Shown: positions 1 through 64,000, counted from the first letter of the stretch. The stretch is 64,000 nucleotides of DNA from an uncultured Planctomycetaceae bacterium (GCA_964428895.1 CAYRZU010000008.1:326-64325); one strand, 5' to 3'. The notes: generated by a model not told the origin, from the letters alone. Translations and numbers: made by a program.

Positions 1-1867
1 CGTACACGCCGTTGGCGCTGAAGCGCACGATGAATCCGTCGAAGGTGCCGCCGCTAAAGACGGTGGCCCATCCGCCGGAGACCCAACCGGTCGAGGAGGT
101 GTAGCCGGCGGCGTAGATGTTGCCGTTGGCGTCGGCGGTCAGGGCCTGGACGTCGTCGAGGTTTGAGCCGCCCACGTAGGTACTCCACATATGGGCGCCG
201 GTGGTCCGCATGGCGAAGACATAGCCGTCGGTGTTGCCGTTGTAGGTGGTGTCCCATCCGCCGACGGGCCAGGGGGTGGAGGTGGTCGTGCCGCCGACAT
301 AGATGCGGTTGTTGATGCCGACGGTAACGCTGTTGGCCTCCTCCACACCGGTTCGGCCCAGGTAGCGCGACCAGATCAATCGTCCGCCGAAGGCGAACTT
401 GGCCAGGAAGCCGTCTTGCGTGCCGCTGAGGGTCAAGTCCGCGCCGCGGAGCGTCCAGCCGGCCGAGCGTGTATTGCCGCAGACCAGGATGTCGTTGCCG
501 GGCAGGCGATTGTCGACCGCGACGGACTGGGCGGAGTCGATTTGGGCGCCGCCGAGGTAGCTGCCGCGGAGGAGTTGGCCGTTGATCCAGAGGCGCGCGT
601 AGAAGCCGTCCTGATTGCCGCCGTAGGTGGTGTCCGGCCCGGTGGTGATCCAGCCGGCCGAGTTGGTCAGGCCGGAGACGTGGACCGCTTCGTTGATGGA
701 GGCGTCGACGCCGGTGGCTTCATCGAGGCCCGTCCCGCCCAGGTAGCCGCTCCAGACGAACTTGCCGGTTTGGCGCATCCGCAGCACGAACGCGTCGCGG
801 GCGCCGTTATATGTCTGGTCGATGGCCGTGCCGGAGGTCCAGCCGGCCGATTCGGTCCAGCCAACCACGTAGACGCGGCCGCCCGGGCTGACGGTGACGC
901 CGGTGGCTTCATCGGCTTGGGTGCCGCCCACGTAGGTCGTCCACAGGCGAACGGTCTTGCGGGTGTATTTGATGACGAACGCGTCGCCGTTGCCGCCGTA
1001 GATGACGTCCCATCCGCCGGTGACCCAGCCGATCGAGAAGGTGCTGCCGACGGCGTAGAGGGCGTTGCCGGCGTCGCGGGTGATGGCGAGGGTGGTGTCG
1101 ACGCCGTCGAGCCCCATGTAGGATCCCCAGGCCAGGATGGGGTCGATGGCCAGGTCGGCCGAGGGGTCAACGTCGCCCAGGTCGAAGCGGACGGCCCCGT
1201 CGTCGGCGATCACGAACGCGCTATCAACGGCCACGCGGACACCGTCGATCTCCTGGTAGGCGATGGGCGCATCGTCGATCAGTTCGCCGTCGCCGAGGTC
1301 CACGTGCAGGGCGCCGTCTTCATCCAGATAGACATCTTCGGCGCCGTCAAAGCGGACCGCGATCTGGGATGCGTCGGCCCCGGCGGCGAGGTGGTATTCG
1401 TACTTGAGGTTGGCCGGCTGACCGGAGACCCACAGGTCGATGCCGTCGTAGAGGCCTTCGTAGGCGAGCGTGCCGAAGGCGCGGGCGCCGTCGACCCAGC
1501 GCGAGACGTCCGAGCCCACGTGATAGTTGAATCGGCCAGGCTGGATGTCCAGGCCCACCGGGGCGATCGCCTGGGCGCCGTCGAAACGGATGTTGACGGT
1601 CTCGGCCGGCGCGTCGTCGGCGCCCAGGCCGACAAAGCTGAGCCCCTCGGCCGTCGCGGCCACGGCCGTGCTACCGGCGCGGTAGATGTAATGAACGTCC
1701 GCCTCCCACTGGCCGACGTTCTGGACGAACTCAGCCGGGGTGGGGTCGATGGCGTCGATCGCAGCCGCATCCAACATCCGACGCGGTTCGAGGGACTCCA
1801 GGCGAGGCCCCAGGGGTCGGTCGTGATCGGTCCGGGCCGTTGCGGTGCTGCGACGCGTCAAGAACAT
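1..1867 (-). CDS. SBBP-repeat beta-propeller exoprotein, paralog 1 (3' end runs off the window)
   Basis: ATG at 1867 gives MFLTRRSTATARTDHDRPLGPRLESLEPRRMLDAAA (planctomycete LEPR-xLL-type motif). It continues into EFVQNVGQW and repeated WSTYxGG/DGF blades, and is still in frame at the window edge. Confidence 0.85.
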   Translation of the reverse strand, partial: MFLTRRSTATARTDHDRPLGPRLESLEPRRMLDAAAIDAIDPTPAEFVQNVGQWEADVHYIYRAGSTAVAATAEGLSFVGLGADDAPAETVNIRFDGAQAIAPVGLDIQPGRFNYHVGSDVSRWVDGARAFGTLAYEGLYDGIDLWVSGQPANLKYEYHLAAGADASQIAVRFDGAEDVYLDEDGALHVDLGDGELIDDAPIAYQEIDGVRVAVDSAFVIADDGAVRFDLGDVDPSADLAIDPILAWGSYMGLDGVDTTLAITRDAGNALYAVGSTFSIGWVTGGWDVIYGGNGDAFVIKYTRKTVRLWTTYVGGTQADEATGVTVSPGGRVYVVGWTESAGWTSGTAIDQTYNGARDAFVLRMRQTGKFVWSGYLGGTGLDEATGVDASINEAVHVSGLTNSAGWITTGPDTTYGGNQDGFYARLWINGQLLRGSYLGGAQIDSAQSVAVDNRLPGNDILVCGNTRSAGWTLRGADLTLSGTQDGFLAKFAFGGRLIWSRYLGRTGVEEANSVTVGINNRIYVGGTTTSTPWPVGGWDTTYNGNTDGYVFAMRTTGAHMWSTYVGGSNLDDVQALTADANGNIYAAGYTSSTGWVSGGWATVFSGGTFDGFIVRFSANGVY

Positions 1868-1995
1868 AGCACACTCTCATTCCAGGAGGACGATGTGGAG
1901 CCGTCGCGCTGACGGCTGCCTCCGAGCTTATCGGCAATTATACCGCACGTTCACCGACATCTCTTGGGCCAAACCGGTCCCTCGCGCCACCGGGC

Positions 1996-4029
1996 CTATC
2001 GCTTGGCCCAGAGGGCAAAGCCGTCGGTCGTGCCGGTCAGGGAGGTATCGAACCCGCCGGTCAGCCAGCCGGACGACATGGTGCCACCCACGATGTGAAT
2101 GCCGTTGAAGGTGTCGGGCACCACGCCGTAGGCGCGGTCGAGGGCGCCGCCGCCCATGTAGCTGCTCCACTTGTGCGTTCCCATGGAGGTGAATCGGGCT
2201 GCAAATCCGTCGTCAACACCGTTGCTGGAGGTATCCCACCCGCCGGTGGCCCATCCGGCGCTGTTGCTGTGGCCGACGACGTAGACGTCGCCGCGCGAAT
2301 CGGCTGTGATGCCGTTGCCCTGGTCGGTGCCCGTGCCGCCCAAATAGGTGCTCCAGAGGTGCTGGCCGGTGGTCTTCATGCCGTAGACAAACCCGTCGCC
2401 GGTGGTGGCGTAGGAGGTGTCCCAGCCGCCGGAGGCCCAGGAGGCCGAGTGAGTGATCCCGGCGACATAGACCTTGTTGTTGGCGCCGACCGTGACGGCC
2501 AGGGCCCTTTCCTGTCCGCTGCCGCCGATGTAACGGCTCCAGACGTGCCTGCCGCCGGCGGCAAACTTGGTCAGGAAGCCGTCGGAATCGCCATTGAGGG
2601 TGGTGTCCTTGCCTTTCTTGGCCCAGCCAGCCGACCAGGTTTCCCCGCAGACCAGCACGTCGCCGCGGCCGTCGACCGCGACGCCTTCGGCCTTATCCGC
2701 GTTGCCTCCGCCCAGGTAGCTTCCCCGGAGCAGCAGGCCGTTGACCCACACGCGGGCGTAGAAGCCGTCGCTCGTTCCGCCGTTATGGGTGGTGTCCGGC
2801 CCTTTGGGAATCCATCCGGCCGACGCGGTTTGGCCGGCGATGTGGACGGCCTCATTGGACGAGCACGTTACGGCCTTGGCTTCGTCGCTGCCCGATCCGC
2901 CCATGAAGCAGCTCCACGCATGCGTGCCGGTGCGCCGCAACCGGACGATGAAGATATCGCGGCTGCCGTTGTGGGTATGGTCGCCCACCCCGCCGCTGGT
3001 CCAATTGTCGCCGGTGGAAAAACCGACCACGTACACCCGCCCGGCGTTGCTGATGGCGATGCCGAAGGCTTCGTCTCGGCTGTCGCCGCCCAGGTAGGTG
3101 CTCCACAGGCGCGTGCCTTTGCGGGTGTACTTGATGACAAAGGCGTCGTTGTTGCCCCCGTAGGTGGTGTCGAAGCCGCCGGAGATCCAGCCGGTGCTGG
3201 TGGTGTAGCCGGTGGCGTAGACGCACTTGTAGGCGTCCAAGGTGACGGCGTAGGCGGTCTCCCCACCGCTGCCGCCGATGTAGGCGCCCCATTGAAGGCT
3301 GGGGTCGATCACCAGGTCGGCCGTCGGGTCGTAAGCGCCGAGTGTGAAGCTCACGCCGCCGTCAGCGCCGACGGCGAAGGCGCTGGCGACCGCCACGCGG
3401 ACGCCGTCGATGTCCTGGTAAGCGATGGGCGCATCATCAATCAGTTCGCCTTCGCCGAGGTCGACGTGGAGCGCGCCGGTGTCATCGATGGTGATGTCTT
3501 CAGCGCCGTCGTAACGGACGATGATGTCGGCTGGGCTGGCCCCGGGGGCGAGGTGATATTCGTACTTGAGGTTGGCGGCGCCCCCGGAGACGAACAGATC
3601 GACGCCGTCGTAGAGACGTTCGTAGGTGATGGTGGCGAAGGCGCGCGCGCCGTCGATCCACCGGCTGCTGTCAGCGCCGACGTGGTAGTTGAATCGTCCG
3701 GGCGTTTGGTCCAGGCCGACCGGGGCGACCGCCGCGGCGCCGTCGAACCGCATGTTGACGGCCTCGGCCAGAATGTCAGCCTCTTCGGCGCCGGGTCGGA
3801 AGCCGACGAACGATAGGCCCCGCTCGGTAAAGGCTACGTTGGCGCCGCGCGTTCGGTAGACGTAGTGGATCTCGGTATCCCACTGGCCCAGATTCTCTAC
3901 GAACTCGGCCGTGGCGGATTGACCCACCGGCACGGGCGCGGCCGCGTCCAACATCTTTCGGGGTTCGAGCGTTTCCAGGCGCGGTTGGTGGTGTCCTCGG
4001 GCCTTGGCGGGGCGTTGTCTGACGAACAT
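1996..4029 (-). CDS. SBBP-repeat beta-propeller exoprotein, paralog 2
   Basis: AGGAGG RBS before ATG 4029; LETLEPRKMLD motif; FVENLGQW...DLVIDP N-terminal domain; repeated 'WSTYLGG..D.A..I/V..D..G.VYV.G' blades. Confidence 0.9.
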   Translation of the reverse strand: MFVRQRPAKARGHHQPRLETLEPRKMLDAAAPVPVGQSATAEFVENLGQWDTEIHYVYRTRGANVAFTERGLSFVGFRPGAEEADILAEAVNMRFDGAAAVAPVGLDQTPGRFNYHVGADSSRWIDGARAFATITYERLYDGVDLFVSGGAANLKYEYHLAPGASPADIIVRYDGAEDITIDDTGALHVDLGEGELIDDAPIAYQDIDGVRVAVASAFAVGADGGVSFTLGAYDPTADLVIDPSLQWGAYIGGSGGETAYAVTLDAYKCVYATGYTTSTGWISGGFDTTYGGNNDAFVIKYTRKGTRLWSTYLGGDSRDEAFGIAISNAGRVYVVGFSTGDNWTSGGVGDHTHNGSRDIFIVRLRRTGTHAWSCFMGGSGSDEAKAVTCSSNEAVHIAGQTASAGWIPKGPDTTHNGGTSDGFYARVWVNGLLLRGSYLGGGNADKAEGVAVDGRGDVLVCGETWSAGWAKKGKDTTLNGDSDGFLTKFAAGGRHVWSRYIGGSGQERALAVTVGANNKVYVAGITHSASWASGGWDTSYATTGDGFVYGMKTTGQHLWSTYLGGTGTDQGNGITADSRGDVYVVGHSNSAGWATGGWDTSSNGVDDGFAARFTSMGTHKWSSYMGGGALDRAYGVVPDTFNGIHIVGGTMSSGWLTGGFDTSLTGTTDGFALWAKR
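3557..3771. repeat. 215-bp exact direct repeat, copy A (copy B at 5607-5821)
   Basis: Base-for-base identical to 5607-5821 (offset 2050); the flanks differ at many positions. Confidence 0.9.
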
Positions 4030-4048
4030 GATTGCCTCCTGCACGGGC

Positions 4049-6094
4049 CTATCGTTTGGCCCAGAGGGTAAAGCCGTCCGTGTAGCCGGTCAGGACGTCG
4101 TCGCCGCCGCCGGTGAGCCAGCCGGCGGAGGCCGTCTGGCCGACGATATGAACGCCGTTGAAGGTGTCGGGCACCACGCCATAGGCGTAGTCGGCGTCGG
4201 TTCCTCCCAGGAAGGAACTCCAACGGTGGGCCCCCATGGCGGAGAATCGCGCCACGAACCCGTCCGTGTCGCCGTTGTAGGTGGTGTCCCATCCGCCGGA
4301 GGTCCACCCGCCCAACCCGGTCTCGCCGACGACGTAGACATCGCCGCGGTTGTCCACGGTGATGGCGTGGCCGATGTCGTCCTGGGTCCCGCCAAGGTAG
4401 GTGCTCCACAGGTGCTGGCCGGTGGTCTTCATGGCGTAGACGAACCCATCCTTGGCGCCGTCATACGTCGTGTCCCATCCGCCGGAAATCCAGGAGTCCG
4501 AGAAGGTCTCTCCGGTAACGTAGATCTTGTTGTTGGCGCCGATGGCGACGGCGAAGGCTTGATCGCCGGCAGACCCTCCGATGAAGCGCGACCAGACGTG
4601 GCGTCCGCTGGCGGCGAACTTGGTCAGGAAACCGTCGGAATTGCCGCCTAAGGTGGTGTCCTTGCCCTTCTTGACCCAACCGGACGATTCAGTGTAGCCG
4701 CAGACCAGCGCGTCGCCGCGGCCGTCGACGGCAATTCCGTTGGCCCGTTCGATATTGGCTCCGCCGAGGTAACTGCCGCGGAGCGTCTTTCCGTTGACCC
4801 ACAGGCGGGCGTAGAAGCCGTCGCCGCCGCCGGCGTAGGTGGTGTCCGAGCCTTTGGTGATCCAGCCGGACGACCAGGTTTCCCCGGCGACGTGGATGGC
4901 TTCGTTGGCCGAGCAGGCGATGGCGTGAGTCTTGTCCCAGCCCGCCCCGCCGAGGTAGCAGCTCCAAACATGTGTGCCCGTTTGCCTCAGTCTGGCCACG
5001 AAGCCGTCCCAGCTACCGTTGTGGCTGTGGTCGCCCACCCCGCCGCTGGCCCACCCACCGGCATCGGTCCGGCCGGCAACATAGATCCTCCCGGCGTCGC
5101 TGACGGCGATGCCGAAGCCCGCGTCGTAGTCGCTGCCGCCGAGATACGTACTCCACAGGCGCGTGCCTTTGCGGGTGTATTTGATGACGAAGGCGTCGCC
5201 GTTGCCGCCGTAAGTGGTGTCGAAGCCGCCGATGGTCCAGCCGGGACTGCTGGTGTAGCCCGTGGTGTAGACGCACCTGTTGGCGTCCATGGTGGTGGCA
5301 AGGGCCGTCTCGAGCGTGATACCGCCGATGTAGGCGCCCCACTGGACGGCCGGGTCGATGACCAGGTCGACCGTCGGGTCGTACTCGCCCAGGGCAAAGC
5401 TCACCGCGCCGTCGGCGCCGATTGCGAACGCGCTGTCGACGGCCACGCGGACGCCGTCGATGTTCTGGTAGCTGACTGGGGCGTCGTCGATCAGTTCGCC
5501 TTCACCCAGATCGACGTGCAGCGCGCCGGCGTCGTCGAGATAGACATCCTCGGCGCCGTCGTAGCGGACGACGATGTCGCCCGGGTCGGCCCCGGCCGCG
5601 ACGTGGTATTCGTACTTGAGGTTGGCGGCGCCCCCGGAGACGAACAGATCGACGCCGTCGTAGAGACGTTCGTAGGTGATGGTGGCGAAGGCGCGCGCGC
5701 CGTCGATCCACCGGCTGCTGTCAGCGCCGACGTGGTAGTTGAATCGTCCGGGCGTTTGGTCCAGGCCGACCGGGGCGACCGCCGCGGCGCCGTCGAACCG
5801 CATGTTGACGGCCTCGGCCAGGAGGTCGGTCTCATTCGCGCCGGGTCGGAAACCCACGAAGCTCAGCCCTTCTTCGGTGAAGGCCACGTTGGCGTTGCCG
5901 GTTCGGTAGAGGTAGTGGATCTCGGAGTCCCACTGGCCCAGATTCTCCACGAAGTCGGCGGTCGTGGTCTGGAGCATCGGGACGGGCGTGGCCGCATCCA
6001 ACATTCGTCGGGGTTCGAGCGTTTCCAGGCAGGGGGTGCGATGGGGCCGGTTTCCCGATCCGTCCTGCCCGGCCCGGTGCTTGTGGATAAACAT
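4049..6094 (-). CDS. SBBP-repeat beta-propeller exoprotein, paralog 3
   Basis: 681 aa ORF, colinear with paralog 2; LETLEPRRMLD motif; ends FTLWAKR. Confidence 0.9.
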   Translation of the reverse strand: MFIHKHRAGQDGSGNRPHRTPCLETLEPRRMLDAATPVPMLQTTTADFVENLGQWDSEIHYLYRTGNANVAFTEEGLSFVGFRPGANETDLLAEAVNMRFDGAAAVAPVGLDQTPGRFNYHVGADSSRWIDGARAFATITYERLYDGVDLFVSGGAANLKYEYHVAAGADPGDIVVRYDGAEDVYLDDAGALHVDLGEGELIDDAPVSYQNIDGVRVAVDSAFAIGADGAVSFALGEYDPTVDLVIDPAVQWGAYIGGITLETALATTMDANRCVYTTGYTSSPGWTIGGFDTTYGGNGDAFVIKYTRKGTRLWSTYLGGSDYDAGFGIAVSDAGRIYVAGRTDAGGWASGGVGDHSHNGSWDGFVARLRQTGTHVWSCYLGGAGWDKTHAIACSANEAIHVAGETWSSGWITKGSDTTYAGGGDGFYARLWVNGKTLRGSYLGGANIERANGIAVDGRGDALVCGYTESSGWVKKGKDTTLGGNSDGFLTKFAASGRHVWSRFIGGSAGDQAFAVAIGANNKIYVTGETFSDSWISGGWDTTYDGAKDGFVYAMKTTGQHLWSTYLGGTQDDIGHAITVDNRGDVYVVGETGLGGWTSGGWDTTYNGDTDGFVARFSAMGAHRWSSFLGGTDADYAYGVVPDTFNGVHIVGQTASAGWLTGGGDDVLTGYTDGFTLWAKR
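5607..5821. repeat. 215-bp exact direct repeat, copy B
   Basis: Identical to 3557-3771. Confidence 0.9.
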
Positions 6095-6119
6095 AAGGGT
6101 CTCCGTGAAGCCGTGGGCC

Positions 6120-8082
6120 TCACCGCTTGGTCCAGAGGGTAAAGCCGTCCTGGTCGCCGCTGAGGACGTTGTCGAACCCGCCGGTCAGCCAGCCAGACGA
6201 GAACGTGACGCCGACGATGTGAACGCCGTTGTAGGTGTCCGGGGCCACGGCCCAGGCGCGATCAAATTCCCCGCCGCCCATGTAGGTGCTCCAGCGATGG
6301 GTCCCCATGGACGTGAAGCGGGCGGCGAATCCGTCGGTACTGGTGTTGTAGGAGGTGTCCCATCCGCCGGAGGGCCATCCGCCGCCGCTGCCGGTGTCGC
6401 CGACGACATAGACGTCTCCGCGCGAATCCGTGGTGATGCCCCATGCCGCGTCCGACCCGCCGCCTCCCAAATACGTGCTCCAAAGGTGCTGGCCGGTGGT
6501 CTTCATGGCGTAGACGAACGCGTCGCCGACGGAGGAGTAGCTGGTGTCCCACCCGCCGGAGGCCCAGCTCGCCGAGTGGGTCTTGCCGGCCACGTAGATC
6601 TTGTTGTTGGCGCCGATGGCCACGCTGTTGCCGTAATCGCCGCCGCTGCCGCCGATATGGCGGGTCCACACGTGCTTGCCGCCGGCGGCGAACTTGGTCA
6701 GGAAGCCGTCTTGCGTGCCGCCCAAGGTGGTGTCTTTGCCTCGGATGGCCCAGTTGTCGGACCAGGTCTCGCCGCAGACAAGCACGTCACCTCGGCCGTC
6801 AACGGCGACGCCGTTGGCCATGTCGTTCGCCGACCCGCCGATGTAACTGCCGCGGAGGGTCCTCCCGTTGACCCACATTCGCGCGTAGAAGCCGTCGTCG
6901 GCGCCATTGTGGGTGGTGTCCGGGCCCTTAGTGATCCAGCCGGCCGAGGTGGTCTCGCTGGCGATGTGGACGGCCTCATTGGGTGAGCAGACGACCGCGT
7001 TGGCTTCGTCCGAGCCCGTTCCGCCCAGGAAGCAACTCCACACGTGGGTGCCGGTCCGCCGCAGGCGCGCCACGAAGGCGTCTCGGCTGCCGTTGTGGGT
7101 GTGGTCGCCCACGCCGCCGGAGGTCCAGTTGTTTCCGTCCGTGCGCCCGACCACGTACAGGCGCCCGGCGTCGCTGAGGGCCACCCCGTAGGCGTAGTCG
7201 GTGTCCGTGCCGCCCAAGTAGGTGCCCCACAGGCGCACACCCTTGCGGGTGTATTTGAGGACGAACGCGTCCTGGTTGCCGTTGTGGCTCATGTCGAATC
7301 CGCCGGAGAACCACGCGGTGGCCGACATCGTGTAGCCGACCGCATAGACGCATCGGTCGGAGTGGAGGGTCACGTCATAGGCGACTTCAACATCGCTGCC
7401 GCCGACGTAAGCGCCCCATTGGACGGCCGGGTCGATCACCAGGTCGACCGTCGGGTCATAGTCGCCCAGCGTGAAGCCGACGGCGCCGTTGTCGCCGATT
7501 GCGAACGCGCTATCGACGGCCACGCGGACGCCGTCGATGTCTTGGTAGGCGATGGGTGCGTCGTCGATCAGTTCGCCTTCGCCGAGATCGACGTGCAACG
7601 CGCCGGCGTCATCGACCGTGACACCCTCGGCCCCGTCGTAGCGGACCAGAATGTCACCCGGGTCGGCACCGGGCGCGACGTGGTATTCGTATTTCAAGTT
7701 GGCGCTGCCGCCGGAGACAAACAGATCGACGCCGTCGTACAGCCCGTCATAAGCGACCGTGCCGAACACTCGGGCTCGGTCGACCCAGCCGGACGGGTCG
7801 TCCCCGAGATGGTAGTTGTAGCGCATGCGCGCAACGTCCAGACCGGTTGGCGCCACAGCCGCGGCGCCGTCGAACCGCATGTTGACGGCCTCGGCCAGGA
7901 GGTCGGCGCTATCGCCCTCTTGGCGGTAACCCACGAACGACAGGCCTTGCTCGGTGAAGGCCACGTTGGCGCCGCGGGTGCGGTAGAGATAGTGGATCTC
8001 GGAATCCCACTGCCCGAGGTTCTCCACGAACTCCGCAGCCGCTGACCGCGCGCTGCCCGGATGTGCGTCGTCGGACGATCAT
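6120..8082 (-). pseudogene. SBBP-repeat exoprotein, paralog 4, with N-terminal deletion/frameshift
   Basis: GGGAG RBS and ATG 8082 (MIVRRRTSGQRA) are out of frame with the body (SAAAEFVENLGQW, ORF 6120..8027). The LEPR motif segment is missing. Confidence 0.7.
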
Positions 8083-8304
8083 GATCGTCTCCCGCAAGAG
8101 GTTCAGACATCTGCTGCCCTGGTCGAAGGGGTCCCTCCCTTCCTGGACATCCCTGATCTGCGGCGGCCACAAAATACCCGATTGCCACCATTGAGTATTC
8201 TACGGATAACGGCCTCGCTCCGCAAGATCGGCCGGTCGTTGCGGGGCGCCTGCGGCCCACATAGCCTCTGGTCGCCGGCCGCTCGTGGCGGTAGACTCTT
8301 CGCC

Positions 8305-9654
8305 ATGGCTGACAAAGACAATGTCCAATTCTTCGAGGCCGATCTGGCTCAGCATCTCATCTTCACCCCCCACGAGCAGGTCGTGCTCAACACCATCAAT
8401 CAACAAGTGGCTGAGGAAAGCTCCCTGGCCGACATCCTGGACTTCCTGTTCGCCGCGACGCAGGAGGTCTGCCCCTGCGATCGGTTGGCGCTGGGGTTCG
8501 TGGAGGACGAAGCCGCCCGAATCGTCTCCGGCGAGGTCCGAACCAACTACGAGCCCGTGATGCTCCAGAAGGGCTACGCCGAGGACCTGTCCACGTCCAG
8601 CCTGGCTCACGTGATCGACAACAGCGAGGTCCGCCTGATCCGCGACCTGAAGACCTATCACGACGATCATCCCGAAAGCCGCACCACCGGGCTGGTCCTG
8701 AAGGAAGGCATTCGGTCGTCGATGACGTGTCCGCTCCGCGTGGCCGGCCGAAACGTGGGCGTGCTGTTCCGCAGCTCGACCAAACCCAACGCCTACGACC
8801 CGCAAGCGGTGGGCATGCACCTGGCGGTGACCGAACGCGTCAGCCGCGCCGTTGAACGCGCTTACACCAACGCCAAAGCCGCCCGGGCCTACAACTCCTA
8901 CATGGAGATGCTCAGCTTCGTCACCCACGAACTGAAGAGCCCGGTTTCGTCGATCATCATGGACGCCGACATGCTGCTGCAGGGCTACATGGGCGACCTG
9001 GAAGAAAAGCAAAAGCAACGCATCGAGCGCATGGTCAGCCGCGGCCGCTATCTGCTGAGCCTGGTCGGCGAATACCTCAACCTCTCGCGGATGGAAACCG
9101 GCGAACTGAAGCTCAACACTCGCGACGACGTCGACCCGATCGTCCAATTGGCCGAAAACGCCATCGACCTGATCGGCCCGCAACTGACCCAGCGCGAAAT
9201 GACGCTGGAGAAGGACTTCGGCTATTCCGGCGGCGACGTGGTGGAGTGCGACCCGGACCTGATGCAGATCGTGCTGGTCAACTTCCTATCCAACGGCGTC
9301 AAGTACGGCCGGCGGGGCGGCAAGATCCGCTTCACCGTAAAGCCGAAGGATGGGCACTGGCATATCAGTGTCTGGAACGAGGGGCCGGGCTTTTCGCCCG
9401 AGCAGCGGTTCAAGCTGTTCCACAAGTTCTCGCGCCTCGACGACCCCGAGCTGAAGCGCCAAAAGGGCACGGGTGTTGGTCTCTACACGGTCTGGCGCGT
9501 GGTGCAACTGCACGGCGGACGCGTCACCGCCAACAGCGAGCACGGCAGTTGGGCCGAGTTCTCCGTGGACATCCCCCAACCCCTGCCGGAAGTCGGCGAG
9601 ATCGAACCCGGCACCGGCGGCCAGCAGACCGAAGCCGACCAGACGTCGTCGTAG
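8305..9654 (+). CDS. GAF-domain sensor histidine kinase
   Basis: GAF-like N-terminus (SSMTCPLRVAGRNVGVL); H-box FVTHELKSPV; N-box NFLSNGVKY; G2 box KGTGVGL. Confidence 0.9.
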   Translation: MADKDNVQFFEADLAQHLIFTPHEQVVLNTINQQVAEESSLADILDFLFAATQEVCPCDRLALGFVEDEAARIVSGEVRTNYEPVMLQKGYAEDLSTSSLAHVIDNSEVRLIRDLKTYHDDHPESRTTGLVLKEGIRSSMTCPLRVAGRNVGVLFRSSTKPNAYDPQAVGMHLAVTERVSRAVERAYTNAKAARAYNSYMEMLSFVTHELKSPVSSIIMDADMLLQGYMGDLEEKQKQRIERMVSRGRYLLSLVGEYLNLSRMETGELKLNTRDDVDPIVQLAENAIDLIGPQLTQREMTLEKDFGYSGGDVVECDPDLMQIVLVNFLSNGVKYGRRGGKIRFTVKPKDGHWHISVWNEGPGFSPEQRFKLFHKFSRLDDPELKRQKGTGVGLYTVWRVVQLHGGRVTANSEHGSWAEFSVDIPQPLPEVGEIEPGTGGQQTEADQTSS

Positions 9655-9747
9655 GGCGGGCTGTGCCCGCCAGGTAACGGCAGCAGCGGCGAATACCTCA
9701 TGACATGAGGTATCGTCCGCTCGTAGCTAGTGGGGGCGCTCCCATCG

Positions 9748-10431
9748 TCAATAGACAAACGGGACAAAGGCCTTGGTGGTCTTGGCCCATTGATCGTATT
9801 GGTCGCCGTATCGCGCTTGCAGGTGCCGCGTCAGGGAGGGGATGAAGGCGAAGACGAACGCCGCCGCCAGAGCTGCGGGGATGATGGCCGACCAGGCGTT
9901 ACCGGTGACGATGGCCCAGGCCGTCACCCAAAGCGTGTCGCCGAAGTAGTTGATGTGCCTGGCGTAGCGGAACAGGCCGGCCGTGTACAGCCGCCCCTGG
10001 TTCTCGGGTCTGTCCTTGAACCGCTTGCGCTGCACTTCCGAGCCGGTGTTGAGAAAGCTGCCGACCACGAACAGCGCCACGGCGAGAACGTCCGCGATAT
10101 CGATGGGAGCTTGGCACGAGCCCCCCAGCAGGGCGAATACGATCTGATAGACGAACACCGCCATCAGCACGCCGCCCAGTTCGTTCCAGGCGAACTTCCG
10201 CTTAAGCAGCCAGAACAGGCCCAGGCCCATCCTCGCAAAGAGGACCACCCCGAACGAAAAGAGCACCACGCGCCGAGGGAGGTCGCCGTGGGATCGTTCC
10301 ATGCCAAACCAGCCGGCAGCGGTTCCGAGCCCGCCGCCGAAATAGAGCCACCCGGCTGCGGCAAGCAGGGCCGCATGAAGCCCCGTGCACACCCAGCGAC
10401 TTCTCTGAGATGTCTCCGCCTGTCCGTGCAT
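9748..10431 (-). CDS. DUF1295 / steroid 5-alpha-reductase-like membrane protein
   Basis: Multiple TM helices; GLFRYARHINYFGD motif. Confidence 0.85.
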   Translation of the reverse strand: MHGQAETSQRSRWVCTGLHAALLAAAGWLYFGGGLGTAAGWFGMERSHGDLPRRVVLFSFGVVLFARMGLGLFWLLKRKFAWNELGGVLMAVFVYQIVFALLGGSCQAPIDIADVLAVALFVVGSFLNTGSEVQRKRFKDRPENQGRLYTAGLFRYARHINYFGDTLWVTAWAIVTGNAWSAIIPAALAAAFVFAFIPSLTRHLQARYGDQYDQWAKTTKAFVPFVY

Positions 10432-10517
10432 AGTCCCGTCTCCTTCGCGGCAATTCTGCCCGGGCGACGGACCTGACGCAATCGGTTAGGCCGATCCCGA
10501 CCCGCGTTGGTCTGCGG

Positions 10518-11561
10518 TTACGCTCCGCAACGCTCGCGCAGCAGGGCCGACCATTCGAGGGCTTGGTCCTTGGATTCCGGGGCCACGCGGATGACGGTGC
10601 GGCAGCCGCAGTCGGGCAGGCGGTCGAACCAGACGTCCGGTTCTTGCCACCAGGCGCCGTCGTGCATCTGGCAGGAGCTATCGGCGAAGAACGGGTACGC
10701 GTCGAGCAATTGGTCTTCCGGCTGGACGAGGTTCAAGAGTTTGAGATTGGGGATCTTCTTGAGGCCGTCCCATTGGTGGCGGGCGTCGGCGCAGCAGTGG
10801 ATGCCGATGCCGCCGTAACGGTCGGACAGTTCCACCAGCCCCGGCAGGAAGAACTCCTCGAACATCTCGGTGTTGACGGCCCCGATCTCATCTTCCGAGA
10901 GCGTCAGCCCGCCGGTCATGGGGTAGAACGGGTAGTGGGCGATGTATTCCGTGCCGTAGCGGGTGAAGAACTCGTCGAAGTAAGCGATCAGCAGTTGCTT
11001 GGTCATCTCGGCCAATTCCTTGACGGCCTGGGGGGCGTCGAGGATGGCCATGTAGAAGGCGGTCTTCTCCCAGATCAGCGCGGCGATATCCATGGGACTT
11101 TGGATGTCGATCAGCTGGAGACGGCCCTCGGGGAATCGCTGGTGCAGCGCGTCGTGGTATTCGAAGTGACGGGCCATCGTGCCGGATAGGCCCGGCGTGG
11201 TCAGTTTGGCGACCTCTTCCGGTTTGGTGATCAACGGCCGCGCGCAGGGGTTCTGGTCGCCGGACTCGTAGTAGTGGACCGAACAGCCGAACGCTTCGGC
11301 GAATACCTCCGTGCCGGTGATGCCGAATAGGAACGGCACGAAGTCGTCATCGAGCCATTCGGCGCGCTCGAGATCCATTTCGTACTTCTTACAGGCGTAG
11401 TCGATCCGGGCCTGGTGGTTTTCCGGGATCGGCAGGGGGCACGGCAGGTCGGTCTCCCAGTAGTCGACCGTGAAAACATTGCGGTGCGGCTTGGCGAAGT
11501 CATAGAAATCGCGCCAGCGTTGGGCGCGTTCGGTAACGACAGCCGGTTCGTTCGAAACCAT
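10518..11561 (-). CDS. Uroporphyrinogen decarboxylase (URO-D/MtaA/CmuA) family protein
   Basis: AGGAGG RBS before ATG 11561; DIQSPMDIA, LSEDE, MFEEFFLP and IHCC motifs. Confidence 0.75.
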   Translation of the reverse strand: MVSNEPAVVTERAQRWRDFYDFAKPHRNVFTVDYWETDLPCPLPIPENHQARIDYACKKYEMDLERAEWLDDDFVPFLFGITGTEVFAEAFGCSVHYYESGDQNPCARPLITKPEEVAKLTTPGLSGTMARHFEYHDALHQRFPEGRLQLIDIQSPMDIAALIWEKTAFYMAILDAPQAVKELAEMTKQLLIAYFDEFFTRYGTEYIAHYPFYPMTGGLTLSEDEIGAVNTEMFEEFFLPGLVELSDRYGGIGIHCCADARHQWDGLKKIPNLKLLNLVQPEDQLLDAYPFFADSSCQMHDGAWWQEPDVWFDRLPDCGCRTVIRVAPESKDQALEWSALLRERCGA

Positions 11562-11726
11562 GGCACGACCTCCTACGGTGATCGCGAATTGTTCCCGAAG
11601 GTGGTCTCGGATGCAAGGGCGGGACGCACGATGAAAGACGAACCGACGCCGCAGGGCTAGGCGGGAAAAGCCCAAGCGGCGCCGGTCCAGACAACGCAGC
11701 AACTCGATGTTATTCGCCCGTGTGTG

Positions 11727-12834
11727 TTACGAGCGTTTGCGGCGGCGAAGCACAGCCAATCCACTGACCGCCAGCAGGCTCATCGTGGCGGGCTCGGGAA
11801 TGGCTTCCAGGGCGTTGATGTTCTCGAACTCCCCGCCGGTCGGCAGGCCGAAGTGGCCGACCACCGAGTGGGCGGTGTCCCAGATCTCGCCGCCGTGGGT
11901 GAGGAAGACGGCGGCGCCGGCGTCGAAGTCCCACACCCAGATCTCGCCACCGTCGAAGACGTCGACGGGTGCGATGGAGAACATGATGCTGTCGCCGCTG
12001 CCGAAGACCAGGTCCCCGCTGACGTCGAAGACCATCATCGCGTCCAGGTCAATCTGTTCGAATAGATCGGTCCGGCCGATCGCGCCAGCCAGGCTGGCGG
12101 CGGTGATGTAGGGCACGGCCGCTCCGGTGGAGTAATCCCACACCGAGATTCGGCCGCCGGCGCCGGCGGCCGGGTCGCCGGTAAGCGAGAACATGTCGGC
12201 GGCATAGCCGCCCGGGCCGCCCGGGCCCCCGACCGCCAGGCCGGGCCGCGCGGGTTCCTCCCCCCCCCCCCGTGCCGCGGGCGCGGGCGCGGGCGCCCGG
12301 GTCGCCGGTCAGCGAGAACTTGTCGGCGTCATCGCCGCCCGGGCCGCCCGGTCCCCAGACCTCCAGGCCGTCCACGTCGTCCGGAGGACTTGCGGCGTTG
12401 ATGATCGGGGCGGCTGCCCACACGCCGGTTTCCGGCACGAGGCCGTGAATCGGGGCGTGGTGAACCGGGGCGGTGTAAAGAATGTCCGGTAGGCCGGTGG
12501 TCGACAGCACCATGGTCGTGGCGTCGGCGTGGGAGACCTCGTCGTACAGGTAGTCGGCGTGGTGGGCGAGCGCGTCGACCCAGGTCGTGGTCTGCAACTC
12601 CGGCGGCAGGGCGGGCGTGTAATCGAACGTGTCGGCGGCGCCGCCCGTGCCGTCCCACCAGATATTCTGGTGCATGTCGATCAGGCCGGCGGCCGTTTCG
12701 TCCAAGTCGTTGGAGTACTCCTTGCCCGGCACGCTGGCGGGCCCAATCGGCGGTGTTCCGCCGGCCCAGACCGTCATCGGCCCAGCCAGCAGGGCAGCTA
12801 TGACCGCCAGTGTCATCCATACGTGGTTTCTCAT
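11727..12834 (-). CDS. PEP-CTERM exported protein (frame broken at about 12170-12370, probably an assembly artefact)
   Basis: Signal peptide MRNHVWMTLAVIAALLAGPMTVWA; C-terminal IPEPATMSLLAVSGLAVLRRRKRS; an internal imperfect duplication with a 127-bp offset shifts the frame. Confidence 0.8.
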
Positions 12835-13206
12835 GATCATCTTCCTTTCTCAAATCCAGAACTGATCGGTTCCCACCGAGGGGTTTTCAACTGTCAGCGA
12901 TTTGGTCTGTTCGCATCCGTGAACGAGACTTAGTGACATCCATTCCCGGATTGAGTTCGATAATCCCTGCACATATACGACTGAAGAGATAGGGTTTATC
13001 GGCCTCTTGTCCGGAGATATCTTAGTTAGCGGCTAAGAGAACCCAAATTCTTGAGAATACAGCGGTTTGGTAGGGCAATGCCGCCCGGATGGGACTGGTT
13101 TGATCTACTTTATCTAAGCGGAAACGGAGTGAGCGCTTAGCGTCTACAGTTGAAAGGTGTGGTTTTTTCGTCTTTACTGAAAAGGAGTAAGAATTTTCAG
13201 GCTTTG

Positions 13207-13686
13207 CTAGTCCATGGGCGATTGTTCGCTCAGGATGCGGACGTGGCGCATTTCTTCGGCGATGATCTCGTCGATCTTGTCGTGGCCCTTAGGGACCATC
13301 TCGCGGACGCCGAGGTAGAACAGGATGGCTTCCTTTTCCATGGCGATGGCCATCTCGAAGATCATCATCATGGTGGCCTGTCCGGCCAGGGACTGCATGG
13401 CCTCGTCGTGAAGTTGGAAGACTTTGCCGTGGACGAGCGATTGCACGTAGGCGACGGCCTCGCCGGCGTGGTCGACGTATTCGGTGCGGTCGTCCTCGTC
13501 GATCGAATCGGCCATCTGTTGAAAGAGCTTCTCGTGGCGGCGTTCCCAGTCAGCCATTTCCAGCAGGAGTTTTTTGGTGGCGTCCTGGCGGGCGTGCTTG
13601 GCGGCGGCGATGTAGAAGGCTTCGCCGTTCCGCTCGAGTTGCATGGCCATCTCAAAGACTTCTTCGAGCGCGTATTGTTGGGGCAT
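13207..13686 (-). CDS. Rubrerythrin/ferritin-like diiron protein
   Basis: AMQLERNGEAFY, WERRH, AIAMEKEAILFY and EEMRH (two E..ExxH halves). Confidence 0.85.
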   Translation of the reverse strand: MPQQYALEEVFEMAMQLERNGEAFYIAAAKHARQDATKKLLLEMADWERRHEKLFQQMADSIDEDDRTEYVDHAGEAVAYVQSLVHGKVFQLHDEAMQSLAGQATMMMIFEMAIAMEKEAILFYLGVREMVPKGHDKIDEIIAEEMRHVRILSEQSPMD

Positions 13687-13701
13687 CGTGGGCTCCCTGG
13701 C

Positions 13702-14529
13702 CTAGTTGCTGGCCGGCCGTCCACGAAATGGTAGGCAACCGGTGGGGCACTTGTCAGCAGCGATCTGCAATTGCTCTCTGTGGGTAGCCGGGTCGTAGGC
13801 GTCGTAGTCCAGGCGCGACAGGTTCTTCTTGAGGGCGAACAGGTCGGAGGCCTTGGCGCAGAGGCCGCAGGCGATACAGCCGACCTCGCAGGCGCTCCGA
13901 ACGGCGGCGCCGGGATCGCGGTTGTTGCAGGCGACCGTCAGCAAGGGCTCGGCCTTGAAGGGCAGGATGGTGATAATCGCTCGCGGGCAGGTCTGTGAGC
14001 ACGCGCCGCAGGCGGTGCACTTGTCGTAGTCGACGACGGCGAGCTGATCGATGATGTGGATGGCGTTGAATGGGCAGACCGCTTCGCAGTCGCCCAGGCC
14101 CAGGCAGCCGTAGGGGCAGGCCTGGATGCCGGCTACAAGATCGGCGGCGGCGCAGGAGCGCTCGCCCTGGTAGGCGGCCTGGCCGAGGCGGTCGGCGTCG
14201 ACAGCGCCGCAATGGACCACCGCGTAGTGGGCAAGACCGGCTGGCGCTTCCACGCCCATCAATGCCGCGACGGCCTCGGCCGAGCTGCGCCCGCCGGGCC
14301 GGCAGCGGTCGACCGGCTCGCGGTCGTTCACAACGCCGCGGGCGTATTCGTTGCAGGTGGGGTGGCCGCATTGGCCGCAATCCAGCCCCGCCAACGCCGC
14401 TTCGACCTCAGCTACGAACGGATATTCGGTGACGGCCCACTTCCCGTGCGCGCGGATGAGGACGACGGCCATCACCGCCGCCAAGGCCAACATCACCCCC
14501 ACCGAAATGGCCACGATCAGCCAGGTCAT
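13702..14529 (-). CDS. rnfB: RnfB-like membrane-anchored Fe-S electron transfer protein
   Basis: N-terminal TM helix; DCGQCGHPTC...CRPGG FeS domain; CPYGCLGLGDCEAVCPF, CTACGACSQTCP and GCIACGLC. Confidence 0.8.
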   Translation of the reverse strand: MTWLIVAISVGVMLALAAVMAVVLIRAHGKWAVTEYPFVAEVEAALAGLDCGQCGHPTCNEYARGVVNDREPVDRCRPGGRSSAEAVAALMGVEAPAGLAHYAVVHCGAVDADRLGQAAYQGERSCAAADLVAGIQACPYGCLGLGDCEAVCPFNAIHIIDQLAVVDYDKCTACGACSQTCPRAIITILPFKAEPLLTVACNNRDPGAAVRSACEVGCIACGLCAKASDLFALKKNLSRLDYDAYDPATHREQLQIAADKCPTGCLPFRGRPASN

Positions 14530-14560
14530 GTCGGTCGATCCCAAGACGCTATCTAGTGAA

Positions 14561-14590
14561 AGGGTGGCGGGGCAGGAGCCCCGCCACCCT
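14561..14590 (-). terminator. GC-rich hairpin downstream of hcp
   Basis: AGGGTGGCGGGGC-AGGA-GCCCCGCCACCCT perfect 13-bp stem with a short T run on the minus strand. Confidence 0.5.
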
Positions 14591-14639
14591 AGGCGCGTGA
14601 TTACATGATAGGCCCGTGATGGGCCGTTTCCAAAAACAC

Positions 14640-16289
14640 CTACGCCAGCGCCGCGGCGATGTCTTCGGCCGGGGTGCTGACCGGGGCGAGGCCGAATTTT
14701 TCGACCAGCACATTCAGTACCGCCGGGCCGATGAAGGCCGGCAGGGACGGGCCGATCTTGATGTTCAGCACGCCCAGGTGCAGCAGCGTCAGCAGAATGC
14801 AGCAGGCCTTCTGCTCGTACCAGCTCAGCACCATCGTCAGCGGCAGGTCGTTGACGCCGCAGTCGAACGCGTCGGCCAGGGCCAAGGCGATCTGGATGGC
14901 CGAATAGGCGTCGTTGCACTGGCCGATGTCCAACAGCCGCGGAATGCCGCCGATGTCGCCGAAGTCCAACTTGTTGAAGCGGTACTTGCCGCACGCCAGC
15001 GTAAGGATGGCGCAATCGTCGGGAACGGCCTGGGCCAGCTCGGTGTAGTAATTGCGGCCGGGCTTGGCGCCGTCGCAACCGCCGATCAGGAAGAAGTGCT
15101 TCAACGCGCCGGCCTTGACGGCCTCGATGACCTTGCCGGCCACGCTCATCACGGTGTTGCGGGCGAAGCCGATGGTGATGGTCTGCGCAGCTTCGTCGCC
15201 CGCAAAGCCGTCCGCCGCCAACGCCGCGTCGATCACGGGCGAGAAGTCCTTCTTGCCGGATGCATCGGCGTCGATATGCGTCAGGCCGGGCCAACCGACC
15301 AGGCCGGTGGTGAAGATGTTGGCCGCGTAACTGTTCTTGGGCTTCTGGATGCAGTTGGTCGTCATCAGAATGGCGCCCGGGAACGCGGCGAACTCCTTGG
15401 CCTGGTCTTGCCACGCCCCGCCGTAGTTGCCGACCAGGTGGTCGAACTTCTTCAACTCGGGGTAGGCCAGCGCCGGCAGCATTTCGCCGTGGGTGTAAAC
15501 GTTCACGCCCTTGCCGGCGGTTTGTTCCAACAGCATCGCCAGGTCTTGCAGGTCGTGGCCGGAAACCAAAATGCACTTGCCCGCCACGGGCGTGACCCGC
15601 ACTTCGGTGGGCTCGGGATGGCCGAACGTGGAGGTGTTGCCCTCGTCCAGCAGGCCCATCACGGTGAAGTTGACCTCGCCGACCTTCAGCGCGCAGCCGA
15701 CCAGCGTGTCGACGTCGGTGGGGTCGTCGGCCAGGAAACTCAGGGCCTCGTGGAAGAAGCCGTACGCGGCGTCATCGTCTTGGCCGAGGATGTGGGCGTG
15801 GTCGGCGTAGGCGGCCGTGCCCTTGAGGCCGTAGAGCACCAACTCTTGCAGGCCGGCAACGTCGGCGCCGAACTTCTCGATGCGGTCGGCTTTGTTGAGG
15901 GCCTCGCCTTGGGCAACCAGGCCGGCCAGGTCCGCCGCGGGCGTCCACTGGGCCGGGCCGGTCAGTTCGTCGGACCCGCCGGCGGATTCATACAGCTTGC
16001 GGGCGGCGTCCTTGACGGCCGCGGCGCGATTCAGCCACGCCACCAGCGCGTCGGCATCAAAGTTGACGTTGGTGACCGTCACGAACAAGGCTTCCGTGAC
16101 AAACAGGTCGATCTGGCGATCGATGGCACCGGCCTGGCGGGCGCGATGCGCGTATTGGCTGATGCCCTCGCAGGCGAAGACCAGCAGGTCCTGCAGAGCG
16201 GCGACCTCGGGCTTCTTCCCGCAGACGCCGGACTTGGTGCAGCCGGTTCCGCCGGCGGTTTGTTCGCATTGGTAACAGAACATCGTCAT
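14640..16289 (-). CDS. hcp: Hybrid cluster protein (hydroxylamine reductase)
   Basis: MFCYQCEQTAGGTGCTKSGVCGK, SGHDL, YTHGEMLP, GGCDG, LACGKYRFN, GQCNDAYSA and SWYEQKA. Confidence 0.97.
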   Translation of the reverse strand: MTMFCYQCEQTAGGTGCTKSGVCGKKPEVAALQDLLVFACEGISQYAHRARQAGAIDRQIDLFVTEALFVTVTNVNFDADALVAWLNRAAAVKDAARKLYESAGGSDELTGPAQWTPAADLAGLVAQGEALNKADRIEKFGADVAGLQELVLYGLKGTAAYADHAHILGQDDDAAYGFFHEALSFLADDPTDVDTLVGCALKVGEVNFTVMGLLDEGNTSTFGHPEPTEVRVTPVAGKCILVSGHDLQDLAMLLEQTAGKGVNVYTHGEMLPALAYPELKKFDHLVGNYGGAWQDQAKEFAAFPGAILMTTNCIQKPKNSYAANIFTTGLVGWPGLTHIDADASGKKDFSPVIDAALAADGFAGDEAAQTITIGFARNTVMSVAGKVIEAVKAGALKHFFLIGGCDGAKPGRNYYTELAQAVPDDCAILTLACGKYRFNKLDFGDIGGIPRLLDIGQCNDAYSAIQIALALADAFDCGVNDLPLTMVLSWYEQKACCILLTLLHLGVLNIKIGPSLPAFIGPAVLNVLVEKFGLAPVSTPAEDIAAALA

Positions 16290-16310
16290 CGGTGACTCCT
16301 TCTTGGCCGG

Positions 16311-16568
16311 TTAGGCCGCTTTGGTCAGCATGTCGGTGTTGCAGCAGCGGGGGGTGAAGGTGTCGGCCCTGTTCTTGCCGCTGCGGATCAGTCCAATCTC
16401 GGCCCCGCACACGGGGCATCTGTAGAAACTCACGGTTTGGGGTTGGGCGACCATGGCGGTGTTGCAGCAGCGCGGGACGAACTCGCCGTGGGTGGCCACG
16501 AGAATCGTGATCTCGGCCCCGCAAACGCCGCAGCGGCAGACCAGCCCTGCACTGGCGATGCCGGTCAT
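16311..16568 (-). CDS. Tandem desulforedoxin-like (CxxC...CC) x2 small protein
   Basis: MTGIASAGLVCRCGVCG...PRCCNTAM...YRCPVCG...PRCCNTDM; start overlaps the upstream gene's stop. Confidence 0.7.
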   Translation of the reverse strand: MTGIASAGLVCRCGVCGAEITILVATHGEFVPRCCNTAMVAQPQTVSFYRCPVCGAEIGLIRSGKNRADTFTPRCCNTDMLTKAA

Positions 16569-16768
16569 GATGTCTCCTCCGGCGCCTGGACCAATTCCAT
16601 GGCCTTGCCGCAGCAGCGCAGGTCCATGATGCCCAGGCCCCCGCGGGTGACCATCACCACGTTGCCGCACTCGCGGCAGACGTAGGTGCTGCCGACGTGG
16701 ATGGTCAGGGCCTGCTCCCAGTCGTCGAGGTCCCATTCCGGCGGGGAGTGTTCGGGTTGCTTGCTCAT
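16565..16768 (-). CDS. Desulforedoxin-like small protein
   Basis: YVCRECGNVVMVTRGGLGIMDLRCCGKAM matches the desulforedoxin pattern; AGGAG RBS. Confidence 0.75.
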   Translation of the reverse strand: MSKQPEHSPPEWDLDDWEQALTIHVGSTYVCRECGNVVMVTRGGLGIMDLRCCGKAMELVQAPEETS

Positions 16769-16859
16769 CGCGGGTGCTCCTGCGGCGCACGCGCGCAAAC
16801 CGCCGCGGCGCCTTCGGCGGGGTGTAAGAAGAAATGCCCACTCAGCCTGGTGGCCGGTG

Positions 16860-17048
16860 TTAGTCGTCGATTTCGATCGCGGAGGTGGGGCAGGTTTCGG
16901 CGGCCTCGCGGCAGGCGTCGGCCAGCTCGTCGGGCACGTCCGATATCTTGGCGACAGCCACCCCGTCGTCGCTCAGGTCGAACAGGTCCGGGCAGATGTC
17001 GATGCAGAGGCCACAACCGGTGCAGGCGTCGGATACGGTCACCTTCAT
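16860..17048 (-). CDS. Single-cluster ferredoxin
   Basis: CTGCGLCIDICPDLF...AAETCPTSAI; AAGGAG RBS. Confidence 0.92.
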   Translation of the reverse strand: MKVTVSDACTGCGLCIDICPDLFDLSDDGVAVAKISDVPDELADACREAAETCPTSAIEIDD

Positions 17049-17099
17049 GGTCGCTCTCCTTGGTCGCCGCCAGGGGGCGGGCGTTGTCGATTCGTCCGT

Positions 17100-17861
17100 T
17101 CATCCTGCCACCGAGACCCCGTTGATGTCCAGCATTTCACCGGCCACGCTGAGCGTAATTATGGTTACCGGAACCGACGTTCCGGCCGCCTCCAACGCCT
17201 TCCGGACGATCATATCCAATCCGCAGCAGGGGACCTCCATCCGGGCGATGGTGATTGAGGCGACGGTGTTGGCTGCGAAGATGCGGCTGAGCTTTTCGAC
17301 GTAGGCTTCGGCGTCATCCAGCTTCGGACAGGCGATGGCCAGCGTTCGGCCGGCCAGCAGCCGCGAGTGGAAGTCCCCCATGGCAAACGCGGCGCAGTCG
17401 GCGGCGATTAGGACGTCGGCCCCGTCCCACAGGTCTGTCTCAGCCGGCAGCAGCGTCAGTTGCACCGGCCATTGTTCCAGACGGCTGGGCGAGGGCCCCG
17501 CCGCCGGGGCCGCGGCGTCACCGCCTTGCAGCTTGCGGAGCATCGAGCCCGGACAGCCTTTCTTGGGCGCCCCGGCCGTCGCGGACGGACAGCCCGTCGG
17601 CTCGGCGGGCGCCGCCTCGGCCAGATGCTGCTCGACGGCGGCCTCATCGAACGCCTCAGCCTCACGCAGTTCGATGGTGATCGCATCCTTGGGGCAAACG
17701 CCCAGGCAGTTGCCCAGCCCGTCGCAGAGATTATCCGCCGACAGGACGGCCTTGCCATCGATCAGTTCGATAGCGCCCTCGGCACAACTGGGGATGCACA
17801 GGCCGCACCCGTCGCATTTGTCGGGGTCAATGTGAACGATCTCGCGAGCTTTGCCAGCCAT
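17100..17861 (-). CDS. 4Fe-4S dicluster protein of the hcp-associated (FrdX-like) type
   Basis: CDGCGLCIPSCAEGAI, CDGLGNCLGVCP, GCPGS, QWPVQL, IAADC, ACPKLD and MEVPCC. Confidence 0.85.
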   Translation of the reverse strand: MAGKAREIVHIDPDKCDGCGLCIPSCAEGAIELIDGKAVLSADNLCDGLGNCLGVCPKDAITIELREAEAFDEAAVEQHLAEAAPAEPTGCPSATAGAPKKGCPGSMLRKLQGGDAAAPAAGPSPSRLEQWPVQLTLLPAETDLWDGADVLIAADCAAFAMGDFHSRLLAGRTLAIACPKLDDAEAYVEKLSRIFAANTVASITIARMEVPCCGLDMIVRKALEAAGTSVPVTIITLSVAGEMLDINGVSVAG

Positions 17862-17921
17862 CGGTGCGGTCTCCCGTGTTCGTTGAAGCTCCCACCATTA
17901 TTGCCAGCAACCCTACCGACC

Positions 17922-17941
17922 ACCTTGATACAAGTCAAGGT
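17922..17941. promoter_or_regulatory. Crp/Fnr-family (FNR/Dnr/HcpR-type) operator
   Basis: ACCTTGATACAAGTCAAGGT contains TTGAT-N4-GTCAA within a 7-bp-arm palindrome, about 60 bp upstream of the first gene of the hcp cluster. Confidence 0.75.
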
Positions 17942-18152
17942 TGGCCAACTTTTCTAGGTTATTGTTGTTCAGGCTCTTCGGACGGTCCTGGCGGGGCGGG
18001 GACTTGACGGCGGCGAATGGGTCTGTTAAGTTCAGTGGGTCGCGGGGTTGTTCATCTCTTCACGCCCAGGGGCGCGCATGCCCCCGTACTCGGTCTATCA
18101 AGGCAGTCGTACGCATTCTCTGCCGAGGGAGTCGATTGGGAGGTACCACGTC

Positions 18153-19748
18153 ATGGCACGTTTCGTCTTTGGTGATGAGGCCGCAGAATGGGATGATCTT
18201 CTTCCGGAGTGTTACATTCCCGGCACGTCGGCGGACAAGTCGATTCTGGTCGGTCGGTGGGGCACGGGGAAGTCGGCTATCCTTCTCAGTCATGCCCGAC
18301 AGCTTTGTGAGTTGCTCGATGAACCTACCACTCCGCCGCCGTTTTGGTACATCCGAGAGGAAGCCTTTGACGTGCGAGGTCTGTTGGCGCTTCGGCAGGA
18401 ACACGAAGGTGATCGACAGTTGTTCATCACCGCGCTGGAGGAAGTGTGGAAGGCCGAGCTACTCCGGACGGCGTGCGCCGTTCTCAACCGTCTTCGCGAT
18501 CCCATCGACGGGTGCGACGGGAAGCACTGGGATGTGGTGACCGCGATCGCCAAGAAGGGCGCATTGCGGCGGTCTCTCTGGAAGCAACTGCCTGATATCA
18601 TCGCATTGATCTTCGGGCGGCAACGGGGTGAGTCGTTGCGAGGCGTTCAACGAGAGGTGGAGAACGTCTTCCTGGACACCACCTTCCCCAATGTACAGCA
18701 GTGCCTTACGGACCTGGCCGCCAAGGACATACGCCCGGTCATCTGTATCGAGCCCATCGAGACACCCACTGGGGCCCTGGAGGAGAAGGTTGGCCTGGCC
18801 CAAGGGATCGTCACCTCGCTGCTAAATGTCTTTCAGAGCACGTTCCGCCCGCATTCGACCCAACTGCTGGACGTGCGTGTGGCCATTCCGTGGCATCGGT
18901 ATGATCGCGACACGCTGAACTTCCCTCAGAAGCTGGAGGAGTTCCGGGGAGATATCTACTGGGACGAAGAGGCCCTTAAGGACTTCATCAATCGCCGCAT
19001 TACGTGGGAATTCAAGCGGGTCGGCCGAAAGGTATCGTCCGGGTCGGACGCATGGAAGCAGTTGTTCGAACCCCGGGTCCGCAACGATCACTGTGAGGGA
19101 GCGATTCAAGAGGATTCCTTCGCGTACGTTCTGCGCCATACCCATTACCGTGCCCGTGACATTCAGAAGTTCGCCCGGCTGTGCGTGGAAGGCTATGCGG
19201 CCGAGAAAGAAATCCAGCGGGACGATGTACTGCGCGGGCGGAACGGTCTCAAAGTCAGCCAGAGTTGCATTCGCAAGGTGGTCCGGGAGGAATCCCAGAA
19301 CATGGCGACGCTGCTGAGAACGGAGGGTTGGAGGCGGTACTCGGCCTTGCCCAGGATCCTGGATGAGTTGCAGGGCATGGCGGTGCCCTTTTCCCTCAAG
19401 CAGCTTGATCAACGCCTGGCGGACATGGCCGACGTCGATGTCAACATTGCCCTGAGCATCCTGTGGCGGTGCGGCGTGGTCGGTGTTTTCATTCGCCCGA
19501 AGGATCAAAAGCATGTGAAGCAGCTTCAGGATGACTTCGGACTCGACGGTTTTCGTCAGTACCAAATTGCTGGCGGGCAGAAGGTACAGGGGTGGTCCCT
19601 GTTCGCTTACTCGTGGACGGGGCGCCCGGGGGAACTGCTGACCCGATATGCGGATTCCGATGCCGGGGGCGCCAAACTGATCCTTCACCCCCAGCTCTTC
19701 GAGTACTTGGCCGCGCACCCCGAACGAGGCATGCCCATGGGCGCGTAG
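18153..19748 (+). CDS. P-loop ATPase, Sll1717/FunZ-like family
   Basis: GGGAGG RBS; N-terminal FGDEAAEWD; Walker A GRWGTGKS; RHTHYRARD (RPRD-like); wHTH-like LSILWRCGVVG; C-terminal LHPQLFEYL. Confidence 0.75.
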   Translation: MARFVFGDEAAEWDDLLPECYIPGTSADKSILVGRWGTGKSAILLSHARQLCELLDEPTTPPPFWYIREEAFDVRGLLALRQEHEGDRQLFITALEEVWKAELLRTACAVLNRLRDPIDGCDGKHWDVVTAIAKKGALRRSLWKQLPDIIALIFGRQRGESLRGVQREVENVFLDTTFPNVQQCLTDLAAKDIRPVICIEPIETPTGALEEKVGLAQGIVTSLLNVFQSTFRPHSTQLLDVRVAIPWHRYDRDTLNFPQKLEEFRGDIYWDEEALKDFINRRITWEFKRVGRKVSSGSDAWKQLFEPRVRNDHCEGAIQEDSFAYVLRHTHYRARDIQKFARLCVEGYAAEKEIQRDDVLRGRNGLKVSQSCIRKVVREESQNMATLLRTEGWRRYSALPRILDELQGMAVPFSLKQLDQRLADMADVDVNIALSILWRCGVVGVFIRPKDQKHVKQLQDDFGLDGFRQYQIAGGQKVQGWSLFAYSWTGRPGELLTRYADSDAGGAKLILHPQLFEYLAAHPERGMPMGA

Positions 19749-19797
19749 GGAGCGGGTGGAGAGAGAACGGACAATATCCTTGCAGGAGAGGTGACAC

Positions 19798-21585
19798 ATG
19801 ACGGACGAAGGCTTTGCCATACGGTGTCCATTTTGCTTTGAATGGTCGGAATGGCGCAAACACCCCAGCACCATAGCGGTCAGCGACAGGGCCGAGATGA
19901 AAGACCTCCTGAGCCAGTGCCAAGGCGACCACCCGGTGTCGCCGGACTCCAAGATCCTCCGATGCAAACGCCCGTTCTGGGTCTGTCCAGGGCCGTTCGA
20001 GGCGTTCGTCTGCAACACCGAAGATGACGCCTTCGAGTTCATCGAGATGGCCGACGCGTGGTCCATCAAACGGGACTTCCGGCTATACAAGCTGGATCGA
20101 ACCCAGCGCTGGGAGGGCCAGTACTACGGCATTCTCTTCTCGATTCGACCGGTCCCGAGACAAAGACACATTGAACTGGAGCGGCTGATCGACCCACAGC
20201 TTCTCTCGTGCACACTCAGCGGCATTGCCGAAGAGATCAGAGCGCCCGTGACGATCTACGCCGCAAGCTCCTATCTCTCTCCCGACGGCACGGAAGTCGC
20301 CTGGCTGCCGATCGAGAGCTACCAGCCTCGAAAGCGATTCGTCCCCCCTCGATACAATCCCATCTGCGAGCTGTTAAGAGGCGAGGCCTTGAGCCCGGTG
20401 CTCAATGAGTTCCACAACATCACCCAAGAGAACTGCCCTCAAGAGCTGGGCTGCAAGGGCGCCTGCGGGGGGAGGCTGTGTGTGCCGTGCCTCAGCCGCG
20501 AGTGGAACCACTGTCCCGCCTTTCTGATGGAACGGAGGAAGCGGGGTCTCTGCTATTCGCACGATATGGAGATGATTGATCGACTCATACAGACCTGGGG
20601 GGAAGACACCCGATGTCCGCAGCCCATCCAGGAATCCTGTTGGGCCGGCTTCACTGAGGTGGCGATTCCCATTGTTGTGCATGACCTGCTGGTTGGCGTG
20701 GCGATGACGGGGCAGTTCGTCATCGATCCCGACGAGGTCGCTCTCGGGGACAACATCGTCGACCGCTTGCCGGGACTGGATTACAGCCGCGAGAAACTTG
20801 AGCGATTCATCGAGGTCGCTCGCGGGCGAGCGCCCAGGGATGATGACGAACGACGCTTGGCCGATTTTGTGGTCTCAACTGAGGACGTCGATGAGAAGGT
20901 TGACGTCATCGTCAATCACGGCAAGCAGCTTGCGCAAACAGCGACGGCCCGGTATCGAGACCTCCGGTTGAGATCGGAGTCTCTATTCAAACAGGAGCTG
21001 CTCGGCCGAATCAACGACGGTGCTGACGAACCAGCCGCTATCGATGAGAAGCTCCTGGAACTGCTCGGACGCATGCGGGAGTACTGGGGATTTGAGGCGG
21101 TGTACCTACTCCTGTCCCCCAAAGAGGAGCCCAGGGTCCACGCCATCGCCTTTTCCGGGACGACCACGGAAACGTACTTCGGGTTTAACACGAAAGCGGC
21201 TGGGAGGATCGAACAGGACTATCGGCAGGACTACCCAAGTCCACTGATCATCGATTTCTCGAAGCTACGGACGCCGACCGGCAAGTATGCCAAGGACTTA
21301 CAGACCGTCCTCATGAACGCTCGAATGGACCCGGACCTGTGCTTGCCGACCGATGGTCGCTTCTACTTCTGCGCCTTAGTGCCGATGAGGCAGTGCCTAG
21401 CCGGCTTGGTCTTCGCCGGGCGACAGCAAGGGGCCGTCAGCCCCCTCAAGCATCGCGTTGAGGGAGGGATCAGCGATCTCTGTCAGGAGGTCATCTTTGA
21501 TACCAGTATCCAGATTATCCGGCGCCTAGAGGAGGTCTACGGCCCGTACTTGGGCGTCCCAGTGCCCGGGGCGGCCTCGGCTTAG
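19798..21585 (+). CDS. Cys-rich PocR-domain sensory protein with C-terminal GAF-like region
   Basis: GAGG RBS; PocR motifs LERLIDPQLL, PICELLR, CYSHD and CWAGFTEVAIPIVVHDLLVGVAMTGQF; N-terminal CPFC...C..C. Confidence 0.7.
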   Translation: MTDEGFAIRCPFCFEWSEWRKHPSTIAVSDRAEMKDLLSQCQGDHPVSPDSKILRCKRPFWVCPGPFEAFVCNTEDDAFEFIEMADAWSIKRDFRLYKLDRTQRWEGQYYGILFSIRPVPRQRHIELERLIDPQLLSCTLSGIAEEIRAPVTIYAASSYLSPDGTEVAWLPIESYQPRKRFVPPRYNPICELLRGEALSPVLNEFHNITQENCPQELGCKGACGGRLCVPCLSREWNHCPAFLMERRKRGLCYSHDMEMIDRLIQTWGEDTRCPQPIQESCWAGFTEVAIPIVVHDLLVGVAMTGQFVIDPDEVALGDNIVDRLPGLDYSREKLERFIEVARGRAPRDDDERRLADFVVSTEDVDEKVDVIVNHGKQLAQTATARYRDLRLRSESLFKQELLGRINDGADEPAAIDEKLLELLGRMREYWGFEAVYLLLSPKEEPRVHAIAFSGTTTETYFGFNTKAAGRIEQDYRQDYPSPLIIDFSKLRTPTGKYAKDLQTVLMNARMDPDLCLPTDGRFYFCALVPMRQCLAGLVFAGRQQGAVSPLKHRVEGGISDLCQEVIFDTSIQIIRRLEEVYGPYLGVPVPGAASA

Positions 21586-21710
21586 CGGGCCCTACGCATG
21601 AAGGTCAGCCGGCCGCCGAACAAAAGGGGACGACGCTTGTGCGAAGGGAGTCGGTATACCCAGGTCGGTCGAGGAACTGATCCGCGAAATGCTCCTTCCC
21701 CCTTCTTGCT

Positions 21711-22400
21711 TTAGCGGCTCTGGTAGAGCTCTTGCAGGGCCGGAACGTCGAGCAGGGCGATGCGGGGGCCGTCGACCTCGATGAGGCCTTGGTCGGCGAG
21801 CGTCTTGAGGGCGCGGCTGAGGGTCTCGGGGGCCGCGGCAATTCGGGCGGCGAGTTGGCGCTTGGTTTGGCTCAGCTCGAAGGTGAAGGCCCCGGCGGCG
21901 TCGGCCTCCGCCAGCAATACGCCGGCCAGGCGGGCGGGCACGTCCTTGAGTGACAGGTCGTCAATCAGGTCGGCGAACTCCTGGAGCTTGCGACTCATGC
22001 CCAGCAGCATGCCGGCCGCCAGAGCGGGGTCTTTGGCGAGGGCGGCCTCGACGGCGCGGCGGGGGACGGCCAGCAGGGCGCAATCGCTGACGGCCTCGGC
22101 GGCGGCGGGGTAGTGGCCGCCGGCCCAGAAGGCGGCCTCGGCGAAGGTCTTGCCCGGGCCGTAGAGGTGGAGGATCTGCTCGTCGCCCTTGGGCGAAACG
22201 CGGAAGACCTTAACCTGACCCGAAAGGATCAGGAAGAACGCGTCGGCCTCGGCGCCCTCGGCGAAGATGCGCTGCCCGGCGCGACACTCGCGCACGTTGC
22301 AGGCCGCGGCCAGGTCGGCCAGGACCCGTTCATCCAAGGCCGAGAAGGCCGGCACGGTCTTGATCGCGGCGGCAAGTGCAGCCTTGTCCATGGGCGTCAT
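21711..22400 (-). CDS. Crp/Fnr-family transcriptional regulator (HcpR/Dnr-like)
   Basis: cNMP-binding fold (GQVKVFRVSPKGDEQIL, FAEAA..YPAAAEA); HTH LAARIAAAPETLSRAL; no FNR N-terminal Cys cluster. Confidence 0.88.
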   Translation of the reverse strand: MTPMDKAALAAAIKTVPAFSALDERVLADLAAACNVRECRAGQRIFAEGAEADAFFLILSGQVKVFRVSPKGDEQILHLYGPGKTFAEAAFWAGGHYPAAAEAVSDCALLAVPRRAVEAALAKDPALAAGMLLGMSRKLQEFADLIDDLSLKDVPARLAGVLLAEADAAGAFTFELSQTKRQLAARIAAAPETLSRALKTLADQGLIEVDGPRIALLDVPALQELYQSR

Positions 22401-22410
22401 TATACAGGCG

Positions 22411-24240
22411 CTAGCTCTTGAAGGCTTTGGTCGCCCTAAACGGCGCGGCGATGGTGACGCCCTCGGCCAACGCTTCCAGTTGCGGGATGTCGGCTACGGT
22501 CAGCAGGTCGGGCACGAACATGGCCTGATGGTGGATGTATTCGGTCTCGCGCTCGTAGAGGCCCACGAGCGACAGATAGTAGCCGACCTCGGCGCGGATG
22601 TCGGAAAACAGGCCCGGCTCCATGGCGGCCGCCATCAGGGCCATGAAGCCCTGCGGGAACCCGCCGGTAACCAGGCGCACCTTGGGGGCCCCGGCGAGCT
22701 TCTTGGCCCAACGGGCCAGGGCGATTGTTTGGGCGACCTGCTCGCCCAGGATGCGTCGCCCGGCGGCGTCCATCAGCATCAGCCATTGGTGCTCGGCCGA
22801 CGAGCAACCGAAGCCGAGCAAATCGGTGGTGACCACGGTGCGGTCGTCGGCCATCTCGCGGTGCACGTCGGCCAGGTCGCCCCAGGTGGAAAAGACCAGG
22901 TCGACGGTCTTGGTCTTGGCGTTGGTGTCGACCGCCACAGGCAGCGTCCACGGGCCGACGCGGAACTGATAGAGATCGGCGCCGTCGTGTCGGCCGACCT
23001 TGGTGGCCTTGCCGACGTAGCGCGGCAGGCGGATCAGCTCTTTGACCTTCTTGCGCAGGGAGGCCTTTTGGGCTTTGGTGGTGGGGGTGCGGAGCTTGGC
23101 GGCGGTTTCGCGAGCGGTTCGGGCGGCGACGGTCATCATCGACGACTGATTCAGCGGCAGGCCCACGAACAGCTCGCGTTCGGTGAAGATCTCATCGTCG
23201 GTGTGCAGGTCCTCGAGGCCGAACGCCATGCCGAATTGCTCGCCCAGGAACTTGTAGAGCTGGCCGCGGCTGTCAGCTTCGTAGTTGTGCGTGCCGGGGT
23301 CGGTGTTGTTGTAGAAAACGAAGTCGGCGCCCATGGCCTCGAAGGTCGGCCTCACGGCGTCGACCACGAGGGGCTTGGTGCGATCGGTGCGGAAGCAGCA
23401 TTCGTCGCGGTCGTTCATGATCGACAGCGTCGGCCGTGGGGCGAGCATGGCGGTCATGGTGTCGAAGTCCAGCACCGTGCCCATGTCCGGGGGAACTTGT
23501 TCCAAGTCGCCGACCTCGCCGGGGCTAAACAAGCGCCCGCGAATGGTGGTATAGCCGGCCACGGGGATCACGTGGGTGATGCGGGTATCGAGCGACGAAA
23601 AGACAATGGTCTGCCAGCCGCCACCGGATAGGCCCGTCATGGCGACGCGCTTCTTGTCGGCGTTGGGGTGGGCCAGTAGCACGTCCAGGCCCTTGGCCAT
23701 GTTCAGGAAGTACATACCCACGCCGCCGAGGCCGGCGAGTTCCAGGAACGCGATGCGGTTGTGGTCGCGATCCTTGGTCAGTTCGCTCATGCCGGCGAAC
23801 TCGAAATTGAAGGCCAGCATCCCCCGGCGGGCGAGGTTGGCGCAGCGGGCCTGTTTGTAGTCGGTGGCCTTGCCGCCATCGTGGTGGCCGTTGGCGTTGA
23901 AGACGACCGGGACCTTGCCGGTGAGCTTCTTGGGCTGATAGAGCAAGGCGGGCACCCAGTAATCGGGCAGCACTTCGTAGCGCAGCTTGCGGATGACGTA
24001 GGGGGCGCCTTTAGGCTTGAGCACATCTCCCCAGACCACGGTGGGCTTGGCGCGGACAATCTTTTCCGGCCAGTTGCGGAGGTAGATCTTCTTGAGCGCG
24101 TCGCGGCGAATTGCCTCGGCCTGGGCGGGCCACGCGTGGGCGTCCGTGGGCGCCTTGAACTTCGGCAGGAGGCTATCGATGAAAGCGACGAGTTGCTCGT
24201 CGGTCGATTTCGAGAGAGGGATGTTCTGAAGAATGCCCAT
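22411..24240 (-). CDS. Alpha/beta hydrolase (acetyl xylan esterase-like)
   Basis: NANGH, nucleophile motif TGLSGGG, MLAPRP and GTHNY. Confidence 0.75.
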   Translation of the reverse strand: MGILQNIPLSKSTDEQLVAFIDSLLPKFKAPTDAHAWPAQAEAIRRDALKKIYLRNWPEKIVRAKPTVVWGDVLKPKGAPYVIRKLRYEVLPDYWVPALLYQPKKLTGKVPVVFNANGHHDGGKATDYKQARCANLARRGMLAFNFEFAGMSELTKDRDHNRIAFLELAGLGGVGMYFLNMAKGLDVLLAHPNADKKRVAMTGLSGGGWQTIVFSSLDTRITHVIPVAGYTTIRGRLFSPGEVGDLEQVPPDMGTVLDFDTMTAMLAPRPTLSIMNDRDECCFRTDRTKPLVVDAVRPTFEAMGADFVFYNNTDPGTHNYEADSRGQLYKFLGEQFGMAFGLEDLHTDDEIFTERELFVGLPLNQSSMMTVAARTARETAAKLRTPTTKAQKASLRKKVKELIRLPRYVGKATKVGRHDGADLYQFRVGPWTLPVAVDTNAKTKTVDLVFSTWGDLADVHREMADDRTVVTTDLLGFGCSSAEHQWLMLMDAAGRRILGEQVAQTIALARWAKKLAGAPKVRLVTGGFPQGFMALMAAAMEPGLFSDIRAEVGYYLSLVGLYERETEYIHHQAMFVPDLLTVADIPQLEALAEGVTIAAPFRATKAFKS

Positions 24241-24376
24241 CAGGTAAATCCTTTCGGCGGTGGCAACGATTCGCAGCGGAGCATGATACCGTTGGCTGGG
24301 CCTGCGGGGTAGCGATTTTGGCGGTCGGACAGGTAAGCCTGCCGGCCCGGGCGGACGCGGAAGGAGGATTTTGAAT

Positions 24377-24421
24377 TTGACAAAGGATTCGGTATCGTGA
24401 AGATTGTTCGCCTTGCCGAAC
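24377..24421 (+). promoter_or_regulatory. Sigma70 promoter (-35 TTGACA) followed by palindromic operator GTTCGCCTTGCCGAAC
   Basis: TTGACA at 24377; imperfect palindrome at 24406-24421 is a 14/16 match to the perfect copy at 25468. Confidence 0.6.
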
Positions 24422-24452
24422 TTTGTGGTCCGGCGGACAGGAGCCCGGATCG

Positions 24453-24887
24453 ATGGCGCCTCTGAAATCAGCCAAACTGACAGCCAGCCTGGAAGACTAC
24501 CTGGAGGCGATCTTCCAGATCGTCCAGGACAAGCAGGCGGTCCGCGCCAAGGACATCGGCGAACGGCTGGAGGTGGGGCGGTCGTCGGTGACCGGGGCGC
24601 TGCACGCCCTGGCGGACCGGGGGCTGATCAACTACGCCCCCTACGACGTGATCACCCTGACGGCCAAGGGGTCGTCGGTGGCCAAGCAGATCGTCCGGCG
24701 CCATGAGGCGTTGCAGGACTTCTTCGTGAAGGTGCTGTCGGTCGACGCCGAGGCGGCTGAGGCGGCCGCCTGCAAGATGGAGCACGCGGTGTCGGAGGAA
24801 GTGCTGGAGCGGTTCGTGGAGTTCGTGGAATACGTGGACAACAGCCCGCCCGACGTGGCCAAGCGGATTCGTCGTTTCGGCCGATAG
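24453..24887 (+). CDS. DtxR/MntR-family metal-dependent repressor
   Basis: LTASLEDYLEAI, SSVTGAL, RRHEAL and ACKMEHAVS. Confidence 0.92.
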   Translation: MAPLKSAKLTASLEDYLEAIFQIVQDKQAVRAKDIGERLEVGRSSVTGALHALADRGLINYAPYDVITLTAKGSSVAKQIVRRHEALQDFFVKVLSVDAEAAEAAACKMEHAVSEEVLERFVEFVEYVDNSPPDVAKRIRRFGR

Positions 24888-24908
24888 CGGCCCGACCGGG
24901 AACAACCC

Positions 24909-25169
24909 ATGATGCAAGCCGACGACAAGCAAGAGACGGCCCTGACGCTCAAGTCGCTCAAGCCGGGCGAGCGCGGGGCCATCGTGAAGATTTCCGGTGG
25001 CGGGAGCATTCGGCGGCGCTTGCTGGACATGGGCGCCACCGCCGGGACGGAAGTGAAAGTCGAACGGGTCGCGCCGCTGGGCGATCCGATTGAGATCAAG
25101 ATCAAGGGCTACAACCTGACGCTCCGGAAGGAAGAGGCCGAACGCATTTCGGTAACGCCTCTGTCCTGA
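24909..25169 (+). CDS. feoA: Ferrous iron transport protein A
   Basis: RRRLLDMG...VERVAPLGDPIEIKIKGYNLTLRKEEA. Confidence 0.93.
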   Translation: MMQADDKQETALTLKSLKPGERGAIVKISGGGSIRRRLLDMGATAGTEVKVERVAPLGDPIEIKIKGYNLTLRKEEAERISVTPLS

Positions 25170-25188
25170 CCTTCGCCATGGACGACCG

Positions 25189-25440
25189 ATGCCCCCCCCC
25201 CTTGTCCCATTGAATGACGTCGATGCCAGGCAGCGCGTTCGGATTTCGCAGATCCAGGGCGGGCACGACTTGACGGCGCGCCTCTGCGCGATGGGTCTGA
25301 CGCCGGGCGCGTCGGTGGATGTAATTGCCACCGGCGGCGGGCCGATGATTCTGGACGTGCTGGGCAGTCGGCTGATGCTGGGGCGTGGCATGGCGGCGAA
25401 GGTGCTGGTGCGTGTGACCGGCGAGGCGCCGGACAAATAG
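25189..25440 (+). CDS. feoA: Ferrous iron transport protein A (second copy)
   Basis: RLCAMGLTPG...GPMILDV.GSRLMLGRGMAAKVLV; start uncertain because of a C10 tract. Confidence 0.88.
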   Translation: MPPPLVPLNDVDARQRVRISQIQGGHDLTARLCAMGLTPGASVDVIATGGGPMILDVLGSRLMLGRGMAAKVLVRVTGEAPDK

Positions 25441-25465
25441 ACAACCGTTTGTTTTTTTCGGAAGG

Positions 25466-27673
25466 ATGTTCGGCATGCCGAACTTTTCAAATCAGGACGG
25501 GACGACGCCCGGGCCGATCACGGTCGCGCTGGCGGGCAACCCCAACTCGGGCAAGACCACGGTCTTCAACGCCCTGACCGGCGCCCGTCAGCACGTGGGC
25601 AACTACCCCGGCGTGACGGTGGAGAAGAAGGAAGGCACGTGCCGCCACGATGGGCTTGAGATGAAGATCGTTGACCTGCCGGGCACGTACAGCCTGACGG
25701 CCTACTCCATCGAGGAACTGGTGGCGCGGGACTTCATCATCGGGGAGGGCCCGGACGTGGTGGTCGACATCATCGACGCCTCGAACATTGAGCGGAACCT
25801 GTACCTGGCCGTCCAGATCATGGAGTTGGGGGCGCCGCTGGTGTTGGCGTTCAACATGTCCGACGTGGCCGAGCGCCGCGGTCTGCAATTCGACCTGCCG
25901 CTGTTGGAGCAACTGCTCGGCGCGAGAATCGTGCCGATGGTGGGCAACCGGGGCATCGGCCGCGAGGAGTTGCTCGATGCGGCCGTCGAGATCGCCCAAT
26001 CCGGCGTGTGCAGTCAGCCCAGCCGTATCGACTACGGCGAGGAGATCGAGGAAGAGCTAGCCACGCTGACCCAACTGATCTGCCAATCCGATACCGCGCC
26101 GATCGGCGCGCCGAATCGCTGGGTGGCGCTAAAGCTGCTGGAAGGCGACACCGAACTTCACGAGCAGATTCACGATCCGGCCTTGCTGGCCGCAGCCGAG
26201 CGGTCGGTCCAGCACCTGGAGAACGTCTTGGGCGACACGCCCGAGGCCCTGATTGCCGACCGCCGGTACGGCTTCATTTCCGGGGCGTGCCAGGAAACGG
26301 TCCGCAGTACGGTCGAGAGTCGTCACAGCCGATCCGATCGCATCGACTCGGTGGTCACCAATCGCATGCTGGGGTTGCCGATCTTCGCGCTGCTGATGTT
26401 CGCGGTGTTCCAGTTGACCTTCACGCTGGGCGCCCCGCCGATGGGGTGGATCGAAGCCGGCTTTGAGTGGTTGGCCGGGACGATTAACGGGTGGTGGCCG
26501 GCCCAGTCCGACAGCCTGCTGCGGAGCCTGCTGGTCGACGGCATCATTGGCGGCGTGGGCGGGGTGGTGGTCTTCCTGCCGAACATTCTGCTGCTGTTCC
26601 TGGCGATTGCGATCTTGGAGGACAGCGGCTACATGGCGCGGGCCGCCTTCATTATGGATCGCCTGATGCACAAGATCGGCCTGCACGGCAAGAGCTTCGT
26701 GCCGATGCTGATCGGCTTTGGCTGTTCCGTCCCGGCCATCATGGCCACCCGCACGCTGGAGAGCCGGAAGGACCGGCTGACCACCATGCTGGTCGTGCCG
26801 CTGATGAGTTGCGGGGCGCGATTGCCCATCTACATTCTGATTATCGCGGCGTTCTTTCCCGAGAAGGCCCTGTTCAGCGTGTTCGGCATGGAGGTGACTA
26901 CCCACGCGATGTGGATGATGCTGATCTACGTAATCGGCATGGTGCTGGCGATCTTTTGCGCCAAGCTGCTCAAGGCCACGGTCCTGCGCGGGGAAACGCC
27001 GCCGTTCGTAATGGAACTGCCTCCCTATCGCATGCCGACGGTCAAGTCCGTTAGCGTTCACATGTGGAACCGCGGGGGGATGTACCTCAAGAAGGCCGGC
27101 ACGATCATCCTGGGCATTTCGATTCTGCTCTGGGCGATGCAACAGTGGCCGGGCCTGCCGACCGACCAAGCGGGGCGGTTTGAGAACCAGCGCGCCATGA
27201 TCGAGGCCCGGCCGGCCGATCACCCCGAAGCCAAGGAGTTGCTACTGGCGAACGTTGATCACGCCGAGGCCGAGGCGGCGTTGAAGCAGTCGCTGATGGG
27301 ACGGGTGGGGCACGGCCTGGCGCCGGTCCTTCGGCCTTGCGGATTCGACTGGAAGATTTCGACGGCCATGATCGGCGCGTTCGCGGCTAAGGAGGTGTTC
27401 GTGGCGCAAATGGGCATTGTCTACTCGCTGGGCGAGGGCGCCGATGAGCGGTCCGAGCCCCTTCGAACCAAGCTGCAGGCCAATTACACGCCGCTGCAGG
27501 GATTCTGCATCATGTTGTTCTGCCTGATCAGCGCGCCGTGCATGGCCACCATCGCCATCACCCGGCGGGAGAGCAACTCCTGGCGGTGGGCGCTGTTCCA
27601 ACTGGGGGGGCTGACCGTGTTGGCGTGGATTCTGACCACGGCCGTCTATCAGATCGGCCGGCTGTTCGCTTAG
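25466..27673 (+). CDS. feoB: Ferrous iron transport protein B
   Basis: GNPNSGKT, VGNYPGVTVE, DLPGTYSL, NMSD; membrane domain with GFGCSVPA and MSCGARLP. Confidence 0.97.
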   Translation: MFGMPNFSNQDGTTPGPITVALAGNPNSGKTTVFNALTGARQHVGNYPGVTVEKKEGTCRHDGLEMKIVDLPGTYSLTAYSIEELVARDFIIGEGPDVVVDIIDASNIERNLYLAVQIMELGAPLVLAFNMSDVAERRGLQFDLPLLEQLLGARIVPMVGNRGIGREELLDAAVEIAQSGVCSQPSRIDYGEEIEEELATLTQLICQSDTAPIGAPNRWVALKLLEGDTELHEQIHDPALLAAAERSVQHLENVLGDTPEALIADRRYGFISGACQETVRSTVESRHSRSDRIDSVVTNRMLGLPIFALLMFAVFQLTFTLGAPPMGWIEAGFEWLAGTINGWWPAQSDSLLRSLLVDGIIGGVGGVVVFLPNILLLFLAIAILEDSGYMARAAFIMDRLMHKIGLHGKSFVPMLIGFGCSVPAIMATRTLESRKDRLTTMLVVPLMSCGARLPIYILIIAAFFPEKALFSVFGMEVTTHAMWMMLIYVIGMVLAIFCAKLLKATVLRGETPPFVMELPPYRMPTVKSVSVHMWNRGGMYLKKAGTIILGISILLWAMQQWPGLPTDQAGRFENQRAMIEARPADHPEAKELLLANVDHAEAEAALKQSLMGRVGHGLAPVLRPCGFDWKISTAMIGAFAAKEVFVAQMGIVYSLGEGADERSEPLRTKLQANYTPLQGFCIMLFCLISAPCMATIAITRRESNSWRWALFQLGGLTVLAWILTTAVYQIGRLFA
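25468..25483. promoter_or_regulatory. Perfect 16-bp palindrome GTTCGGCATGCCGAAC (candidate DtxR-family operator)
   Basis: Perfect inverted repeat over the feoB start; near-identical site upstream of the DtxR gene. Confidence 0.6.
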
Positions 27674-27688
27674 GGCCGACGAGGTGTA

Positions 27689-27841
27689 ATGATGTGGGAA
27701 ACCGTCATCGCGATTGCGATTGTTCTGCTGGCTGCCGCCGGCGTGGGCTACGGGCTGGTCCGCAACGCCAAAGGCAAGAGCGGCTGTGGGGGTTGTGGGG
27801 GGTGTGACGAGCCGGACAGCCGGGACGGCCCGGGGCGATAG
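27689..27841 (+). CDS. FeoB-associated Cys-rich small membrane protein
   Basis: GAGG RBS; MMWETVIAIAIVLLAAAGVGYGLVRNAKGKSGCGGCGGC...; 50 aa, not listed in the ORF track. Confidence 0.8.
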   Translation: MMWETVIAIAIVLLAAAGVGYGLVRNAKGKSGCGGCGGCDEPDSRDGPGR

Positions 27842-27948
27842 CCGAACGTCGTATTTGCCGTACTCGTTCTCCCCTTTTTGCCGAAGATCGTTCAGCCTAC
27901 GCGCCGATAGATACGGTAACCACCTTACCAACCTCTAGACGAACAAGG

Positions 27949-29250
27949 ATGTTCTCAGTGCCCAAAGCTAAACAGTGGCTGGTCACATGGATGTTGCCGG
28001 CTCTGATGGTCTCGGCGGCGTTGGCCGAACCCGATCTGCCCGAGCCGCCCGCGCCCACGGGCTATCAGCCCGCGGGATTCTTCGAGCGCGAAACGCTGAC
28101 GGACGGTTGGTTCGGCATCGCTGATGAGATGGCCGAGCTGGGCATCAGCATCGACGCCGGCGTTACGCAGATCTACCAGATCGCCACGCGCGGGCCGGTC
28201 ACCCATCGCCGGTCCGGCCGCTACACCGGCAGCTACGACATCGAAGGCGAGTGGGACCTGGAGACCGCGTTCGGCCTGAGCGGATCGCGGGTGTACGTCC
28301 ACGTCGAGGGGGGCTGGTCGGACGGACTGAACGCCTCCTCGGTCGGGGCGATCCAGGAGGTCAACGGCGACGCGTTCGGTTACGACTCCATCGTGGTTAC
28401 CGAGCTATTCTGGAAGCAGCGGTTCTTCGATGGGCGGTTGCGGTTCCGCGTCGGTAAGGTCGACCTGGGGGGCGGCTTCCAGCAGCGGTTCGCCGAGGTC
28501 GGATTCGACACCAACCGCTACGCCAACGACGAGACCAGCCACTTCCTGAACGCCGCGCTGGTCAACAACCCCACCATTCCGTTCCCCGACTATCCCCTGG
28601 CCATGACGGTCATGGTCGAGCCGATCAAAAATGTCTGCTTGCAGGCGGCCGTCGCCGACGCCGAAGCCCACCGCAACACCAGCGGCTTTAAGAGCGCCTT
28701 TTCCGGCAAGCCCAACTACTTCTTCATCTACGAGGCCCATTTGATGGCCCAGTTGCCCACGCCCAACGGCAAGATGCCGGGCGGCTATCGCGTGGGCTTC
28801 TGGCACGATACGTCGGACAAAGACCGCCACGACGGTTCCCGGGAGTCCAGCAACGACTTCGGCCTCTATACCAGCATCAACCAGATGCTATTCAAGGAAA
28901 CGCCCGACGATCCGGACTGCGAGCAGGGCGCCGGCGTGTTCGGGCGCTTGGGCTTTGCCGACGGCGACGTCAACGAGATTCACACCGCCTGGTCAGCTGG
29001 CGCCCAGTACCAGGGGCTGATCCCTTCGCGCGATGACGACGTGCTGGCGTTCGGCGTGGCTCAGAGCTTTCTGGACATGCGGGCGGGCTTCAGCAAGGAC
29101 AGCGAGACGGCCTTCGAGATCTACTACAAGATCATGGCCACGCCGTGGCTGGAAATATCGCCCTCGATCCAGCACGTGATCAACCCCGGCGGGGCCGCCA
29201 ACGCCGCCGACGCGACCATCTTCGGCATCCGCATTCAGATCACGCCGTAG
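27949..29250 (+). CDS. OprB-family (carbohydrate-selective) porin
   Basis: Signal peptide; RETLTDGW, RVGKVD, FDTNRYANDE, FLNAAL and FEIYY...ISPSIQHVINPG. Confidence 0.85.
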   Translation: MFSVPKAKQWLVTWMLPALMVSAALAEPDLPEPPAPTGYQPAGFFERETLTDGWFGIADEMAELGISIDAGVTQIYQIATRGPVTHRRSGRYTGSYDIEGEWDLETAFGLSGSRVYVHVEGGWSDGLNASSVGAIQEVNGDAFGYDSIVVTELFWKQRFFDGRLRFRVGKVDLGGGFQQRFAEVGFDTNRYANDETSHFLNAALVNNPTIPFPDYPLAMTVMVEPIKNVCLQAAVADAEAHRNTSGFKSAFSGKPNYFFIYEAHLMAQLPTPNGKMPGGYRVGFWHDTSDKDRHDGSRESSNDFGLYTSINQMLFKETPDDPDCEQGAGVFGRLGFADGDVNEIHTAWSAGAQYQGLIPSRDDDVLAFGVAQSFLDMRAGFSKDSETAFEIYYKIMATPWLEISPSIQHVINPGGAANAADATIFGIRIQITP

Positions 29251-29273
29251 GAGAGGGTGTCCCTCTTGTTCTT

Positions 29274-29396
29274 GCAGGGATGCAGGGGATACAAGGGATA
29301 CAGCCTTTGAAGTAAGAAGGGAGGCGAAGAGTTCCCCCTTCCTTGTCTTCCCCTTCCCTTCCCCCTTTCTATCCCGTGCACCCCCTGAATCCCTGC
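29274..29396. repeat. Periodic inverted-repeat intergenic element (CAGGGAT-type arms)
   Basis: GCAGGGATGCAGGGGATACAAGGGATA ... TATCCCGTGCACCCCCTGAATCCCTGC between convergent genes. Confidence 0.7.
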
Positions 29397-29424
29397 TATT
29401 GTTGCGGGGCCACCTCGCGGCCTC

Positions 29425-29775
29425 CTATTCGGCGTCGAGGCCGAGGTGGGCGAGGGCTTCGTCGAGGGTGTCGACAATGGGGAACAGCACGTCCAAACGG
29501 CTGGTGCGGACGGTCTGGGCGACCTGGTCGGGCGGGTGCAGGAGGACGACCTTGGCGTCATCCCTTTGAAGTTGCTTGCGGACCGAAGCCAGCAAGCCCA
29601 ATCCGGCCGACGCCATGAAGGACACATCCGTCAGTTCGATGATGGCGGGCAGGTTGCGCTTGACGGTGGCGGCGTAGAGTTCGCCGGTGATGCGCTCGAC
29701 ACCCATCTGCGTTAGCTGGCCCGACAGGGCTACGTGGGAGTAACGGTCGTTAAGTTGAATGACCTCGACGGCCAT
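29425..29775 (-). CDS. STAS-domain anti-sigma factor antagonist
   Basis: ELTDVSFMASAGLGLL motif; about 116 aa. Confidence 0.85.
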   Translation of the reverse strand: MAVEVIQLNDRYSHVALSGQLTQMGVERITGELYAATVKRNLPAIIELTDVSFMASAGLGLLASVRKQLQRDDAKVVLLHPPDQVAQTVRTSRLDVLFPIVDTLDEALAHLGLDAE

Positions 29776-29851
29776 GGTGCGCCCTTTCGATGCTACGCGT
29801 TGCATTGTAGGGGAGGCGGCCGATGTTGGTAGCCTCGCCCGGTGGTTTTCA

Positions 29852-30688
29852 TCAGGCCCGTCGGCCCCCCCGCGTTAGTGAGCGGTCGAGCATCGGCACG
29901 AGGCCCCGGTGATAGGGCCCTTCGGCGCTGAGAACCTTGCGGACGAAGTCACGGAAGCGGCCGGCGGCGGGGGTCCATTCGGTGTGGGCGTCCATTTCGG
30001 CCAGCGCTTCGACGGGCTTGAGGCTGCGGCGGTAGGTGATCTTGAAGGCCTCTTTGATTTGGGCGCGGTCGGTGTCGTCCAGGTCGGGCGCGCGTCGCAG
30101 GCCCACACTGTTGAGCGAACCGACCTCGTTGTCGCGGATCGCGATGACGTAGGGGGGCATGTGCTGGCTGGTCGCGGCGTGGCCTTGGAACATCACGCGT
30201 TCGCCCACCCAGCAGAACTGGTGGATCATAGCCTGTCCGGCCAGCACACAGCCGCGTTCGACGAGGGTGTGCCCGGCCAGCAACACCGCGTTGGCCAGGA
30301 TGACGTCGTCGCCGATGGCGGCGTTGTGTCCGGCGTGGGAGTTGGCCATCCACATGGTGCGGCTGCCGACGGTGGTGGCCAGGCCCTCCCCGGTGGCGCG
30401 GGAGATGGTCACGCCCTCGCGGAAGATGTTCTTGTCGCCGATGCGGAGGTAGGTAACCTGGTTGGGGTCGAACTTGTAGTCCTGCGGTTCGCCGCCCAAG
30501 ACCACGAAGCTGTCAACGAAGTTGCCCTCGCCCAGCGTGGTGTAGCGGCGGATGACCGTATGGGGTCGCAGGACCGTTCCGGCCCCGATTACGGTGTCGG
30601 CTTCGACGACGGCAAACGCGCCGATCTCCACGTCGTCGGCGAGCTGGGCCGACGGGTCGACGATGGCGGTCGGATGAATGTTCGACAT
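29852..30688 (-). CDS. lpxA: Acyl-ACP--UDP-N-acetylglucosamine O-acyltransferase
   Basis: IHPTAIVDP hexapeptide repeats; GGEPQDYKF, FREGVTISRAT, SHAGHN, LAGH, HQFC and LNSVGLRR. Confidence 0.88.
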   Translation of the reverse strand: MSNIHPTAIVDPSAQLADDVEIGAFAVVEADTVIGAGTVLRPHTVIRRYTTLGEGNFVDSFVVLGGEPQDYKFDPNQVTYLRIGDKNIFREGVTISRATGEGLATTVGSRTMWMANSHAGHNAAIGDDVILANAVLLAGHTLVERGCVLAGQAMIHQFCWVGERVMFQGHAATSQHMPPYVIAIRDNEVGSLNSVGLRRAPDLDDTDRAQIKEAFKITYRRSLKPVEALAEMDAHTEWTPAAGRFRDFVRKVLSAEGPYHRGLVPMLDRSLTRGGRRA

Positions 30689-30809
30689 CGGGCGTCTCCT
30701 TGACAGCGCAACAGGATAGCCGCTGGTTGGGCGTTTGCAAGCGGCGGGGAGAGTTGCGGGCGGGCGAACGGGCCGGTATTCTCACCGGCTTGTTATCGAG
30801 GAGGCAGCC

Positions 30810-31862
30810 GTGGATGGTTCCATTCAACGCGTGCGGGCCGTGCTAGCGGGCGACATGCCCGACCGGGCGCCCCTGTTCGACCTGCTCCGCAACGACGCGG
30901 TGATCGGCCACTTCACCGGCGAAGCCGTGACGGTGGCCAACGCGCCCGATGTGGTCCACACCGCCTACGCGCCGGCCATCGACGCGACTCGCTCGGTCCG
31001 CCTGCCGGACAACGAAGAAACCGTTACTCTCCCCGACGGCCGCACCCAGCGCCTCTACCGCTGGACGGCCTGGACCGAGCACGTCCGCTACGAAAGCTCC
31101 GCCGCCTACGCGGCCGCCAAGACGGACTGGATCGACGCCTACGATGCGGCCTGGACCGAGGACGACCAGCAGAGCGTCGACGACTACCTCGCCGATGCGC
31201 GGCGGATGCAGGCCAAGCTCGGGGAGTGCTTCTGGATGCCGGGCGGCGGCGCGCCGGGCTTCATGGGTATCATGGGCGAGGTGGGGCTGGAGGCGTTCAG
31301 CTACTACTTCATCGATTGCCCCGACATCATCAGCCAGCAGTTGGAAGTCTACACGGCCCGGACCGTCGACTGGATTAGCCACTATCCCGACGACCACGGC
31401 ATCGAGGCGGTCATGGCCGGCGACGACATCTGCTACCACTCCGGTCCGTTCCTTTCACCGGCGTGGTTCGACGAGCACTACCTGCCGCGGCTGGCCCGAA
31501 TCATGGACGCCTACCACGAAAAAGGCATCACCGTGATGTTCCACACCGACGGCAACGCCATGCCGCTGCTATCGGGCTTGGTCGATGCGGGCATCGACGG
31601 CCTGAATCCCATCGAGGTGGTCGCGGGGATGGACATCGCAGAAATCCACCGCCGCCATCCGGACCTCTTCATGGTGGGCGGGATTGACGTGTCGTACCTG
31701 CTGCCGTTCGGCACGCCGGCCCAGGTGGCGGACGCGACCGTCAAAGCCATCGACAACGCCGAAGGTCGTATCATGATCGGCTCGTCGACTGAACTGCAGA
31801 ACGGCGTACCGCTGGACAACTTCCTGGCCATGCGACAGGCCGTGCTGGATAACCCGTATTGA
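30810..31862 (+). CDS. Uroporphyrinogen decarboxylase family protein
   Basis: GAGGAGG RBS before GTG; GDDICY, FHTDGN, DGLNPIE..AGMD and GGID. Confidence 0.85.
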   Translation: MDGSIQRVRAVLAGDMPDRAPLFDLLRNDAVIGHFTGEAVTVANAPDVVHTAYAPAIDATRSVRLPDNEETVTLPDGRTQRLYRWTAWTEHVRYESSAAYAAAKTDWIDAYDAAWTEDDQQSVDDYLADARRMQAKLGECFWMPGGGAPGFMGIMGEVGLEAFSYYFIDCPDIISQQLEVYTARTVDWISHYPDDHGIEAVMAGDDICYHSGPFLSPAWFDEHYLPRLARIMDAYHEKGITVMFHTDGNAMPLLSGLVDAGIDGLNPIEVVAGMDIAEIHRRHPDLFMVGGIDVSYLLPFGTPAQVADATVKAIDNAEGRIMIGSSTELQNGVPLDNFLAMRQAVLDNPY

Positions 31863-31894
31863 TGGCTGTGTCATTTGGGCCTATGGAGACAATC

Positions 31895-33763
31895 ATGCTC
31901 GACTTCATCCCTCAACCGAAGACCGTCACTGAATCGGCCGGCCAGTACACCGCGCCGCCGACGATGACGGTGGGTGTGTGCGACTGGCGGTTTCGTCCGG
32001 CGGCGGAGGAGTTGCTGAAGTTGCTGGGCGCCCGCGGCCAAGTGACGATCATCGGCAGCGGCCCGGCCGACGACGCGACGATTCAGCTGGACGCCGAGCT
32101 CCAACCGGAAGGCTATCGACTGACGGTCCATGAAGATGGGATCGCGCTGGAGGCCCACGACGTTCTCGCCGCGGCGCACGGCCTGCGGACCTTGGCGCAG
32201 ATCGTTCCGCAGTCGTCGGCCGGAAAGCTGCCGTGCGTGGCGATTAACGATTGGCCCGATTTTCCCAACCGGGGCGTCTACTACGACATCGCTCGCGGGC
32301 GCGTGCCCACGCTGGAGAGCTTCAAGAAGCAGATCGACCTGCTGGCCGCCGCCAAGATCAACCACCTGCAGTACTACATCGAGCACACCTTCCGGTTCCG
32401 GCGGCATCCGGACATCGGCAAGGACGCCGACCCCCTCACGGCCGACGATATCCTGGAACTGGACGCCTACGCCCGCCAGCGCCACGTGGAACTCGTGCCG
32501 AGCCTATCGAGTTTCGGCCATTTGCACCCCGTGCTGAGCTTGCCCAAGTACCAGCACCTGGCCGAGTGCGGGGCCGAGGGCAACTACTGGTCGTTGGCGC
32601 CGGTACTCGAGGAGAGCTATCAGTTCGTCAAGGACCTGTTCGATGAGTTCCTGCCGTGCTTTTCGTCGAACCAGTTCAACATGTGCTGCGATGAGGTCTT
32701 CGACCTGGGCAACGGTCAGAGCGCGGCCTTGGCGGCCGAGATCGGCAAAGGGCCGCTGTACCTGCGACACATCAAGCGCTGTCGGGACCTGGCGGCCGCC
32801 CACGGCAAGCGGGTGATGATGTGGGGCGACATCGTTCGGGAGTATCCCGAGCTCGTGCCGGAGATCCCCAAGGACATCATCATGCTCGACTGGGGCTACG
32901 ACTACGACGTGGATTTCGACCGCGTGAAGGATTTTTGCGGTACGGGATTGGACACCTACGTCTGTCCGTCGGTCAATGGCTACGGCTGCCTGTTCCCGCG
33001 GATGTGGGAGTCGGCCGTCAACATCGCCGGCTGGGCCCGGGCCGGCCACCGCCACGGCGCCATCGGCGTGCTCAACACCGACTGGGGCGACGGCGGACAC
33101 TTTAACTTCACCGAGTGCGCGTATCCGGGGTACCTGTACTCGGCCGAGCGGTCGTGGAATGTCGATCCCGAGCCCGGCAAGAAAGGTTTCTGGCAGTGGC
33201 TTGGCAAGCTGTTCGGTAAAGCCGAGCCCGACGGTTTCTGGCGGCGGTTCTGCAAGCTGGTCCTGAACATTGAATCCAAGGAGTTCCTGGACGCCTTTCT
33301 GGAGCTGGGCGACTTGGCACAGCCGGGCTTCTGGTGTTGGATGTTGCTGCGGGTCGATCCGGGTGATCCGATGTTCGACTTCCACAAGGCCGTCACCAAG
33401 TGGGGGCGCAACGGCAAGATCGTTCCGAAGAACCGGGCGGTGACGGCCGCCGACGGCAAGCGCAGCGCGCCGCGGTTCAGGCGGATCAGCCGCGTCTTCG
33501 CCCAGTACGCGGCCATGCCCGAGACGGACCCTCACCAACTACTGGACTACTGGGTCTATTCGGTCGATACCCTAGCCGTCGCGGCCGACAAGCTGGCCAT
33601 GTTCGGCCACGGCGGCGAGGATACGCCCGCCAAGCGCGCCGCCCTCAAGGCCGATTACGCCAAGCTGATGGAGCGGTTCGAGGCCCTGTGGATGGCCCGC
33701 AACCGCCGCAGCGAAATCCGCATCACGCTGGGCGCCATGCGAGACCGCATGAACGCGCTGTAG
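31895..33763 (+). CDS. GH20-family glycoside hydrolase (beta-N-acetylhexosaminidase-like)
   Basis: IPQPK, EGYRL, INDWPDFPNRG..DIARG, SFGH, catalytic CCDE and TDWGDGGH. Confidence 0.85.
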   Translation: MLDFIPQPKTVTESAGQYTAPPTMTVGVCDWRFRPAAEELLKLLGARGQVTIIGSGPADDATIQLDAELQPEGYRLTVHEDGIALEAHDVLAAAHGLRTLAQIVPQSSAGKLPCVAINDWPDFPNRGVYYDIARGRVPTLESFKKQIDLLAAAKINHLQYYIEHTFRFRRHPDIGKDADPLTADDILELDAYARQRHVELVPSLSSFGHLHPVLSLPKYQHLAECGAEGNYWSLAPVLEESYQFVKDLFDEFLPCFSSNQFNMCCDEVFDLGNGQSAALAAEIGKGPLYLRHIKRCRDLAAAHGKRVMMWGDIVREYPELVPEIPKDIIMLDWGYDYDVDFDRVKDFCGTGLDTYVCPSVNGYGCLFPRMWESAVNIAGWARAGHRHGAIGVLNTDWGDGGHFNFTECAYPGYLYSAERSWNVDPEPGKKGFWQWLGKLFGKAEPDGFWRRFCKLVLNIESKEFLDAFLELGDLAQPGFWCWMLLRVDPGDPMFDFHKAVTKWGRNGKIVPKNRAVTAADGKRSAPRFRRISRVFAQYAAMPETDPHQLLDYWVYSVDTLAVAADKLAMFGHGGEDTPAKRAALKADYAKLMERFEALWMARNRRSEIRITLGAMRDRMNAL

Positions 33764-33783
33764 CCGCAGACGAAGGACGTTCC

Positions 33784-36201
33784 ATGCACACGATTGAAAT
33801 CAACGACCGCGTACTGGTCCCCGAAGAAGGGCTGTTGCTTGGCAACGGCGACTTCTCCGTTAGCGTCTATCAGGCGGCGGAGCGGATCATTTGGCGGTTC
33901 GGCAAGGTCGATGTCTGGGATCGCCGCCACGCGGCCGAGATCGACCCCGAGCCGATGCACATCGAGGAATTGGCCAAGGGCGTGCGCGATGAGGGGTGGG
34001 AGTTCTCGGCCGAGTTGGGCCGGGCGGCGGCGACCAAGGGCACCGACAACGACCAACGCATCGCCGAGTTGACCCAGTACGGCCCGCCCAGCTACCGCAC
34101 ACGCACCTTCCCGTGTCCCAAGCCGGTCGGCGAGCTGGCCCTGCACTTGCCGCCCGAACAGCGCGGGCTGAAGATGACTCAGCGGCTGATCATCGAGGCC
34201 GGTACGGTCGATATTGAGTGCACGTGGGAGACCGGGCTGGTGTTGAAGGTCCATTGCTTCGTGGCGCCGCAGCCGAACGTGCTGGCGGTTCGGTGGAAGC
34301 TGGAAGGCCTCACGCGCGACAACGCGGCTTGGGACGACCGGGCGGTGTGGTTCAGCCTGTACCGCTGGCCGGACCCCGAGGCGAAGGATTACGTGACCAA
34401 CCTTCGCGCCACCACCGCCAACGACATGTTCGACAAGTACGCGCGGAACGACAACCCGCCCATGGCCCCGCCGACCACCCGCCAGGTCGAGGGCCGATGG
34501 ATCGTGGAGCAAGCATTCGCGCCGGACCTGGAATTTGCCGACGGACACCGTTACGGCCTCATGCCGATTCTGCCCGACGGGCAGGTCGAGGACGTGGAGA
34601 CCTTCGGTTCGGGCGAAGCGCGGCTGCGGATGAAGCCGGCCGAGCCGGGCGAGAGCGGCTGGCTGGCCGTGGCGATCGGCACGAGCAACGATGCCGCCGG
34701 TCACGAGGCGCCATTGCTGGACGTGGCCGGCCGGCTGGCCAACGACCCCACGGACGTCTTCGAGCAATGGGGGCTGGACAACCTGGCTGCGGCGAACGAA
34801 TTCTGGTCGCGCTCGGCGGTGTCGCTGGGCGATGCCTTCTTCGAGCAACTGTGGTACGAGAACCTCCACGCCCGCCGCTGCACGTTCCGCGGCGACGTGG
34901 TCGCCCCGGGCTTGTTCCTGCCCTCCACCGTCAACGACTTCTCGCTGTGGCACGGCGACTACCACACCAACTACAACTACCAGCAACCGTTCTGGGGCGC
35001 TTACGAGGCCAACCAGCTTTCGCTGGGCGATTCGTACTTCCCGGGCTCTGAGAACATGATCGAACTGGGGCGCAAGCTGGCTGCCGACTACTACGGCTGT
35101 CGCGGCACGTTCATTCAACTGACGGGCTTTCCGTTCCCGATCGCCAAGGACCCCTACGGCGTGGGGCCGTTCGCACGGATGACCTACATGACCGGCTGGG
35201 CCGTCAACCAATATTGGTTCCGCTACCTCTACACGCGGGATGTCGACTGGCTGCGTGAAGTGGGCTATCCGCCGATCCGCGATGCGGCGCTGTTCTACGC
35301 GGACTTCCTGACCACCGGTGACGACGGTTTCTACCACGGGTTCCCCTCGGACCAGGGCGAGAACCAGTTCACGCCCGACGTCGCCAAATACACCGACCGC
35401 CCGCAGGTGATGCGGCACGTGCGGTACTGCTTGCAGACGGCGGCCGAGGCGGCGGACATTCTTAGTGTCGATGCCGAACTCGCGGCGAAGTGTCGAGACA
35501 TCCTGGCCCACTTCCCCGTGATCGACGATCTGGATGCGGCCGGTTTTTCCGACGAGCAGAAACGCCGCTACCCGCTCAATCCGCCGGAGTTCCTGGGGTG
35601 GGAGGATACCGACCTGGCGCGCTCCGACGATCAGCCCTTCGCGCTGTCTCGCGAGAAAGACAACGCGCTATGGAGTTGGTACTTCGGCCATTTCCCGATC
35701 CGCTGGATGGTGCTGCACCGGCGGGGGCGGTTCCAGGCCGACCGCGACTTTGAAGCCGCCCGCCGGATCATCGCCAAGTGGCGCCTCCCCAACGGCCTGC
35801 TGCGGGCGATGAGTCGCGAGCGTTACGGCTACGCCGGCGCGTGGTCGGAATCGTTGGGTGTGTTGGCCCCGGTGCAGGAAATGCTGCTGCAAAGCTGGGA
35901 CGGCTGCCTACGCCTCTTCCCGGCTTGGCCGCGGCGGCTGGACGCCGGCTTCACCACCTTCCGGGCCGAGGGCGCGTTCCTGGTTAGCGCCGAGCTGAAT
36001 AGCGGGCGGGTCCAGAGCGTCTCCATTCATAGCGAGCGCGGCTGTCCGTGCTGCGCGGCCAGTCCGTGGGAATCGGGCTGTGTGGTCCGCGACGCCGACG
36101 GCGCCGAGGTGGCCACCACCGTCGAATCGAAATCCGACGACGCCGACTGGGTCCGATTTGACACGCAGGCGAGCGTGACGTATGAGCTAACGCCGCGATA
36201 G
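33784..36201 (+). CDS. GH95-like glycoside hydrolase ((alpha/alpha)6 barrel)
   Basis: LLGNGD, DVWDRR, WHGDYHTNYNYQQPFW, EMLLQSW...LFPAWP and FRAEGAFLVSA. Confidence 0.7.
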   Translation: MHTIEINDRVLVPEEGLLLGNGDFSVSVYQAAERIIWRFGKVDVWDRRHAAEIDPEPMHIEELAKGVRDEGWEFSAELGRAAATKGTDNDQRIAELTQYGPPSYRTRTFPCPKPVGELALHLPPEQRGLKMTQRLIIEAGTVDIECTWETGLVLKVHCFVAPQPNVLAVRWKLEGLTRDNAAWDDRAVWFSLYRWPDPEAKDYVTNLRATTANDMFDKYARNDNPPMAPPTTRQVEGRWIVEQAFAPDLEFADGHRYGLMPILPDGQVEDVETFGSGEARLRMKPAEPGESGWLAVAIGTSNDAAGHEAPLLDVAGRLANDPTDVFEQWGLDNLAAANEFWSRSAVSLGDAFFEQLWYENLHARRCTFRGDVVAPGLFLPSTVNDFSLWHGDYHTNYNYQQPFWGAYEANQLSLGDSYFPGSENMIELGRKLAADYYGCRGTFIQLTGFPFPIAKDPYGVGPFARMTYMTGWAVNQYWFRYLYTRDVDWLREVGYPPIRDAALFYADFLTTGDDGFYHGFPSDQGENQFTPDVAKYTDRPQVMRHVRYCLQTAAEAADILSVDAELAAKCRDILAHFPVIDDLDAAGFSDEQKRRYPLNPPEFLGWEDTDLARSDDQPFALSREKDNALWSWYFGHFPIRWMVLHRRGRFQADRDFEAARRIIAKWRLPNGLLRAMSRERYGYAGAWSESLGVLAPVQEMLLQSWDGCLRLFPAWPRRLDAGFTTFRAEGAFLVSAELNSGRVQSVSIHSERGCPCCAASPWESGCVVRDADGAEVATTVESKSDDADWVRFDTQASVTYELTPR

Positions 36202-36250
36202 GGGCCACACGGCTGTCGGAAGTAGAGCGGGGATGATCCCCGGAGCAACA

Positions 36251-37024
36251 ATGAGTTCGAACGACATCAGTATTGGGTTGGACGCCAGGCCCGTTGAAGC
36301 GAGCGGGCCGTTCCGGTATCGCAGCAGCCGCTGGGTCCGGGCCGAGGCGAACGTCGGCCAGATTGTTCCCACACGGGCCCACGTATTGTGGTCGTTGGTG
36401 CTGCCGGTGGCGGGGGCGGGGAGTTTTGTCTTCGGAAGCTACGCGCTGGTGACCAAGATGATGAACCCCGAAGCCAGTTGGGCGTTGGCGGTGGCCGGAT
36501 TGCTGGCGATGTCTTTGGGGGCGATCCTGTGTTGGTCTCGGATCGGTCGGGTGACCTTCGACCTTCGACGCCGGGAGTACTGGACTAACCACCGCTTTGA
36601 CGGCCCGCGATTGTTCGGTCGCTTCCGGGGCCGCATCGACACCATCGCGGCGCTGCAACTGTGTCGCGGCGCCCACCTGGCCGGCCGCGGGCGGTTCTTC
36701 TGGTGGTGTCAACTCAACCTCGTCCTGAACGAGCCGCGCGGCAAGCGTATGGCCCTGATGGGGCACGGCGCCGTTGAGCAGGTCCGTGACGACGCCGAAG
36801 CGCTCGCCGACTTCCTGGGCGTTTCCCTCCTCGATCACACCACCGCTCGGCCGGACCAAGCTCCCGGCGCCGACACCTTCGCCCGTATCTTCGGACCCAA
36901 GGCGAAGGCCTCTCCAGCGAACAAGGATCTTCCGGACGTCTTCGACACCTCCGAATCGCGGGAACCGCCTGGGATCGAGAACAGCCTTGTCCAGCCCGAC
37001 ATCTTCTCGGATTACGGCAAGTAG
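36251..37024 (+). CDS. Hypothetical membrane protein (2 TM helices plus soluble domain)
   Basis: GGAG RBS; two hydrophobic segments; QLNLVL...AEALADFLGV motif. Confidence 0.6.
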   Translation: MSSNDISIGLDARPVEASGPFRYRSSRWVRAEANVGQIVPTRAHVLWSLVLPVAGAGSFVFGSYALVTKMMNPEASWALAVAGLLAMSLGAILCWSRIGRVTFDLRRREYWTNHRFDGPRLFGRFRGRIDTIAALQLCRGAHLAGRGRFFWWCQLNLVLNEPRGKRMALMGHGAVEQVRDDAEALADFLGVSLLDHTTARPDQAPGADTFARIFGPKAKASPANKDLPDVFDTSESREPPGIENSLVQPDIFSDYGK

Positions 37025-37186
37025 CTCTCGACCGCCGCTCTCCATGCCGCATGGCGGGGCCCCTGTCGCGCCACCCACAAGGAGTCGGGAAAATTTGGTT
37101 TCGGCCGAATTGGGGTGCTACGATGTGCTTCACGGTGGCGGGCGGGACGCCCCAAGCAGACAACCCCTGAACGGAAAGGGACCCCC

Positions 37187-37585
37187 ATGTCAGGAAAGCG
37201 ATTTGAACTCTATCAGTGCCCGGATGAGGACTGCCAGGTGCTGGTCGAAATGGTCGAGCCCGATTCTTGTGACTGCGACTGCAACTTCCAATGCTGCGAT
37301 AAGGCCATGAGCCTGCTGGAAGAAAAGGCCGCCGACGCCGCCACCGAAAAGCACGTGCCGGTCGTTGAAAAGACCGCCGACGGCGCCAAGGTCGTGGTCG
37401 GCAGCACGTTGCACCCGATGGCCGACGACCATTGGATTCAGTTCATTGAGTTGTGCACCAGCAAGGGCCAATTCTTGCGCCAGTTCCTCAGCCCCGGCGA
37501 TGCCCCCGAAGCGGTTTTCAAGTTCGACGGCGACGTGGCCGGCGTTCGCGAACACTGCAACAAGCACGGGCTGTGGAAGGCATAG
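37187..37585 (+). CDS. dfx: Desulfoferrodoxin / superoxide reductase
   Basis: EKHVP, HPMADDHWIQFI and EHCNKHGLW; N-terminal Cys-rich centre I. Confidence 0.92.
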   Translation: MSGKRFELYQCPDEDCQVLVEMVEPDSCDCDCNFQCCDKAMSLLEEKAADAATEKHVPVVEKTADGAKVVVGSTLHPMADDHWIQFIELCTSKGQFLRQFLSPGDAPEAVFKFDGDVAGVREHCNKHGLWKA

Positions 37586-37682
37586 GAAGCGAACAGCGAT
37601 AGACACGGATTAACGCAGATGAATTGTGAGCTGGCGCGGTGGGTCCCTCGACCCGCCGCGCTTTTCGTGTATCATGCCGGCC

Positions 37683-38345
37683 ATGAAGACAACGGTTGTG
37701 CATCGAGCTGACGGCCCGGTTCCCCTGGAAGACCCCTGGAGTTCGCCGATCTGGCGGCAGGCGGAGGTGGCGCCCGTGGCCCATTGCGTGGGTGGCGAAT
37801 ATGAGCATCAGCCGATTACGCAGGCGCGATTGCTGTATGACGATGAGGCGCTGTACGTGGCCTTTCGCGTGGAGGACCAGTTCGTCCGCGCCGTCGCCGA
37901 GACCTGGCACGGCCGCGTGTGCCGCGACAGTTGCGTGGAACTGTTCTTCACCCCGGGCGATGACACCTCGGTGGGCTACTTCAACTTCGAGATGAATTGC
38001 GGCGGGGTGATGCTGATCCACTTTCAGCCGGCCCCGGCGGAGGATGTCCAGCAGATGCCGATCGAGCTGTGCGAGCAGATGACCACCTGGTCGTCCATGC
38101 CGCGCCAGGTCGAGCCGGAACTGACCGTCCCCACCACGTGGCAGGTCAGCTATCGACTGCCGCTGTCGATCCTGGGCCACTTCCTGCCGATCACACAGCC
38201 GAAAGCGGGCGTCAAGTGGATGGCCAACTTCTACAAGTGCGCCGACCAGACCTCCCAGCCGCACTGGCTGAGTTGGGCCCCCATCGACACCCCGGGCCCC
38301 AACTTCCACCGCCCGGACAGCTTTGGCGCACTGCTCTTTGAGTAG
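37683..38345 (+). CDS. CBM9-like (DOMON-like) carbohydrate-binding protein
   Basis: ARLLYDDEALYVAF, DSCVELF, YFNFEMNCGG, ANFYKCAD and NFHRPDSFG. Confidence 0.8.
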   Translation: MKTTVVHRADGPVPLEDPWSSPIWRQAEVAPVAHCVGGEYEHQPITQARLLYDDEALYVAFRVEDQFVRAVAETWHGRVCRDSCVELFFTPGDDTSVGYFNFEMNCGGVMLIHFQPAPAEDVQQMPIELCEQMTTWSSMPRQVEPELTVPTTWQVSYRLPLSILGHFLPITQPKAGVKWMANFYKCADQTSQPHWLSWAPIDTPGPNFHRPDSFGALLFE

Positions 38346-38397
38346 CAGGGCAGAAACAAAGAACAACATCCCTTGAATCCTGTGCATACCTGCTAAA

Positions 38398-39465
38398 TCA
38401 GTAGGTCCCGAGTTCCCTGGCCAGTTCGATGATGTGCCGGAAATTGTCGAAGGAGACCGAATCGGGCACGGAATGATCTGACGAGAAGATGTACCCGCCG
38501 GATTTCTTGACCTCGGGGATCACACGCTTCATCTCAGCCGTGATGGCGTCGACGTCGCCCCACAGCATCGCGTTGATGCCGCCGTGGAGAACGATCTGGT
38601 CGCCGTACCGGGCCTTGACCTCGACGGGATCGATGCCGGCCTTGACCTCCAGAGGGTTCAGCGCGTCGACGCCGGCGTCGATGAACTCCGGAATCAACTG
38701 GCTGATGTTGCCGCAGGAGTGCAGGTGGGTGTAAACACCGTGGGCGTGGGCCCAGTCGCACGCTTTCTTGACGACGGGCTTCAAGAGATCGCGGTACATC
38801 TGCACCGAAAAGAACGTGGTGCCTTTGTAGCCCAGGTCGTCGCACCAGAATAGCTCGTCGACGGTGTAGCCTTCGTCGTAGAGCATGTCCAGCAGCGTCA
38901 GTTGTGTGTCGAGCTGATGGTTCCACATGTCGACGATCCAGTCGGGGTCCTCGATCAGGGCCATCAGCGTCCGTTCCGTGCCGACCATCCAGGCGTGCGT
39001 GACGTCGAAGCCGAACCACATGTTGCCGGCCAGCCATCGGCCGTCGGCGCGCCAGGTGGCGTAGTGCTCTTTCAGATGGTCCCACTGAATGCGGTCGCGG
39101 CCCGGCGTGATGCGCTTCTTGATCTGCTTCCAGCTATCGAAGTCGACGATGGTGTGGTCGATGAAGTCGGGCGTGCTGGTGGCGTGCTTCCAGACACGGT
39201 AGGTCGTGCCCCAGTCGTTGGTGCGGGTGACGTATTCGTCGGTTTCCTCGACGGTTTCGGTCGGCAGGTGGGGGGAGTTGTCCAGGCCGATGCCGGCGTC
39301 GATGTCCATCCCGAAGTAGTCGCCCCAGGCGACGTCTTCGGGCAGGCCCTCTTTGTGCCAGCGCTCGATGGTGGTCCCCCACGGCGCATCGACCATCGGC
39401 ACGCGGTCGGCCTCGCGGTGCTCGAACATGCGTTTGAAGCGTTCGTGACTCGTCATTTCGGCCAT
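38398..39465 (-). CDS. Uroporphyrinogen decarboxylase family protein
   Basis: MTSHER..EADRVP, DDLGY, HLHSCGN, LNPLEVKAG, HGGI and SSDHSV. Confidence 0.88.
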   Translation of the reverse strand: MAEMTSHERFKRMFEHREADRVPMVDAPWGTTIERWHKEGLPEDVAWGDYFGMDIDAGIGLDNSPHLPTETVEETDEYVTRTNDWGTTYRVWKHATSTPDFIDHTIVDFDSWKQIKKRITPGRDRIQWDHLKEHYATWRADGRWLAGNMWFGFDVTHAWMVGTERTLMALIEDPDWIVDMWNHQLDTQLTLLDMLYDEGYTVDELFWCDDLGYKGTTFFSVQMYRDLLKPVVKKACDWAHAHGVYTHLHSCGNISQLIPEFIDAGVDALNPLEVKAGIDPVEVKARYGDQIVLHGGINAMLWGDVDAITAEMKRVIPEVKKSGGYIFSSDHSVPDSVSFDNFRHIIELARELGTY

Positions 39466-39484
39466 GGTCATCTCCAGAGACTCA

Positions 39485-39583
39485 AACAGGAATGAACACA
39501 GATAGGGATTCAGGTAAAGGCTCAACAGGCGGTCTTACCTTTACTTTGGTCTTTATCTGCGTTCATCTGCGTTTATTCTTGTT
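39485..39583. repeat. Periodic inverted-repeat intergenic element (AACGCAGATG-type arms)
   Basis: AACAGGAATGAACACAGATA ... TATCTGCGTTCATCTGCGTTTATTCTTGTT. Confidence 0.75.
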
Positions 39584-39634
39584 CACAACTTGCCGTGTCG
39601 GCCGCTGTGGCTGAAACGATCGGGGAGTTCCGCC

Positions 39635-40360
39635 ATGTTCGAACTACAGGAGTACCGGTGTCCGCATTGTCGGTGGACGTTCCGACGAGCGCTGACGGAC
39701 GGTGAGGACCACACCTGCCAGAACTGTCGGCGGCGGTACCACGTGTTGTTGGACGAGGAGACAGGCCAGGCCGGCTTGGTCGCCTGCGATACGGCGCACG
39801 TGCCCGAGCCGCTGGGCTTGCCCAAAGGTTCAATCCGCGCGCTGGTGGCGATCGATATGGCCGTCACCTGCCTGCTGATGATCCTTCTGGGCCGCGACGT
39901 GCCCAACAGCCTGCTGGCGCTGCTGCTGACGATCGTGGGCTACTACTTCGGCTTCCGCGTGAAGGTCGAGGCCGAGGCCAGCCGCATCTACGACGCGTCC
40001 GGCCTGACCCGCCGCCCGCTGCACCTGCCGCCGGGGGTGGTGCGGTTCGTGCTGATCGGCGGGTTCGTGGTCGGGGCGTTGGTGCTGGCCGCTCGCGGCC
40101 GACTGGGCGAGGTCAAGTACCTGGAGTTCTACGTGCTGATGGCGGGCCTGACGTGCGGCCATCTGTTTGGCCGAGTGATGGCGAGTTCCCGCGGGACGCC
40201 CGGCTATACGCTGATCAACCACGCCAAGGGAGCGATCATGCTGGGCGTGGGGGCGGTGCTGGCGGTGTTCTTCATCTCCGGCCTGTCGGCCGACTGGCCC
40301 GGCTGGATCGTGATGGTCCTGTGCGCGGCGGTGAGTTTCTACTTCGGCTCGCGCACCTAA
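39635..40360 (+). CDS. Membrane protein with N-terminal Zn-ribbon
   Basis: CPHC...CQNC, followed by two internally repeated halves (PLGLPKGSIR/PLHLPPGVVR; YYFG/FYFGSR). Confidence 0.7.
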   Translation: MFELQEYRCPHCRWTFRRALTDGEDHTCQNCRRRYHVLLDEETGQAGLVACDTAHVPEPLGLPKGSIRALVAIDMAVTCLLMILLGRDVPNSLLALLLTIVGYYFGFRVKVEAEASRIYDASGLTRRPLHLPPGVVRFVLIGGFVVGALVLAARGRLGEVKYLEFYVLMAGLTCGHLFGRVMASSRGTPGYTLINHAKGAIMLGVGAVLAVFFISGLSADWPGWIVMVLCAAVSFYFGSRT

Positions 40361-40435
40361 CGCCAGTTTGCCTTGAATCAGTTGCCGCGGGTTGATAGGG
40401 TCAAGGTGGAGGCGAACCAGGCTGGTCTGGCCATC

Positions 40436-41233
40436 ATGACACACGACATCAGCCACATTCTGGACGATTGGCCGCACGAGGGCGGGCAGTTGTCGGCCCG
40501 GAGGATCCAGGGCGCCGACGGGCGTGACAAGGTGCAACTCCGCCTGGAACTGGGCATCCTGCAGATGGAGGTCACCGGGCGCCCCGACGGCGAACGACCC
40601 TACGGGTTCGACAGCCTGCTGAGCTACTACCGCGACCAACTCAAGCACTACCGCGACAGCGGCGCCGAGAGCGATTTCGAGCTGGACGAAAAGGCCTGCG
40701 AGAAACTCCGCGCCGAAGCGGTGATGTTCTACCACCGCTACCTGACGGCCTTCATCTTGGAGGACTTCGAGCTGGTCGAGGGCGACACCCGCCGCAACCT
40801 GGAGGTCATGGACTTCTGCACCCAGTACGCGACGGAAGAATCCGACAAACATCAGCTCGAGCAGTATCGGCCTTACGTGGTGATGATGAACGCCCGGGCC
40901 CGGTCGCGGATGGCGTTGGCGGACAATCGCCCCAAAGCGGCGCTGACAGCCGTCAAGCAGGCGATCGAGGACATCCGCCGCCACTTCCGGAAATACGGGG
41001 TGGACGATCCCGACGAGGTCTCCAAGGAATTGGCCATGCTTGCGGGCCTGGCCGGCGAGATCGAAGGACGCGTGCCGGTCGATCCGGTCAGCAAGCTCCG
41101 CAAGCAACTCGATAAGGCCATCACCGAAGAACGCTACGAGGATGCGGCCATTCTCCGCGACCAACTCAACCGCCTGGACGACGGGCGTGAGGACTTGCCG
41201 CCGGTCGGCCCGGAGATGGGCGACGGGCCTTGA
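40436..41233 (+). CDS. UvrB/UvrC-motif-containing protein
   Basis: C-terminal LDKAITEERYEDAAILRDQL; N-terminal QLRLELGILQME..GRPDG. Confidence 0.8.
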   Translation: MTHDISHILDDWPHEGGQLSARRIQGADGRDKVQLRLELGILQMEVTGRPDGERPYGFDSLLSYYRDQLKHYRDSGAESDFELDEKACEKLRAEAVMFYHRYLTAFILEDFELVEGDTRRNLEVMDFCTQYATEESDKHQLEQYRPYVVMMNARARSRMALADNRPKAALTAVKQAIEDIRRHFRKYGVDDPDEVSKELAMLAGLAGEIEGRVPVDPVSKLRKQLDKAITEERYEDAAILRDQLNRLDDGREDLPPVGPEMGDGP

Positions 41234-41340
41234 GCGGCCCTACGATGAGTACGATAACGGCGTCGATATTCGGCGCCGTTTTTTTGTGGTCGGCCGGCAT
41301 GTTTCTTGGGCCGGCGTCGTTGAGCAGATGGAGACACACC

Positions 41341-42708
41341 ATGAAGATCGAACGGTCCGTAGGTGTTGTTGCGCTGCTGGTCGCGGGTCTCGCCGGCGTG
41401 CAAGGGCTGGCCGATGAGCCGGCCGGCGGGGACCTGGCAGTCTTGCCGTATGCGATTGTCGACACCGGGCAGATTCGCTGCTACGACAACGGCACGGAGA
41501 TCGTGTACCCCCAAGCCGGCGACAACTTCTTCGGCCAGGATGCGCACTACGAGGGTCTTCAGCCGGCCTACCAATCCAATCGCGACGGCACGGTGACGGA
41601 CGTGAACACGGGTCTGATGTGGATTCGCGACCCGGGCGCCAAAAAGACCTTCGACCAGGCCGTCGCGGGGGCCGGCACGTGCAAGACCGGGGGCTACGAC
41701 GACTGGCGCTTGCCGACCATCAAGGAACTGTATTCGCTGATCCAGTTCAGCGGCGTGGACCCCGATCCCCGTAGCGGCCGAACGAGCAATCTGACGCCCT
41801 ATATCGACAACACGGTCTTCAAATTCAGCTACGGCAAGAGCAGTGAGGGCGACCGCATCATCGACTCGCAGTGGGCGACCAGCACGGTATACGTCCACAC
41901 CGTGATGAACGGCGGGAAGGCCATGTTCGGCGTGAACTTTGCCGACGGGCGCATTAAGGGCTACCCGGCCGGGAACAACGGCCCTCGGGGCCGAGCCAAG
42001 ACGTACTACGCGCTCTACGTCCGCGGGAACACCGACTACGGCCTCAATGACTTCGTCGACAACGGCGACGGCACGATCACCGATGACGCCACCGGTTTGA
42101 CCTGGATGAAGGCGGACAGCGGCAAGGGGATGAACTGGCAGCAAGCGCTGGCCTACGCCGAGGCCCTCGACCTGGGCGGCCATTCCGATTGGCGCCTCCC
42201 TAGCGCCAAAGAGCTGCACAGCATCGTGGATTACACCCGCTCGCCGGATGCCACCGACTCGGCGGCGATCGATCCGGCCTTCCAGGTCACGGAGATCACC
42301 AACGAAGGAGGGAAGACCGATTACCCCTACTACTGGACTGGCACGAGTCATACGCGGATCGATTCGGCCGGCGCCGGCGTCTACATCGCGTTCGGCCGCG
42401 CGCTGGGGTACATGCAAGGCCCGCGCTCCAGCAGCAAGACGTTAATGGACGTCCACGGGGCCGGGGCGCAGCGGTCGGACCCCAAGAGCGGCAACCCCGG
42501 CCGGTTCCCCGAAGGTCGCGGCCCGCAAGGCGACGTGATCCGCATCAATAACTTCGTCCGTTGCGTCCGCGGCGGCGTGGCCGAGCCTCGAACCAGCGGC
42601 CCGAAAGTCAAGATGAAGGCCTCCTCGCGCAGCCGACCGGATTCGGACGACCAAGACCCCGGCGGGCATCGCCCGCCGCCAAGACGGCGGCCGCCACCAC
42701 GCCGGTAG
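41341..42708 (+). CDS. Secreted DUF1566 (Lcl-type) double-domain protein
   Basis: Signal peptide; IVDTGQ; twice DGT.TD..TGL.W and DWRLP..KEL.S; VRCVR. Confidence 0.85.
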   Translation: MKIERSVGVVALLVAGLAGVQGLADEPAGGDLAVLPYAIVDTGQIRCYDNGTEIVYPQAGDNFFGQDAHYEGLQPAYQSNRDGTVTDVNTGLMWIRDPGAKKTFDQAVAGAGTCKTGGYDDWRLPTIKELYSLIQFSGVDPDPRSGRTSNLTPYIDNTVFKFSYGKSSEGDRIIDSQWATSTVYVHTVMNGGKAMFGVNFADGRIKGYPAGNNGPRGRAKTYYALYVRGNTDYGLNDFVDNGDGTITDDATGLTWMKADSGKGMNWQQALAYAEALDLGGHSDWRLPSAKELHSIVDYTRSPDATDSAAIDPAFQVTEITNEGGKTDYPYYWTGTSHTRIDSAGAGVYIAFGRALGYMQGPRSSSKTLMDVHGAGAQRSDPKSGNPGRFPEGRGPQGDVIRINNFVRCVRGGVAEPRTSGPKVKMKASSRSRPDSDDQDPGGHRPPPRRRPPPRR

Positions 42709-42750
42709 CCGGACAGCTTGTTTGAGCCGGCAGCAACCACTACAATACTC

Positions 42751-42853
42751 CCGTTCCGCTAGGGGCGCCGTCGGAGACGGCTGAGAGTGACCCTTGGAAC
42801 CTGATCGGTGAGTGTCCGATGATCGGATGCCAGCCGCGTAGGGAAGCGGACGG
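42751..42853 (+). ncRNA. TPP riboswitch (variant with long P5)
   Basis: P1 CCGTTCCGCT/AGCGGACGG, AGGGG, P3 GCCGTC/GACGGC, CTGAGA, ACCCT, AACCTGAT and GCGTAGGGA; upstream of the thiC operon. Confidence 0.85.
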
Positions 42854-42878
42854 AACGAATCAAGGATTGATCGCGTTT

Positions 42879-42903
42879 CGGCCGCTTCGAGCGGCCGTTT
42901 GTA
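42879..42903 (+). terminator. Putative riboswitch-controlled terminator hairpin
   Basis: CGGCCGCT-TCG-AGCGGCCG followed by TTTGT, between the aptamer and the first CDS. Confidence 0.5.
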
Positions 42904-42924
42904 TGCGCGACCGATGGAGAGACA

Positions 42925-43476
42925 ATGAACATCACCTGCACCCGCGAGCGCGATCTGACGGACGCCCATAGCGAAGAGATTCGCCACCTGCAGAACCTGG
43001 CGTTTCCGCAAGCTGAGGAGTTCCTTGTCCAGCGGTGGTGGCACACGCCGCTGTTGGCGGATGAGTGTTGGCTGGGTGCGCGGGACGATGCCGGCGTGCT
43101 GATCGGCTCGGCGCGGTTACTGTTTCGGACGATCGGTTCGGCGGCCGGTGAGTTCACCATCGGCGGCTTGGGCAATGTGTGCTCGCATCCGGATCGTCGC
43201 GGATGCGGGGCCGCCAGCGCGTGCTTGAAGGCGGCGGCGGCGGTGATCGCCGACGAGGCCGACTTCGGCTTCTTGTTCTGCGGCGAGCCGGTCCGTCCGT
43301 TCTACGCCAAACACGGCTGGGAAGTCACCGACAACCTGTTAGCCATGCTGGAGGGCGGCCCGGACGGCCCGCGGATCGTCAACACCCCCCACGGATGCGC
43401 GATGATTCACGCGGGCCAACGCCCGCTGAGCGAATGGCCCGAAGGCGAGATCGACCTGAACGGGCCGGATTGGTGA
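42925..43476 (+). CDS. GNAT-family N-acetyltransferase
   Basis: GGLGNVCSHPDRRGCGAA (motif A), FYAKHGW, C-terminal IDLNGPDW. Confidence 0.85.
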   Translation: MNITCTRERDLTDAHSEEIRHLQNLAFPQAEEFLVQRWWHTPLLADECWLGARDDAGVLIGSARLLFRTIGSAAGEFTIGGLGNVCSHPDRRGCGAASACLKAAAAVIADEADFGFLFCGEPVRPFYAKHGWEVTDNLLAMLEGGPDGPRIVNTPHGCAMIHAGQRPLSEWPEGEIDLNGPDW

Positions 43477-43483
43477 TTCTGAC

Positions 43484-44797
43484 ATGACGCAGCTTCAACA
43501 AGCCAAAGCGGGCGTGATCACGCCGCAGATGCAGCGCGTGGCCGAGCGGGAATCGCTCGCACCGGAATTGGTTCGCGAGGAAGTCGCCGCCGGGCGGCTG
43601 GTGATCCCGGCCAATCGGCTCCATCTGAGCGCCGGCGAGCGGGGCGCCGCGGCGCTGGATCCGATCGGCATCGGCCGAGCCGTGTCGACCAAAATCAACG
43701 CCAACATCGGCGCTTCTCCCGATAGTAGTTGCGAGCAGTTGGAGCTCCAGAAGCTCACTTGGGCGGTCCGCTACGGGGCCGACACGATGATGGACCTCTC
43801 CACCGGCGGCGACCTGGACCACATCCGCCGGACGCTGATCGATAGCTCCACCGTGCCGGTCGGCACGGTGCCGATGTACTCGATGATTGTGGGCAAGCCC
43901 ATCGAAGAACTGACCTGCGACGACATTCTGACCACCATGCGTCACCAGGCCGAGCAGGGGGTGGATTTCTTCACCATCCATGCGGGCATCCTGCGCAAGC
44001 ATCTCCCCGCGGCGATGAAGCGGAAGATGGGCATCATCTCGCGCGGCGGCAGTTTGCTGGCCAAGTGGATGACGGTCCACAACCATGAGAACCCGATGTA
44101 CGAGTTGTTCGATGAGATCAGCGCCATCATGGCTGAGTACGACGTGTCGTATTCGCTGGGCGACGGTCTGCGGCCGGGCTGTTTGGCCGATGCGTCGGAC
44201 GAGGCGCAGTTCGCCGAGCTGGATACGCTGGGCGAACTCGTGCAGCGCGCTCGGGAAGCGGGCGTGCAAACCATGGTGGAAGGGCCGGGCCACATTCCGT
44301 TCGATCAGATCCAGATGAACATGGAGCGCCAGCAGGCCGTCTGCGACGGCGCGCCGTTCTACGTGCTGGGCCCCATCGTTTCGGACGTGTTTCCCGGGTA
44401 CGACCACATCACCTCCGCCATCGGCGCCACGGCTGCGGCCACGCACGGGGCCAGCTTCCTCTGTTACGTCACGCCGGCTGAGCATCTGTCCCTGCCGACA
44501 CCCGAGGATGTGCGGGTTGGTTGCGTGACGTACAAGATCGCCGCTCACGCCGCCGACGTCGCCCGCGGCCTGCCCGGCGCGCGGGACTGGGATGACGCCA
44601 TCGCCGACGCCCGCGCCAACTTCAGTTGGGCCAAACAGCTCGAGCTGGCCTTCGACAGCGAACACGCCCAGGCCATCCGCAGCCGCGACGAACTAGACCT
44701 CGAGACCGACTACTGCTCCATGTGCGGCCGCGAGTGGTGCGCCATGCGGATCAGCCACGAGGTCCGCGACGCCATCAGACAGGACTCACCCGAGTAG
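43484..44797 (+). CDS. thiC: Phosphomethylpyrimidine synthase
   Basis: KINANIG, GADTMMDLSTGGD, SRGGS, LGDGLRPG, EGPGH, CYVTPAEHL and CSMCG...CAM. Confidence 0.97.
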   Translation: MTQLQQAKAGVITPQMQRVAERESLAPELVREEVAAGRLVIPANRLHLSAGERGAAALDPIGIGRAVSTKINANIGASPDSSCEQLELQKLTWAVRYGADTMMDLSTGGDLDHIRRTLIDSSTVPVGTVPMYSMIVGKPIEELTCDDILTTMRHQAEQGVDFFTIHAGILRKHLPAAMKRKMGIISRGGSLLAKWMTVHNHENPMYELFDEISAIMAEYDVSYSLGDGLRPGCLADASDEAQFAELDTLGELVQRAREAGVQTMVEGPGHIPFDQIQMNMERQQAVCDGAPFYVLGPIVSDVFPGYDHITSAIGATAAATHGASFLCYVTPAEHLSLPTPEDVRVGCVTYKIAAHAADVARGLPGARDWDDAIADARANFSWAKQLELAFDSEHAQAIRSRDELDLETDYCSMCGREWCAMRISHEVRDAIRQDSPE

Positions 44798-45078
44798 GCG
44801 CAGCGAATCTCTAGCCGCCGCCAGGAGTTGCGGGCCTACATTGACTCCGGAGCCGTTTTCGCGTAAACTCCCCAATGCCAGCGAATTGCAGTCTGGCGGC
44901 GGCTAGCATGGCTGTCAGGGAGGACCGGAGCCGCAACGCCGGACGGGAGCGCTTCTTGAAGAAGATTTTTGGAGAATGCCCAATTTTCAGAAGCTGTTCG
45001 CACGTCTTATCTATGTGGACGCGATCCGAGCTATCGGTCTGCGCGACAGCCGCGGACGGTTGATTGAAAGGGACACTC

Positions 45079-48000
45079 ATGGGGCGACGCCAACCAACGA
45101 CGCATCGGCCGGTGCTTGAGAGCTTGGAGGCCCGTCTGCTGCTCAGCGGGACCATCGAAGGTCAGGTCTGGCGGGATTACGACGCCGACGGCGTCCGCGA
45201 CGCCGGCGAGCATGGCCTGAACGGCTGGACGGTCGAACTGGTGGATGTCGCCGGCGGCGGGGTGGTCGACACCCAAACCACCGCCGACGTGGACCTCGAC
45301 GGCAACGGGTCCATCGATTCCTTCACCGAGCGGGGGCTCTACGCCTTCACGGGTGTGGCCGACGGCGATTACGAGGTCCGCCAGGTCCCGCCGTCCGACA
45401 TTTGGCGGCAGACGTCGCCGAATCAGTTCGGGGGCGAGCTGGACGTCTTCCAATACGTTAACGACGGCGACAGCGGCGCGGACCTGGACGCGATCTGGGA
45501 AGTGACGGCCTCGCCCGACGGCCAATACGTCTACACCATTTCCCGGGACAGCAACGCCCTGACGGTTTTCGAGCGGGATGCCGGTACCGGCGAGCTGACG
45601 GCTGTGCAGGTGCTCCGAGACGAGCTCCATTTGCAGCTGAATTATCCGCTGGCAATGGCGGTCAGCCCGGATGGCAACCATCTTTACGTGTCAGCCTTGA
45701 ACGACGATCTGCTGAACGTTCTCCAACGGGACCCGAGCACCGGCCTGCTGTCGGTGGTGCAGGTGCTTGCCGATGGCGAGGGCGGCATCGAAGGTCTCGA
45801 TACGCCGCAGGCGGTCGCGGTCAGCGGCGACGGCCTCAACGTGTACGTGGGGTCCATCGGGGACGGCGCTTTAGCGACGTTCGCCCGCGACCCGGTCACC
45901 GGGCTGCTGACGCAGACGCAAGTGCTCTTCCAGGGCGTCGGCGGGGTGAGCGGCCTTTACGGCGGCCCCCGCGAGCTGGCGGTCGCCCCGGACGGGCAAC
46001 ACGTTTACGCCATCGGGCGGACCTCGTCCGGCCCGGCGAAGGATTGCATGGTGACGTTCGCTCGCGACGCCGGAACCGGGGCCCTGACGTTTGTGGAGAA
46101 GCTGGCCGGCGGCGAGCCGATGTTCAACGCCTCGGGCATGGCCGTCAGCCCGGACGGCCTGCATGTTTACGTCACGGCCACCACGGGCGGAAGTGTTTCC
46201 GTCTTCGATCGCAGCGGCGTGACCGGTACGTTGACGTTGTCGGACCGGTACCAAGCCGGTGTCGGTCAGATCGGCGCGGATGAACTGACCGAACCCAGCG
46301 CCGTGGCCATCAGTCCGGACGGCCTGTATGCGTTCGTGGCGTGGTACGGCGGCTCCGACGGCGGCGTGATGAGTTTCCAGCGTGACGCGGCGACCGGCGC
46401 GCTGGACCGACTGGCCGCCTATCCGCAGGAAGTGTCGTTCCCGGCCAGGCTGGCCCTGGCCCCGGATGGCCGCGACCTCTACGTGGGGGACTGGAACGAC
46501 GCCCTGGTCGGCTTGGCGCGCTTGCCGGAACCGATCGACTACGAATTGGGCCTGGCCGGCCAGACCGAGACGGGCGTGGACTTCAGCAACGCGCTGTGGA
46601 GCTCGGCTTCGGGTCAGTTGTTCTACGACGGCGACGGCAGCGGCTTTCAGGACCCCGGCGAATTAGGCCTGGACGGGTGGACGGTCCAGTTGGTCCGCAG
46701 CGACTACGGCTACGTCGTCGACGAGACCGTCACCACCAGCGTCGATCTCGACGGGAGCGGCTCGATCGACCCGGTCACCGAGAGCGGCCTCTACGCGTTC
46801 GAGATCGCTCGCACCGGCGCCCACGAAGTGCGACTGGTCGCCCCCGACGGCTGGATGGCGACCACACCGAACCCGCCGGTCTACAATTTGGGGTTCGGCC
46901 ACGGCACGACCTACGCCAACCGGGATTTCGGGGCGGTCGAGTCGGCCAGTGTCTACGGCTATGTCTTCGAGGATGACAACGGCAACGGGGCCTGGGCGGC
47001 TGGGCGGTGCGGCTGGTTGACGCGGCCGGCATGGTCCGGCTGACCACCACCCGGAGCATCGATCTGAACGGCGATCGGGTCATCGACCCGTTCACCGAGT
47101 CGGGCTTGTATTTCTTCTTTGGGGTCCCGGCCGGGCAATACGAAATCCGCCACGAGCTCCCGCTCGGCTGGATTCGAACCGAGCCGGCCGGCGGTTATTC
47201 GTTGGATCTCGGGCCCGCCCAGGGCGAGCTCGGCCTCGACATCGGCCTCAAGCCGGTGATGATCGCCGGGCAGGTGGTCCGGGACTTGGACCGGGACGGG
47301 CGATTCGACGCCACCGACGCGGGCCTGGACGGCGTGGTGGTGGAGCTGTGGAAAGCGTCCAGCACGACGCGCGTCGGCAGGCAATTCACCGCCGGGATGG
47401 ATCTGAACGGCGACGGCCAGATTGATCCGTTCACCGAGGCGGGGCGCTATCGGTTCGATCACCTCTTGCCGGGCGACTATGAGTTGAGGCTGAAGGTTGG
47501 CGACGATTGGCTCCCCCTGCAGTATCCGATGGTGGCAGTGACCGACGTTGAGGCCCTTATTGAACCGATTGACTTCCTCGTGATGGAGGCGTTGCCGCTG
47601 GACCTGGCGGAAGTCACCGCCGACGACGATGAAGCGACTCTCGGGATTGCACTTCCGGGGGCCGGCTTCTTGCCGCTTCCGTCCGCGTGGACGCCGGTCG
47701 CGCACACCGGGGCCTACAACGACGACTTCTACGTCAATGCCACTCCGTACTCCGCGGCGGTCTTCGACGTGGCCGTGCCCGAGAGCGGCGTCTACGACGT
47801 GTCCTTGTGGTGGCCCGACCTGTGGGGGTTCGTTTGGCCGGAGGTCACGCTCGGCGTAACAGTGACGGACGACAACGGCGACCACCAGTTCGCTGTTCAT
47901 CAAAGGCCGACGCTGGGCGGCAGCCCTGATGTCGACCGGTGGTACTCGTTGCCGGATAGCTTTACGGTTACCTCGGGGTCGATCCGGATCATGTTCGACG

Positions 48001-48482
48001 CCAACGGCGCCGAGGCCGGGCACATTCTGCTCGATGCCGTCCGGGTCACCGAACATTGGATCGACGGGTTCCTGTCCGGGCGCGTGTTTGATGACGCCAG
48101 CGCCGATGGCGTCAAGGGCGCCGAGGAACTCGGCCTGGACGGGTGGCTGGTGGAATTGGTCGACGCGGCCTCGGGCGAGGTGCTGGCCACGCAGTTGACC
48201 CAGAGCGTGGACCTCGACGGCGATGGGTCAATCGACCCGATCACCGAAAGCGGCCTGTACGATTTCCTCGTGTTGCCGGCGGCGGATTACGAGATTCGTG
48301 CGTTCGCTCAGGCCGGCTGGGACTGGACCAGCCCGGTCGGCGGTACGCACACCGTGGCGCTGACGACCTTCGATCCGGATCAGGCCGATTTGGATTTCGG
48401 CGCAATGTTGGCCGGCGGCGGCGTGGCGGGGGCGCTGGGCGATCCCATCGACCTGCTGGCTGAGCTTGAACCGGTGTTGTAG
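45079..48482 (+). pseudogene. Large planctomycete surface protein (LEPR-xLL motif, SdrD-B-like repeats, lactonase-type beta-propeller), frameshifted near 47000
   Basis: LESLEARLLLSG; five 'G.V..D.DGDG..D.GE.GL.GW.V.L...DLDGDG.IDP.TE.GLY.F' repeats shared by ORFs 45064..47043 and 47007..48482; repeated AVSPDG.HVY blades. Confidence 0.78.
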
Positions 48483-48504
48483 GTGAGGCCGATGGCCTTG
48501 GCGG

Positions 48505-49440
48505 CTAGGCGATGCCGTCCGGGCCGGGCTCTTCGCCTTTGGGGCGGTGCTTCCAGCGGCGGTGGACCCAGAGGTACTGCTCGGGGGCGCGGCGGATGAC
48601 GGCCTCCAGGGCCGAGGTGTACTCCTGGGTGATCCACTTGAGCGGATCGTCCTTATCGGCCCACTCTTCGGGGCGGATGATGCGCTCGACCCCGATCTCG
48701 AAGTCGAACCCTTCCCGCACGCGATGGCCGTACCCGACGATCACCGGCACCTCGTGCCGCATGGCCATTAGGCCGATCGATTTATAGGTGCTGGCCTTTC
48801 GCCCGAAGAAGTCCACGAACAGCCCCTTGCGCCCGGCGTCCTGGTCGGCGATGAAGCTGATGGCGCCGTTGGCGTCGAGGATGTCGTCGACGTGTTCGGC
48901 CACGCCTTTCTTATCCAGAATGGTCATGCCCGTCCGCTGGCGGACGCCCAGGATGTGCTCGTTGACGTAGGGGTTGTCGAGCGGCCGCGCGACCGCGTAG
49001 ACCGGGAAGCCCACCCGGGCCATGGTGTAGCCGATGACCTCCCAGTTGCCGAAGTGGCCGGTCAGGTAGATCGCCCCGCGCTCGTTGCGGAGCAGTTGTA
49101 GGATGTTTTCCTTCTGATTGACGAACGTCACGTGTCGCCGCCAGGTGGCCGGCGTGATCAACGAGGGCGTGAACAGGATTTCGATGCCCAGGTACAGCAT
49201 ACTCCGCATCGACTTGCGGGCCACCTTGCGGCACTTGCGGGGCGACCACTCGGGGAAGCTACGCTTGAGGTGTTCGATGGCGCGGTGGCGGTGGCGATGG
49301 TCGAAGGTGAACAGCAGGTCGCCCAGGATCGCCGCGGTTCCGTAGTTGGCTTGCACCGGGAACATGCGGATCGCCATTTCGAAGAACCGCAAGCCCAGGT
49401 ATTGCAGGTAGGCGACGAACTTGTTGGACGGCTTGGCCAT
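48505..49440 (-). CDS. Lipid A biosynthesis / lysophospholipid acyltransferase (LpxL/HtrB family)
   Basis: TGHFGNWE, ADQD, FVDFFG and PEQYLWVHRRWK. Confidence 0.9.
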   Translation of the reverse strand: MAKPSNKFVAYLQYLGLRFFEMAIRMFPVQANYGTAAILGDLLFTFDHRHRHRAIEHLKRSFPEWSPRKCRKVARKSMRSMLYLGIEILFTPSLITPATWRRHVTFVNQKENILQLLRNERGAIYLTGHFGNWEVIGYTMARVGFPVYAVARPLDNPYVNEHILGVRQRTGMTILDKKGVAEHVDDILDANGAISFIADQDAGRKGLFVDFFGRKASTYKSIGLMAMRHEVPVIVGYGHRVREGFDFEIGVERIIRPEEWADKDDPLKWITQEYTSALEAVIRRAPEQYLWVHRRWKHRPKGEEPGPDGIA

Positions 49441-49456
49441 AACTAGAGAAACATGG

Positions 49457-49537
49457 AACAGGGATAAACACGGATGAACGCAGATACAGAAGAAACCAAT
49501 TATGTCTTATCTGTGTTCATCTGTGTCCATCCTTGTT
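49457..49537. repeat. Periodic inverted-repeat intergenic element
   Basis: AACAGGGATAAACACGGATGAACGCAGATA ... TATCTGTGTTCATCTGTGTCCATCCTTGTT. Confidence 0.8.
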
Positions 49538-49570
49538 TCTAACAGTAGAAGAAGCAGCGTGTCCGGCCTT

Positions 49571-51307
49571 CTAGGCGGTGCAGGCGGCCTTCAGTTCGTC
49601 GAGGATCTTCAACGCTTCGGCGACGGCCTTGCCGACCGGCACGAGTGTGGGCTTGTCGTCGGTGCGGCGCTTGACCTCGGCGTTGCCATCCTTAAGGCCC
49701 TTATCGCCGACGACCACTCGCAGCGGGATGCCCAGGAGGTCGGCGTCTTTGAATTTCACGCCCGGCCGCGCGTCGCGGTCGTCCAGCAGCACGTCCACGC
49801 CGGCCGCTTTCAGTTCGTCGTAGATGCGTGTGGCTTCGGCCACGACGGCCTCGGAATCGTTGTTGATCTGGATGACCTCGATCTCGAACGGGGCGATCGC
49901 CACCGGCAGGACCGGGCCGTTGTCGTCGAACGCCAGCTCGATCGCTCCGGCCAGGATGCGGTTGATGCCGATGCCGTAGCAGCCCATGACGGCCGGCTGG
50001 GCCGAACCGTTCTCGTCCAGGTAGGTCGCGCCGAGCGCGTCGCTGTACTTGGTGCCGAGCTTGAACACGTGGCCGACCTCAACGCCGCGCGAAAACTGCA
50101 GCGGCTTGCCCTCACGCGTGTCGCCCTCGGTCGCGTTGCGGATGTCGGCGATGGAAACGTTCTCGCCGTCCAGCGGGAAGTCGCGGCCGGGGACAACATT
50201 CTTAGTGTGATAGTCGGTTTTGTTCGCGCCGGTGACGCCGAGGCCCATCGCGGCCACGCCGTGGTCGACGATCAGCTTGTCGACTCTTTCCGCCAGGCCC
50301 ATGGGGCCGGCAAAGCCGGTCGCCGCGGCGGTTACGCGCTGCACCGTTGCGTCGTCGGCCAATTCCACGTGGGTGGCCTCGGCGGCGTGGGTCAGCTTGG
50401 CGTCGTTGATGTCGTGGTCGCCGCGGACCAACGCCACGATGGTCTGTTCGCCGGCGGCGTAGACCAGCGTCTTGATCATCTCGGCCGGTTGCGTGCCCAG
50501 AAACTCACAGACCGCGTCGATGGTGCCGACCTCGGGGGTGTGGACGTCCTCGGGGGCCGGGGCTTCGACAGGATCCGCTTTCGGCAGGGGGTCGACGTCG
50601 GCCTTTTCGATGTTGGCCGCGTAGGCGCCGTCTTCGGTGTGGACGATGATGTCCTCGCCGTTGTCGCAGGGGATCATGAATTCGTGACTGGCCGAGCCGC
50701 CGATGGGGCCGGATTCGGCCTCGACGATCACGTACTTCAGGCCGCACCGGCTGAAGATGCGGCAGTAGGCGTCGTACATCTTCTGATAGGTCTCGCCCAG
50801 GGCCTCGACGGACGTGTCGAAACTGTAGGCGTCCTTCATGATGAATTCGCGGCTCCGCAGCACGCCGAAGCGGGGGCGGAACTCGTCCCGGAATTTCGGC
50901 GAGATCTGGTAGAGGTTCACGGGCAACTGTTTGTAGGAGTTGATCTCCGTGGCGACCAGGGAAGTCACCACTTCCTCGGCCGTGGGGGCCAGCACGTTCA
51001 CGCGGCCGTGACGGTCGGTGAAGCGGCACATGGTCTCGCCGTAGTCGACGTCGCGCCCGGTCTTGGCCCACAGCTCCATCGGCTGCAGGGCGGGCATCAT
51101 GATTTCCTGGGCGTCCGCGGCGTTCATTTCCTCGCGGACGATCTCCATGATCTTCCGCAGGCTCTTCCAGCCGAGCGTCAGATAGGTGTACGCGCCGGAG
51201 GAGACCTTCCGCATGAAGCCGGCGCGGATCATCAATTGATGCGAGGGGATCTCGGCCTCGGCCGGGACTTCGCGCGTGGTCGGAATCAGTAGCTGACTGT
51301 ATCGCAT
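49571..51307 (-). CDS. proS: Proline--tRNA ligase
   Basis: SHQLMIRAG, LAPTAEE, KFRDEFRPRFGVLRSREFIMKDAYSF, insertion editing domain and MGCYGIG. Confidence 0.97.
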   Translation of the reverse strand: MRYSQLLIPTTREVPAEAEIPSHQLMIRAGFMRKVSSGAYTYLTLGWKSLRKIMEIVREEMNAADAQEIMMPALQPMELWAKTGRDVDYGETMCRFTDRHGRVNVLAPTAEEVVTSLVATEINSYKQLPVNLYQISPKFRDEFRPRFGVLRSREFIMKDAYSFDTSVEALGETYQKMYDAYCRIFSRCGLKYVIVEAESGPIGGSASHEFMIPCDNGEDIIVHTEDGAYAANIEKADVDPLPKADPVEAPAPEDVHTPEVGTIDAVCEFLGTQPAEMIKTLVYAAGEQTIVALVRGDHDINDAKLTHAAEATHVELADDATVQRVTAAATGFAGPMGLAERVDKLIVDHGVAAMGLGVTGANKTDYHTKNVVPGRDFPLDGENVSIADIRNATEGDTREGKPLQFSRGVEVGHVFKLGTKYSDALGATYLDENGSAQPAVMGCYGIGINRILAGAIELAFDDNGPVLPVAIAPFEIEVIQINNDSEAVVAEATRIYDELKAAGVDVLLDDRDARPGVKFKDADLLGIPLRVVVGDKGLKDGNAEVKRRTDDKPTLVPVGKAVAEALKILDELKAACTA

Positions 51308-51476
51308 AGTGTCCTCGTCAAATCCTTTAGATCGAGCGCTTTCCTCGCCCGCCGATGCAGCCGGCATTTCGGTCGCGACGGTTAGCCGCGCCCGTGAACC
51401 TTGCGCCAGACCGGGCGCTTATACCCGCCCAAACGGGTGTTTTCAACGCCTGGCGGGCGCGGCTACAATGTCGACC

Positions 51477-52454
51477 ATGAGCGACGAACGACGATACGTC
51501 AGCGATCTGACGCCCAACGAGAACATCGATCAGGTGTTTCTGGTCCGCGAGAAGCAACTGCGGACCACGCGGAAGGGGGACCTCTACATCGACGCCTCCC
51601 TGGGTGATCGCACCGGCTCGATCAAGGCCCGCATGTGGCAGGTCAACGAGATGATCTTCAACGGCATCCCCGCCGACGGCTTCATCCACGTCAAGGGGCG
51701 CACCGAGGAGTACCAGGGCAAGGTGCAGCTTCGGATCGAAGCGTGTCGGCCGGTCTCCGCTGAGAAGGTCGACATGGCCGAGTACCTGGCTACCACCCCG
51801 CGCGATGTTGACGCCATGTGGGCCGAGCTGATGGAGATCATGCGGGACATCCGCGACGAGCCGCTACGCCTGCTGATCAAGAAATTCACCGAGGACGAGG
51901 AGATCGTCGAGGTCTTCAAGCGCGCCCCGGCCGCGGTGCAAATGCACCATCCCTACGTGGGCGGCCTGCTGGAGCACACCCTCAACATCGCGCGGTTGGC
52001 CAAGGTGGTCTTGCCGTTGTATCCGCGCTTGAACCCCGACTTGCTGCTGGCGGCGGTGTTCTTGCACGACATCGGCAAGACGGCCGAGCTGACCAGCGGC
52101 GTCTCCATCAAATACACCGACCGCGGGCAACTGGTGGGGCACATCGCGATGGCCGCGATCTGGATTCAGGAAAAGGCCGACCTGCTGGCCGACGAACTCG
52201 GCGATGAGTTTCCGGTCAAGACCACCACGCTACTGCAGCACCTGATCCTCTCGCACCATGGGGTGAAGGAGTACGGCTCGCCGGTGCTGCCGGCGATTCC
52301 CGAGGCCTTCGTGCTGCATTACCTGGACAACCTCGACGCCAAGATGTATATGACCACCCACGCGATCGAATCCGACCCCGACGGGGAGAACCACTTCACC
52401 GGCTACCTCCGTCAACTGGAAACGCAGATCTACAAGCATAGCGATAAGTTGTAG
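51477..52454 (+). CDS. OB-fold/HD-domain 3'-5' exoribonuclease (YhaM/Cbf family)
   Basis: PAA.QMHHPYVGGLLEH, LHDIGK, LVGH, LSHHG..EYGSP and LDNLDAK. Confidence 0.9.
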   Translation: MSDERRYVSDLTPNENIDQVFLVREKQLRTTRKGDLYIDASLGDRTGSIKARMWQVNEMIFNGIPADGFIHVKGRTEEYQGKVQLRIEACRPVSAEKVDMAEYLATTPRDVDAMWAELMEIMRDIRDEPLRLLIKKFTEDEEIVEVFKRAPAAVQMHHPYVGGLLEHTLNIARLAKVVLPLYPRLNPDLLLAAVFLHDIGKTAELTSGVSIKYTDRGQLVGHIAMAAIWIQEKADLLADELGDEFPVKTTTLLQHLILSHHGVKEYGSPVLPAIPEAFVLHYLDNLDAKMYMTTHAIESDPDGENHFTGYLRQLETQIYKHSDKL

Positions 52455-52465
52455 GGGGGCAGATT

Positions 52466-52984
52466 GTGGCATGGGGAAGACAGAAAGGGCGTCGAACGAA
52501 ATCGCGTGGGCAACAAGTTGCCCACCCTACGGGGCTGGCCTTTGTTCTGGCCTTGGCGTGCTTGGTGATAGTCGTCCCGTCCTGCGATGATCAGGGCGAG
52601 TCCCGTTCAACAGATGGAGCTGAGCAGGAGGAGGGTCAAGCCGTGAATCTGCCGAGCGAGTATTTGGAGCTTCTAGAACGGGGGCAATCCCTCCAAGTGA
52701 TTGGGCTGAACGAGACAGGATTATTGAAGGAAGACGCGTTGGCGGCCGTGGCAATGCTGGAGGCGGCCGACGTGCCTATCCTGGGCGGGGATGTATGGCT
52801 AGTCAAAGGGGACACGGACAACCACGCGAACTATGACGTTTGGGGAAACTGGGCCACGCAACGGCGAACCAACGAAGCCGATGATGCCTATGCCGCCAGA
52901 TCATGGGATGACAGTAGGCGGTACATCGAGGCGGGACCTGACCCGCAAGAGGGCGAAACCCATTTGTTCGTCCTCGTTCCTTAG
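52466..52984 (+). CDS. Imm40-like immunity protein (start is either GTG 52466 with a lipoprotein-like leader or GTG 52643)
   Basis: LLERGQSL..IGLNE..L..EDAL.A...L.....ILGGDV...NW...RS.....YI...FVLV resembles the Imm40 family. Confidence 0.6.
   Translation: MAWGRQKGRRTKSRGQQVAHPTGLAFVLALACLVIVVPSCDDQGESRSTDGAEQEEGQAVNLPSEYLELLERGQSLQVIGLNETGLLKEDALAAVAMLEAADVPILGGDVWLVKGDTDNHANYDVWGNWATQRRTNEADDAYAARSWDDSRRYIEAGPDPQEGETHLFVLVP
52505..52530 (-). repeat. REP element GTAGGGTGGGCAACTTGTTGCCCACG
   Basis: GTAG tetranucleotide plus GTGGGCAAC/GTTGCCCAC palindrome; degenerate partner GTAGGGGGGCA at 52451. Confidence 0.9.
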
Positions 52985-52999
52985 AACTGGGATTGACAC

Positions 53000-53025
53000 G
53001 TAGGGTGGGCAACTTGTTGCCCACG
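53000..53025 (+). repeat. REP element GTAGGGTGGGCAACTTGTTGCCCACG
   Basis: Exact inverted copy of 52505-52530, immediately upstream of the RAYT gene. Confidence 0.9.
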
Positions 53026-53051
53026 GAACAAGGGGGTCATACGATTCAGCT

Positions 53052-53603
53052 ATGCCGAGCTACCGTCGGAACCGGGATGGGCGCCTGTACTTCTTCACGT
53101 TGGTGACACTTCAACGGCGGCCGATCTTCCGTGCGTCGTGGACTAGGGAACTTCTGAAGGAGGCGATTGAGGCTACGCGCCAGTCACGACCTTGGGAGAC
53201 AGAGGCCATGGTGTTGTTGCCCGATCACCTCCATGTCCTGTGGCGACTGCCTGAGGGCGATGCCGATTACGCGGCTCGGATTGGGGCGCTGAAGAAGCGG
53301 TTCACCCGGGCATATCTTGCTCGTGGCGGCGCAGAAGGGGAGGTCTCGGCATCCCAACATCGGCAGCGCTGTCGTGGCGTGTGGCAGAAGCGGTTCTGGG
53401 AGCACCGGATTCGGAATGCCCGGGATTTCCACATGCACGTCGATTACATTCACGCCAATCCGGTCAAACACGGGCTCGTGGCGCTGCCGCGCGAGTGGGC
53501 GCATTCGACGTTCGTTCGGTTCGTCGATGCCGGCTGGTATGAAGATGATTGGTGCGGGCGCATTGATTTACCGGGGAACACGGAGTATGTGTGGGTGGAG
53601 TGA
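53052..53603 (+). mobile_element. REP-associated tyrosine transposase (RAYT, IS200/IS605 Y1 HUH family)
   Basis: YFFTLVT..R, LPDHLH (HUH), VWQKRFWEHRIR and YIHANPVKHGLV; flanked by inverted GTAG REPs. Confidence 0.93.
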
Positions 53604-53618
53604 GCGTGGGCTGGTCTG

Positions 53619-53643
53619 CGTGGGCAACAAGTTGCCCACCTAC
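53619..53643 (-). repeat. REP element (one-G-shorter variant)
   Basis: CGTGGGCAACAAGTTGCCCACCTAC downstream of the RAYT gene. Confidence 0.9.
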
Positions 53644-53837
53644 AAGAGATGGGTGATCGCATGGGCAGCGAGGCATGGCCTCCGCCAAACAGACCCCATC
53701 GTTCTGAGTGACAAAGAGTTACGGTGATCTTGGATGCCCGGATCGGCGCTTGATTTTCTGGATCTGATCAGGTAAACTACGTAATCCCTTGATGCGTTTT
53801 TCATGCCTTGCGCGCCGCAGGAGGCGGCGAATCTTCT

Positions 53838-55223
53838 ATGGAGACTCAGGTTCAGTCAATTAAGGGCTTGTTGTCGGAGGCCATCAAGCGGGTCGACGTC
53901 GATTACGCCGACGTCCGCTTCGAGGAAGGCGACGCGACGGACATCGATTTCCGCCGCGACCACGTGGAGCGTGTGTCGACCTCCCGGATGACCGGCGGCG
54001 TGGTCCGCGCTTGCCATAAGGGCGGCTGGGGCATCACCACCTTCGATTCGCTGGACGATCTGGAGACCTCCATTGCCGAAGCGTGCGACGGCGCCAAGCT
54101 GGTCGGCCGCGACACCACCGAACTGGCCGAGGTCGACGGCGCCCCCGACGGCGTGGATGTTGTGGTGGAGATGGTCGACGATCCGCGCGGCATCAGCGTG
54201 GACGAGAAGATCGCCCTGGTCCGCGAGTACACCGACGTCCTGATGGGCCACGAGAACATCGTCAGCACCGACGTGTTCTACATCGACCGCTTCAAGACCG
54301 TGCACTACGCGTCCAGCCGAGGCGTGAGCTATTCCGAAGAACGCCCCGGTTGCGCCGTCAGCATGTCGGCGACAAGCCGCGACGGCCACATTCTACAAAG
54401 CGCGTCGGACTCGCTCCGGTCGCGGAACGATTTCAGCTCGCTGCTGAACCGCCACGAAGAGGCCCACCGCGTGGGCCAGCGTGCGTCGGACCTCTTAAAG
54501 GCCCGACCTTGCCCGGCCGGGACCACCACGGTGGTGCTCGACCCGGAAATGGCCGGCGTGTTCATGCACGAAGCGTTCGGCCATCTGTCCGAGGCCGACC
54601 ATATTTACGAAGACGAAAAGCTCAAGCAGCTCGTTCACGTCGGGCGAGAGGTCGGGCCGAAAATGCTCAACGCCGTCGACGACGGCACGCTGGCCAACCT
54701 GCCCGGCACGCAAGTCTTCGACGACGAAGGTACGCCGCCGGGGAAGACCTACCTGATCAAGGACGGCGTGCTGGTCGGCTATATGCATTCGCTGGAGACC
54801 GCCGGCAAGATGGGCTGCACGCCCACCGGCAACGCTCGCGCCGGCGGGCGCGGCAAGGTGCCGCTGGTCCGCATGACCAACACCCTGATCGAGAACGGGC
54901 CACACACCAAGGATGAGGTGTTCGCCGGAATCGACAAAGGCATCTACGCCTGCGGCATGTTCGGCGGCAACACGCAGTTGGAGATGTTCAGCTTCTCAGC
55001 CGCGTACGGCTTCCTGATCGAGAACGGCCAGGTCACCGACATGATTCGCGACGTGGTGCTGGCGGGCAATGTGTTCGAGACGCTTTACTCCATCGACGCC
55101 ATCGGTAATGATTTGACCATTCCCCCCCGCGGTGGCGGGTGCGGCAAGGGCGGCCAGGGCGTGCCCGTGAGCATCGGCTCGCCGCACATCCGCATCCGCA
55201 ACGTGGTGGTGGGTGGTCGGTAG
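53838..55223 (+). CDS. tldD: TldD-family metalloprotease
   Basis: FMHEAFGHLSEAD, FDDEG, PTGNAR, RMTNT and GGCGKGGQ.VPVS.GSP. Confidence 0.92.
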   Translation: METQVQSIKGLLSEAIKRVDVDYADVRFEEGDATDIDFRRDHVERVSTSRMTGGVVRACHKGGWGITTFDSLDDLETSIAEACDGAKLVGRDTTELAEVDGAPDGVDVVVEMVDDPRGISVDEKIALVREYTDVLMGHENIVSTDVFYIDRFKTVHYASSRGVSYSEERPGCAVSMSATSRDGHILQSASDSLRSRNDFSSLLNRHEEAHRVGQRASDLLKARPCPAGTTTVVLDPEMAGVFMHEAFGHLSEADHIYEDEKLKQLVHVGREVGPKMLNAVDDGTLANLPGTQVFDDEGTPPGKTYLIKDGVLVGYMHSLETAGKMGCTPTGNARAGGRGKVPLVRMTNTLIENGPHTKDEVFAGIDKGIYACGMFGGNTQLEMFSFSAAYGFLIENGQVTDMIRDVVLAGNVFETLYSIDAIGNDLTIPPRGGGCGKGGQGVPVSIGSPHIRIRNVVVGGR

Positions 55224-55236
55224 TGGATTGGGATCT

Positions 55237-56571
55237 ATGAGCGATCAGTTAACAGGTTCGTTGACGGACGAGATGGTCGATATCTTCGACCGCGCCATCG
55301 ACAAGGCCCGCCTGATGGGGGCCAGCAGCGTGAAGTTGTCGTTTTCGCGGCACGAGGGGTTTTCCTGCCACTTCACCGGCGGGCGGCTGAAGTCCACCAA
55401 CTCCAACCGCGGCATGAGCTTCGGCATCGACGCCATTGTCAACGGCCGATTGGGCTCGGCCTCGGGCAACCACCTGCGTGATTTCGACGCCATGCTCCGC
55501 CGGGCGGTCGCCCTCGCTCCCCACGGCAACGCCATCTACTTCGACCAATACCCCGAGCCCAGCGACGACTACGTCGAGCTGCAAACCTGGTCGGACCGAA
55601 CCGCCGGCCTGCCTCGCGATCAAATGCTCGACGCCTGCCGAACCATCAACGACGCCCTGCAGGGCCATGACGACGACCTGTTCGTCGAGACCGGCTCGTC
55701 CAAGTCCATCAGCGAATCGCTGCTGATGACCTCCGGCGGCGTGATGCACAAGAGTCGCTCCACCGGGTGGGGCCTCCACGGCGGGGCCGTCAAGACCACC
55801 GGCACGGATATCTTCCACGCTGGGGCCGGCCGCGGCTGGAAAGACCTCAACGAGCTGTGGGACCCCGACTACATCATCAACCGCACCGTGCGCGATCTGG
55901 CGATGTCCGAGACAATCGTCCACGCTCCGCAGGGCCAACTGCCGCTGCTGCTGGACCCGGGCGTGCTGAGCATGTTCCTCTCGCCGGTGACGATGGGCAT
56001 CAACGGCCGACGCGTGGCCCAGGGCGATTCGCCCCTGGCCGACCGCATGGGCGATCAGATCCTCGCCCCGTCGATCACCATCATCGACAACCCGCACCAG
56101 GATTTCGGCACCGCCGTGCCCATGGACGGCAACGGCATCCCCACCCAGATTCACCGCATCGTCGAAGACGGCGTGCTGAAGATGTACCTGTACGATCTGG
56201 ACACCGCCGCTATGGTCGGCGCTCGCCCGACCGGCCACAACGGGTGCAGCCCGTACGACATTCAGATTCCCACCGGCGCTCGCAGCCACGAAGAGATGAT
56301 CCGCTCGCTGGACGAAGCCATTTACGTCCGCGGCATGCTGGGCTTCGGGCAGGGGAACCTCGCCAACGGCGATTTCTCCGCCAACCTTTCGCCCGGCTAC
56401 CTGATCAAGAACGGGGAGATCGTCGGCCGCGTCAAGAACACCATGATCGCGGGCAACCTGTTCGACGTGCTCAAAGACGGCGTGGAACTGTCGGGCGACT
56501 ACGACCCGCCGGGCCACATCCCCTGGGCCTTGGTCGACGGCGTCCACGTCTCGACCTCGGCGGACAAATAG
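55237..56571 (+). CDS. pmbA: PmbA/TldE-family protein
   Basis: Follows tldD; lacks HExxH; DGNG.PT, NLANGDFS and GEIVGRVKNTMIAGN. Confidence 0.85.
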   Translation: MSDQLTGSLTDEMVDIFDRAIDKARLMGASSVKLSFSRHEGFSCHFTGGRLKSTNSNRGMSFGIDAIVNGRLGSASGNHLRDFDAMLRRAVALAPHGNAIYFDQYPEPSDDYVELQTWSDRTAGLPRDQMLDACRTINDALQGHDDDLFVETGSSKSISESLLMTSGGVMHKSRSTGWGLHGGAVKTTGTDIFHAGAGRGWKDLNELWDPDYIINRTVRDLAMSETIVHAPQGQLPLLLDPGVLSMFLSPVTMGINGRRVAQGDSPLADRMGDQILAPSITIIDNPHQDFGTAVPMDGNGIPTQIHRIVEDGVLKMYLYDLDTAAMVGARPTGHNGCSPYDIQIPTGARSHEEMIRSLDEAIYVRGMLGFGQGNLANGDFSANLSPGYLIKNGEIVGRVKNTMIAGNLFDVLKDGVELSGDYDPPGHIPWALVDGVHVSTSADK

Positions 56572-56598
56572 CCCTCGCGCAACATTACGGACACACAG

Positions 56599-56630
56599 GC
56601 GGCCCGTCTTATGGCGGGCCGCTTTTCTTT
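56599..56630 (+). terminator. Rho-independent terminator
   Basis: GCGGCCCGTC-TTAT-GGCGGGCCGC followed by TTTTCTTT. Confidence 0.8.
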
Positions 56631-56647
56631 GTCAGCGCGCCAGGAGC

Positions 56648-57016
56648 TTACGCTTGCGGCTTTTCGGCGCCGGGGGGTGGGCCTTCGATGTCGCGCAGGT
56701 GGGAGAGGATCGTCTGATTGACTTTGCGCCTCAGGTCGATGTACTCGACCTGGGCGGCGCTGAAGGTCTTGAAGGCGTCCTGCGCGGCGACCTGGGTTTG
56801 CAGGTCGTTGAGGGCGTGCTTGTCGTCGGGTTCGATGGGTTGCTGCTCTTGGGAGAGCTTGGCCAACTTGCTGGACTGGGCCATGAACTTCTGCAGCAGG
56901 TCCATGGTGTCCGGGTCGGCGTGCATGCCTTCGCGAGCGGTGCGGAGGTCGACGGCGACCTTCGCGTCGGCGATGGCCTTGCCCAGTTGATCGGCGAGTT
57001 TCAGGATATCGTCCAT
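56648..57016 (-). CDS. YlbF/YmcA-family regulator
   Basis: MDDILKLADQLGKAI..., all-helical, PIEPDDK, VNQTI; about 122 aa. Confidence 0.75.
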   Translation of the reverse strand: MDDILKLADQLGKAIADAKVAVDLRTAREGMHADPDTMDLLQKFMAQSSKLAKLSQEQQPIEPDDKHALNDLQTQVAAQDAFKTFSAAQVEYIDLRRKVNQTILSHLRDIEGPPPGAEKPQA

Positions 57017-57106
57017 GGGGGTTTCCTTCGCGGGTTGGGCGCACATGCTAACGGAGACCGAGGGGCAGAGGAAGGGCCTAGTACTCTCCGGCTCCGCAGA
57101 AAAGCA

Positions 57107-57184
57107 AACAAGGATGAACGCAGATGAAAACGGATAAGAGATAAGAATAGATCCGCTCTTCTGTATCTGCGTTCATCTGTGTTC
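57107..57184. repeat. Periodic inverted-repeat intergenic element
   Basis: AACAAGGATGAACGCAGATGAAAACGGATA ... TATCTGCGTTCATCTGTGTTC. Confidence 0.8.
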
Positions 57185-57242
57185 TGAACGGAAACCGAAG
57201 ACGCCCGTGGCGGCCAATGGGCAATGCGGGTAAGCTCTCGCC

Positions 57243-57965
57243 ATGTCCGAAGAACCGAAACAGCTCGTGTTGCATGACCTTCACGTAGCCGCCGGCGCCA
57301 CCATGGTGGAGCGCAACGGCTGGCTGCTGCCGGCCCACTATGGCGACCCGGAGGCCGAGGCGGCCGCCGTCCGCAACAAAGCGGGCGTGTTCGATACCTC
57401 CAACCTCGGCCGCATCCGCGTGCGCGGTGACGGCGCGGTGGACTTGCTGGAGCAGGTCTGCTCGGCCGACGCCGTCCACCAGGAAGACGACACCGCGCTG
57501 CTGACCGACATTCTCGGCAGCGACGGCCGACCGCTGGACAAGGTTTTTCTGCTGCGGCTGGAAGACTTCTGGGTGGTGACGACCAGCGCCATCGGCCGCG
57601 GGCCCGTGTTGGCGCGCCTCAAGGACCTCGGCGAAACCCTCGGCGCCAAGGCCGACGATCAGACCTTCAAGACCTCGCAGCTCACCGCCGCCGGCCCGGC
57701 CGCCGCCACGGTGCTGGACGGCCTGCTGCCCGAACCGGTTTCGGGTACGCCGCGCGGCTCGGCCAAGACGGGCACGGTCGGCATCGCACGCTATATCGCC
57801 ATGCGAACCGGGCGAACCAAGCAATGGTCGGTCGAGGCGATCCTGCCCAACATCCTGATCGAACAGGCCTGGCGCCACATCACCGAGAAATCGGGCGACA
57901 AGGCGTTTCCCCCGGTCGGCGTGACGGCCCAAGAGGCGCTCGCCAAAGAGGCCGGGCTGGGCTAG
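57243..57965 (+). CDS. GcvT-like folate-binding domain protein (N-terminal domain only)
   Basis: LHDLHVAAGATMV..GWLLPAHYGD..EAAAVR..AGVFD; ends at LAKEAGLG, where GcvT reads LRLEAG; no C-terminal barrel. Confidence 0.75.
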   Translation: MSEEPKQLVLHDLHVAAGATMVERNGWLLPAHYGDPEAEAAAVRNKAGVFDTSNLGRIRVRGDGAVDLLEQVCSADAVHQEDDTALLTDILGSDGRPLDKVFLLRLEDFWVVTTSAIGRGPVLARLKDLGETLGAKADDQTFKTSQLTAAGPAAATVLDGLLPEPVSGTPRGSAKTGTVGIARYIAMRTGRTKQWSVEAILPNILIEQAWRHITEKSGDKAFPPVGVTAQEALAKEAGLG

Positions 57966-58018
57966 CGCCGCCGCCCGCCCTTGACTTGCCCCCAACGGCC
58001 GTCGATGATGCTCCACTT

Positions 58019-58085
58019 GTAGGGTGCGTGCTCTGCACGCACGCGCTACGTGTGACCACGCGTGGGTGCAAAGCACCCACCCTAC
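58019..58085. repeat. REP doublet (REPIN) of a second GTAG family
   Basis: GTAGGGTGCGTGCTCTGCACGCAC ... GTGGGTGCAAAGCACCCACCCTAC, inverted pair upstream of lysS. Confidence 0.85.
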
Positions 58086-58107
58086 GGGCCACCGAAGGAC
58101 CCTTCGC

Positions 58108-59565
<1,458 letters not shown>

Positions 59566-59572
59566 CGACCGG

Positions 59573-61225
59573 ATGTACAAGCTGCTGCTGGTCCTGCGTT
59601 ACTTGCGTCGCCGTCGGCTGGCGTACTTCGCCGCGGCCGGGGTGGCGCTGTGCGTGTTCATGATGCTGGTGGCCACCAGTGTGATGAACGGCTTTCTGCA
59701 CAAAGTCGAGCACGCGGCCAAGGGTCTGCACGGGGATATCGTGGTCCAGCCGCTGGGGGTGCACGGCATCGCGTTCTACGACGAACTCAGCGAACTGCTG
59801 AACGAGGCTGAGGAGGTCGAGCACGCCGCCCCCTTCATCCTCAGCTACGGCATGGTTCGCGTGCCGGGGCAAGACCACTATCGCCAGACCGTTCAAATCG
59901 CGGGCATCCGCCTGCCGGAGCGGGCCAAGGTCTCCAACTTTGAAAAGGGCCTGTTCGTGCAGGCCGATTGGCCCGAACCGACCTTCGACCCGCCGGCCGA
60001 GGCCATGCTGGCGGCGCTGGCCGCTCAGGACGAATTGATCCAGGCCGTCAAGCAGCGCGAGTTCGGCGACGTGGATTTCCGCGACTTGCCGCCCGAGAAG
60101 CAGCACCTCTGGAACCGCATCGGCGGGGCCGAGGACTATCGGGACCTGGCCGAAGACAGCATCGTCCGCGCCGATGAGCACCGCCAGCGCCTGGCCGAGC
60201 TGCAGAAGCGCCTGGAAGCCCAGCGCGCCGCCGGCGAGGACACGCGCTTCGTCGAGAACCGCATCAACGAGCTGGAAAGCTACATGCTCGAGCCCATGCC
60301 CAACCACGTGATCCTGGGTCTGGGCGTGGAGGGCCTCAGCTTCCGGACCGACCAGGGAGAGACCATCCGCGTGATGAGCCCGGGCACCAAGGTGACGCTG
60401 TACGTGTTCCCGCTGGGCCAGCGCTCGCTGACGGACATCTCCCCCAACATTCAGCGATTCACGGTGGTCGACGACTGCACCACCGACGTGTACTCCTTTG
60501 ATTCCGAGACCGTCTACGTGCCCTTCGACGCGCTGCAACGGCTCAACAACATGGGCCCGGTCGAACGAACGGATGGGTCCTTCGAGCCACCTCGCTGCAG
60601 CATGCTGCACGTGAAGGTGCGTGAGAAGTTCGGCTCGCGGGATTCGCTGGAACGCGTCGCGGTCAAGCTGCGGCGCATGGTGGCCGCCTTCTACAACGAA
60701 CACCCCGAAGCCGAGTACACACCCGTGGAGGTTGTGACCTGGCAGAAGAAGCAGCACAAGCTGGTCAGCCAGATCGAATCGCAACGGACGCTGGTGATGA
60801 TCATGTTCGGCATCCTGTCGCTGGTGTCGGTGCTGTTGGTGTTCGTGATCTTCTACATGGTGGTGATCCAGAAGACCAAGGACATCGGCGTGCTCAAGGC
60901 GGTGGGGGCCTCGTCGAGCGGCGTGGCGGGTATCTTCCTGGCCTTTGGCGCCGCGGTGGGGTTGGTCGGGGCCCTGGTGGGCGCGGCCATGGGCTGTGTG
61001 TTCATCTATTACATTAATTCGATCCACGACGCGATGTACGAGTGGGTGGGCTATCGGGTCTGGTCGCGTGAGAGCTTCTGGTTCGACCGCATCCCCAACA
61101 ACATCGAACCGACCGTGGTGGTGGGGATTGTCATCGGGGCGGTGATCGCGGGTGTGCTGGGCGCGTTGGCTCCGGCGATTCGGGCCGCCCGCATGCAGCC
61201 GGTGGAGGCGCTGCGCTATGAGTAA
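59573..61225 (+). CDS. LolC/E-family lipoprotein-releasing ABC permease
   Basis: LRYLRRRR, TM1, SVMNGF, KTKDIGVLKAVGAS and PAIRAARMQPVEALRYE. Confidence 0.9.
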   Translation: MYKLLLVLRYLRRRRLAYFAAAGVALCVFMMLVATSVMNGFLHKVEHAAKGLHGDIVVQPLGVHGIAFYDELSELLNEAEEVEHAAPFILSYGMVRVPGQDHYRQTVQIAGIRLPERAKVSNFEKGLFVQADWPEPTFDPPAEAMLAALAAQDELIQAVKQREFGDVDFRDLPPEKQHLWNRIGGAEDYRDLAEDSIVRADEHRQRLAELQKRLEAQRAAGEDTRFVENRINELESYMLEPMPNHVILGLGVEGLSFRTDQGETIRVMSPGTKVTLYVFPLGQRSLTDISPNIQRFTVVDDCTTDVYSFDSETVYVPFDALQRLNNMGPVERTDGSFEPPRCSMLHVKVREKFGSRDSLERVAVKLRRMVAAFYNEHPEAEYTPVEVVTWQKKQHKLVSQIESQRTLVMIMFGILSLVSVLLVFVIFYMVVIQKTKDIGVLKAVGASSSGVAGIFLAFGAAVGLVGALVGAAMGCVFIYYINSIHDAMYEWVGYRVWSRESFWFDRIPNNIEPTVVVGIVIGAVIAGVLGALAPAIRAARMQPVEALRYE

Positions 61226-61916
61226 GTGCGCGATCGACATCTCCGGGTTGCACAAGAGCTATCGGCTGGGCGCCACGACGCTACACGTGCTGCAGGGCAC
61301 GAGCTTCCGCGTGGGGGTCGGCGAGTTCGTGGCCATCGTGGGCGCTTCCGGCAGCGGCAAGAGCACGCTGCTCCACCTGGCCGGCCTGCTGGACAAGCCC
61401 GATGAGGGCAAGGTGGTCCTGCACGACGTCGATACCGCGACGCTGTCGGCCGCCCGGCGGAACCGGATGCGGTGCGAGGACGTGGGCTTTGTGTTCCAGT
61501 TCTATCACCTCCTGCCGGAGATGAACGTGCTGGAAAACGTCTTGCTGTCGGCCCAGGTGGACTCGGCCGTCTCGGCCTGGCCCGGCCGACGGGCCGCCGC
61601 ACGACAGCGCGCCGCGGAGATCCTGGCCAAACTGGGCCTCTCGGAGCGCCTCAAGCATCGGCCTAAGGAGCTGTCCGGCGGGGAGCGCCAGCGCGTGGCC
61701 ATCGCCCGGGCTCTGATGAACGAGCCCCAACTGCTGCTGGCCGACGAGCCCACCGGCAACCTCGATTCCAAGACGGGCAAGCAGATCATGGACGTGCTGA
61801 TGCGGTTCCACCGCCAGCGCAATCAAACCATGCTGATGGTCACGCACGATGTCACACTGGCCGACCAGGCCGACCGGGTGCTCCACCTAGTCGACGGGCG
61901 GCTAACCGATAGCTAG
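61218..61916 (+). CDS. lolD: Lipoprotein-releasing ABC transporter ATPase
   Basis: GASGSGKSTLL, GFVFQFYHLLPE, LSGGERQRVAIARAL, ADEPTGNLD and VTHD. Confidence 0.9.
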   Translation: MSKCAIDISGLHKSYRLGATTLHVLQGTSFRVGVGEFVAIVGASGSGKSTLLHLAGLLDKPDEGKVVLHDVDTATLSAARRNRMRCEDVGFVFQFYHLLPEMNVLENVLLSAQVDSAVSAWPGRRAAARQRAAEILAKLGLSERLKHRPKELSGGERQRVAIARALMNEPQLLLADEPTGNLDSKTGKQIMDVLMRFHRQRNQTMLMVTHDVTLADQADRVLHLVDGRLTDS

Positions 61917-61977
61917 CCGCCCGTGGGTGTCGAGGTATCGCGGCGCGGGCCGCGGGGGATCTTTCACCGGTGACCGA

Positions 61978-62994
61978 TCAGAACTCCCATCGGACTTGAA
62001 TCGCGAAGGAGGAGTTGGCGTCGGCGTTGGCGACATTACCGAGGATGCCGTAAACGCCGGTCACGGTCAGGTTCTCACAGATGATCCAGGTGAGGGAGAC
62101 CGCGTGCCAATTGTCTTCACTGTCGATCAGTTCAGGGATTGTCTCGTAGGGGCTATCCTTGCCGCGGAATTCATAGGCAAGGGCGATCTGATCGATCGGC
62201 AGGTAGATCACGTTGCCTTCGAAGTAGGGCTTGTAGTCGTGACCGAAGCCGAAGATACCAAGCTGGGCGGCGTTGGTGAACCGCAGGCCGCCGGTGAGAA
62301 TTAGCGGTCGCCCGAAGACCAGGGTGGGGAACATCTTGGTGGCCGTGATCGTGTAGTCGATACCCCAATCCCGGTCCATGCCGGCGGCACGGAGGGCGTG
62401 GCCGAGGCTGTCGTCGATATTGCCGATGTCGGGGTTGTATTTGAAGTGCACGCCACCGGTGATGGCCGGTAGGGGCAGGTCGCAACTGTTCTCCTTGATG
62501 AAGTTGATCCGTAGGTTGAAGTGGTGCAACTGGACGTGGTCTCGGCCCATATTCAGCCCGGCCTTGGCAACGTCGTCGTAGAGCGAACCCACGTACAGGT
62601 AGTTGTAGGCGTATCCGAACTCGAACCGCTCGAAGAAGACCTGTGTGATGGCAAAGGAGTAGAGGTTCTTGCTGCCCATGTCCAGGTAGGTGAAGCTCGT
62701 CGTCGGGAAACCCATGACCGAACCGGGCTGACCGGGGTTGCAGAAGTAAGCCGTCGGCGTAATGACGCCGCCGCCGTACCCTTCAAAGCAGTGCAGGGGC
62801 AACGGGGGACCTTTAGTCGGCGGGGCCACCGGGTCGGTCTCACTCAACTTGGGGACGGTGTCATCGGCCGGCTTGGAAAACTCGGGGGCCAGGGACAGCC
62901 AGGTCTGTGAGGGTTTCTCGTCTTCGGCCGCACAAGCGCTGGCGGCGATGGCGAACACAGCGACGATCGTTACGAATAGCTTGATCCGGTTCAC
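61978..62994 (-). CDS. DUF3034-like outer-membrane beta-barrel protein
   Basis: AGGAG RBS before GTG; signal peptide; EGYGGG.ITP.AY; C-terminal aromatic strand ending VRWEF. Confidence 0.65.
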   Translation of the reverse strand: MNRIKLFVTIVAVFAIAASACAAEDEKPSQTWLSLAPEFSKPADDTVPKLSETDPVAPPTKGPPLPLHCFEGYGGGVITPTAYFCNPGQPGSVMGFPTTSFTYLDMGSKNLYSFAITQVFFERFEFGYAYNYLYVGSLYDDVAKAGLNMGRDHVQLHHFNLRINFIKENSCDLPLPAITGGVHFKYNPDIGNIDDSLGHALRAAGMDRDWGIDYTITATKMFPTLVFGRPLILTGGLRFTNAAQLGIFGFGHDYKPYFEGNVIYLPIDQIALAYEFRGKDSPYETIPELIDSEDNWHAVSLTWIICENLTVTGVYGILGNVANADANSSFAIQVRWEF

Positions 62995-63419
62995 GCCTTT
63001 CTCCTGAATAGTCGGTCCGTCAAACAACGCAGCAGTTCACTCAACCTTAGCGAACAGATACAGATTCCGACGGGCATAGACACTCTCCCGTCGGACTGCA
63101 GCAAACGGCTGTGGTTTCCTATTGGGCCCCTAATCTCACAACTTGCCCAAGAGTTACATCAGGTTCCACTTATAGTTCGCAGATAAGTACGTGATTAGCC
63201 TTAGCCGCGTCAAGCGAAGAAAAAATAAGTTCCTTCTGAGATTTCCGGTTGTCCGGCCATCGGATGGAAGGTCCGTCCGTCAGGCGGTTGCCGTCGGTGG
63301 TGTCTTCCATGTGTACGGGTTGATCAGATGCTCTGGCATTCCCACTAGCAACCTGCTTAGATGGTCCACCTTGAAGCTGACGACGGCCCGTTAATGACGG
63401 GTCCCAAGGAGCGTTGCGA

Positions 63420-64000
63420 ATGGCGAAATCGACCCCCAGGTTCAACTTCTCCACACACGACGTGCACCGCCACCTCATGGCGACGCGGCCACCGAGCATG
63501 AGCTTTCGCGGCCGGACCAAGAAGGACGTGGCCGCCTGGCAGCGTAAGTTGCGGGCCGACGTGAAGAAGCGGCTCGGCTGGCATAACTTCGCCCACGGCA
63601 AGCAGCGGTGCCCGCTGAAGATTCGGTCCCTGTGGCAGCGGCAGACCAAGCTCGGCAGCATCGAGAAGATCGTCTTCACCTCCGAGCCGAAGTCCGACGT
63701 GCCGGCCTACATCTGCCTGCCGAAAAACGCCGAGCCGCCGTACGATTGGTTTATCTGCGTGCAGGGACATTCCACCGGAATGCACAACTCCGTCGCCGTG
63801 GACTTCAAGACCAACACACGCAAGATCAAGGTCGAGGGAGAACAGGACTTCGCTATCGGCTGCATGGAACGCGGCATCGCGGCGCTTTGCATCGAGCAAC
63901 GGGCGTTCGGTGAGCGATGGCTGACCTACCCCACGTACCCTCAACTGACCGGCTCGTGTTCCGGGGCGGCTACGCATGCGTTGCAGCTCGGGCGGACGCT
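63420..64000 (+). CDS. Alpha/beta hydrolase (acetyl xylan esterase/dienelactone hydrolase-like), partial
   Basis: AAGGAG RBS; MAKSTPRFNFS...VPAYICLP...VQGH...IEQRAFGER...LGRT; runs off the window. Confidence 0.75.
   Translation, partial: MAKSTPRFNFSTHDVHRHLMATRPPSMSFRGRTKKDVAAWQRKLRADVKKRLGWHNFAHGKQRCPLKIRSLWQRQTKLGSIEKIVFTSEPKSDVPAYICLPKNAEPPYDWFICVQGHSTGMHNSVAVDFKTNTRKIKVEGEQDFAIGCMERGIAALCIEQRAFGERWLTYPTYPQLTGSCSGAATHALQLGRT

Follow-up and report, generated by a model that had tools for sequence, protein, structure and literature searches.

Among described systems, the working principle most similar to the one considered here is that of NifL and NifA: a kinase-derived, non-phosphorylating sensor controls a separate AAA+ DNA-binding ATPase by stoichiometric contact, and NifL holds NifA by means of its retained DH and GHKL domains (PMC12998190). 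The likeness to the gene pair described below is confined to this principle and to the adjacency of the two genes. NifL has DH and GHKL domains and our sensor gene (gene 2) encodes neither; NifA is a sigma-54 activator, whereas the ATPase encoded by gene 1 has no Sigma54_activat match and a predicted ORC/Cdc6/STAND-like fold; the gene order is reversed, and protein contact is only proposed for the products of gene 1 and gene 2. On the two domain differences, an anti-activator pair of the NifL-NifA type was rejected. Canonical PocR-GAF histidine kinases, found in Planctomycetota and Verrucomicrobiota records, share with gene 2 a sensor of 580 residues at 34-40% identity, composed of a probable zinc ribbon, a Cys-rich PocR domain, a spine and a GAF domain, but they possess DHp and HATPase_c domains and are followed by a receiver gene, whereas gene 2 stops short of the H-box and has an ATPase gene upstream.

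For gene 1, the nearest counterparts are stand-alone Sll1717 ATPases (for example of Bowmanella, Shewanella and Pseudoprimorskyibacter), which resemble it in length and motifs, are 35-37% identical to it and score above the cut-off of the NCBIfam model NF047389 (P-loop ATPase Sll1717 family), but lack any gene 2 homolog at a distance of up to 6 kb and share no conserved neighbour. Structurally, the best near-full-length matches of the gene 1 model are the archaeal AAA+ ATPases SSO1545 (2fna) and PABY2304 (2qen) as well as Orc1/Cdc6, with Z values of 11.2, 11.0 and 10.3, which are middling for VIA-align, and 314-324 residues aligned within model residues 2-522. These proteins combine an AAA+ core with a winged-helix C-terminus, as predicted for gene 1; they differ in that identity is only 11-13% and rmsd 4.9-6.8 A, and no Pfam model of their families matches gene 1. 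In a full-text search of about 8.4 million texts, 'Sll1717' was named in no paper, and no literature bearing on the gene 1/gene 2 pair was found, as judged by title and abstract.

The pair lies in a stretch of 64,000 nucleotides from an uncultured Planctomycetaceae bacterium, analysed as a whole and called the window hereafter, with the following features:

14640-16289, minus strand: hcp/Prismane gene
16311-16700, minus strand: desulforedoxin-like ORF
17100-17861, minus strand: gene of a Fer4 protein
17922-17941: Crp/Fnr-type box upstream of the divergent Fer4/hcp operon (context, outside the module)
about 17990-21650, plus strand: DNA present here and absent from the same-genus genome G001 between the same flanking genes (collinear tblastx/blastn; both ends approximate, not base-exact)
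18138-18143, plus strand: RBS-like GGGAGG, 9 nt ahead of the ATG of gene 1
18153-19748, plus strand: gene 1, Sll1717-family P-loop ATPase of 531 aa (protein P0001)
18252-18275, plus strand: Walker A motif GRWGTGKS, residues 34-41
18738-18755, plus strand: Walker B-like strand VICIE-P, residues 196-201 (strand 196-200 in the model)
19134-19160, plus strand: RHTHYRARD, residues 328-336, arginine-rich and conserved, where the lid helix begins
19749-19797, plus strand: intergenic gap of 49 bp, containing the RBS-like AGGAGAGG
19784-19791, plus strand: RBS-like AGGAGAGG, 6 nt ahead of the ATG of gene 2
19798-21585, plus strand: gene 2, kinase-less sensor of 595 aa (protein P0002; model pLDDT 88.5)
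19798-20172, plus strand: N-terminal domain of gene 2, residues 1-125, with CPxC (C10, C13) and C56/C63
20179-20877, plus strand: PocR/PAS-GAF-like domain, residues ~128-360, with a Cys-rich insert
20878-21555, plus strand: spine (residues 361-430), GAF domain (~431-559) and C-terminal helix (560-586)
21711-22400, minus strand: Crp/Fnr (hcpR-like) regulator gene
22411-24240, minus strand: neighbouring gene

A preliminary description of this DNA had reported two plus-strand ORFs 49 bp apart, each with an RBS-like site and on the strand opposite to every neighbour, and the coordinates above agree with it in all these respects. Its placement of the pair between the hcpR-like gene and an operon carrying the operator was likewise confirmed: on reading the sequence, the box reads ACCTTGA-N6-TCAAGGT, an inverted repeat with perfectly matching 7-bp arms, and its 20-mer is also found in G001 with two changes, both in the spacer. 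No terminator-like site was found in the 49-bp gap and a promoter scan returned zero sigma-70-like sites; gene 1 and gene 2 are presumably co-transcribed.

In G001, the Fer4 and Crp/Fnr genes lie 270-290 bp apart with no insert between them, and an ancestral presence of the pair here, considered at the outset as an objection, was rejected. The pair looks acquired, as had been suggested, because this sister species lacks the insert and because the composition of both genes appears foreign, their GC of 0.596 placing them in the lowest 2% of the genome (1.7th percentile of its 1572 long ORFs, with mean 0.644 and sd 0.023, in a mechanical ORF set that includes spurious frames). The earlier impression that codons are less GC3-biased than in the flanks also proved correct for genes of at least 230 codons, GC3 being 0.726 in gene 1 and 0.747 in gene 2 versus 0.795-0.895 in six such flanking genes; three shorter neighbouring ORFs have values of 0.70-0.82. 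Neither an integrase nor a transposase gene was found within the insert, and no direct or inverted repeat at its flanks is conspicuous against the background of short, imperfect matches in the region. The stretch is present in five DNA runs from two studies, three of the runs possibly being its source, and no RNA run is listed as carrying it; per-run contigs span both insert junctions with 0 differences, the runs possibly being source samples.

Gene 1 scores 112 bits against NF047389 (cut-off 75), the match spanning residues 6-451 and model positions 1-422 of 454, and on this sequence score it is a full member of the family; the ATPases of the two further pairs described below, from metagenome L028 and genome G412, score 90.2 and 77.0 (the latter a partial protein), both above the cut-off. 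The three motifs first noticed in gene 1 were all found (FGDEAAEWD at residues 6-14, GRWGTGKS and RHTHYRARD), but its designation as degenerate had to be dropped. The Walker A motif is canonical, and its G34, W36, G37, G39 and K40 do not vary among 16 sequences and remain at least 90% conserved when 47 are compared; the Walker B-like strand has a single acidic residue, E200, which together with P201 is invariant in the 47 sequences; and every other family-conserved residue is retained, P0001 containing the E-P after strand 3, PWHR and RHTHxRxRD. Within PWHR, P246 is invariant and W247, H248 and R249 are at least 90% conserved in the same 47 sequences, as are R328, H329, R333 and R335 of the arginine-rich motif, which may serve as sensor-2/Arg finger.

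The predicted model of gene 1 (pLDDT 91.7) comprises an AAA+ core with lid (~residues 1-400) and a winged-helix/beta C-terminal domain (~400-531). VIA-align yields Z values of 10-11 to 2fna, 2qen, the NB-ARC of the NLR WRR4A, ORC and Orc1/Cdc6, and further fold matches include TnsC, BrxC and McrB; with Foldseek every match lies above E 1e-3, the best one at 2.1e-3. No Pfam family matches gene 1, Sigma54_activat included, and PF24389 occurs on 21% of the members of one neighbouring Atlas cluster. Judged from the model, gene 1 looks like an ORC/Cdc6/STAND-like AAA+ ATPase with a winged-helix end. A STAND NTPase in the strict sense was considered and rejected, since the protein stops at residue 531, after the winged-helix/beta domain, with no C-terminal sensor/repeat fusion; its 47 homologs, of 293-575 aa, have no additional domain.

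The N-terminal domain of gene 2 is probably a zinc ribbon and may bind metal: among 14 sequences, C56 and C63 never vary and C10 and C13 reach at least 90% conservation, a level that each of the four also attains among 37 sequences. The Cys-rich insert contributes C190, C213, C223, C231, C239, C252 and C281, so that seven of the 11 conserved cysteines lie outside the ribbon. Against the PocR model PF10114, gene 2 scores 25.8 bits (cut-off 23.9) with only 37 residues matched (275-311), and the sensors of the L028 and G412 pairs reach 41.4 and 40.2 over longer stretches. Alignments to tandem-GAF structures begin at residue 119/128, and in Foldseek the tandem modules of phytochrome and PDE6 match with E 2.6e-5. 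In the predicted model the C-terminal half adopts a GAF fold: residues ~389-586 align to many GAF structures with Z 11.7-11.2 and rmsd 3.0-4.0 A over 141-164 residues, and the GAF region matches 3k2n with Z 11.7 and rmsd 3.8 A over 162 residues; no Pfam GAF model matches. Among single-domain fold matches, that to the GAF of a sigma-54 regulator is the best for this domain. No Pfam match to HisKA, HATPase_c, kinase, GGDEF or HTH families was obtained, and gene 2 is indeed, as originally proposed, a PocR protein with a GAF-like tail and none of these outputs. In the alignment, P0002 terminates just before the 'SHRIGN' H-box of its relatives, and the C-terminal helix 560-586 continues into the DHp H-box in the kinases among them. 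Having neither a DHp H-box nor HATPase_c, gene 2 was rejected as a two-component histidine kinase.

Most gene 2 homologs are kinases of ~810-850 aa with HATPase_c; a receiver-domain gene follows the kinase in four of four kinase loci (one match being below Pfam's cut-off), and the Sll1717-family ATPase gene was found at none of the kinase loci examined. The proteins of 574-618 aa form one 7-row clade with SH-aLRT 97 in a 50-row tree built from sensor columns only, and in a 37-row tree the kinase-less proteins form a 4-row clade with support 99. Seven intact kinase-less proteins share 33-65% identity and end at about the same point. These trees show that the kinase-less partners have a single origin, as one conserved clade inside the histidine-kinase family, and gene 2 appears not as a truncated fragment of a PocR kinase, an outcome that had been considered from the outset, but as a member of a kinase-derived yet conserved kinase-less lineage. 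At three of three loci examined for other kinase-less sensor clades (L050, L052/G387 and L077) this ATPase is absent. P0077 (628 aa) resembles a kinase cut shortly past the H-box, and the one long N-terminal extension among the 150 matches listed, in P0105, is a Metallophos domain and not an ATPase.

Homologs of gene 1 and gene 2 do co-occur, in the same gene order and in two other, unrelated contexts. On contig C61 of G412, a gene 1 homolog (41% identity, truncated by the contig end) is followed after 53 bp by a 618-aa gene 2 homolog (39%); in L028, the gene 1 homolog (37%) is followed after 33 bp by a 578-aa gene 2 homolog (33%). The flanks are hcp/hcpR in the window, heparinase-like and peroxidase genes in G412, and PTS-EIIA/Usp/V-ATPase genes in L028, and in G412 the GC of the pair is 0.56-0.59 versus 0.717 elsewhere on the contig. 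Adjacent pairs observed directly thus number only three, two of them in one bacterial family. P0004, of the gene 1 clade, and P0086, of the gene 2 clade, each come from one JGI contig of 8445 bp, which is probably the same contig and would then hold a fourth pair. P0050 is 65% identical to gene 2, but the best gene 1 relative found is only 43-44% identical, and therefore no matching partner for P0050 was found. Clade-specific pattern scans of further genomes gave nothing beyond G412 and the known loci. We regard the pair as a horizontally mobile two-gene cassette, rare and confined to a handful of lineages in metagenomes.

In the ATPase tree, P0001 clusters with P0003 and with the ATPases of L028 and G412 (support 84), the last two being sisters (96), and none of the 11 ATPases whose loci lack gene 2 is placed in this cluster; the support of the cluster is modest (83-84), and the ATPase and sensor trees agree only partially. 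Outside the paired clade, gene 2 is near gene 1 homologs at none of 13 genome loci (two with less than 100 bp downstream); among metagenome loci it is found at one of 17 (~6 with at least 1 kb downstream). Because most gene 1 homologs stand alone, the ATPase appears to be a self-sufficient unit to which the sensor was added and which does not need this sensor. Its distribution is patchy. A phylum sample of 400 other genomes yielded only five relatives, all weak partial paralogs. One stand-alone homolog, L007, has an AAA_14/DUF4143 ATPase as one neighbour, and the other neighbour has sub-threshold STAND/NACHT matches and a KAP_NTPase match barely above the cut-off.

The solitary occurrence of gene 1 homologs at 13 of 13 genome loci, with no neighbour conserved among them, and the existence of other kinase-less sensor clades without the ATPase could mean that the two genes are unlinked passengers in a small island, a stand-alone ATPase having a kinase-less sensor beside it by chance. 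We find this not very likely, as three different contexts show the same order, the same strand and a spacing of 33-53 bp although protein identity is 33-41%, and each tree unites the partners in a single clade.

Instead we favour, with a probability of about 0.6, a mobile cassette in which a kinase-derived, contact-acting sensor gates an Sll1717-family ATPase. Gene 2 would be a dimeric-type tandem sensor of zinc ribbon, Cys-rich PocR, helical spine and GAF, whose DHp/HATPase transmitter would have been lost once, in the ancestor of the small clade in which the sensor gene lies directly downstream of the ATPase gene. The sensor would take a small ligand, or read redox state or metal via its conserved cysteines, and would then act on the ATPase through protein contact and not phosphotransfer, gating its nucleotide state or its oligomerisation, upon which the winged-helix domain of the ATPase would act on DNA, with a role in either regulation or conflict. 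We infer the physical contact, the direction of signalling, the ligand and the DNA output of the pair, and likewise the role of the ATPase as the missing output of the sensor. A complex prediction for gene 1 (residues 1-531) with gene 2 (residues 127-586, the N-terminal 126 being left out) scored 0.00, which is evidence neither way. Only tentatively would we go further and see here a new signalling wiring, in which an ORC/Cdc6/STAND-like AAA+ winged-helix ATPase, elsewhere acting alone, is controlled through contact by a two-component sensor that has dropped phosphotransfer.

NorR, an example of the GAF-AAA+-HTH regulators, provides the analogy for a different view, namely that the nitrosative-stress regulon of hcp/hcpR has here gained the pair as a local component, with a Cys/metal sensor reporting NO or redox state to an ATPase-wHTH regulator. 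The pair has the regulator gene on one side and the hcp operon's Crp/Fnr box on the other and is divergent from that operon, a position that would suit such a role, as would the seven conserved sensor cysteines outside the ribbon and the sigma-54 regulator GAF as best single-domain match; however, G001 lacks the pair at the same locus, both other pairs are in unrelated contexts and gene 1 has no match to Sigma54_activat or any other Pfam family, which makes this role unlikely.

A function in anti-phage or anti-plasmid defence, with an ORC/STAND-like NTPase triggered via a separate sensor, is given an equally low probability. Patchy distribution and horizontal acquisition, the fold matches to NLR NB-ARC, TnsC, BrxC and McrB and the two neighbours of L007 are in its favour, but other stand-alone homologs have ordinary neighbours, no effector domain, of nuclease or other type, was recognised, viral contigs hold no relative of either gene, and phage records and plasmids none of gene 1; in PADLOC-DB 2.0, gene 1 hits 0 families and gene 2 only Cas11b at chance level (E 0.061). 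The initial idea of a sensor-plus-NTPase module is accordingly retained in so far as the pair is acquired, recurs and includes a conserved kinase-less clade, and its defence component is left without support from PADLOC, viral, phage or plasmid data. That gene 2 is a decaying PocR-GAF kinase remnant, its transmitter deleted on rearrangement, is very improbable even though most homologs are kinases, P0002 stops right before the H-box and P0077 does look like such a cut kinase, because the seven intact proteins of one clade end at nearly the same point, conserved residues including 11 cysteines are retained, and no kinase leftover is seen, only 125 bp separating the gene 2 stop codon from the next gene.

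The importance of a cassette in which a kinase-derived sensor gates an Sll1717-family ATPase is conceptual, not ecological. Its sensor module of 580 residues is found with at least four back ends, that is a kinase with receiver gene, an upstream ATPase, an N-terminal metallophosphoesterase fusion and short tails, and the sensor family is for this reason a natural experiment in two-component evolution. If the more tentative reading as a new signalling wiring is true, the pair would provide the first known input for the uncharacterised Sll1717 family and would suggest that its members are ATP-driven DNA-binding switches, regulatory or immune. The conserved partner, recognisable as a sensor of ligand or redox state, gives a handle on what these ATPases respond to and do.

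Two genes of the window, gene 1 (P0001, an Sll1717-family ATPase) and gene 2 (P0002, a kinase-less PocR/GAF sensor), stand 49 bp apart on the + strand, with every neighbour on the - strand:

17100-17861, - strand: 4Fe-4S (Fer4) protein
17922-17941: Crp/Fnr-type box ACCTTGA-N6-TCAAGGT, upstream of the Fer4/hcp operon
18153-19748, + strand: gene 1, 531 aa (ORF listing and translation)
19798-21585, + strand: gene 2, 595 aa (ORF listing and translation)
21711-22400, - strand: Crp/Fnr regulator
further neighbours, - strand: hcp (Prismane, 558 bits), a desulforedoxin-like ORF, an esterase-like gene

An RBS-like GGGAGG precedes the gene 1 ATG by 9 nt and AGGAGAGG precedes the gene 2 ATG by 6 nt; scanning the 49-bp gap revealed no terminator-like site. 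The operator placed at 17922 by the preliminary description is a perfect inverted repeat, its arms are identical in a same-genus genome (locus L064, 5922-5941), and it could well serve as the site of the HcpR-like regulator. Elsewhere in the window, at 24423-27673, a DtxR-like regulator ORF, two feoA-like ORFs and feoB lie on the + strand (names from reading the translations).

The evidence for a novel pairing rests on three directly seen pairs. Gene 1 and gene 2 homologs are directly adjacent in the window, in G412, a genome of the same family and another genus, and in the metagenome locus L028. In G412 (locus L024, contig C61, 8387-11427), a gene 1 homolog of 41% identity, cut at the contig end, is followed after 53 bp by a kinase-less gene 2 homolog of 618 aa (39% identity); with a GC of 0.59 and 0.56 against 0.717 for the other 8.4 kb, the pair is far lower in GC than its contig and therefore looks foreign there too. 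It adjoins a heparinase II/III-like gene and a long peroxidase-domain ORF. In L028, a gene 1 homolog (37%) is followed after 33 bp by a kinase-less gene 2 homolog of 578 aa (33%), at 45% GC and among neighbours unlike those of the window (PTS-EIIA, Usp, V-type ATPase subunits). P0004 and P0086, each recorded on one JGI contig of 8445 bp, probably share that contig and would form a fourth pair.

The pair is rare. Among 61 genomes of near relatives, gene 2 has relatives in four and gene 1 in the window's own genome (G000) only; the class sample of 401 genomes contains the gene 2 family in six and the gene 1 family in three, namely G000, G412 and, as a weak partial match, G334. A metagenome scan with the gene 1 alignment returned 17 loci, of which L028 contains a gene 2 homolog and the remaining 16, only about five with at least 1 kb of downstream sequence, do not. 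Likewise, at the 13 genome loci in other phyla that carry a gene 1 homolog, no gene 2 relative lies within 6 kb (two of the loci had less than 100 bp downstream), and these stand-alone loci share no conserved neighbour. One of the stand-alone homologs, in a Pseudomonadales MAG (L007), lies between two NTPase genes (4406-5581 and 7646-8935) in a setting resembling a variable island; one of them encodes an AAA_14/DUF4143 ATPase, the other matches AAA_16, nSTAND1 and NACHT below the cut-offs and KAP_NTPase just above.

Gene 1 has no Pfam match, and is recognised over residues 6-451 by NCBIfam NF047389, "P-loop ATPase, Sll1717 family" (112 bits, cut-off 75). Of 7999 candidates scored in a word-indexed search, 47 proteins reached E <= 1e-3; most have 530-550 aa, the closest non-self homolog is at 43% identity, and few come from named sources (Bowmanella, Shewanella, Pseudoprimorskyibacter, Meiothermus, Grimontia). 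In an alignment of 16 sequences the Walker A residues G34, W36, G37, G39 and K40 do not vary, and across the 47 sequences they are conserved to at least 90%. In the same 47, E200 and P201, past the third strand, are invariant, and the PWHR and RHTHxRxRD motifs are conserved to at least 90%, with P246 of the former invariant. Gene 1 is therefore a normal family member, and its earlier characterisation as "degenerate" has to be abandoned; the single-acid Walker B is a trait common to the whole Sll1717 family and not peculiar to gene 1. The AlphaFold model is confident (pLDDT 91.7, pTM 0.90). Foldseek gave weak AAA+ matches, best HslU (E 2.1e-3), then ORC, Orc1/Cdc6, RuvB, BrxC and McrB, and a Foldseek-independent structure search placed the archaeal AAA+ ATPase 2fna first (Z 11.2, 314 residues aligned, model 3-520), 2qen second (Z 11.0; both values middling for this tool), then an NLR NB-ARC module, ORC/Cdc6 and TnsC. 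With moderate confidence, the predicted fold is an ORC/Cdc6/STAND-like AAA+ with a winged-helix C-terminus. Neighbouring ESM Atlas clusters bear the same family name, with PF24389 ORC-CDC6-like (21% of members), nSTAND1 (13%) and NPHP3_N (10-18%) as minority domains.

For gene 2, PocR is the only Pfam match (residues 275-311; 25.8 bits, cut-off 23.9), and residues about 389-586 match many GAF domains in VIA-align (Z 11.7-11.2, rmsd 3.0-4.0 A); both the GAF-like tail and the lack of kinase, GGDEF or HTH reported in the preliminary description are thus borne out. The model (pLDDT 88.5) opens with an N-terminal CPxC...C-x6-C domain, followed by a PAS/GAF-like domain that contains a Cys-rich insert and the PocR match; a long helical spine then leads to another GAF-like domain and a final helix. 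Foldseek gave 23 matches at E <= 1e-3, to tandem-GAF modules of PDE6 and PAS-GAF-PHY modules of phytochrome. Across 37 sequences, eleven cysteines (C10, C13, C56, C63, C190, C213, C223, C231, C239, C252, C281) are either invariant or conserved to at least 90%; they may bind a metal or cluster.

Most of 33 gene 2 homologs are proteins of 777-841 aa with HATPase_c, to which P0002 aligns across ~580 residues, ending just ahead of their "SHRIGN" H-box. A receiver-domain gene follows the kinase at all four loci examined (G019, G083, G001, L047; one match below the Pfam cut-off), and the ATPase is absent from these and from the kinase loci L045, L048 and L049. An exhaustive profile search returned 174 representatives at E <= 1e-3, of which 106 reach E <= 1e-30; further proteins of 574-585 aa (P0084, P0085, P0086) are among the best matches. 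In a tree of 50 rows, built on the sensor columns only with 13 new profile-search proteins included and the fragment P0080 removed, the 574-618-aa proteins (P0002, P0050, P0084, P0085, P0086 and those of L028 and G412) form one clade of seven nested among kinases (SH-aLRT 97); an earlier 37-row tree gave the same clade with four rows (support 99). In the gene 1 tree (60 rows), the three paired ATPases group with P0003 at 84 (83 with P0004 added), those of L028 and G412 being sisters at 96, and none of the 11 ATPases whose loci lack gene 2 falls within this group.

At least two more kinase-less lineages of the same sensor family (617-652 and 680-710 aa; P0070, P0073, P0075, P0094, P0097, P0102, P0104, P0106), with short tails, are found elsewhere in the gene 2 tree. 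The three loci examined (L050, 3980-5911; L052, that is G387, 3995-6037; L077, 3980-6112) have neither the ATPase nor a common neighbour. P0090 (691 aa) has a weak DUF5678 match in its tail, and the receiver gene beside the L047 kinase ends in DUF5678. P0105 (981 aa), a kinase-less relative whose sensor part is closest to the clade of P0070, P0073 and P0075, is fused to an N-terminal calcineurin-like metallophosphoesterase (Metallophos, residues 7-282), an alternative partner that likewise lies N-terminal to (upstream of) the sensor.

That the pair is an acquired module of lower GC3, as had been proposed, agrees with the comparison to the same-genus genome G001, where homologs of the Fer4 and Crp/Fnr genes (both 64% identity) lie on one contig 270-290 bp apart. 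In tblastx and blastn, window and G001 are collinear on both sides with no counterpart for 17863-21711, except that the Crp/Fnr box and about 45 bp past it are conserved, so that the extra DNA begins near 17990. On this alignment evidence, the pair is an insertion at this locus relative to G001. GC3 is 0.726 for gene 1 and 0.747 for gene 2 versus 0.795-0.895 in six flanking genes of at least 230 codons, and among 1572 long ORFs (mechanical ORF set) the pair's total GC of 0.596 falls at the 1.7th percentile. The per-run contigs X2 (16800-22900) and X1 (16800-22037), whose runs may be source samples, span the region without a difference to the window; the junctions are therefore not a bin artefact. 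The ends of the insert carry no repeat, integrase or transposase.

The output of the pair may be a conflict function or a regulatory one. The earlier suggestion of signalling or conflict/defence gains from the recurrence in three contexts, but its defence side finds no match beyond chance level: PADLOC gave none for gene 1 and one chance-level match for gene 2 (E 0.061), neither gene has a relative in viral contigs, gene 1 has none in phage or plasmid records, and the pair has no recognisable effector domain.

The data are best fitted by a cassette that formed once and then moved: a kinase lineage would have lost its transmitter and become coupled to a normally stand-alone Sll1717-family ATPase, and the cassette would since have been transferred between genomes. 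In the most economical mechanism, the sensor would control the ATPase by contact, and the winged-helix domain would provide the output towards DNA. The nearest known principle is NifL-NifA, in which a sensor that derives from a kinase but does not phosphorylate controls an AAA+ protein encoded separately (PMC12998190); as described there, however, NifL relies on precisely those domains that are missing from gene 2, and NifA, unlike gene 1, is an activator of the sigma-54 type. "Sll1717" is mentioned in the main text of none of the roughly 8.4 million papers searched. Judged by title and abstract, the papers listed for planctomycete PocR kinases and for ORC-CDC6-like proteins in defence contain nothing on the pair. 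We class the pair as an AAA+ switch under sensor control whose parts have not been seen together before.
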